Shown: in pieces, positions 1 to 57,008 of the stretch
How positions within the stretch are numbered: the stretch's first letter is position 1
Layout: every line of letters begins with the position of its first letter
Assembly: GCA_963575745.1 (NCBI GenBank)
Contig: CAUYUJ010000051.1
Span: forward strand, 62,001 to 119,008
DNA length: 57,008 bases
Direction of reading: 5' to 3'
Source: Prorocentrum cordatum
Lineage: Eukaryota
Position numbers and translations under genes: made by a program
The notes under the pieces: generated by a model
The model's input: only the letters and a program-made list of their open reading frames with translations
What the model was told of the DNA's origin: nothing
Databases searched by the model: none

Positions 1-495
1 GAGAGGGGGGATTGGGAAAGGGGAGGTGCGAAATTTGCTGCATATGGCTGGTTTGGACCCCGCCACCCAATGTGTTACTTGAAGGATAGATGTTTGCCTC
101 GGATGCCAGGATCACTGGCTACATGCAGCTGGTTCGGGGCGGCGGGCGGCGACGAGGCGGCGACGCCACTGCCACATGGCGGCCAGAGCGGCCCGCAGGC
201 CCAGTTACTAAGCAGGTACGTAACACATCCCTGAGTACAATCACTGATCTGATCGGACGTACGCTTCCAATGGGGACACATTGTACTTGTATGTCCTTCT
301 GCGTCCCACGCGAGATCGGGGTGGCCTCGGGGCGGCTCGAATAATCAATCGTGGGCCCTTGGGCCGCGACCCCGCGGACGGTTTTTCGCAGATGCCCCGC
401 GCGGAACGTATCCGTGCGACCGCGTATCCGTGGGATCGCGATCCAAACCGCGAGGGCGTGGATATGGATACGTTCGCCGCTCGTGAATCTAGGCC

Positions 496-702
496 TCCCA
501 GATGTGGCCCGAGTGGGTGGAGTCGGAGGATCGCTTGGCATCGCCGATGCATCAGCGATGTGGCGCGATGTGGAGCCTGATGTTCTCCACCCCGACGTCG
601 TCAAGGCTTTGCCGACGTTGCCGATGCATCGCCAATGCATCAGCGATTCATCGGGGATATTGCGCGATCTTCCGACCCCATCCACTCGGACCCCAGTTGG
701 GA
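496..702. mobile_element. MITE-like element, TCCCA...TGGGA family
   Basis: ~39-bp imperfect terminal inverted repeats (TCCCAGATGTGGCCCGAGTGGGTGGAGTCGGAGGATCGC / GCGATCTTCCGACCCCATCCACTCGGACCCCAGTTGGGA) with internal CATCGCCGATGCATC motifs; related copies at 15361 and 48501. No clear TSD. Confidence 0.7.
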
Positions 703-803
703 TGCCTCTAACGCAGTGCTGCGGCAGTTGTGGGTGCGGCGGACGGGAGCAGTGAGAGCGATGTCCTGCGGAGGAGCTATGGGGAGGGGGAGGGGGCAAG
801 GGG

Positions 804-804
<1 letters not shown>

Positions 805-902
<98 letters not shown>

Positions 903-968
903 GGAGGAGGAGGGAGGAGGAGGGAGGAGGAGGAGGAGGAGGAGGAGGTGGAGGAGGAGGAGGAGGAC
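805..968 (+). repeat. (GAT)n followed by (GAG)n microsatellite
   Basis: Read directly; abuts the SL at 969. Confidence 0.95.
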
Positions 969-990
969 TCCGTAGCCATTTTGGCTCAAG
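969..990 (+). other. Dinoflagellate spliced leader (DinoSL) DNA copy at 5' end of LINE-A
   Basis: TCCGTAGCCATTTTGGCTCAAG, exact match to the 22-nt DinoSL consensus DCCGTAGCCATTTTGGCTCAAG. Confidence 0.97.
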
Positions 991-1100
991 TCCATAGCGG
1001 TTGCTCGAGGACGCGAGTTTTTTTGTGGCAAGGGCATTTCACGGCCGCACCACACATCGGTACTGCAGCTACCTGATCGCTCTTTACCGATGCCTTCGAT

Positions 1101-1368
1101 ATGGATGGTTTCTCTCATTGGACGTGCCCGAACACGAGGTGCGGAAACAATGGGAACTTCTCGTGGAGATCTACGTGTCGTGTGTGCAAGCAGGCGCCTC
1201 ACTGAGTTCCCGAACCCAAGCCAGCAGGATGTGCGCGTGGCAGCTGGGCCAAGGGGCCGCCAGCGCGTGACGCTCCGTCTAAGGGCAATAGCGTGCAGCT
1301 CACAGACTCGTTGGTCGCCATCTATGTCCGCATTCCCGAGGAAGAGTTCAAGTCTCTTGCGCAGTCGC

Positions 1369-1404
<36 letters not shown>

Positions 1405-2110
1405 AAGCAGGTTGCCCGTGTGGTCAGCAAGAGAGCGCTCGATGCGGGTGCACCTGAGGCTGCCGTGCGAGCCTCCCGTCAGGACACTGACGCGTTGCGC
1501 CAGCGCGTCAGCCAGGCTCAGGCCAAGTTCGACAAAGCTCAGGAGGCCGCGGCAGCCGAGGCCTTGGCGTACATGGGAGATTGCAAGCAGAACCTCATTC
1601 GTGTCAAGCAGGAGGCCGACGCTGCTGCCGCCAAGGCGGCTGCGGCCTACAGCGCCATGGCCAGTCAGGGTGGGAACATCTCCGTTGCCGCGGCGCTCCA
1701 GCTGATGCAGGGTCCCCTCGCCGCTTTGCAGCAGTCGGCGCTTGATGAAGCCTCCCAGCTCGAGGGGCTCGTGCAGGCTGCCGCGCAGCCTGTGGGCCCC
1801 CCTTGCCCGCCCGCGGCGCCCCCTGCAGGCCAGCCCTCGCAGGCCGACGGGCCGATGGGCCACAGGTGGCGCCCGCCCCCGCGGGCGGCGCGCCTGTTCA
1901 TGCTGGCGGTGGTGGCGCTCCTGGGGCTGGCGGGGCAGGCGGCGGTGCGCAACAGCAGCAGCCTGGGCATGCCGACGTCCCGATGCCCCCCTGCCCCCGA
2001 CTGGTCCATGTTCACTGACCCAAACGGCGGCTTCTACCAAGAGTTCTTGGCAGCGCCGGGCCTTGTCGACCCCGAGAACGCCGCAGAGAATGCTGAGTCA
2101 GGCGCCGGGG
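1101..2110 (+). pseudogene. LINE-A ORF1 remnant (RanBP2-type zinc finger + Ala/Gln-rich coiled coil)
   Basis: ATG at 1101 gives MDGFSHWTCPNTRCGNNGNFSWRSTCRVCKQ (W-x-C...C...N...C-x2-C), then stops and a (TC)n insertion at ~1372-1402, then a helical segment RQRVSQAQAKFDKAQEAAAAEA. End approximate. Confidence 0.65.
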
Positions 2111-2239
2111 CCAGTCACGCCGCCCCCGAGAAGCCGGGCTTCTCGCGCAATTTCCCCCACGATGCCATCAAGTCCATGCAGGGCGCGCGCAGCGTCGAGT
2201 GTTTAGCGCCAAGGTCTTTTTCACCACGGCCAGCGTCAC

Positions 2240-5200
2240 AGGGTGCTCTGGCCTTGAATGCGTGCTTGAACGCCAGGATGTGCTGAAACTGCGCGGCCCT
2301 GGCCATCCGAGAACATGATTTTGCCCAGGTTCACGCCTGGGAGGTGCGTTTTCGGAATTTGGGATGGTCTGCCAAAGGCTCGGCGGCAGAGATCACCCCA
2401 GCAGGTGGCACCTCTGGCTGTCTCTTTCAGATGGTGCAGAGGAAAGTCGGCATGGCAGAGCTACCTGATCAGAGTTTCTGCGTGGTCGACGCGCGTGTGA
2501 GCATACTCCACTTCTTTGCCTTGCGGCCTGATGGAGTGCTCTGGGCCGTTGTCTACCTTCATGACTCGCATGGTCTGCCGCCACAGAATTGCAAGTCATT
2601 GGCTGTGCCGGGGGGCAGACTGTATCGATGTGGGATGCCGTGTGTGGTTTCAGGTGACTGGAACATGACCCCCGAGGACGTCCAAGGTTCAGGCTGGGCC
2701 GACAAGCTCGGCGCCGTGCTGCTCGCGCTGGTCATCGCCGCATGCTCGCAGGGCGCCGTGCGCGCGCTGGACTGGTTCGCTGTCTCGCGCGGCTTGCGCT
2801 ACGGGGCCCAGGTGCGTGTCCTCACCGCCGTTGGCGCCAAAGACAGCAAGCCAGTTCAAGTCTCGCTCAGGGGCGCCGATGCGGGGGAAGCTCGGCAGGG
2901 CTTCGCCACAGTCCCAGCGCAGGAGTTCTTCGAGATTTACCAGATCCCCGATGAGGAGCGCAGCAGCTGCGTGGGGCGGGCGGCCTAGCCGCGCGCGCGG
3001 GCGCAAGCCGCCGCCCGCCGTGCAGCTTCTGTGCCCGCACGCGTCGCCTGTCGCCCCCCTGGTTTCGTGCGCTCAGCCAAGTGTTGCAGGGGCTGCCTCC
3101 TCCGCGGAAGCCCGCTGCTCGGGGCGCCGCCCTCAGTGCGCGCCTGCAGTTGCGTCGGTCTTCTGGGCCCCTTCCCGTCGGCGCTTGCGGGGCTTTGGCG
3201 CCTCCTCCTGAACGCGGCTGCTGACTTGGACTGGGGCTTGGTCAAGTCTTTAACCCTTGATGCTCGAGCCTCTGGCGAGAGGCTGCTGGCGAGCGCGGGG
3301 CTCGAGAGTGGCGGGGATGGGTCCGCGGGCGCAGCGGCGCTGGCGGAGGTGCTCTCTACGCTCTGTCCAAACCTGTCGTGCCTTCGCATTCCAGCCCTGC
3401 CTTTCAAGAATATGGCGCGGCCAGAGCCCCGCCGACCTCGCAGGGGCAGGAGATGTAGCTTCGCGCGGAGGAGTGGGGTCGGTATTGGTGTGTCGAACAG
3501 TTGGAGGATTGCAGTCAGTGGCCCGCTGACATGGGTCCACCATTGCCCGAGTTCAGCCTCGATGGGCTGCGCGAGTAACTGCGCCCGTTTAGGTTCGCCA
3601 GCGGCGCTGGCTTTGATCGGATCAGCCCTCGGCAGCTCGACGAGCTCATGGACGAATGGCTCGAGTGTCTTCCGCAGATCATCTTCTCGATTGAGTGCGC
3701 CTTCACCTGGCCGCGGGCGTGGTCCAGTATAGTCTTTTTTAATGAAGCGCTCGGGCGGCGTGCGCCCCGTTGCGCCACTCCACTTGCGCGCGCGCGTCCA
3801 GGGGCGCCTCCGCCGCCCCCTGCCCCGGGAGTGGCAGCGCGAGAACTCTCGGGGGTTCTGGTGGTCGACGTCGGGGGGGGGTCCGAGCGTTGGGTTTGAA
3901 TTCGCGCTGACACCTTTGAGTGGGCTGTGGGGCGAGGTCTTGCGGCGGGCGCGGTGCGTCTAGACCTGCGGAGAGATTTCGAGAACATGCGTCATGGCGC
4001 CCTGCTGGAGGCAGCTCGGCGCGCCACCTGTCCTTTGGGGCAGCTGAGGCTGCTCATCTCGCTGCGCGGGGCGCCGCGGGCGCCGGGGTGTGGCGGCGCG
4101 AACTCCAGCCCCGCCCTCGCTCAGCAGGCGGTGCTCGCAGGTTGCCAGTTTGCCGCTCTTTGTCTGCAGATGGTCGTTCTCTCCCCTCTCGACTTTCTGC
4201 AGGCCGCTTTCCCTGGGCAGACAGAGGGGGGAGTTCAGTTGGGGGCTGTAGTAGATGATCGTGGGCTGCGCAAAGTTGGCCGAGGGCAGCGCGCCCACCT
4301 GCGCCCCGCCAAGGCTACTGTCATGCTGCGCGGTGGGCGAGGACATTTTCGCCTGACAGTCGGCCGCCCCAAGGGTCGCATCCTCCCGTCCTTCTCGCGC
4401 ATGCGTCTGGGTCGCGCCGCCGTGCTTCGCTCTTGTCGGTATCTGGCCGCTCAGTTCAGGCGGAATCTTGGGGTTGACTATGCGGTTGGCGGCGTCATTC
4501 GCAGGGCCGCCGAGCGCAGTCGACGCGCTGCCGCAGTCACTTGTCAGGGCAAGATTGTTTGACTTGCCAGTCAACTTCGCAAGCGTCAGGTGCACGACGC
4601 CGTCCGAGCTGCCGCCCTGGCCCCCGTGTCATATGGGTCGGGGGTGGCGGGCGCTTCGGAGGCGGAGCTGCGCGAGGCGCGGCCCCTGCAGGCAAGTGTG
4701 CAAGCTCAGAAGCTCTCAGGGCGCAGCGTCGCGCTTCTTTTGCGTTTGGCGGGCGTCAGATAGGTTGACCCCGCCTCTTCCTTCTGCTCCGCCCCCTTGC
4801 TGCACCTCGCCTCGGCGGTCTGGGAGTCTCGGGTGCCTGGAGGCGCCCTCGCTGCAGGGCTCGAACGGCCGAGCGAGCGCTCGAAGGGCAAGGGTCGCCC
4901 TGGAAGGCCATCGGAGGGCCCCTTTTCCAGCTGCGCTGCGTCTGCTCGTGGGCTAGGCATCGAGATCGACGGTCTCGCCTGGTCGCGCCCGCCTGTTGGG
5001 TTTTTTCACCGGCCGAGCTTTGCGCGTGAGCGATCGCGCGATACTTTGATCAAATTGTCGAGCAGTGGTGCCGGCAGCGCGTGGCCGCGCATCTCGAGCG
5101 GTCTGAGTTTAGGTCCCGTGCTCGCGTTAGTGCTCGCAGGCATGCGGCGGCTCGAGGCTCGCGAGAGGGGTCATGTCGTTTCCGTCGTTGCGGGAGGCCA

Positions 5201-6669
5201 GTGACCCCAAGCCAGGCAAGCAGCGCTGCAGTTGTCTGATATCAGCGAGTGCCAGGTCTGCCAGGCGCCCCCAGGCGCTCTTGCGCATGGGCACCTCCCT
5301 TGTCCGGGGCACGAGGGCGCTTTCCAGGCCGAGGCCCCAGCTGTGCCAGCATATCTGGTTAGGCACCTCAATCGCCCCTCTGTCCGTCTTCTCGCGGAGA
5401 GGCTGCTGCTGCCGCTGCTTGCCCTCCCCGCTCCTCCCCTCCGCGTGCCTGGCGAGGTCCGGCTCAAGGGGGTACCTGAGCTCCTAGAAGGAGACATCTT
5501 TCTTGACGGCAGCCTCCTCGATTGTAAACTGCCCCCGCAAGCCCAGAACATGGGCCGGGCCATCGTTGCGTTGCGCGAGACCCAGGCCGTCCACGTGTGT
5601 TTCTTGGCTGGGGGGTTCAGAACTGGTCGCTGGTCTGTGTGACATTGATTGCGCCGAGCTCTGGGCCCTCCTGCATGCGCTGCGAGCTGCTCTGCCTGGC
5701 GCCACTTCTTGGACCGATTCTCAATTTGTGAATGATGGAGTCTTCAAGAGATCGACTCTATTTTTTTTGCCATGGCGGCGTGGGCCGACCTTTGGAACCA
5801 GGTGTGGGCCGCCATCGAGGATCGAGGCGGGGTCGAGTCTCTTCGGTTGTTCAAGCTTAAGGCCCGCATCTCTGCCGTGGACCTTGAGCAGGGGTGGATG
5901 ACCTTGCGCCGGCGTCAAGGTAACGTGCTTTCGGACAAGACGGCCAAGGATCGGGTATAGCCAGGACCCCGGGTAAGGTGATCCAGTTCGTGGTAGGGCC
6001 CTGGGGCCCCCCAGTTGGCCAGAGTCACTAAACCAGGCTTGCCGCAACTGGTGTTTTGCGGGTGACGGCAGTTCTGGTTCGTGGAAACGGGACGGGGGGG
6101 CGCCCCCGGTATAAATCACTAAACCAGGTTCCACCCAAACCAGTTCTGCCAACGCCCGAAAGGAGGCCGCCTGTTTTACTCGTGCCCCCGAGCGCTTTCG
6201 CGCGTGTTCCCGCTCCCAAGCAAATGCGCTGTCCTTCCTTACTGTATGGGTCGGACGCATCGGCTGAAATATGGCCGACGTCGACTGTTTGAATGTCCCT
6301 GTGAATGCCCGTGGCACTCGCAAGGAGGCCAAGTCTCAGTGTGTTTTGTGGCCGCCGCCTGTCGTCGTGCCGCCCATCCTCTCCAGGGCTGATGTGGCTC
6401 TCGCCGCTCTCCGCCGTGAGGGCTGCCGCATGCGCCAGGCCTTCCCGATTTCCGGGCGCCCAGGTCCAGGGGTTAGTTTGTGCTGTCTGTGGTGCGGGGG
6501 TCCATCTCTCCGCCGCCTTCAGAAGCCCCTGCAGTGGCAACCCGTCTGTTTGGGAAACGCGGGTGTTAAAACACTCGCAGACGGGAGGTACCTCCACGGC
6601 AAAAATTGGGTGCCCTTGTCCGAACCGTGGCGACGTCAGCTTCTCGTGGAGAGTGGCCAGGCGTTCTGA
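2240..6669 (+). pseudogene. LINE-A ORF2 remnant (AP-like endonuclease, reverse transcriptase, RNase H, C-terminal Cys motif)
   Basis: APE motifs VVYLHDS, SGDWNMTP, LDWFAVS; RT motifs LDLRRDFENM, VLAGCQFA, VVDD, NLGVDY; RNase H motifs IFLDGS, AELWALL, WTDSQFV, ADLWNQV, GNVLSDKTAK; C-terminal CLWCG. Many frameshifts and stops. Confidence 0.85.
5951..6159. mobile_element. 209-bp MITE inserted in LINE-A RNase H, 5-bp TSD AAGGA
   Basis: Termini TCGGG...CCCGA with imperfect ~17-bp TIR; AAGGA at 5946-5950 and 6160-6164; removing it restores the frame GNVLSDKTAKEAACFTRAPERF. Confidence 0.85.
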
Positions 6670-6964
6670 CCTTTTTGATTTTTGTTTGGTGTCGCCATCC
6701 CTCGCCTGGGCAGTCGAACCTAAGCGAGGTGACAACAAATGTTCGTTCTGATGCCCCCCCTGGTCTTTGGCAAGACGGAGGGGACCTCGCTCCCCTTCCT
6801 CTTTAGCTCCGTGCCGAGGAGGAGGAAGAGGACTTGCAGGACTTGCAGCCTTCGCGTCGCGAAACAGGAAGACGAGGAGGAGGAGGAGGAGGCGGAGGGA
6901 AGAAAAGGAGGAGGAGGAGGAGGAGGAGGAGGAGGAGGAGGAGGAGGAAGAGGAGGAAGAGGAG

Positions 6965-7064
6965 NNNNNNNNNNNNNNNNNNNNNNNNNNNNNNNNNNNN
7001 NNNNNNNNNNNNNNNNNNNNNNNNNNNNNNNNNNNNNNNNNNNNNNNNNNNNNNNNNNNNNNNN
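6965..7064. other. Assembly gap (100 N)
   Basis: Run of N between (GAG)n and (CCT)n tracts. Confidence 1.
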
Positions 7065-8049
7065 CCTCTTCTTTCTCCTCCTCCTCCTCCTCCTCGTCCT
7101 CTTTCTCCTCCTCCTCCTCTTCCTCCCTTCCTCCTCCTCCTCCTCCGCCCTTCCTCCTCCTCTTTCTCCTCCTCTTCTTTCTTCTCCTCCTCCTTCATCC
7201 TTCCTTCTCTCGGAGGAGGCAAAGGTGCCCATGCCTCTACCCCCTCGCCCGTTTTCTCCTCTCTGGGCCTCCCGGAGGGCCCTCATCGCCACTGCTGGAT
7301 GCGCCTCGAAAAATCCTGGTCGGATCGCATCCCGGGAGAGGTCCAGGGGAAGGTACCTGTTGGCTTCCCCATCCTCACCCCTTGGGCAGCCGGAAGAGCC
7401 GAATGGTGAGCGGCCGAAGCGCGACCGGCGGGCTCGGGGATCACCGGAGAGCGGATCTCGGAGCACGGGGGGCCTATCTGGCCGTTGTGGGAACCGCTGG
7501 GGGAAGGGGGGAACAGCTGTCGGGATCCAGCAAAAGGGGTGTGTGCCCTGGTGTGTGTGTGTGAGAGAGAGAGAGAGAGAATTCGATCGGTTTTTGCATC
7601 GAATCGCCCAAAACAGGTGCCCCCCAGCCGCCAGCAGCTCCCGATAGTCGCCGACGGGTGGGGCATGCGGGAGGCATCTGTTTGCGGCGGTTCGGTGCAC
7701 CAGCGGATCGAATTCATGCCCCCCCAGGGTCACCAACTCTTTGGTGGATCCCGAATTTGGGGGTGGCATCCTTGTTTTGTATGAGGGCATCAGAGAACCT
7801 CAGTGGGGGTTCTGGGGCCCACCGCTGTCGTCTGGGGGTTCCCTTGTGCTGTCGTGGTGGCCTCGGGCAATCTCGGCATCTGGATTTTTCTAGGGGGTCT
7901 CACAGGCCCTCTTGGAGCACTGTTGGACTACTCTCTCGGGTGCTCTGTGTTAGAACCACTGGGGCCCTCTTAGAGGGTTCTGGGGCACCTTCAGGTCCTC
8001 TTGGCAATATTTGGTGGCCTTCGGCTCATCCTTCCACAATGCATGGGCA

Positions 8050-8350
8050 GTAGGTCGGAGGCCTCTTATATGCCTTTGGAGATCTCTTGTGATGCCTGCC
8101 CTGGGCCTCTTCGGGCCCGATAGGGCCTCTTGGAGGCCTCTTGGGGCTTCTCGGGGGCCTCTTGGGGGCCTGCTGGCAGTTCCGGGGGTCACCTTGGGGC
8201 GGAGGACTCCAACATGCGATTCAGGTTCCCCCTCTTCGGGCTCTCTTGGGGCCCTCTTGGGCAGTCTTTGGGGGCCCTCTTGGGCAGTCTTTGGGGCTTC
8301 TGAGGCTGTCTTGGGGCCCTCTTGGGCCGTCTGGGCGCCCTCTTGGCCAG
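8050..8350 (-). repeat. CCAAGA/TCTTGG-rich satellite-like dispersed repeat
   Basis: Recurrent GGGCCTCTTGG units; same family at ~15950-16260, 16740-17130, 32720-33990 and 41200-42150. Confidence 0.75.
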
Positions 8351-8449
8351 AAGGGGTTTTGCCCCACCTGCCGCCAACATTGTGCCAGGCATGCCTCCAC
8401 AGGTCCAGGGGCGCGAAGTGCGCGCAGAGGTTTTGGACGCTTTACCATC

Positions 8450-9335
8450 CTCTTCCTCCTCCTCGTCCTCCTCCTCCTCCTCTCCTCCTCCTCCGCTCTC
8501 TCCGTCTCCTCCTTCTCCTCCGTCTCCTCCGTCTCCTCCTCCTCCTCCTCCTCCTCCTCCTCCTCCTCCTCCTCCTCCCGCCTCCGTCTCTCTCCTCCTT
8601 CTCCTCCTCCTCTCTCTCCTCCTCCTCCTCCTCCTCCTCCTCCTCCTCCTCCTCCTCCTCCTCCTCCTCCTCCTCTCTCTTCCTCGTCCTCCTTCTCCTC
8701 CTCCTCTTCCTCCTCCTCCTGCTCGTCCTTCTCCTTCTTCCTCCTCCTCCTCCTTTTTCTCCTCCTCTTTTTTTGTTGTTTTAATATTTTGTTTCTTTCT
8801 TTTCTCGGTTGCCGAGGAGCTTTCCCACCGTGCTCCCTCGCTCGCCCTCCGCCCGATGGGGCCGCCCCCGCCGCAGGGAGCTTGGCAGGGCCGCTCGCCA
8901 CGCGGCCTCTCTGCAGGGGCCGGCGGCTTACGCCAAGGATAAGGCACACGACGCCGCGCAGGGCTCCGGCGAGGGCATCATTGGCTTGCTCGAGGCCCGC
9001 CCGCGCGGAGGGCCCTGAGATCCGACGCTTCAACAAACATTTCGAGCAGGCGTTTTTTTGTTTGTGCCGTTTTCGGCCCCTGGGGGCCCTCGCGGGGCCT
9101 CGGGAGCGTCAGAGAAAGACTCAGGACGAAAAACTGGCCCTGGAGGAGGAGGGGGAGGAGGAGGAGGAGGGGGAGGAGGAGGAGGAGGAGGAGGAGGAGG
9201 AGGAGCAGGACAAGCAGGAGGGGGAGGAGGAGGAGGAGGAGGAGGAGGAGGAGGAGGAGGAGGAGGAGGAGGAGGAGGAGGACAAGCAGGAGGAGGAGGA
9301 GGAGGAGGAGGAGGAGGAGGAGGAGGAGGAGGAGA
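8450..9335. repeat. (CCT)n tract (~8450-8770) and (GAG)n tract (~9140-9335) flanking host exon A
   Basis: Read directly. Confidence 0.9.
8917..8994 (+). CDS. Host gene exon A (coiled-coil protein; upstream exons not found in window): (GPAAYAK)DKAHDAAQGSGEGIIGLLE
   Basis: Follows CTGCAG (alternative acceptor would start the exon at 8938); GC donor; joins exon B in frame to give IIGLLEVCESDFSKGLAE. Confidence 0.75.
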
Positions 9336-10491
9336 CGACTCAGGACGAACAGCCGGCCCTACAGAAGTGGTCCGGACCTCTGGGGCCCATGCATCGACGA
9401 GAATTAGAGCAGGTGGATGCCTGGGGAGGATGGGCCGCGTCTGCATGTGGCGTGATGCCTCCCTGCCTTCGGCAGCGCTGGGGGGCCACGTGTGCCAGGC
9501 CTTCGCTGGCACGACACGGCCATTGCTCTGCCGTTTCCGCTTTTTGTTCGTAGGTTTTCGTCACAGTCTGTTTGATGTTTCCGTTGCTTCTGGCCCCGGA
9601 TCCGGTTCCAATCCTGGAGCCGTTCTTTTGCCGTTTCTTGTCGCCGTTTTTGGCCACTTCCAGTTTCAAGAGAAGCTTTCGGAAGCGGCGACGGAACGGC
9701 CTTACCGTTAAGCGCCAGGCACACGACGCTGGGCCGTGTCGACCAGACAGACGTAAAAGCAAAGACAGCAGGGCATATCATACACAAATTGAATGGCCGC
9801 CTTGTTTGACGATCCCCTTCTTCCTAGGAAGGTACGCAGAAAGGACCGCATCGTACATGCAGGTAGATACGATCACGCCTCCCGCGCGCACAAGCATCAG
9901 TACAGCACACGACAGCAGGTGCGTGCACAAATGCGCTCTAGCCAGGAGGCACACCTTACACACTCACGCAGCTTCGCTCGCAGACGCACGCAGGTGTGCG
10001 CATTGTGCGCAGCAGGTGGAGCACAATACGCACCGCAAGACATTGCAGCGCGCGGCGCAACATCCAGCAGTGGACGCCCATCGCGCACCTTGGAGCGTGC
10101 AAAACAGATGCATGACGCATGCCGCATGCGCAACGTAACGCGTAACGCGCAGCACCTGGTCCGCATAACGCGCCAGTATCCAGGTGCAGGCACAGACTCG
10201 GAGGCAAGAGCTCAAACTCGTGAGCGCAAGTATTCACAGGAGTATCGGATGATGCAGACCTGGAGCAGTCCGAGTCTGCGCGCGGCAGAGCTGCCTGCCT
10301 GGGGCGCGTCCTTGAGTACTAGTACCATGCTGTTCGCAGAAAGAGTCGTTACTCTCAAGGTTGCCGCTTTGTACCGCGCGTGCTTTTCCACATGTCAGTG
10401 GTTCTTGTTCGGAGAGAACCAGCTGTATTTTCGAGGGGAAGGTGCGTACGCGCGTGCTGTAGTCGTTGGTGCGTGCCCCTCCTGCGCCCAG

Positions 10492-10611
10492 GTCTGCGAG
10501 AGCGACTTCTCCAAGGGCCTTGCCGAGTACGTCGGCGCGGAGCAGAGCGCTGTGTCCGAGTACGAGCAGCAGACGAAGGACCACGAGGTGGAGACGGCTA
10601 CGAAACAGCAG
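10492..10611 (+). CDS. Host gene exon B: VCESDFSKGLAEYVGAEQSAVSEYEQQTKDHEVETATKQQ
   Basis: CAG acceptor, AG|GAAAGT (GA) donor, strong GC3 codon bias, helical peptide. Confidence 0.88.
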
Positions 10612-11330
10612 GAAAGTCCCGGCCCCTTTCTTCTTGTTTCGGTTACAGTGCTGGCTGCGGCAGAGAGCATGTACACCAGGTCCCCCGCAGTGGCCCGGAA
10701 GTAATCGCACTTCGCGTTCATCGGTCTAGGTCACTTTCGTTGTCCATGTTTACCGCGCGAGAGAACGGAGATAATCGCGAAGCGCGAAATTGGATGAGTT
10801 AGGTGTTCAACGGCTGGCGTACCACTCCGCGTGGCCGTCCAAGGTCAGGGCCGGCGGAGTACACCAGTCGGAGGGTGATGGGAAGACACGTGGTTTTTTT
10901 TTGGTCACCGTTCAGAAGCAGACAGCATGGAGCCTGCAGCGTTCGACCTAAGCATTTTCTATTATCATGCAATAAGGTTTAGTCTGTCCTCGTTGGTGAA
11001 TTAGTTGTGCCATCATGCGCAGCTGGCGTCTATCCAGTGGTACCTATGTGTGTACAACATCCTTACCCTATGTGATGGTGCGTTGTGATGGAAGAGGCCG
11101 AACATGTAAGTTTCATGTGTGATCAATCGCCCCTGCGGTTACACTTGTAGACTTCAGCTGCACTACGTGATGACATATTCCATTTGCGGTATTCAAATTT
11201 CGAGTGTACGTAGGGTTCTTGAATCTGTATATATTTGTTCGCAGGCAGGGGCGGTGACATCCACCCAAGACAGAGCTTGTCGTTTCTTTCCCTGCTTACC
11301 TTTGTTACGGTCTCCATTGATATCTCTCAG

Positions 11331-11351
11331 GATGTCAAGTACAAGACGAAG
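11331..11351 (+). CDS. Host gene micro-exon C: DVKYKTK
   Basis: CTCTCAG acceptor, AG|GA donor; continues TKQQ-DVKYKTK-E in frame. Confidence 0.8.
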
Positions 11352-13019
11352 GACTGGGAGGGACGGGCCGAGCCAATTCGGCGTTGTAGGCCTCACAGCC
11401 TTTCGACGTTCGGTCTGCGTCATGCATCTCGTTTTCCCTGAACATCGAATTCTGTATGGGGCACACCAAGCCGTGATTCCGCTTTCGCGCAACCCATGTC
11501 TGGATAGTGGATTGAGCCGCAGTGCCGCTTGCGCGAAACCTCTGGCGCAACCCAGACAGGGCGGACCACACCGTGACTCCGCCTGCCTGCCTGCGCGCAA
11601 CCAATGGGGCCACACGGCGCATCCGCCAGCGCCCGATACCACCACCATTGCACACTGAACGTTCCGACTGTGACTACCGCCCGTAGTATCGCTGTCACAG
11701 TCACTGCCACTCTCACTTCCACTGCGAGGCATGCAGCTGGCTTGGCCAACTGGCCCTGTTGCTCGCTCGATGGTTCCAGCAAGCTGTGTAGTTCAGCTCG
11801 CTCGAGTGTGACACGATCTGCCCCGTGCTCGCGTGCCTGAGTCTCGAGCACCGCCACCACCGTTCCTGCCACTCCTGCCACTAGCAGCAGCACGATTCAC
11901 AATGCACGATGCACCATGCACGAGGCGTTGTGGATCGAGGCTCCTCCGCGGACAGCCCGGAGCAGGCACGACACCAGCCCTGCGTGCCCCTGCGCAGATC
12001 TCGCGCGCGCGACCCCCCCATCGCTGCTCGGCCGCTGCTGGTCTGGGCCAGCGCGGGCAGCCAGCTCGGTCGGGGCCCACTTGAATGGGGTGGAGGGGGG
12101 GGCCTCTTCGTGCTCTCCCTCTTCCTCTCCCCCCTTGCCTCATGCTTCTCATTCCTCACTCTTCGTCCTCGTCCTCCTCGTCCTCGTCGCAGTGCACCTC
12201 GTCGTGGTGGTCGTCGTGGTGGTGGTGGTGGTCGTGGTCGTCGTGGTCGTCGTCGTCCCTCCCAGATGGGAGGGAGGGCTCGACGGCTTTGGGAGGGGAA
12301 AGGGTTCCAAGGCGTTCCATGGGACATCGAGTAGGGAGGAGAAGGAGGAGGAGGAGGACGAGGAGGAGAAGGAGGAGGAAGATGGAGGAAGAGGACAGAG
12401 GAGGAAAAGGAGGGGGAGGAGGAGGAGGAGGAGGAGGAGGAGGAGGAGGAGGAGGAGGAGGAGGAGGAGGAGGAGGAGGGTAGGGCAGAGGAGGAGGCGG
12501 AGGCGGGATTCAGATGAGGTAGGAGGTAGGAAGAACACTCTCTTCGGGCGGCCTCTCAGCTTGTCCTGAAGGTCGCTCTGTTTGGCGCACACTGTCGCGT
12601 GGCCCGAGCATTTGGTGGTCATTTATCGAGAGACGGTGATCGTCGCGTACTTGACATGTGACATGCGCTACAGAGCTTGCTAGGGGAGCGCGCGTTTCCA
12701 TCATCCTGGGAACGGTGATGCCGACGGCAAGCTGCCATGGCTGCGCAAAGGCTGGATGACGAGGAGGAATGTAGAAGAGGGTTGAGGAGGAGGAGGAGGA
12801 GGAGGAGGAGGAGGAGGAGGAGGTGAACGGACGTATTTGCGAGAGAACATCATTCATGCGCCTTGCAATGCTGTCCACCGACTGCCAATCAATGCCGCGT
12901 CCCACATCTTTACAACCAACTCGCCCGTTCTGCCACTTCAGACACCCCGCCATGACAACCCATACGCCTCATCCTCTGCCTCCGCCTCCCCTGGCAGTTG
13001 CATCCTCGTCTCTATGCCC

Positions 13020-14143
13020 CTCCTCCTTCTCCTATCGAAGTATCCTCCCCCCTCCCCCTCCCCATTCTCCTCCGCCTCCTCCTCCTCCTCTTTCTCCTCC
13101 CCCCCGCCTCCTCCTCCTCCTCATCTTCATCATCCTCATCCGACTCATCCTCATCCTCCTCCTCCCTCCCTCTCATCTTCCTCCTCCTTCCTCCTCCCTC
13201 CCCCTCCCTCCCCCTCCTCTTCCTCCTCATCCTCTTCCTCCTTTTCCGCCCGCTCCTCGTCCTCCTCCTCCTCCTCCTCCTCCTCCTCCTCCTCTTTCTC
13301 CTTTTCCCTCTTCCTCATCCCCCTCGTCCCCCTCCTAAGACACTCGACGCCGGGATATGTGCACAACGTGGGCCCAGAATATCCGGACGACTTCCCGGGG
13401 CCGACTGTTCATCCCCCTCTCCTCCTCCTCCTCCTCCTCCGCTCTCCTCCTTCCTCCTCCTCTTCCTTCTTCTCCTCTCCTCCTCCTCCTCTCCTCCTCC
13501 TCATCCTCATCCTCATCCTCCTCCTCCTCCTCCCCCTCCCCCTCCCCCTCCCCCTCCTTCTCCTTCTGCTCCTTCCTCGGCCTCCTGCTGCGCCTTCCTC
13601 CCTGCTCCCCCTTGGCCCGCGCGGTCGAGCCCCGATCCTTCCCCCAGAACAGGCCCTGCTCCAGGCCGCCCGCCCGCCCGACCCCTGGCCCCCGCCCTCC
13701 GTGACGGGAGCGTGTCTCTGGGTGGTTGCGGAGCGTTGCTCGGAGGAGGAGGAGGAAGAGGAGGAGGAGGAGGAGGAGGAGGGGGAGGAGGAGGAGGAGG
13801 AGGAGGAGGAGGAGGAGGAGGAGGAGGAGGAGGAGGAGGAGGAGGAGGAGGCGGCGGCGGCGGCGGCGGCGACGGAGGCGGAGGAGGCGGAGGCGGAGGA
13901 GGAGAAGGAGGAGGAGGCGGAGGCGGAGGCGGAGGCGGAGGCGGAGGCGGCGGAGGCGGCGGAGGAGGAGGAGGAGGAAGAGGTGGAGGAGGAGGATGAG
14001 CAGGTTCAGGAGCAGGAGCAGGAGCAGGAGCAGTTTCAGGAGCAGTTGCAGGAGGAGGAGAAGGATGTGGCGGAGGAGGAGGAGGAGGAGGAGGAGGAGG
14101 AGGAGGAGGAGGAGGAGGAGGAGGAGGAGGAGGAGGAGGAGGA
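13020..14143. repeat. Degenerate (CCT)n then (GAG/GCG)n microsatellite tracts
   Basis: Read directly. Confidence 0.9.
13110..13406 (+). repeat. Left arm of ~300-bp inverted repeat (partner ~17237-17530)
   Basis: TCGACGCCGGGATATGTGCACAACGTGGGCCCAGAATATCCGGACGACTTCCCGGGGCCGAC and the adjacent CCT-rich sequence recur in reverse complement. Confidence 0.85.
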
Positions 14144-14174
14144 GCCTGCGAGGTCCTTGCGCTGCCCTGCCCCC

Positions 14175-14528
14175 TGAAGGCAACAAAACACACGCTGCTC
14201 CCCTGGGCCCCGGGAGGAGCGGTCCAGCCAGAATCTGCGCGCACATGTGCTCAGTGTCAGCGCCCTTCCCCCCCTTGCCATGCGCGGCGGCGAGGGAGGG
14301 GGGGAAGTTTCGGGTTCGAAATTCGAGGCTCTCGGGCGTTTCGAGTTTGTTTGAAGGCAACAAAACACACGCTGCTCCCCTGGGCCCCGGGAGGAGCGGT
14401 CCAGCCAGAATCTGCGCGCACATGTGCTCAGTGTCAGCGCCCTTCCCCCCCTTGCCATGCGCGGCGGCGAGGGAGGGGGGGAAGTTTCGGGTTCGAAATT
14501 CGAGGCTCTCGGGCGTTTCGAGTTTGTT
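14175..14528 (+). repeat. Tandem duplication, 2 x 177 bp
   Basis: TGAAGGCAACAAAACACACG... starts at 14175 and 14352; copies appear identical. Confidence 0.93.
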
Positions 14529-15360
14529 TTTTTAGACTCGGGCACGTTTCCTTGCATGGCGTTCGGCCCCCCCCCCTCGCCCCTCCTCTTCAAACGAATA
14601 GGAATACTAGCGTGCAAATGCCTTTCGGCTTGCGTGATCTCCGCACTTGCCAGTCGTTTGCGCCTTGCTTCAGGTCCAGGCCCCCCCCCGTCCATGCAAG
14701 TTAACTTGACTTGCCAGGGTCTAAAAACAGGCTCTTTCGTAGTTTCTTGACGGTTTTCCACCTTCGGAATGCGTTCCAGCGGCTGCGCCTCGTCGAGAGC
14801 GTTCTGGGGGTGCCTGGATCGTCCCGAACGGCCGCCAGAGACCCGAGTTATGACCCAAAACCCAAATCGGTGGTGCGCCCAGGGGGGGAAGTGAGAGGGA
14901 GAAGTGTTTTCTGTGCCTTCGGGGAAGACTTAGAGAACTTTTAGGCCGGGGGACTTCCGAGCTTTCTGAGAAGGCCTGCCTTTTCTCACTTCCCCCCGGG
15001 CTCGCCGCCGAGCATAGTGGGCGTCTCTCCCCCCTGCTACCCCTCCCAGGTCTTTGCAGGCCCAAGAGAAGCTGTGCCCCAGAGGCTTACGCCATTCTCT
15101 CCCGATCCTGCGTTGCTCGTAACGGGGCAGCGTGGTCTGTGGGGCCATCAGTGTTCAACATGCAGAAGAGGAGGAGGGGGCGGAAGAGGAGGAGGAGGAG
15201 GAGGAGGAGGAGGAGGAGGAGGAGGAGGGGAATGAGGAGGAGGAGGAGGCGGTGGAGGAGGAGGAGGAGGAGGGGGGGGAGGAGGAGCAGTAGGAGGACC
15301 AGGAGGAATAGGAGGAGGTGGCAGAAGAGGAAGAGAAGGAGCAAGAAAACTGCCCAGGCT

Positions 15361-15771
15361 TCCCAGATGGGGCACCGAGTAGATGGTGCCAGGTGCCGCA
15401 GGATCGCGCAACATCGCCGATGCATGTGCGGATTGACGTGGAGCCAGAATTTTCCCACGTTGATGGCGCCGATGCATCGCCACTATCGCCACTGCATCGG
15501 GGAGGCATGTGTCAGATTCGGGCTAATGGGTCATTTGCAAAGGGGGTCTCCAAAATGTATGCAACAGTTCGTACAATCGTTCGTGCTGGATCGTGCCGGA
15601 TGCGGGCAGGATGCGTTGCGTTTGGCCTCGCTTGTCCGTGAGAGCGGCCACGCGCCATGAGCAACAAGGTGATCTATTGCAATTGTGTTTGCGACCCCAC
15701 TACGAAAGACCCCCTTTGCCTGGAATCAAATGTGGCGATGCGGCGCGATCCCTCGACCCCATCTGCTCGGA
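15361..15771. mobile_element. Degenerate TCCCA-family MITE
   Basis: Left end TCCCAGATGGGGCACCGAGTAGATGG; right end GCGCGATCCCTCGACCCCATCTGCTCGGA; internal CATCGCCGATGCAT motifs. Confidence 0.55.
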
Positions 15772-17236
15772 CGAGGAGGAAGTAAGTTCAAGCTTCACTC
15801 CGTGTTGGTGCTCTGTGTGAAATGGGTGGGTTTGAACGTCCCCTCCTCGTGCGCAGCCTCGTTCTCCTCCTCCTTCCTCTTCCTGTGTTCCTTTCTTCTT
15901 GTTCCCATCCTCCTCTTCCCCTTTGAGAGCATGTGGCGGGCCTGTTGGGATTACTTCGTGACCTCTTGGGGGCCAGATCGGCCTCGCCTGTGTGGGCCTC
16001 GAGGCCGTCTTGGGCGCGATGGTTGCCCCGAGTTCTCCACAAGAAACTCTGTTTTGAACGATCTTGGAGACGTCCAGGCGGGGCTGCCTTAGAGAGCGGA
16101 TGGGCCATATTGGGGGCGATCTGTGGCAATCAAGGGCGTGTCTTGGGGTGCTCTGGGAGCCGTTCTGGACCGTCTGGGGAGCTCCTGACCAGACGGCCTG
16201 GAGAGCAAGTGGAGCCGTTCCAGGTCTCGCGGGAACCATTGTGGCGAATTCGGAGATCATCTTGGGGTTTGTAGATTCGAGTCGGTTTCTGCAGGTCGGG
16301 ATAGGCGCCAGGGAGCTCGTGCAATCACCCTCCCCCACGATGTGTTTTGGGACCCTGGGGACGGGGGTGGAGGGGGGAGGCAGACCGCCTCATGCCTCAC
16401 ACGCCTTCTCGCCCCTGGCAAGCGGTGGATCGGCGCATCTTCGATTATCCCCCTTCCGACTCTCCCTCCCGCTGCCCCCCTGTCCCTCTCGCTTCCAGTC
16501 CCGCAAGGTCCAGCCGGTCGACTTCGACGAGGCAGCGGAGACAGAACTGGTGGGACCAGTGGAGTGGGAAGGGCACGAACCCTGATAAATAACACGTGCC
16601 AACATGAAACACATATATGTATATATACACATGTATATATAAAACGTATATACATTATGTATATAATGGATGAATACCAGGTCCCCAGCCCGGGGGCCCC
16701 GCCCACCTCAAAACCATCGGGCCCCCCCCTTTTTTGATGCCCCCGTCCTGGCGCCTCCAAGGGGCTTTCAGAGGCCTCAGGGGGGCCACAGGAGGCAAAC
16801 ATCGTTGTTTTTCTATTGTTTTGGAATATTTTTTGTGGTTCTCACCTTTTCGGCTTCCCGACGCTCCAAGATAGCCGAAGAGGCTCCCGAGATCGCCCAA
16901 AGACAGCCCAATGCCCAAGAGGCCCCCAAGACCCGAAAGGGACCCAAGCAGCCCAAGAGGCCTCCAATACAGTCCAATATAGCCCGAAGACGGCTCTAAG
17001 ACGGGGCCCGGACAGGGAATCCGAACGGACCTTTCGAGCCTTCGGCCCCAAAAAGCCCTTTGGAGACTAAGAAGCGCCCCGGAAGCCCCCAAGACGCCGC
17101 CAGAAACCCCCGAAAGGCTCCCAATATGCATGTCCCACGGGCCATGGTGGTGCTTTCTCCCCACGTACTGGTCTCGCGGGAAACGCTCCCCATGTTCCCT
17201 TGGTTCTTCGCCGTGTTCGGCCCTGGGTGGGCGCCC

Positions 17237-17530
17237 GGTCGGCCCCGGGAAGTCGTCTGGATATTCTGGGCCCACGTTGTGCACAAATCCCGGCGTCGAC
17301 TCTTGGGAAGGGGGTGAGGGGGATGAGGAAGAGGGAAAAGGAGGAGGAAGAGGAGGAGGACGAGGAGCGGGCGGGAAAGGAGGAAGAAGAGGAGGAGGAA
17401 GAGGAGGGGGAGGAGGAAAAGGAGGAGGAGGGGGAGGTAGGAGGAAGGAGGAGGAATATGAGGGGGAGGGGGGAGGAGGATGAGGATGAGTAGGATGATG
17501 CTGATGATGATGAGGATGAGGAGGAGGACG
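17237..17530 (-). repeat. Right arm of ~300-bp inverted repeat (partner ~13110-13406)
   Basis: GTCGGCCCCGGGAAGTCGTCTGGATATTCTGGGCCCACGTTGTGCACAAATCCCGGCGTCGA is the near reverse complement of the left arm. Confidence 0.85.
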
Positions 17531-18380
<850 letters not shown>

Positions 18381-18499
18381 TATTTAGTACTCCGCGGCCC
18401 GCAGCCTCCCTCCGCCGCAGCACCGAAGCCCTGAGGAGGAGCAAGACAAGGGGAAGGAGAAGGAGAGGAGGACGGCCGGCCGCACTCATGCGGCAGCCA

Positions 18500-18676
18500 C
18501 CTGGGGTCCCAAGAGGGGCCACCCCCAGGAATAGCGCCTCGACGATGCGGACGAGCATGCCGAAGCAGTCCTCGAAGAGAGGCGCCCGAAAGCGCACTGG
18601 GGTCCCAGGAGGGGCCACCCCCAGGAATAGAAGCGCCTCGACGATGCTGACGAGCATATCGAAGCGGACCTCGAAA
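18500..18676 (-). repeat. LINE-B 3' UTR duplication (~96-bp period) carrying two conserved hairpins (18500-18529, 18597-18624)
   Basis: Sense CCTGGGG-GTGG-CCC-CTCTT-GGG-A-CCCCAGG and CTGGGG-GTGG-CCC-CTCCT-GGG-A-CCCCAG. Confidence 0.88.
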
Positions 18677-18755
18677 GAAGTAGGACTTATACCATGATAC
18701 ACATAGACGCCCAAGACCAGAAGTCTCAAAAGAATGAAAAGTCAGCACGACGAAA

Positions 18756-19960
18756 TTAGGTGCCGATATGCTCGGGCTGCTTGCTGCAAAATGCCACACG
18801 CCCCTTCGGTAGAATACCTCGGACCAATTTGCCCAAGTTCTGATGTCCGTAGTGACCCATCTGACCAGAACACACATTCGCCAACCTGCGCAGGAAATGC
18901 TTGCCGACACAACCGCAGCGCAGACAGGCATGGATCTGCAGGTCCTTGAAATAACCCAAGAGGTGGGACTCATGAATCGGAACTCCTTGTACATGAACTC
19001 CAACATCGCCTACTCTCTGAATGTGGCCCTTGAGAACACCCCCCAAACAGGGCGTCTCCAAGAACCTTTCCAACTTGCGACCACTCGCACTGCAACCACA
19101 AGCCGAACAATGAAATGATGTGCCCATGCCAGTGAAGACCTGGTGCTCGGACAGCTTGACACGACGACTGAACTTTTTCGCCATGGACCTCGTCGGACGG
19201 ACTCGTTTGGGCTCCGCCTCCGTCGCTGCCAGGAAAGCCTTGGCCAGGTGTTTGCGGACAGCACGACCGATTGCTTCCGCATACTCAAGAGACGCTGCCA
19301 CTGAACTATGAACAGCCACCACATTTGCCCAGTAACCAGCCGCTTCATCCGCTAAGGCGTTAGCGAGGTAGTGTTCGATCTGCGTCCCAGCTTGGATGGC
19401 CACCTCGACAGACATGTGGCTCTCGATCTTGACGACACTGAGCATAGATGGGTACTGCGCAACCACGTCCTTGACCTGCAGCCAAAGGTCCAGGTTCGTA
19501 GTCGGAAGCCGCCCTTGCGAGAGTTTGCGGAGCCCATTGACCACGTACCCCGAGTCCGTGACGAAGGTGATAGGGACCCCTAGGTCGAGCAGATCTTCTG
19601 CGGCCCTGAGCAAAGCCGTCGTCTCACCTCGGTTGATGGTCTGCTTCTTGGGGATGCCACCGCCTCGGGAGAACAAAAGCTGGACGTCTAGGTCGGTGTC
19701 GGAGGTCACCTTGATGACTTGATATGACCAGCCAATGCGCCGCAACCTAGCATCTGCAGAATGGAGCCCTCCTGAAGCATCACCGCCAACCAAGAGATGA
19801 TCGAGATCCCTGAGATCATCCTTATGGCCGATGACCTCATCATACGGGTTGTCTGTCGGCTCGTCCACCTTGGTCCAAGGAGCAGGCAGTATGCCCCTCA
19901 ACCACAAGCAGGGAAGGTTCTCGTAGTCCTGGTGGGCCCTGCTACGCAAGTTTGAAAGAG
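18756..19960 (-). CDS. LINE-B ORF2 C-terminal part: RNase H plus Cys/His motifs (frameshifted from main ORF2)
   Basis: RNase H motifs VGGDASGG, NRGETTAL, FVTDSGYV, NLDLW, KIESH, ANALADEAA; then H..FHCSACG and H..HACLRCG. Junction with the upstream frame near 19950-19975. Confidence 0.9.
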
Positions 19961-22900
19961 ACCGACGAGAACACATCATTGCAAGAACACGACCAACTAC
20001 GATGCAAATCGGTCTCTTCCAATCCACACTTGCAACGCTGACACTCGGTGGTGTCCAAATTGCTGCTGCTCAGGGTCGAGATCCTGCTGCGCGTCCACGA
20101 GGCTCCCGTCATGACAGTCTCGATAGCGCCTGCCATCTCAAACTCGCCCTTCTTCTTCAAAGATGTGAGGTGACGTCGAGCTTCACAGACGTCAGCTCCC
20201 TCTTCAAGACCTTTGCCATTCCAATGCCTCGAAGCCTTGTCCCAAAGCATACGGTCGATCGTATCAGAGATGGCATCTTTGAGGGCACTCATATCTTGGG
20301 GACCTTGACCGATGATGCGGTCTGGGGCCATAAATCTTTCTCCAAGATCGGAAATCCATGCCCAAGGTCCCACAGGGTCCCAACCAATGTCTAAGAGCGT
20401 GGCTATAGTTGCAGACACCACTCCAGTGATGCCTCTCCATCTGTCCTTCAAATCCCTGCTGTCAATCCGTCTTCGTGCCGTCCTCCAGGTACGACGTGCC
20501 AACTCTAGGTCGAAGCCTGGTTTGAAAATAATGGACAACCAAGATTCCACCAGCCTGTGCACGATCTGATACTGAGGGTCCTTGCGGCCGACACGTAGTT
20601 GTAAAAGAGTTGTGAGGCAACGACTTGGCCACTTCTTTGCCAGGGTCTGTCCCAGAGCTTTCCTCCAGCCGTTGATGACCGGCGGAGCCGCTCCAAAGAC
20701 TTTGTCCGAGTAGTCCGCCATCGGAAGAACACCCATCATGGCCAATTTAGCGCCGATCTTCTTGCGAACCGCACCTTGAGCAAACCGCTTGACACGAGTG
20801 AAACGCTGCTGAGCACCTCTTCGCCGCTGAGCCTGCTTCGGACGCCGAAAGCCAACCGTACCTCGATCGATGCCCAAGTCGGTGGCGACACTCTCGATCT
20901 TGACCTCGAAGCCCTCCTTGGCGAATCCTCGTTTCAACTCCTTGCCTAGCCCAGCATTGTTGGTAACTATCGTCGACTTTGCCGATATCACCAAACCTGC
21001 CTCAGAGCAACCTTTTGCAAAAGTCAAACCAGCTTGCAAGGCTAGTCCGAGAACTCTTTTGTATCTGCCTTCCACTCTTTGAGAAACGTCATCCACCCAG
21101 GACCTGACCGTAACACCAGGAGACCCCTGCGCCACTCTGTCCAAGATGTTGTACAAGGAACAACGAGAGAAACCCACTGCGCCGCCAAGTCCAGCTATCA
21201 TGCTCTGCTCGGGTATGATGGCATCAGAATAATAACCACTGTCACGGAGGAAACGCACTCCCATGTGTAAAATCATCTCCAATGCCAAGATGCACGGTGG
21301 AAAATCGTGCTCCATACCAGTCTCCAGTAAGAGCTGCCACTTGAGAGCGTCGTAGAACCCCTCAATGTCCCACAGCACGCTGGCCTGCACCCAATCTTTA
21401 ATCGTGGTGAGCGCGACCGTCTCGTCCAGGTAACTGCGAGCTAAGGCCTCGCGCAAGGCTGAGGAACCTGCCACTGCTGCATCCCAGTGCCCAGCCTTTG
21501 CCTTTGTCCAGCTGGCACGGTACTCGCCTCGACAACTTGACCAAAGCCTCGCCAAGGTCGATAATATGCCAATGGCCCTGTCGTCACCGCTCGGATTGCG
21601 TAGAAGAGTGACCAGAACCACCGTAAGTTGCCAAGGCCATGCCACTGACTGTTCGATAAGTTGAAACAGTTGGACCAGCTCCTGCTTACCTTGCTCGGGC
21701 AACCAGACGAGGTCCCTCTTCCCCAACTGCTCAATGCCCTTCGCCGACGTGCCCTTCATCCTTCGGATGCCGTCTTCCAGCGTCTCCAAGTCGAAGACAG
21801 GAAAAGCGTCTTCACGAGCGCGAGCCCTAGCACGTCCCAAGAGTATGGTGACCTGGCCGATGTCGAGCTGCCGGTCACTCCACTTCTTCTTCCACACCTT
21901 AGCCCGAATGTCCATCGCCGTGAGGGGGTCCGACGATATTACCTGGCCTTCCTCGAACTCATCCTTCGAGGTGGCCTTGTCCTTGATAAGTCGAAACAGC
22001 TTCCCAGGTGCGGCAACATACTGCTCCTCCGCCCATTGGGAGAAGGCCAGATACTGAGAATAACATTCCATCCGCTGCAAGCTGGCAGCAATCTTGCTGC
22101 TCTCGTCCTTGTAGCGCCTGATGGTGTCGTTCGTGGCGATGTTGAGCTGCCGCAGCTTCCTGCGCCAAGCCGTTTTCTCCTTGTGCGGGAGAGAAGCCAG
22201 GGTCGAAGAAGGAACCCAAGCCGTGGCCTCCCTGAGTCTGGTAATTAGCTTCCCAAACCGAGGCGATTCTCGCTTGGAACTGGCTCTGTCCAACTCCTCC
22301 AACAAGAAAGCAATCTTGGCCCACCAGTCCACTCCAGGATCCCGTGTGCGTGTAAATGGAGGGGACGGCACCACTTTATGAGTCCTGGTAAGTCGAGCCA
22401 AACCTCGGCCTCGATGGGCCTTGCTGTCTTTGTCCAGACCCTCGCCGTCGAGCAGGTGGCTGAAGAACTCTTCAACCTTGCCAGCCCACTCGCCGAAAGC
22501 AATGCCCAGCTTGCCAGCACTATCAGAGGTAAGCCTCCAAGCGTGGGAGTCCGTGACGCACGGCGGCGGTTCCGACCAGCGATGATCCTGAGGTATGCTG
22601 ATGGACGACCAAAGATCGGCACGCTGATCAACTGACCACTTAACGCCTAAGCCAGCTCCACCCCCTGGAGGGACCAGGCCTTCATCTTGATCCTCTGGTT
22701 CGTCAGGTAGAGGCTCGTCGTCGTCAGGCTCGCCCTCATCGCTCTCCGAATCCTCCCCAAGATCCATAGGACCCAAGAAATTGAATGGAGGAGGAGATTT
22801 GATACCAAGCCGCCGTCTCTCCCCAAGCTTGGCGATCCTCGGTCTCGCTGACGTTGGAGTAGCCACCACCACCAACTTCCTCGAGCGCTTGCTGTTTGGA

Positions 22901-25362
22901 TCCGCCTGCTTCTTGGGCTGCGACGGAGGACCAAAAGCCTTTGGTAGGCTAAGAGTACGTCCCTCAGCTGGCTTGGCAGCCAGAAGTAAATCCAATACAA
23001 TACCGTAATGCGCTTTGCCGCCTTCGCCCACTAAGTCCGTGTCGGCGTGAATGCGGTCCAAGTATTCCAAGGCAGACCCTGAGGCCACAACATAGTCTAG
23101 GAGCGTTCCCTGCCCTCCAGTGTACGTGTAGTCCACGTTGTCTGCCACCAGGATATTGCCTTGGACCAAATTGAGCCACCCGGCCTTGCGGAGGGTATCT
23201 GGAGGAAAATTCCAGTCGCATAAGATGACCCAAGGTGTCGATAAAGAGGAAACGAGTGAGGCCAAATGTCTAAGTTTCTCCACGTTGGCGCCCGTGATGC
23301 CCAGACCATTGTATAGGTAGCCCCCGATAATCGTGAGATGTGCACCTTTCAAAAGCACCTGCATCCCGACCAGATCCTTAAAACGAACTCCAGTGGTAAG
23401 AGCCGCCACGTCCTTCTTGCCTTTATCTGCTCGCTTACCAGGTAGCTCGTCCTTGTTGGAGGCCAAGTGCCTAAGTGACCAAGATGACCATTTCTTTGAG
23501 ACACCCATCGCGACACCACCAGCTTTCTTCGTGAAGATAGCCGACTCAGCACCCGCTGGGCACACCATACTTTTGTAACCAGCTTTATCAAACTCCACCA
23601 AGACGTCATTGGTTTCGGCCATGTCCATGTGGGTCTCCTGGATGATGACCGCGTCGTAGGACCGTTTCAACAGCGCCTTGGCCGACGTACCCCAGGTCGA
23701 CATGTTACGCATGTACACCCGAAACTGTGCACCATCTCCCATGTCAGCCTTTGCCTCCTTCTCGGTACTCTGAGTGGCCACAATAGCTTGTATGACCCAG
23801 TCCCAGAAGATGCACATTCGATCCTGAGCCTGATCGTCCTCCATGTCGCCGTCAGCTTGATCAGGAAAGAAACGATCTGGAGGAACTCGATTCCCAAGAA
23901 GGCGTCGAAACCGTCGGCGCAGCTCACTAAGGTCGTCGAAGTGCCATCGCAGGAATCTCCTGTAGCGCCTAGGGTTCCTGATGGAATTGAGCGTGTTGAA
24001 GAAGAAAGCCCTGTGCGGCTCCGCTGTAACCCATGCGCGTGTGCATAAATGTTCTGCGATGTCCTGCAACGACATGCGGTAGTAATTCTCCAGGTTCTGA
24101 CGGAGGCCGCGCATAGACCGACGTGAGAGCGATGCCACAGTGTACGGAACACACCACTCCTTCCAGTGCTCCAAAGAATTGTAGCGCTCGCCTCTGATGT
24201 CGTGGACCCACCTGGACGCGGCAGCCGTCATATCATACCTCAGATCTCGCCGCTCTCTGGCTCGATCCACTCTGGGAAGTTGAGGAGGTCGTGGCCGTCG
24301 ATCTCGAAGTTCAGAGCCTAAGTCAGCGTAGAGCTCCCAGGTAACCTTCCAGCCACTTGCCTCAATCGTGCCCTCGAGGAGAAGGAGACTGTCGTGCTTC
24401 GCGAACAGAGACCTTTCCTTGCCAACAGAGATCCGTGGCCAGTTTCCAACCCGAGCCAGCCCAGCAAGTGGCAACGACGAACGTGGCGACGTCGAACCTG
24501 GGTGTCCAGGATTTTGCATTCTGACGCCCGCCTGGAAAGAATCTGCCTGTGCCGTCGACTGCGATAAAAACATACCGCGGCCGAAATGGTTAATTGCCTC
24601 AAAGTGCTGCTGCGACACAAGCTGATCTGTCCAGGAATCTTGAAAGTTGACGCTGTCAAAAGTACGAGATAACTTCGAACCATGCCAGTGCCAAGCAGAT
24701 GTCTCAAGTGGAGTCGCCCCTTGCGAATAAAAACTACTGGGGCTGCTATTCCCAACCAACAATTCAGGGGTCCCGAGAGAAACCACCCCCTGCATCCCAC
24801 CATCTGGGTAATTGAAGTAACCACCACCAGAAAGCCCAAGAGAGGCTGCCATTTGAGACGCACGATCGTCCCAGAAAAAGCAAACCTGGTCCTCCCAGAT
24901 CGTGCCAAGGGTCCCGAGAGGGGCCACCCCTTGGTAGGCATGCTCCTCCAACGAGCTGCAGAAAGCCTCTGACTCGAACTTGCCAGGGGTCCCGAGAGGG
25001 GCCACCCCCTGGTATGCAGTCTCATCTGTGGAGCCGTGGACCGAGGCCTCCCAGTCCGTGCCAAGGGTCCCGAGAGGGGCCACCCCTTGGTATGCAACCT
25101 TATCTGTGGAGCAGTAGATCGTGTCATACCCGTCCGTGCCAAGGGTCCCATGAGGGGCCACCCCTTGGTATGCTAGTAAGCTGTCGTCGCCCTGGCCGAC
25201 GTTCGTGACAGGGGTCTCGAATGGAGCCACCCCCTGCAGTAAACTCGTGCCGCCGAAGTCCAGGCCAGGGGTCCCAGGAGGGGGCCACCCCCTGGAATAA
25301 CCTCCTGGAAGTCCAAGTTGATGCCGTACTTGCAGTAGATCTGCCCGACTTGCCCTCTTCAC
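19942..25362 (-). CDS. LINE-B ORF2: N-terminal extension, AP-like endonuclease, reverse transcriptase, Cys/His finger
   Basis: 1806-codon open frame; APE (~22990-23730) IIQETH, GGVAM, GGYLYN, CDWNFPP, LLDYVV; RT (~20860-21760) DRAIGIL, WDIEGFYD, SMIAG, SWVDD, DLGID; CQRC...HRSWSC. True start codon unknown. Confidence 0.93.
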   Translation of the reverse strand: MKRASRADLLQVRHQLGLPGGYSRGWPPPGTPGLDFGGTSLLQGVAPFETPVTNVGQGDDSLLAYQGVAPHGTLGTDGYDTIYCSTDKVAYQGVAPLGTLGTDWEASVHGSTDETAYQGVAPLGTPGKFESEAFCSSLEEHAYQGVAPLGTLGTIWEDQVCFFWDDRASQMAASLGLSGGGYFNYPDGGMQGVVSLGTPELLVGNSSPSSFYSQGATPLETSAWHWHGSKLSRTFDSVNFQDSWTDQLVSQQHFEAINHFGRGMFLSQSTAQADSFQAGVRMQNPGHPGSTSPRSSLPLAGLARVGNWPRISVGKERSLFAKHDSLLLLEGTIEASGWKVTWELYADLGSELRDRRPRPPQLPRVDRARERRDLRYDMTAAASRWVHDIRGERYNSLEHWKEWCVPYTVASLSRRSMRGLRQNLENYYRMSLQDIAEHLCTRAWVTAEPHRAFFFNTLNSIRNPRRYRRFLRWHFDDLSELRRRFRRLLGNRVPPDRFFPDQADGDMEDDQAQDRMCIFWDWVIQAIVATQSTEKEAKADMGDGAQFRVYMRNMSTWGTSAKALLKRSYDAVIIQETHMDMAETNDVLVEFDKAGYKSMVCPAGAESAIFTKKAGGVAMGVSKKWSSWSLRHLASNKDELPGKRADKGKKDVAALTTGVRFKDLVGMQVLLKGAHLTIIGGYLYNGLGITGANVEKLRHLASLVSSLSTPWVILCDWNFPPDTLRKAGWLNLVQGNILVADNVDYTYTGGQGTLLDYVVASGSALEYLDRIHADTDLVGEGGKAHYGIVLDLLLAAKPAEGRTLSLPKAFGPPSQPKKQADPNSKRSRKLVVVATPTSARPRIAKLGERRRLGIKSPPPFNFLGPMDLGEDSESDEGEPDDDEPLPDEPEDQDEGLVPPGGGAGLGVKWSVDQRADLWSSISIPQDHRWSEPPPCVTDSHAWRLTSDSAGKLGIAFGEWAGKVEEFFSHLLDGEGLDKDSKAHRGRGLARLTRTHKVVPSPPFTRTRDPGVDWWAKIAFLLEELDRASSKRESPRFGKLITRLREATAWVPSSTLASLPHKEKTAWRRKLRQLNIATNDTIRRYKDESSKIAASLQRMECYSQYLAFSQWAEEQYVAAPGKLFRLIKDKATSKDEFEEGQVISSDPLTAMDIRAKVWKKKWSDRQLDIGQVTILLGRARARAREDAFPVFDLETLEDGIRRMKGTSAKGIEQLGKRDLVWLPEQGKQELVQLFQLIEQSVAWPWQLTVVLVTLLRNPSGDDRAIGILSTLARLWSSCRGEYRASWTKAKAGHWDAAVAGSSALREALARSYLDETVALTTIKDWVQASVLWDIEGFYDALKWQLLLETGMEHDFPPCILALEMILHMGVRFLRDSGYYSDAIIPEQSMIAGLGGAVGFSRCSLYNILDRVAQGSPGVTVRSWVDDVSQRVEGRYKRVLGLALQAGLTFAKGCSEAGLVISAKSTIVTNNAGLGKELKRGFAKEGFEVKIESVATDLGIDRGTVGFRRPKQAQRRRGAQQRFTRVKRFAQGAVRKKIGAKLAMMGVLPMADYSDKVFGAAPPVINGWRKALGQTLAKKWPSRCLTTLLQLRVGRKDPQYQIVHRLVESWLSIIFKPGFDLELARRTWRTARRRIDSRDLKDRWRGITGVVSATIATLLDIGWDPVGPWAWISDLGERFMAPDRIIGQGPQDMSALKDAISDTIDRMLWDKASRHWNGKGLEEGADVCEARRHLTSLKKKGEFEMAGAIETVMTGASWTRSRISTLSSSNLDTTECQRCKCGLEETDLHRSWSCSCNDVFSSVSFKLA
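24695..25295 (-). repeat. Array of 9 hairpin repeats (~30 nt; five at exact 78-nt period) at LINE-B ORF1/ORF2 junction
   Basis: Copies at + coordinates 24695 (degenerate), 24765, 24827 (degenerate), 24905, 24983, 25061, 25139, 25209, 25265; sense consensus CCARGGG-GTGG-CCC-N5-GGG-A-CCCYTGG; translates as QGVAPLGT(L/P) repeats. Confidence 0.92.
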
Positions 25363-26704
25363 TGGCCTCCCCCTGCGCTGCTACCTGCCCAGGGCGGGGC
25401 GGGAGCCAGGGTTCTGCCGAGGGTGGGCTGCTAAACTGTCGACTGTCTGCCAACTGCACCTGCCCTCTTCCTGGCCAGCGCTTCGTCCATGATGGTGCGG
25501 AGCTCCGTCTGCTTGCCGCCGACCAAAGGAGATGCCCTCGCCCAGGAAAATTTTCCAGCCGCCCCTGTCTGAGTCGGTGCCGTAGGTGGCCCACCGCAGG
25601 GCCTGTGGCTGAGGTGGCCGTAGCCTCAGCGCCACCTGCATCACCAGATCCTCCTTCGCCTGGATTGGCCGCCGAAGCAGGCGGGCACGAACTGGATTTG
25701 CGCTTCTTGGCCTGTTGCCAAGATCCGATCTCCTCCACCTTCTTCTGCTGCTGCGAGGCCAAATTCTCCACCACCTTGCGGAACTGCGAGTCCAAAGCCG
25801 CACGGAACTCCGTCTCGAAATTGTTTTTTTTGCGCCGTTCGAACTCCTCACGATCGCTATCCTCAAGGTCCACGTCGTCGAAGAGCCCCCCGAAGCTGAG
25901 GTTGAGCTCCGCCTTTTGGTCCAGAAACTGACGGACGTCCAGAAACTGACGGACGTCCAGCTTCCCCAACTCAGATGGAGACGAAGGCGGGGCAGGCGCC
26001 AGCTCTTTGGCCACGAGCTCCTGCGCCACAATAGCATCTGCCAAGTTGCTCGCACAATCTCGGTAGAATCCCATAGCTTCTCCCAGCTCTTGCTCGAGAC
26101 GGAGAACACGCTTTGCCACCTTGTCCATGCTGGCCTCGGCCCGCTCAACCTTCTGCGACGCCTCCGTGAGCCTGACAGATGCAGGCTTCGATGGTGCAGC
26201 AGCGGGAATTTGGTTGACCAAGGTATCACGAAGTAACTTTGCCTGCTCAGCTGCTGCACCTCCCTTAGCGATAATGCGCTCCAAGGCCGCCTTTTCCCCG
26301 TCCGAGGCCCCAGAACCATGAAGAGCGTCTGCTGGTTGCGGTGCCCCACCTCCTGGTCCTGCGGGCTTACGTCCTTTGAGGAAACAGCCGCAGTACTGGC
26401 AGGTGTAGTCGAATTTCTCCAGCAGGTCATTGTAGCAGAACTTCCCACAAACTTTGCACCAGGTCGCATCTCGTCCAAGCTTGGGAAGAGCGATGCGCTG
26501 CGAGATGTTCTGTCGAAGATCTGCTCGAGGGGTCGCTGGTCGCCAAGGCTGCATCTTGAAATTGCCGTATGCGTTCGAGCTACCATCCCCAAGACTGGGC
26601 CCCTGGTCGCTGAGAGACATACTTGCGCCTGCCGTGGTCGAAGATTGATACCACGGTGCTCTGCTCTGCCAAGACTTATACTGCTGACGCCCTCCTTTCC
26701 CCAT
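25124..26704 (-). CDS. LINE-B ORF1 (C4 zinc finger + coiled coil; putative RNA chaperone)
   Basis: ATG at 26704 (MGKGGRQQY); WCKVC..TCQYCG finger; coiled coil ASQKVERAEASMDKVAKRVLRLEQEL; 18-bp internal duplication (LDVRQF x2). A frameshift near 25590 is possible, which would end it near 25430. Confidence 0.8.
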   Translation of the reverse strand: MGKGGRQQYKSWQSRAPWYQSSTTAGASMSLSDQGPSLGDGSSNAYGNFKMQPWRPATPRADLRQNISQRIALPKLGRDATWCKVCGKFCYNDLLEKFDYTCQYCGCFLKGRKPAGPGGGAPQPADALHGSGASDGEKAALERIIAKGGAAAEQAKLLRDTLVNQIPAAAPSKPASVRLTEASQKVERAEASMDKVAKRVLRLEQELGEAMGFYRDCASNLADAIVAQELVAKELAPAPPSSPSELGKLDVRQFLDVRQFLDQKAELNLSFGGLFDDVDLEDSDREEFERRKKNNFETEFRAALDSQFRKVVENLASQQQKKVEEIGSWQQAKKRKSSSCPPASAANPGEGGSGDAGGAEATATSATGPAVGHLRHRLRQGRLENFPGRGHLLWSAASRRSSAPSWTKRWPGRGQVQLADSRQFSSPPSAEPWLPPRPGQVAAQGEASEEGKSGRSTASTASTWTSRRLFQGVAPSWDPWPGLRRHEFTAGGGSIRDPCHERRPGRRQLTSIPRGGPSWDPWHGRV

Positions 26705-26826
26705 GAAGAAAGAATATGTAGTAGGAAACCTGTGGTGATCAGGCTCCTGAAAGCAATTGAGAACTGGCTGCGGACTAGCAGCTTCCACTTCGGCACGGAG
26801 GCGCGGAGCCCCCTGAGTGCAACCAT

Positions 26827-26863
26827 CTTGAGCCAAAATGGCTTGAGCCAAAATGGCTACGGA
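26827..26863 (-). other. Full DinoSL (26842-26863) followed by 15-nt relic SL (26827-26841) at 5' end of LINE-B
   Basis: Minus strand reads TCCGTAGCCATTTTGGCTCAAG-CCATTTTGGCTCAAG-ATGG. Confidence 0.97.
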
Positions 26864-27070
26864 GGAGGAGGAGGAGGAGGAGGAGGAGGAGGAGGAGGAG
26901 GAGGAGGAGGAGGAGGAGGAGGAGGAGGAGGAGGAGGAGGAGGAGGAGGAGGGAGGGGGAGGAGGAGGAAGGAGGAGGAGGAGGAGGAGGAGGAGGAGGA
27001 GGAGGAGGAGGAGGAGGAGGAGGAGGAGGAGGAGGAGGAGGAGGAGGAGGAGAGGAGGAGGAGGAGGGGG
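26864..27070 (+). repeat. (GAG)n microsatellite (polypyrimidine CCT on the LINE-B sense strand)
   Basis: Read directly. Confidence 0.95.
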
Positions 27071-29713
27071 AGGATGGGGACGGGGGGGGGGGGGGGGGAA
27101 GGCGGGGGAGGGGGAGGAGGGTGCGGAGAGGCAGCAGGAGGAGGCGGAGGGGGAGGAGCAGGACGGGGAGGAGGTCGGATGTTTGGGCTAAGGCCATATA
27201 TTTGGACCTGTGCCTGCTCATGCCGTGTTCGGAGCTGTCCCGTGGCCACGGTTAGAACCTAAGCGCCTGCGAAGCGCGCGCGTGGTTTTAGTATGCACAC
27301 ATATATTTACATACATCTATACATATTTATAGATGTATATATATGTATATATGTATATATATGTATCCCTGCCACTATGCTTGGTTTCGCCTAGTCTCGA
27401 AGCCAGCCCTTGGGGTCCCTTCAGTTTCGGCTGGCGCAATCTTAAGATTATCATCGCTATTTGGCTTGTCAACCTTCGGGGTCGGGATACGTTCGAGGCT
27501 GGTTATCCGACGGGTCGTGCTGTCCCCCACCTCCCTGGCGCAGTAAAAAAACACACGGGGGGCGGTTTTGGCAGTTTTCAGCGCCTGGAGGCCTTGACTC
27601 CTTCGAGTAACGGCTTGGGTTGACAAATTTGGTGTCAGGAAAAAGGGGCCAGGAGGTCGGGCACAAAAGGTTTAAGTAGGGGTGGCCTCGCTTGAAGGGG
27701 GACGCAGCAATGGTGGGATTGGTGGAACAGGAACGCGTTTGAACAAATCCCGCACTTTTCTTTCTGCTCGGCGTTGGGCGCGGCGTGGCAGGATGAGGAG
27801 GACGAGGAGGAAAAGGAGGAGGAGGAGAAGGACAGTGCGTGCAGGTGGTGACTGGCCGCGGTGACGATGGTGATGGTTTTGGTGGTGGGGATGGTGGGGA
27901 TGATGGTGGTGATGATTCCGTTGTTGGTGATGGTGAGAGGAATAATGGTACCGACGGCGGTGGTGAAGGTAGTGATGGTGGCGATGGTGGTGGTGGTGTT
28001 GGTTCTGATGGTTGTTATTCGGATGCTGGTGGTTTTTGGTGATTATGGTGCTGGTGCTGGTGATGATGGTTGTGTTAACAGCGACAGTGACTTCGGCGAA
28101 CGCGCTGGTGTTGACTGTGGTGATGCTCTTGTTGCGGATGAGGATGTCGCTAACCATTATGATGGCGATGGTTGTGAATGTGACATTGCTGACGGTGATT
28201 TTGCAGTGTTGACTGGTGGCGGTGATGTACATGACGATGAGGCGGAACTTCAGACGGAAGAAGAAGAGGATGACTACTGCAAAGCCAACGCGCCCCAACG
28301 ATGTTGCAATCAACCTCCGTCCATTCTTTTAAAAGGTCCCATCCAACACATTGTTTTCATTGTGGGACATGCCCCATTGAAGGACAACTTTCGGAATGAT
28401 GTAACGGCATAGTTTCTGAGTTCAGCGCTGCCAGTCAATCTGATTGTTGCGTCCTGCCATTCACTTCAACACCGTGGATCGGGTGGTTGTTGCCCCTTGA
28501 CAATCTTACATCGCCCTGGCAGCCATTTCAGGGACCTCAGGTTTACGAATCATTTCAAAGGCTGCAAACTAAATGACGAAGTGCCCCGCGTTTAAGCGAG
28601 ACCTACATGTTGTGAATTCCTTCCCACCCACCCTGGAAGTTGTTGCAATATTTCAAGGCGAATGTTGGCATTGATAAGGCGAGGGGCACATTAGGAAAAC
28701 GATCCGCCCTCCATCTTTGAAGCGGTTGCGCTTGTTAATCTTAAATATACCCAGGGTTTTTTTAGCGTTTTCAGTTCGGCGTCTTGGACATGTTTTACAG
28801 CGTTGTCAAGTCTCAACAACAAACTGAAAACGCTATTAACATAATGCGTTATTTTAGCGTTACCAGACCATGTTTTACCGCTTTCAGGTCCGTGGATTGC
28901 ATGTTTCCTTCTCTTTGCGTATCCCATCGTCTTCTTTTTGCAAGTTTGCTTTTCTGTGGCCGTCGCCGGAGTGCCAGATGGCGCGCCTGTTTCGCGCCAG
29001 CGTTAATTTGGTGTCACAGCGTTTTTTGGGTTTGCATTGTTAGGGGGGGCAAGGCGAATGGTGGCAGGGCGGGGAGCGCGGAAGCCAAGCTGACAGAGAA
29101 GACAAGGAGGAGCCTTAGACGATAATGCAAAATAGCGCAACAAAAGGCTGCACCACTGCGGCAGACCTCACAGCGCACCAAAAACGGATTTTAAAGCGCT
29201 AAAGCAACGTAGTGTGTCAGAACCCCCAACTGGAAAACGCCCCCCAAACGCCCGGGGAGTTTTTTAGATGAACCAAGACGGCTGCACATTTCAAATTTCA
29301 TGAACATACATGGCGAGGAAGTCTCAGGCGAAACGCCAGGCCCGTCCGCAACACGTCTGAGGGCGCGACACACAGGAATTATATATCAGGAAAAATGAAT
29401 ATGGAGGAAGAGGAGGGAGAGGAACTGGAGATGGGGGAGGAGGATGTGGGAGGAGGAGGATGAGGAGGAGGAGAAGGTGGGAGGTGGTGCGTGAGGAGGT
29501 GGGAGGAGGAGGAGGAGGAGGAGGAGGAGGAGGAGGACGAGGAGGAGGATGAGGAGGAGGAGAATCAGGACGAGGAGGAGGAGGAGGAGGAGGACGAGGA
29601 GGAGAGGGAGGAAGAGGAGGAGTGGAAGGAGGAAAAGGAGGAGGAAAAGGAGGAGGAGGACGACGAGGTGTAGGAAGCTTAAAATGCGGGCGTTCGTACC
29701 CCTCTCCGCGCAG

Positions 29714-29746
29714 GAGTCTAAGGACTTGGACAAGGCCACGGCGGAG
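29714..29746 (+). CDS. Host gene exon D: ESKDLDKATAE
   Basis: CAG acceptor, AG|GC donor, in-frame continuation of exon C. Confidence 0.78.
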
Positions 29747-29964
29747 GCCCGGATGCGCGCACGGCGCTGGCGTTGCGGGCGGGGGGCCGACGAGGCCATT
29801 CGCCGAAGGTTCGCCGCCCTCTCGATGCGGCGGCCACGCCAGCGCTCAGGGTCGAATGCCCTCTGGGGGTCCCCTCGGGAGGGCCTTCGGAAAACAATCA
29901 CTGTTGGAGGCGGGAGGGAGGAAGGGAGGACCAGGGCGAAGTGGAGGGGTGAAGAGGTTATCGA

Positions 29965-30309
29965 AGATGATGGTGTTGGCGATGATGATGGTGATGATGA
30001 GGATGATGATGATAACGATGATGATCATGATCATGATGCTGAAGATGATGCTGCTGCTGCTGATTATGCTGATTATGATGACGATGCTGATGCTGCTGCT
30101 GATAAGGATGATGACAATGCTGATGCCGATGTTGGTGGTGGTGATGATGATGCTGATGATGATGCTGATGGTGATGATGCTGATGATGCTGCTGGTGATG
30201 ATGCTGATGATGATGACGATGACGATGGTGATGGTGATGGTGATGGTGATAATGAGGATGAGGATGAGGATGATGATGTTAATGATGATGATGATGAAGG
30301 TTGTGGTGG

Positions 30310-30344
<35 letters not shown>

Positions 30345-31835
30345 ATGTTCATGATGGTGATGATAATGATGATGATGATGACGATGATGGTGATGATGAG
30401 GATGAGGATGAGGATGATGGTGATGAGGATGAGGATGGGGATGAGGATAAGGATGAGGATGCTGCTGCTGCTGATGATGATGATGCTGATGATGACGATG
30501 ATGATGCTGCTGATGATGATGATGATGATGATGCTGATGATGATGATGATGATGATGATGATGNNNNNNNNNNNNNNNNNNNNNNNNNNNNNNNNNNNNN
30601 NNNNNNNNNNNNNNNNNNNNNNNNNNNNNNNNNNNNNNNNNNNNNNNNNNNNNNNNNNNNNNNTGGAGAGGATGAGGAGGGAAACGGGGGGTGAGGAAGG
30701 AGGGTTGTGAGGAGGAGGAGGAGGAGGAGGAGGAGGAGGAGGAGGAGGAAGAAGAAGAAGAAGAAGAATACGAAGAAGCAGAATAAGACGAAGAATAAGA
30801 AGAAGAATAATACTACGAATAATAAGAATAATACGAAGAATGATAAGAATAAGAAGAAGAATACGAAGAAGAAGAATAATATTAATAATAAGAATAATAA
30901 GAAGAAGACGAATAAGAATAATAATAATAAGAAGAATAATAATAAGAATACGAATAATACTAATAATAATAAGAAGAAGAATAAGAAGAATAAGAATAAT
31001 AATAATAATAAGAAGCATACTACTAAGAATAATACTAATAATAATAAGAAGACGAATAAGAATAAGAAGAAGAATAAGAAGAATAACAATAATAATAAGA
31101 AGAATAATAATAAGAAGAAGAAGAAGAATAAGAAGAGGAGGAGGAGGAGGAGGAGGAGGAGCAGCAGGAAGAGGAGGAGCAGGAGCAGGAGGAGCAGGAG
31201 GAGGAGGAGGAAGAGGAGGAGTTGGAGCAGGAACAGGAGCAGTTGCAGGAGGAGGAGGAGGAGGAGGAGGAGGAGGAGGAGGAGGAGGAGGGGGAGGAGA
31301 AGGAGGAGGAGGAGGAGGAGGAGGAGGAGGAGGAGGAGGAGGAGGAGGAGGAGGAGGAGGAGGAGGAGAGGGGGGAGGAGGAGGAGGAGGAGGAGGAGGA
31401 GGAGGATAGGAGGAGGAGGAGGAGGAGGAGGAGGAGGAGGAGGAGGAGGAGGAGGAGGAGGAGGAGGAGGAGGAGGAGGAGGTTGAGAGGAGGAGAGGAG
31501 GCGGAGGGGGAGGAGGAGGAGGAGGAGGAGGCGGAGGAGGAGGAGGAGGAGTGGAGGAGGCGGAGGAGAAGAAGGAGGGGAGAGGAGCAGGAGGAGGAGG
31601 AGGAGGAGGAGGAGAGAGCAGGAGGAGGAGGAGGAGGAGGAGGAGGAGGAGGAGGAGGAGGAGGAGAGGAGAGGAGGAGGAGGAGGAGGAGGAAGAGGAG
31701 GAGGAGAGGAGGAGGAGGAGGAGGAGGAGGAGGAGGAGGGGAGGAGGTAGGAGGAGGAGGAGGAGAGGAGGAGGAGGAGGAGGAGGAGGAGGAGGAGGAG
31801 GAGGAGGAGGAGGAGGAGGAGGAGGAGGAGGAGGA
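29965..31835 (+). repeat. Compound microsatellite: degenerate (GAT)n, (GAA/TAA)n at ~30748-31135, (GAG)n
   Basis: Read directly. Confidence 0.95.
30564..30663. other. Assembly gap (100 N)
   Basis: Run of N. Confidence 1.
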
Positions 31836-32141
31836 GAGGGGCGCCCCCTGGGCCTGCCGCTCGTGCGAGACTCCGCTCCGTAGAGGGTCCTTGGTCTATG
31901 TCCTGCTTGCCGAAGCAGTGCGTGCTTGCACTGACTTCGGGGGCGGATATCATGGCGCGGGCCATGATATCTCCGCAGATTTCATGGCGCCTCTTCTTGT
32001 TTCATTACGTCCCAGGCCCCCCCCGCTGGGCCGCGCACATGCCGCCGGTCATGATTTGCACCCCCCCTCTTGGACTCCCCCCTCTTGGCCGCTCCCGATG
32101 ACCTCGGTCGGGGGCGGCCAAGAAGGGGGTGTTGACTCGGG

Positions 32142-32306
32142 TGAAGTCGGGCCTGCCCCTCTACAGGAGGATAATTCAGAAGTGGTAAAACAAGTAGTCT
32201 GGGGACGACTTGTTTTTTGGTCATTGTTGACCATTGGTTTGAATTTTTCGGGGTATGTTTTATTTTCTGTCCAAAATCCACCTGTAGAGGGACATGCCCG
32301 ACCTAA
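32142..32306. mobile_element. ~165-bp MITE (AGTCGGGC..CCCTCTACAGG TIR family)
   Basis: ~28-bp TIRs; homologous copy at 37137-37296; lies between ~140-bp direct repeats (~31945-32090 and ~32360-32495). Confidence 0.7.

Positions 32307-57008: not shown

What the first reader, a model, noticed from the sequence alone, without database searches (positions are those of the whole stretch)
24695..25295. Covarying RNA hairpin array inside a LINE, repeated in its 3' UTR
Seen: nine ~30-nt repeats at the ORF1/ORF2 junction and two more in the 3' UTR (18500-18529, 18597-18624), ~6 kb away. All share the fold outer stem - GUGG/A internal loop - 3-bp stem - 5-6 nt loop. Stem changes are compensatory: outer CCAAGGG/CCCUUGG (24905, 25061, 25139), CCAGGGG/CCCCUGG (24983, 25265), CCUGGGG/CCCCAGG (18500); inner CCC/GGG, CUC/GAG (25209, 24695), UUU/GGG wobble (24765). 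Loops vary (CUCUC, CUCAU, CAUUC, CUCUU). The wobble pairs only work on the element's sense strand. The paired changes cause L/P and G/E substitutions in the overlapping frame, so RNA structure rather than peptide appears to be conserved. Known: LINE 3' UTR stem-loops can be ORF2p recognition signals. I know of no multi-copy internal array of the same motif. Inference: a multivalent protein-binding signal (ORF1p/ORF2p loading, RNP assembly) or a control element for ORF2 translation or processing.
Basis: partly seen in the sequence, partly recalled or inferred. Interest (0 to 1): 0.9.

Follow-up and report, generated by a model that had tools for sequence, protein, structure and literature searches.

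The report
Hairpin repeats inside a dinoflagellate LINE
A jumping gene in a dinoflagellate genome carries the same 30-base hairpin-forming motif many times inside its protein-coding region and again in its non-coding tail, which suggests a nucleic-acid signal rather than a protein motif, though its function is untested.

Summary
The repeats are real. There are eight clear ~30-nt units and one degenerate unit at 24698-25295, plus two at 18500-18529 and 18597-18626, all on the minus strand of one multicopy non-LTR retrotransposon. Its closest protein is annotated as Prorocentrum cordatum.

Evidence for conservation at the nucleotide level:
- The units vary far less than their spacers (4/30 against 31/48 variable columns).
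- Two units lie beyond the conserved stop codon.
- Four of 10 proposed base pairs show changes on both sides that keep pairing.

- The array is not between ORFs. The ORF1/ORF2 break here is a one-base insertion, absent from 3 of 3 other contigs, so the array lies in frame inside one polyprotein ORF (QGVAPLGT[L/P]G).
- Folding energy is no better than that of shuffled sequences.
- In context the hairpins are predicted more robustly on the antisense strand.
- The compensatory changes come from only about 4-6 events among paralogous units of one copy.

No family-wide DNA was available, so the covariation test across copies could not be run.

Best reading (0.45): a cis-acting hairpin module of the element, probably its RNA recognition signal, also kept in dual-coding form in the linker. 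The main rival is a neutral palindromic repeat.

The parts
26827..26863 (-). 5' end of the element: a full 22-nt dinoflagellate spliced-leader copy (26842-26863), then a truncated 15-nt copy (26827-26841), then ATG.
   Evidence: exact matches and flanks; 15-nt tandem x2.1. The identity of the spliced leader is recalled. PMC6050394 (abstract only) describes the 22-nt DinoSL as a marker of retroposed copies.
25296..26704 (-). ORF1-like N-terminal part of the polyprotein. It starts at the first Met (MGKGG...) and holds a Cys-rich CxxC...CxxC segment and a Lys/Glu-rich middle part. No Pfam family matches.
   Evidence: translation; no Pfam hit at E<=0.01. P0007 carries the same Cys-rich segment.
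24698..25295 (-). In-frame array of 8 clear hairpin units (U1-U8) and one degenerate unit. Each unit encodes Q-G-V-A-P-x-G-T-[L/P]-G. Start-to-start spacings are 69, 78, 78, 78, 141 and 69 nt.
25280..25284 (-). G5 run (+ strand) inside unit U1 that holds one extra base private to this copy. This base creates the apparent ORF1/ORF2 split.
   Evidence: table 4: at 25280 one base is left out in X1 at depth 27.4 of 27.4 (2 contigs) and in X2 at 2.9 of 2.9 (1 contig). One search gives the sequence context.
23065..23670 (-). Endonuclease/exonuclease/phosphatase (APE-type) domain.
   Evidence: PF03372, E 3.5e-5, 24.1 bits (cut-off 24.5), residues 244-445 of the piece 19945-24399. The relative P0009 passes the cut-off (26.0 bits).
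20380..22182 (-). Reverse-transcriptase-like region. The WVDD motif at about 21088-21099 aligns to YVDD of P0009.
   Evidence: BLASTP E 3e-22 to P0009 residues 987-1588, which span its RVT_1 hit at 1179-1373. There is no direct Pfam RVT hit.
19955..19957 (-). A-run holding a second one-base difference, which splits ORF2 from the RNase H frame in this copy.
   Evidence: at 19956 one base is left out in X1 at depth 27 of 38.5. P0005 reads through this point in one frame. One search gives the context.
19407..19658 (-). RNase H domain.
   Evidence: PF00075, E 1.5e-4, 22.4 bits (cut-off 25.8). P0009 scores 29.2 bits.
18756..18758 (-). TAA stop of the polyprotein.
   Evidence: P0005 ends with the same C-terminus...SKQPEHIGT.
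18500..18675 (-). 3' UTR tandem of two units, each about 96 nt long and each holding one hairpin unit (T1 18597-18626, T2 18500-18529).
   Evidence: (18597-18675 against 18501-18576, 88.6% over 79 nt). Other copies carry units at periods of 52-56 nt (table 5c).
18321..18380 (-). Triplet microsatellite directly after the presumed 3' end. The same triplet repeat (26861-27000) precedes the 5' spliced-leader copy.
   Evidence: (GAG x20 at 18321-18380; GGA x46 at 26861-27000).

Best explanation
The units are a conserved, hairpin-forming nucleic-acid module of a multicopy APE-type LINE. This LINE has one long polyprotein ORF and its mRNA is spliced-leader trans-spliced. The module occurs as tandem units in the true 3' UTR. 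It also occurs, in dual-coding form, as an in-frame array in the linker between the ORF1-like part and the endonuclease.

The most likely role is a cis-acting recognition signal on the element's RNA for its own protein, comparable to the 3' stem-loop of stringent-type LINEs. The internal copies would add binding sites next to where the nascent protein emerges.

Shown: the motif, its positions, nucleotide-level conservation, retained pairing, and the single ORF.
Inferred: that the hairpin forms in RNA, that a protein binds it, and that it serves retrotransposition.
For: 1. Discrete module in two unrelated contexts. Only the ~32-nt unit is shared between the array and the 3' UTR (25268-25299 against 18599-18629, 93.8%).
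2. Non-coding copies. The stop at 18756-18758 is shared with the paralogue P0005. In other copies the 3' units recur at 52, 55 and 56 nt, which are not multiples of 3. The extra array unit seen in another contig has a 72-nt period (table 5c).
3. Nucleotide-level conservation. Among the four 78-nt tandem periods, 4 of 30 hairpin columns vary against 31 of 48 spacer columns (Fisher p 7.7e-6). Third codon positions vary in 2 of 10 against 10 of 16 columns (p 0.051).
4. Pairing kept through change. 96% of cells pair against 86.8% in shuffles (0/500). The covariation score is 0.349 against 0.185 (0/500). Double-change cells number 9 against 3.1 (1/500). Slid controls give 54% and 67% at best. RNAalifold finds the same structure. 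Each double change combines one silent and one amino-acid-changing substitution.
5. The outer stem does not follow from the core. Of 55 chance matches of the core in metagenome contigs, 0 have 3 or more outer pairs.
6. The peptide has no relatives outside the family among 1.84 billion representatives.
7. The motif is confined to the element within the window. After the 10 units (37.7-59 bits), the best covariance-model hit scores 14.1 bits.
8. Precedent. Stringent LINEs need a 3' stem-loop, in UnaL2 one with an internal loop (PMC4176376 and PMC1636434; abstracts only).
Against: - Folding energies are not better than shuffles. Single units give z -0.58 to +0.66. The sense array gives z +1.46, and most local hairpins are missing from its MFE structure.
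- With unlimited span, sense-strand outer-stem probabilities in the array are at most 0.38.
- The antisense strand predicts the outer stems better: 0.65-0.88 for U2-U7 with span 40 and z -2.27.
- The inner 3-bp stem has probability at most 0.47 in 9 of 10 units.
- The double changes reduce to about 4-6 events. U3/U4/U6, T1/T2 and U2/U8 share states, probably by descent. The measure 'pairs with a double change' is not significant (70/500).
- U8, the ninth unit and partly U7 have lost pairing, yet the frame stays open.
- All evidence for pairing comes from one element copy. No family-wide alignment and no RNA data could be obtained.
Confidence: 0.45

Rival explanations
1. Neutral palindromic minisatellite. 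The units are a coding tandem repeat in a tolerant linker, plus a tandem repeat in the 3' UTR. Concerted evolution (gene conversion, unequal exchange, RT template jumps) keeps them alike. Their arms are kept complementary by template-switch (quasi-palindrome) mutation, not by selection for a function.
For: - The units are tandem and vary in copy number between genomic copies.
- U4 and U6 hairpins are 100% identical while their spacers are 58% identical, which fits short-tract homogenisation.
- There is no thermodynamic signal above composition.
- Decayed units are tolerated.
- Template switching is reported to create and maintain perfect hairpin stems (PMC8794818; abstract only).
Against: - It does not explain why only the 30-nt core is homogenised in two different sequence contexts about 6 kb apart while the spacers diverge.
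- It does not explain why the asymmetric GUGG/A unpaired bases are nearly invariant.
- Template switching would tend to make the whole palindrome perfect, including those bases.
Confidence: 0.25
2. The hairpin acts as DNA or on the antisense strand. It could form in first-strand cDNA, as a cruciform in genomic DNA, or in an antisense transcript. Possible roles are template jumping or strand transfer, recombination or array expansion, or a source or target of silencing small RNAs.
For: - The outer stems are predicted more robustly on the + (antisense) strand: probabilities 0.65-0.88 for U2-U7 and 0.71 and 0.86 for T1 and T2 with span 40, and z -2.27.
- 64 of 70 outer-stem cells are Watson-Crick pairs, which serve either strand.
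- Copy number of the units varies between copies.
Against: - G.U cells favour the sense strand 5 to 1, which is not significant.
- No antisense transcript or small-RNA data exist here.
- The asymmetric unpaired bases are conserved in sequence, which suits recognition of one particular strand, but it does not say which strand.
Confidence: 0.12
3. The peptide Q-G-V-A-P-x-G-T-[L/P]-G is the selected feature, for example as a repeated short linear motif in a disordered linker. The 3' copies would then be by-products of duplication.
For: - All 8 clear units and the degenerate one lie in the same frame of the long ORF.
- The paralogue P0003 keeps QGVAPLETP where the window's U8 has decayed.
- Decayed units keep a similar peptide, QMAASLGLSG.
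Against: - Third codon positions in the units are as conserved as the other positions.
- T1 and T2 keep the same nucleotides after the stop codon, and in other copies they recur at periods that are not multiples of 3.
- Radical L/P, G/E and Q/L replacements are accepted exactly where they restore pairing.
- The peptide has no relatives outside the family and no Pfam hit.
- The shared frame follows automatically from in-frame duplication.
Confidence: 0.08

Closest known systems
3' UTR stem-loops of stringent-type LINEs (eel UnaL2, zebrafish ZfL2), recognised by the element's own ORF2 protein
   Same: A short hairpin with a conserved internal loop lies in the 3' UTR of an APE-type LINE, upstream of a short-repeat tail (PMC1636434 and PMC4176376; abstracts only). 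Here T1 and T2 lie 120-250 nt before a triplet microsatellite.
   Different: - There is no sequence or model similarity: Rfam gives 0 matches in gathering and E<=1 modes.
- The 3' units are tandem and variable in number.
- The same module is repeated 8-9 times in frame inside the coding region, which I do not know from those elements (recalled; searches found no such report but were not exhaustive).
- Binding and requirement for mobility are untested.
CR1/L2-type LINE 3' ends (hairpin plus microsatellite-like tail)
   Same: Hairpin followed by a simple-repeat tail at the 3' end (recalled knowledge, not checked in a paper here).
   Different: The clade is unassigned here. The protein finds no solved-structure relative by sequence. 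The tail could equally be the insertion target, because the same triplet repeat flanks the 5' end.
Dinoflagellate retroposed genes carrying relic spliced leaders
   Same: A full plus a truncated spliced-leader copy lies at the 5' end (26827-26863). This is the described hallmark of repeated retroposition of trans-spliced mRNA (PMC6050394, abstract only; PMC11453091, passages).
   Different: Here the retroposed unit is the autonomous retrotransposon itself, with endonuclease, RT-like and RNase H parts, not a cellular gene.
Hairpins created and maintained by template-switch mutation
   Same: Short inverted repeats whose arms change together (PMC8794818; abstract only).
   Different: That is a mutational origin, not a function. 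It does not predict the invariant asymmetric unpaired bases, or the selective conservation of the core against its spacers.

Membership tests
APE-type non-LTR retrotransposon (LINE) | Apurinic-like endonuclease (EEP) domain N-terminal to the RT | tested here: met
   PF03372, E 3.5e-5, 24.1 bits, just under the 24.5 cut-off. The homologues score 22.0 bits (P0006) and 26.0 bits (P0009). The EN regions align to P0009 with E 2e-6.
APE-type non-LTR retrotransposon (LINE) | Reverse transcriptase domain with the YxDD catalytic motif | tested here: met
   There is no direct Pfam hit. The evidence is indirect: BLASTP E 3e-22 to P0009 across its RVT_1 hit, with WVDD aligned to YVDD.
APE-type non-LTR retrotransposon (LINE) | Dispersed multicopy family with diverged copies | tested here: met
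   383 contigs of run X1 lie on 18350-27000, with 71/125/84/103 in the identity classes >=99, 95-99, 90-95 and <90%. A 94%-identical paralogue and a 58%-identical chimeric gene model lie on other contigs.
APE-type non-LTR retrotransposon (LINE) | Defined 3' end, tail and target-site duplication | tested here: inconclusive
   Triplet microsatellites flank both ends. The ends of other copies could not be read from the contig tables.
Stringent-type LINE 3' recognition stem-loop | Hairpin in the 3' UTR close to the 3' end, kept in other copies | tested here: met
   T1 and T2 lie after the conserved stop. Contigs from other copies join 3' units at periods of 52-56 nt (table 5c).
Stringent-type LINE 3' recognition stem-loop | Bound by the element's ORF2 protein and required for retrotransposition | not testable with these tools
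   Needs a binding assay or a retrotransposition assay.
Stringent-type LINE 3' recognition stem-loop | Shared with a partner SINE or non-autonomous element | not tested
   No genome is held. Within the window the motif occurs only in this element.
Any described RNA family (Rfam 15) | Match to a curated covariance model | tested here: not met
   0 matches at gathering score over the whole window. 0 matches at E<=1 over 18300-25400.
Structured RNA supported by covariation | Significant compensatory changes across independent sequences | tested here: inconclusive
   The signal is positive on 10 paralogous units of one copy. It rests on few independent events, and one of the count measures is not significant (70/500). 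No family-wide alignment was possible.
Structured RNA supported by covariation | Thermodynamic stability above composition-matched background on the sense strand | tested here: not met
   z is -0.58 to +0.66 for single units and +1.46 for the array. The 3' UTR as a whole gives z -1.91, but T1 is mispaired in its MFE structure.
Protein tandem repeat or domain | Peptide conserved in homologues beyond the immediate family | tested here: not met
   HMMER against 1.84 billion representatives returned 4 hits. One is the window's own fragment, one is a 78%-identical paralogue, and two are unrelated repeat proteins. No hit came from proteins of 996-3171 aa. There is no Pfam hit at E<=10.

The most novel reading that the evidence does not exclude
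A dual-coding hairpin array serves as a loading platform in cis. In a single-ORF, trans-spliced dinoflagellate LINE, the RNA just downstream of the ORF1-like coding part carries 8-9 copies of the hairpin that also marks the 3' end. The nascent polyprotein would then coat its own mRNA through multivalent binding and be handed to the 3' units for target-primed reverse transcription. The peptide would be a by-product, forced to follow the stem changes.
Probability: 0.25. Interest if true: 0.8.

Novelty: new variant of a known kind. Interest (0 to 1): 0.55.

Why it matters
How a LINE protein picks its own RNA (cis preference) is only partly understood, and dinoflagellate retroelements are almost undescribed.

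A recognition hairpin present both in the 3' UTR and as an in-frame array in the coding linker would be a new layout for such signals. It would also be a clear case where RNA pairing dictates amino-acid replacements.

It would give a compact motif (covariance model R1) with which to trace this family, and any non-autonomous partners, in very large dinoflagellate genomes.

If the neutral-palindrome rival is right, the locus is still a tidy natural example of compensatory-looking changes arising without function.

Tried and rejected
- Whole genome: none is held for this window.
- Earlier findings of this scan: nothing by sequence or by place.
- Metagenome scan with the core pattern: 55 loci, each with a single match. 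None has 3 or more outer-stem pairs and none has a tblastn hit to ORF2, so they are chance matches in unrelated G+C-rich contigs. They served only as a control.
- Viral contigs: 2 single pattern matches, not examined further. No relative of the ORF2 alignment was found.
- Rfam: no match in either mode.
- Array peptide: no Pfam family and no long protein with it. Among the HMMER hits, P0002 and P0004 are unrelated repeat proteins.
- Solved structures: no meaningful sequence match for ORF2.
- Sequencing runs: no RNA holder is listed, so nothing can be said about expression. X4 laid no contig. X2 and X3 are metagenomes with small shares of the words.
- Covariance-model hit at 6086-6116 (14.1 bits): unrelated by eye.
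- Reading the U1 frameshift as a programmed frameshift site: rejected, because the extra base is absent from the other contigs.
- Reading the array as an intron: rejected on general grounds (inference), since a retrotransposed copy of a spliced mRNA would have lost it.
- The open alternative frame 25381-26856: taken as a by-product of G+C content, because the frame with the Cys-rich segment is the one shared with P0007.
- The third homologous-protein search was not spent. Searches already covered array-bearing proteins of all lengths at representative level.
Full report
**What is there**

On the minus strand the window holds one retroelement, running from about 26863 to about 18381.

Its 5' end is a full 22-nt spliced-leader copy followed by a truncated 15-nt copy and an ATG (26827-26863). 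That this is the dinoflagellate leader is recalled. PMC6050394 (abstract only) describes the 22-nt DinoSL as the mark of retroposed copies.

The best protein match is 94% identical and is named by its source as Prorocentrum cordatum. The window's 55-65% G+C fits the 59.7% reported for that genome (PMC10666404, passages).

The long frame contains these parts:
- An endonuclease domain: PF03372, E 3.5e-5, 24.1 bits against a 24.5 cut-off.
- A region that aligns at E 3e-22 to P0009 across that protein's RVT_1 hit, with WVDD opposite YVDD.
- An RNase H domain: E 1.5e-4.

The family is multicopy. In run X1, 383 contigs lie on 18350-27000 at 80-100% identity.

**The repeats**

- The core GGGGTGGCYCC occurs exactly 8 times in 57 kb.
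- TRF reports a 78-nt period x3.5.
- I find eight clear units (U1-U8, 24698-25295) and a ninth, degenerate one at about 24835-24862 (score 20; 9/500 shuffles reach it). T1 and T2 lie at 18597-18626 and 18500-18529.
- A covariance model built on the ten units finds nothing else in the window. The units score 37.7-59 bits and the next hit 14.1 bits, unrelated by eye.

**Correction 1: the array is not between ORFs**

In this copy the ORF1-like frame (25124..27187) and the ORF2 frame (19942..25380) overlap at unit U1. U1 is 31 nt instead of 30 because a G-run holds five G.

In the contigs of other copies that base is absent. X1 lacks it at depth 27.4 of 27.4 (2 contigs) and X2 at 2.9 of 2.9 (1 contig). 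The ORF1-like frame reads ...LFQGVAP up to that base, and the ORF2 frame reads PGTPGLD... right after it. Without the extra base the two are one frame.

Likewise, one base at 19956, in an A-run, is absent at depth 27 of 38.5 in X1. The paralogue P0005 reads ORF2 and the RNase H part as one protein.

The family therefore encodes one polyprotein of roughly 2,600 residues, and the array is an in-frame linker that reads Q-G-V-A-P-x-G-T-[L/P]-G. Either base could be an assembly error or a real mutation. I cannot tell which.

**Correction 2: the two 3' units are truly untranslated**

- The TAA at 18756-18758 ends the frame, and P0005 ends with the same residues.
- T1 and T2 sit in two tandem units, each about 96 nt long (88.6% over 79 nt).
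- Contigs from other copies join 3' units at periods of 52, 55 and 56 nt, which are not multiples of three. An extra array unit in another contig has a 72-nt period (table 5c).

**Nucleic acid or peptide?**

- Among the four 78-nt periods, hairpin columns vary in 4 of 30 cases and spacer columns in 31 of 48 (p 7.7e-6).
- Third codon positions vary in 2 of 10 against 10 of 16 columns (p 0.051). Pooled over unit pairs they are identical in 54 of 60 against 59 of 96 comparisons, but those pairs are not independent.
- Only the ~32-nt unit is shared between the array and the 3' UTR.
- The peptide has no relative outside the family in 1.84 billion representatives, none among long proteins, and no Pfam match.

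I conclude that the conserved object is the nucleotide sequence.

**Is it a base-paired structure?**

For:
- On alignment A1, 96 of 100 cells pair (86.8% in shuffles; 0/500 reach it).
- The covariation score is 0.349 against 0.185 (0/500).
- Double-change cells number 9 against 3.1 (1/500).
- Sliding the partner by one column drops pairing to 54% or 67%.
- RNAalifold finds the same ten pairs.
- Each double change joins one silent and one replacement substitution: CAA/CAG with CTT/CCT, CAG/CTG with CCT/CCA, and GCC/GCT with GGG/GAG.
- The outer stem does not come with the core. None of 55 chance core matches has three or more outer pairs.

Against:
- The units are paralogues. U3/U4/U6, T1/T2 and U2/U8 share their states, so there are only about 4-6 events. 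The count of pairs with a double change is unremarkable (70/500).
- Single units fold no better than shuffles: z is -0.58 to +0.66. The outer stem appears in the MFE structure of 8 of 10 units.
- The 631-nt sense array gives z +1.46 and loses most local hairpins.
- With a 40-nt span limit, sense outer-stem probabilities are 0.80, 0.75, 0.65, 0.55 and 0.40 for U3-U7, 0.06 for U2, 0 for U1 and U8, and 0.46 and 0.60 for T1 and T2.
- On the antisense strand they are 0.65-0.88 for U2-U7, and 0.71 and 0.86 for T1 and T2. The antisense array gives z -2.27.
- The inner 3-bp stem is weak, at most 0.47 in nine of ten units.
- G.U cells favour the sense strand only 5 to 1.

**Mechanism**

I rate as most likely (0.45) that this is a cis-acting hairpin module of the element's RNA. 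It would resemble the 3' stem-loop with internal loop that stringent LINEs need for recognition by their own protein (PMC4176376, PMC1636434; abstracts only). It would be duplicated into the linker, where it must also code. Binding, strand and function are inferred, not shown.

The rivals are:
- A neutral palindromic minisatellite kept alike by conversion and template switching (PMC8794818, abstract only): 0.25.
- A role as DNA, cDNA or antisense: 0.12.
- A peptide motif: 0.08.

**Limits**

- No genome is held.
- The metagenome and viral collections hold no relative.
- Only one read-laying run was available, and it shows summary tables, not sequences.
- The proposed family-wide covariation test was therefore not possible.
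- Searches found no report of such an internal array. They were not exhaustive.

Noticed in passing
window 26827-26863 (-): The autonomous LINE itself starts with one full and one truncated spliced-leader copy. Its mRNA is therefore trans-spliced, and it was apparently retrotransposed full length at least twice.
   Followed up: partly
window 969-990 (+), ORF 1090-2286 (+): A second full spliced-leader copy sits directly after a (GAT)n(GAG)n microsatellite. The 398-aa ORF downstream has no Pfam family. It is possibly another retroposed gene.
   Followed up: partly
window 18321-18380 and 26861-27000: The element is flanked on both sides by the same triplet microsatellite (CTC/TCC on its sense strand). 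This could be insertion into a microsatellite, a target preference, or a microsatellite tail. The window is full of such repeats.
   Followed up: no
window 25919-25960: An 18-nt tandem duplication (x2.3) in the ORF1-like part encodes LDVRQF twice. It is absent from other copies: 18 bases are left out in X1 at depth 21 of 21 and in X3 at 6.19 of 6.19.
   Followed up: partly
window 25381-26856 (-): The ORF2 frame is open for 491 codons upstream of the array, apart from one stop at 25381-25383, and it overlaps the ORF1-like frame. I take this as an effect of G+C content, but it was not tested further.
   Followed up: no
window 18479-18494 (-): A further perfect 6-bp hairpin with a 4-nt loop lies directly after T2 in the 3' UTR. 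It is part of the MFE fold of the 3' UTR, which gives z -1.91.
   Followed up: no
P0007 (protein from another contig): A deposited gene model fuses the ORF1-like Cys-rich segment and pieces of the RT region of this family to unrelated Ala/Pro/Arg-rich sequence. It is probably a chimeric model built over a deleted copy.
   Followed up: no
window 6965-7064 and 30564-30663: Two runs of 100 N (scaffold gaps), both inside microsatellite tracts.
   Followed up: no

Follow-up and report, generated by a model that had tools for sequence, protein, structure and literature searches.

Dinoflagellate genomes are full of leader-tagged retrogenes, and how such promoter-less copies come to be expressed is unclear; no reverse transcriptase is, to our knowledge, firmly identified as their source. 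Retrogenes tagged with relics of the spliced leader DinoSL, and their origin through the recycling of processed cDNAs, were reportedly described by Slamovits and Keeling in 2008. According to the model as set out in the accessible text of two papers, a leader-bearing mRNA is reverse-transcribed and integrated, and upon renewed transcription a new leader is spliced to an AG; this acceptor commonly lies within the old leader, of which a clipped relic then remains (PMC12014239; PMC7245778). Among relic-bearing genes, the term 'RNA-dependent DNA replication' is enriched, as stated in the available part of Song et al. (2017; PMC5585692). The LINEs of dinoflagellates have been treated separately: the accessible text on those of Symbiodiniaceae reports target-site duplications and makes no mention of a spliced leader at the LINE 5' end (de Mendoza et al., 2018; PMC5890265), and that of the P. 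cordatum genome paper draws no link between leaders and transposons. In the main-text passages covered by full-text literature searches, no statement was found that dinoflagellate LINEs begin with a leader.

The window analysed here, i.e. the whole stretch of 57,008 nucleotides (57 kb), contains two recognisable LINEs and two genome-encoded leaders, with both LINEs headed by a leader and both leaders heading a LINE. LINE-B is a non-LTR retrotransposon of approximately 8.5 kb on the minus strand. An earlier note, in which the span singled out comprises the leader, the relic and the upstream repeat of an element that itself runs from 26863 down to approximately 18384, had claimed that DinoSL forms the start of LINE-B and that behind it stands a relic truncated at the internal AG, and this is confirmed. 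The 22-nt 5' terminus (26863-26842, minus strand) reads TCCGTAGCCATTTTGGCTCAAG, which corresponds to the 21 invariant bases of DinoSL, as printed in the accessible text of PMC5585692 and PMC7245778, with a T at the variable first position; this T is equally readable as the final base of the CCT repeat. It is followed on the same strand by CCATTTTGGCTCAAG (26841-26827), an exact 15-nt relic that equals DinoSL without its first seven bases and is therefore cut after the internal AG, as in the published model. The minus-strand order is thus (CCT)n, TCCGTAGCCATTTTGGCTCAAG, CCATTTTGGCTCAAG and ATGGTTGC..., with all 37 bases of leader and relic exact and directly in tandem. With up to two mismatches allowed, the relic 15-mer occurs three times in the window, each time exactly, while shuffled sequence contains it 0.15 times on average and none of 100 shuffles reached three. 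The third occurrence (976-990, plus strand) belongs to another full DinoSL, at 969-990. Between the relic and the ATG of ORF1 lies a 5' UTR of 122 nt (26705..26826, minus strand), within which candidates for older relics were not significant (p 0.11-0.56); a comparison among the 5' UTRs of LINE-A, LINE-B and the related metagenome locus L002 gave no convincing shared sequence.

The first open reading frame of LINE-B, ORF1 (25124..26704, minus strand; 526 amino acids plus stop), encodes a Cys-rich motif resembling a zinc finger, behind which lies a charged, helical region. ORF1 matched no Pfam family below E = 0.59, with no DNMT or cytosine methyltransferase detectable, and a search for ORF1 homologues gave no match. 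In the independent metagenome contigs L001 and L002 an ORF1 homologue stands directly upstream of an ORF2 homologue; ORF1 and ORF2 therefore form a conserved unit. The junction between the two frames is occupied by a 78-bp tandem repeat of 3.5 copies, detected by TRF (24901..25173, minus strand). A 40-nt GC-rich motif (GGGTCCCAGGAGGGGCCACCCCC...) is found five times within this repeat (24909-25251) and twice in the 3' UTR (18504-18543 and 18600-18639). The main frame of ORF2 spans 1812 codons from stop to stop (19942..25380, minus strand) and encodes an L1-type endonuclease (approximately 23736-22960), a reverse transcriptase with the conserved motifs WDIEGFYD and SWVDDV (approximately 21830-20800) and a Cys/His knuckle (approximately 20045-19985). 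This frame ends early through a frameshift between the reverse transcriptase and RNase H frames (19950..19970), and ORF2 continues in another frame (18756..20069, minus strand) with RNase H and a C-terminal Cys-rich region up to the stop at 18756-18758. The 3' UTR of 372 nt (18384..18755, minus strand) has an internal repeat of approximately 99 nt, no poly(A) and an unremarkable predicted fold (z = -1.58). It is followed by a microsatellite tail or target, detected by TRF (17316..18380, sense on the minus strand), which opens with a perfect (CCT)20 and continues as (ATC)n and mixed CTC/ATC repeats. No terminal direct repeats were found between the LINE-B ends, and hence no LTRs.

Searched alone, the LINE-B ORF2 protein matched no family in Pfam and no chain in the PDB. 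A word-indexed search retrieved six proteins, among which the nearest relative is 95% identical and named from Prorocentrum cordatum; the P. cordatum paralogue is 95-97% identical and belongs to a cluster of six member sequences. The family is large: an exhaustive search at E<=1e-3 returned 3597 cluster representatives, of which 1352 remained at E<=1e-10 and 221 at E<=1e-30. Among 28 long ORF2 relatives, RVT_1 was found in 10 (six at the Pfam cut-off), Exo_endo_phos in six (two at the cut-off) and RNase_H in 14 (seven at the cut-off), with nine lacking any Pfam family. A family profile built from 51 sequences matched human LINE-1 ORF2p (E = 1.1e-17) and RNase H chains (E of approximately 5e-11), and its positions 1-234 matched residues 1-235 of the L1-endonuclease-type chain 2v0s_A end to end (E = 1e-4); the reverse transcriptase motifs D..F.D and VDD are invariant in the family alignment. 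The domains found in the relatives and the profile match to LINE-1 ORF2p bear out the earlier claim that the unit behind the leader is a LINE, and on its predicted protein LINE-B is confirmed as a non-LTR retrotransposon with an L1-type endonuclease. The paralogue P0003, 97% identical, reads straight through the frameshift site. Judged by its 95-97% identity to a paralogue without the frameshift, this copy of LINE-B is young; given the frameshift in ORF2, it is itself probably not autonomous and may be dead.

The pattern of a leader-headed LINE is repeated in the window, which extends what had been claimed for LINE-B to a second element. LINE-A starts with a perfect genome-encoded DinoSL (969..990, plus strand; 22 of 22 bases), directly behind which stands a decayed full-length leader (991..1009, plus strand) recognized by its alignment score: against the whole leader it shows 15 matches, four mismatches and one 3-nt gap, a score at least matched at only two of 10,307 other window positions (p of approximately 2e-4). 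The body of LINE-A (1010..6865, plus strand; the 3' limit is approximate) is degraded, with many stops and frame changes. The LINE-B family profile nevertheless detects remnants of an endonuclease (2287-2985; E = 5e-12), a reverse transcriptase (3900-4559; E = 1e-8) and an RNase H (5736-5957; E = 6e-4), all on the plus strand and colinear with the layout of LINE-B. The two elements share no detectable DNA similarity, LINE-A being a distantly related LINE. An array of (GAT)n(GAG)n, detected by TRF, lies directly upstream of LINE-A (805..967, plus strand), and (AGG)n follows its 3' end (6866-6964, plus strand). A 100-N scaffold gap (6965-7064) interrupts the microsatellite, with (AGG)n before it and (CTC)n after it, so that the 3' limit of LINE-A and the scaffold join are uncertain. 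The 35 other long ORFs of the window matched no Pfam family.

Under the published recycling model, a leader followed by an exactly clipped relic points to an element that was trans-spliced and then reverse-transcribed over its full length no fewer than two times. At least two such rounds had also been proposed in the earlier note, and for the tandem leader and relic of LINE-B they are the natural reading; by analogy with the retrogenes, two rounds of this element through leader-capped RNA are well supported. The succession of events would be as follows. An earlier ancestor of LINE-B would already have been headed by an integrated leader, and transcription of this copy would have set in before its 5' end was reached. 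The resulting pre-mRNA would have been trans-spliced at the AG within the integrated leader, yielding an mRNA composed of leader, relic and LINE, which would then have been reverse-transcribed to its very 5' end and integrated, amounting to at least two full cycles. A clipped relic needs an integrated leader to be spliced at its internal AG; the precursor RNA must therefore have begun upstream of the element, and the parent LINE must have been transcribed from outside at least once. With flanking or read-through transcription, trans-splicing could define and cap the 5' end without need for a promoter of the element's own, and each full-length daughter would carry a ready acceptor. The next round from the present LINE-B copy would be expected to yield a leader with two relics.

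As each of the two LINEs of the window contains two leader-derived units, it is well supported by their 5' ends that both LINE-A and LINE-B record at least two rounds through leader-capped RNA. A life cycle dependent on trans-splicing is plausible, and the LINE-B family would lack a promoter of its own. An Rfam scan of the whole window returned no family at the gathering score, and hence no catalogued ribozyme and no SL RNA gene; as far as catalogued ribozymes go, this agrees with the earlier suggestion that the element does without a 5' ribozyme. Taken as a whole, we consider it probable that LINE-B is a young copy of an autonomous LINE from a Prorocentrum cordatum-like dinoflagellate, promoter-less and integrating into microsatellites, with a 5' terminus that reproduces in DNA the start of the element's mature mRNA, produced through at least two leader-recycling cycles. 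LINE-B contains a single relic, although many rounds through the internal AG should pile up relics. Either the number of relics is set back when other acceptors are used, such as the AG at the 3' end of the leader, or copies headed by a leader are side branches that do not last.

The surroundings of the leader in LINE-B are strikingly favourable for its use as an acceptor. The upstream (CCT)n array, detected by TRF on the sense strand (26864..~27174, minus strand), contains no purine from 27075 to 26864, which makes a pure pyrimidine tract of 211 nt, and no AG occurs between 27189 and the leader-internal AG at 26858/26857, so that 330 AG-free nucleotides precede the ...CCGTAG inside the leader. 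Ordinary 3' splice-site rules would select the first AG after a pyrimidine tract, and in the present LINE-B copy this would be the leader-internal AG. The proposal in the earlier note that the (CCT)n could serve as a polypyrimidine tract fits the sequence of LINE-B, with its pyrimidine run followed by TAG, but is not general, LINE-A being preceded by purine (GAG)n. Sense-strand flanks are (CCT)n at both ends of LINE-B and (GAG)n at both ends of LINE-A. Because each element has its upstream microsatellite type again behind its 3' end, and the tract of LINE-A is of purines, the tracts are more simply insertion targets or tails; a role of (CCT)n as polypyrimidine tract for the leader-internal TAG is at best partial, and the upstream (CCT)n is likely to be either the site of insertion or a tail left by a unit further upstream.

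Microsatellites abut both leader junctions and the LINE-B 3' end, although no more than 7% of all positions in the window are that close (within 5 nt) to one. The simplest reading of the CCT and GAG tracts is that the elements integrated into GGA/CCT microsatellites or were primed on them, or else that the tracts are element tails. Integration would proceed by target-primed reverse transcription into (GGA/CCT)n; both flanks of LINE-B are the same (CCT)n microsatellite, within which a target-site duplication cannot be delimited. The flank type may also decide the relic type, as suggested by these two cases: in a CCT flank, which offers no upstream AG, the leader-internal AG would be used and a clipped relic produced, as in LINE-B, while in a GAG flank the AG right before the old leader would be used and the full-length old leader retained, as in LINE-A. 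Composite microsatellites of (GAT)n followed by (GAG/GGA)n occur at 805-967, 18029-18380, 29966-31836 and 37585-39085, all four with the same plus-strand polarity; that at 18029-18380 is the tail of LINE-B, and the other composites may likewise be where retro-units on the minus strand end. Other window repeats detected by TRF are a perfect 177-bp tandem duplication (14175-14529), a 389-bp repeat of 2.1 copies with 98% matches (41349-42146) and a 77-bp satellite of approximately 13-20 copies (43858-45501).

Contigs of four runs (X1-X4) were compared with positions 25180-26880 of the window. The junction between 5' UTR and relic-type sequence recurs in metagenome contigs that are 90-96% alike (X2 record 12, X3 records 21 and 22, and X4 record 26). 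Contigs bridging the LINE-B body to a leader came from three metagenome runs only, with X2 record 12 approximately 96% identical and shorter pieces in X3 and X4. In run X1, which contains several sequence variants of LINE-B, the body is present at a summed depth of approximately 14-50 in a few variants, and the leader reaches a depth of approximately 18,400 with dozens of loose ends; X1 contigs break at the leader, which is repeated at very many loci, and none bridges body to leader. Joints with an extra relic occur in X1 and X3 and are not assignable to the LINE-B family.

Relatives of the LINE-B family were absent from both the viral contigs and the genome contigs searched. None of 10 related metagenome loci carries an intact leader, and most end before the 5' end, which is reached only by L002 and possibly by the second element of L003. 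L002 has 142 nt upstream of ORF1, containing only an 8-nt leader core (p of approximately 0.02), and the second element of L003 has no leader sequence at its 5' end. The 3' end of this related LINE, however, is an (ATC)n tail (L003 12233-12357 and downstream), and directly behind the tail stands a 21-mer that resembles a decayed leader (17 of 21 matches) and precedes an unrelated ORF of 214 amino acids; retro-units seem here to be strung together head to tail, with a microsatellite as the link. Exact 21-nt DinoSL sequences were also found in viral contigs, in 119 stretches (L011-L128 among them) and at 134 unique sites, mostly in giant-virus bins; none of these sites has a relic or is followed by the LINE-B family. 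Most of these leaders lie directly behind recurrent AT-rich promoter-like motifs and before diverse genes, and they look like virus-encoded host-leader cassettes. In L058, a GC-rich 'viral' contig and as such an exception among these sites, DinoSL at 177-197 precedes an ORF of 1040 amino acids (313-3435) without a Pfam family.

The alternative that survives best, and which we hold to be rather unlikely, is that trans-splicing is incidental: master copies with an internal promoter would drive the family, and leader-headed copies would be occasional by-products of read-through that contribute little. The related metagenome elements without an intact leader, the single relic of LINE-B and the frameshift in this copy would all fit such a scheme, as would the lack of functional overlap between DinoSL-relic genes and reverse transcriptase genes in Symbiodinium stated in the accessible part of a 2019 preprint (10.1101/783902). 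There is also a precedent in trypanosomatid LINEs, which, according to the accessible text, have an internal promoter and unspliced transcripts even though their hosts trans-splice all mRNAs (PMC1874656; PMC8190864). On the other hand, both LINEs of the window are leader-headed with two leader-derived units each, so that in either of the two families a leader-headed copy has given rise to offspring on one occasion or more. Moreover, the relic needs transcription from upstream of the element, and the enrichment of 'RNA-dependent DNA replication' among relic-bearing genes, given in the available part of Song et al. (2017; PMC5585692), likewise speaks against a merely incidental role.

It is very improbable that the 5' end of LINE-B is a chance resemblance, an assembly chimera with cDNA or part of a host retrogene instead of a transposon. 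The window does come from a scaffolded draft with an N gap, and cDNA-derived leaders are common in dinoflagellate data, but against these readings stand the 37 of 37 exact bases, the failure of all 100 shuffles to reach the observed count, the recurrence of the junction of 5' UTR and leader-type sequence in contigs of three other runs, and the endonuclease, reverse transcriptase and RNase H encoded in the unit, with its conserved ORF1 partner and thousands of relatives. A LINE site-specific for SL RNA genes, in the manner of SLACS/CZAR/CRE of trypanosomatids or NeSL-1 of C. elegans, would account for a spliced-leader sequence adjoining a LINE in two cases, but is scarcely credible and is contradicted by a complete leader behind which comes no SL intron but a relic with its cut precisely at the AG, an upstream flank that is a microsatellite instead of an SL gene promoter or array, the absence of a leader remnant after the 3' end, and a window with no match to an RNA gene family and only three leader-type 15-mers.

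Recycling of LINE-B through leader-capped RNA, the reading preferred here, has consequences beyond this locus. An autonomous LINE with a leader and a relic ties retrotransposition directly to leader-capped mRNA and indicates that full-length, cap-proximal reverse transcription occurs in the LINE-B family, which could in addition supply the reverse transcriptase for retrogenes. A broader proposition, possible though doubtful as a generalization, is that dinoflagellate LINEs of the LINE-B superfamily are promoter-less and leave the formation of their 5' end entirely to the host: they would land in (GGA/CCT)n, read-through from outside would transcribe them, and SL trans-splicing at their own leader would excise and cap the RNA, and that their RNPs, acting on leader-capped RNAs, would be the source of reverse transcriptase for the leader-tagged retrogenes. 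If true, SL trans-splicing would join internal promoters, host-gene promoters and ribozymes as a route by which LINEs obtain a defined 5' end. The junction between leader and LINE offers a handle for SL-primed cDNA or long-read tests.

Several described groups of LINEs invite comparison with the present elements. Microsatellite-targeting non-LTR elements are known, for example Waldo, Mino, Kibi, Koshi and Dong. Like these, LINE-A and LINE-B each have both ends in one microsatellite type, although here the repeats could also be element tails, and the two elements are opposite in orientation relative to the GGA strand. SLACS/CZAR/CRE and NeSL-1 insert inside SL RNA genes and borrow the SL gene promoter. 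With these, LINE-B has in common that a LINE is joined to spliced-leader sequence and that its 5' end would be set by host SL biology; it differs in that no SL gene is involved, the leader having come, on the reading preferred here, by trans-splicing of the element RNA. LINEs of the R2 type carry HDV-like 5' ribozymes and resort to self-cleavage. In the trypanosomatid L1Tc/ingi elements, the accessible text describes the internal promoter Pr77 (PMC1874656; PMC8190864). Both the R2-type and the L1Tc/ingi elements solve the same problem, that of obtaining a defined, translatable 5' end from a co-transcript without an upstream promoter; whereas the former rely on self-cleavage and the latter on an internal promoter, the device of LINE-B would be host SL trans-splicing.

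Closer to LINE-B in host and in coding capacity are SymbioLINE and the other LINEs of Symbiodiniaceae (de Mendoza et al., 2018; PMC5890265, accessible text), which share with it an ORF1, an ORF2 combining Exo_endo_phos, RVT_1 and RNase_H, the lack of poly(A) and a dinoflagellate host; SymbioLINE-Dnmt, in contrast, has in its ORF1 the cytosine methyltransferase that is not detectable in that of LINE-B. Genome-encoded SL sequences fused to transposable elements in Schistosoma mansoni have, as here, been suggested to represent trans-spliced, retro-transcribed elements, the authors also allowing for assembly chimeras; they belong to another SL system and phylum and, in the accessible text, comprise six cases without anatomy and without relics showing repeated cycles (Boroni et al., 2018; PMC5832876). 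The closest likeness is to the DinoSL-relic-tagged retrogenes attributed to the 'recycling of processed cDNAs' (PMC5585692, PMC12014239 and PMC7245778, as far as accessible), with the same genome-encoded 5' leader on an intronless unit, a tandem relic clipped at the internal AG and repeated retro-copying. As in those retrocopies, a complete DinoSL marks the 5' end of LINE-B (26863-26842) and of LINE-A (969-990), and a clipped tandem relic follows in LINE-B (26841-26827), whereas LINE-A has a decayed full-length leader instead. The relic-tagged retrogenes are host genes copied in trans by an unidentified reverse transcriptase, whereas in LINE-B the tagged unit is the LINE that encodes a reverse transcriptase, and the tag therefore records the element's own replication. 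Leader-tagged retrocopies were thus already known and the underlying idea has a precedent in Schistosoma; here the tagged unit is the retrotransposon itself.
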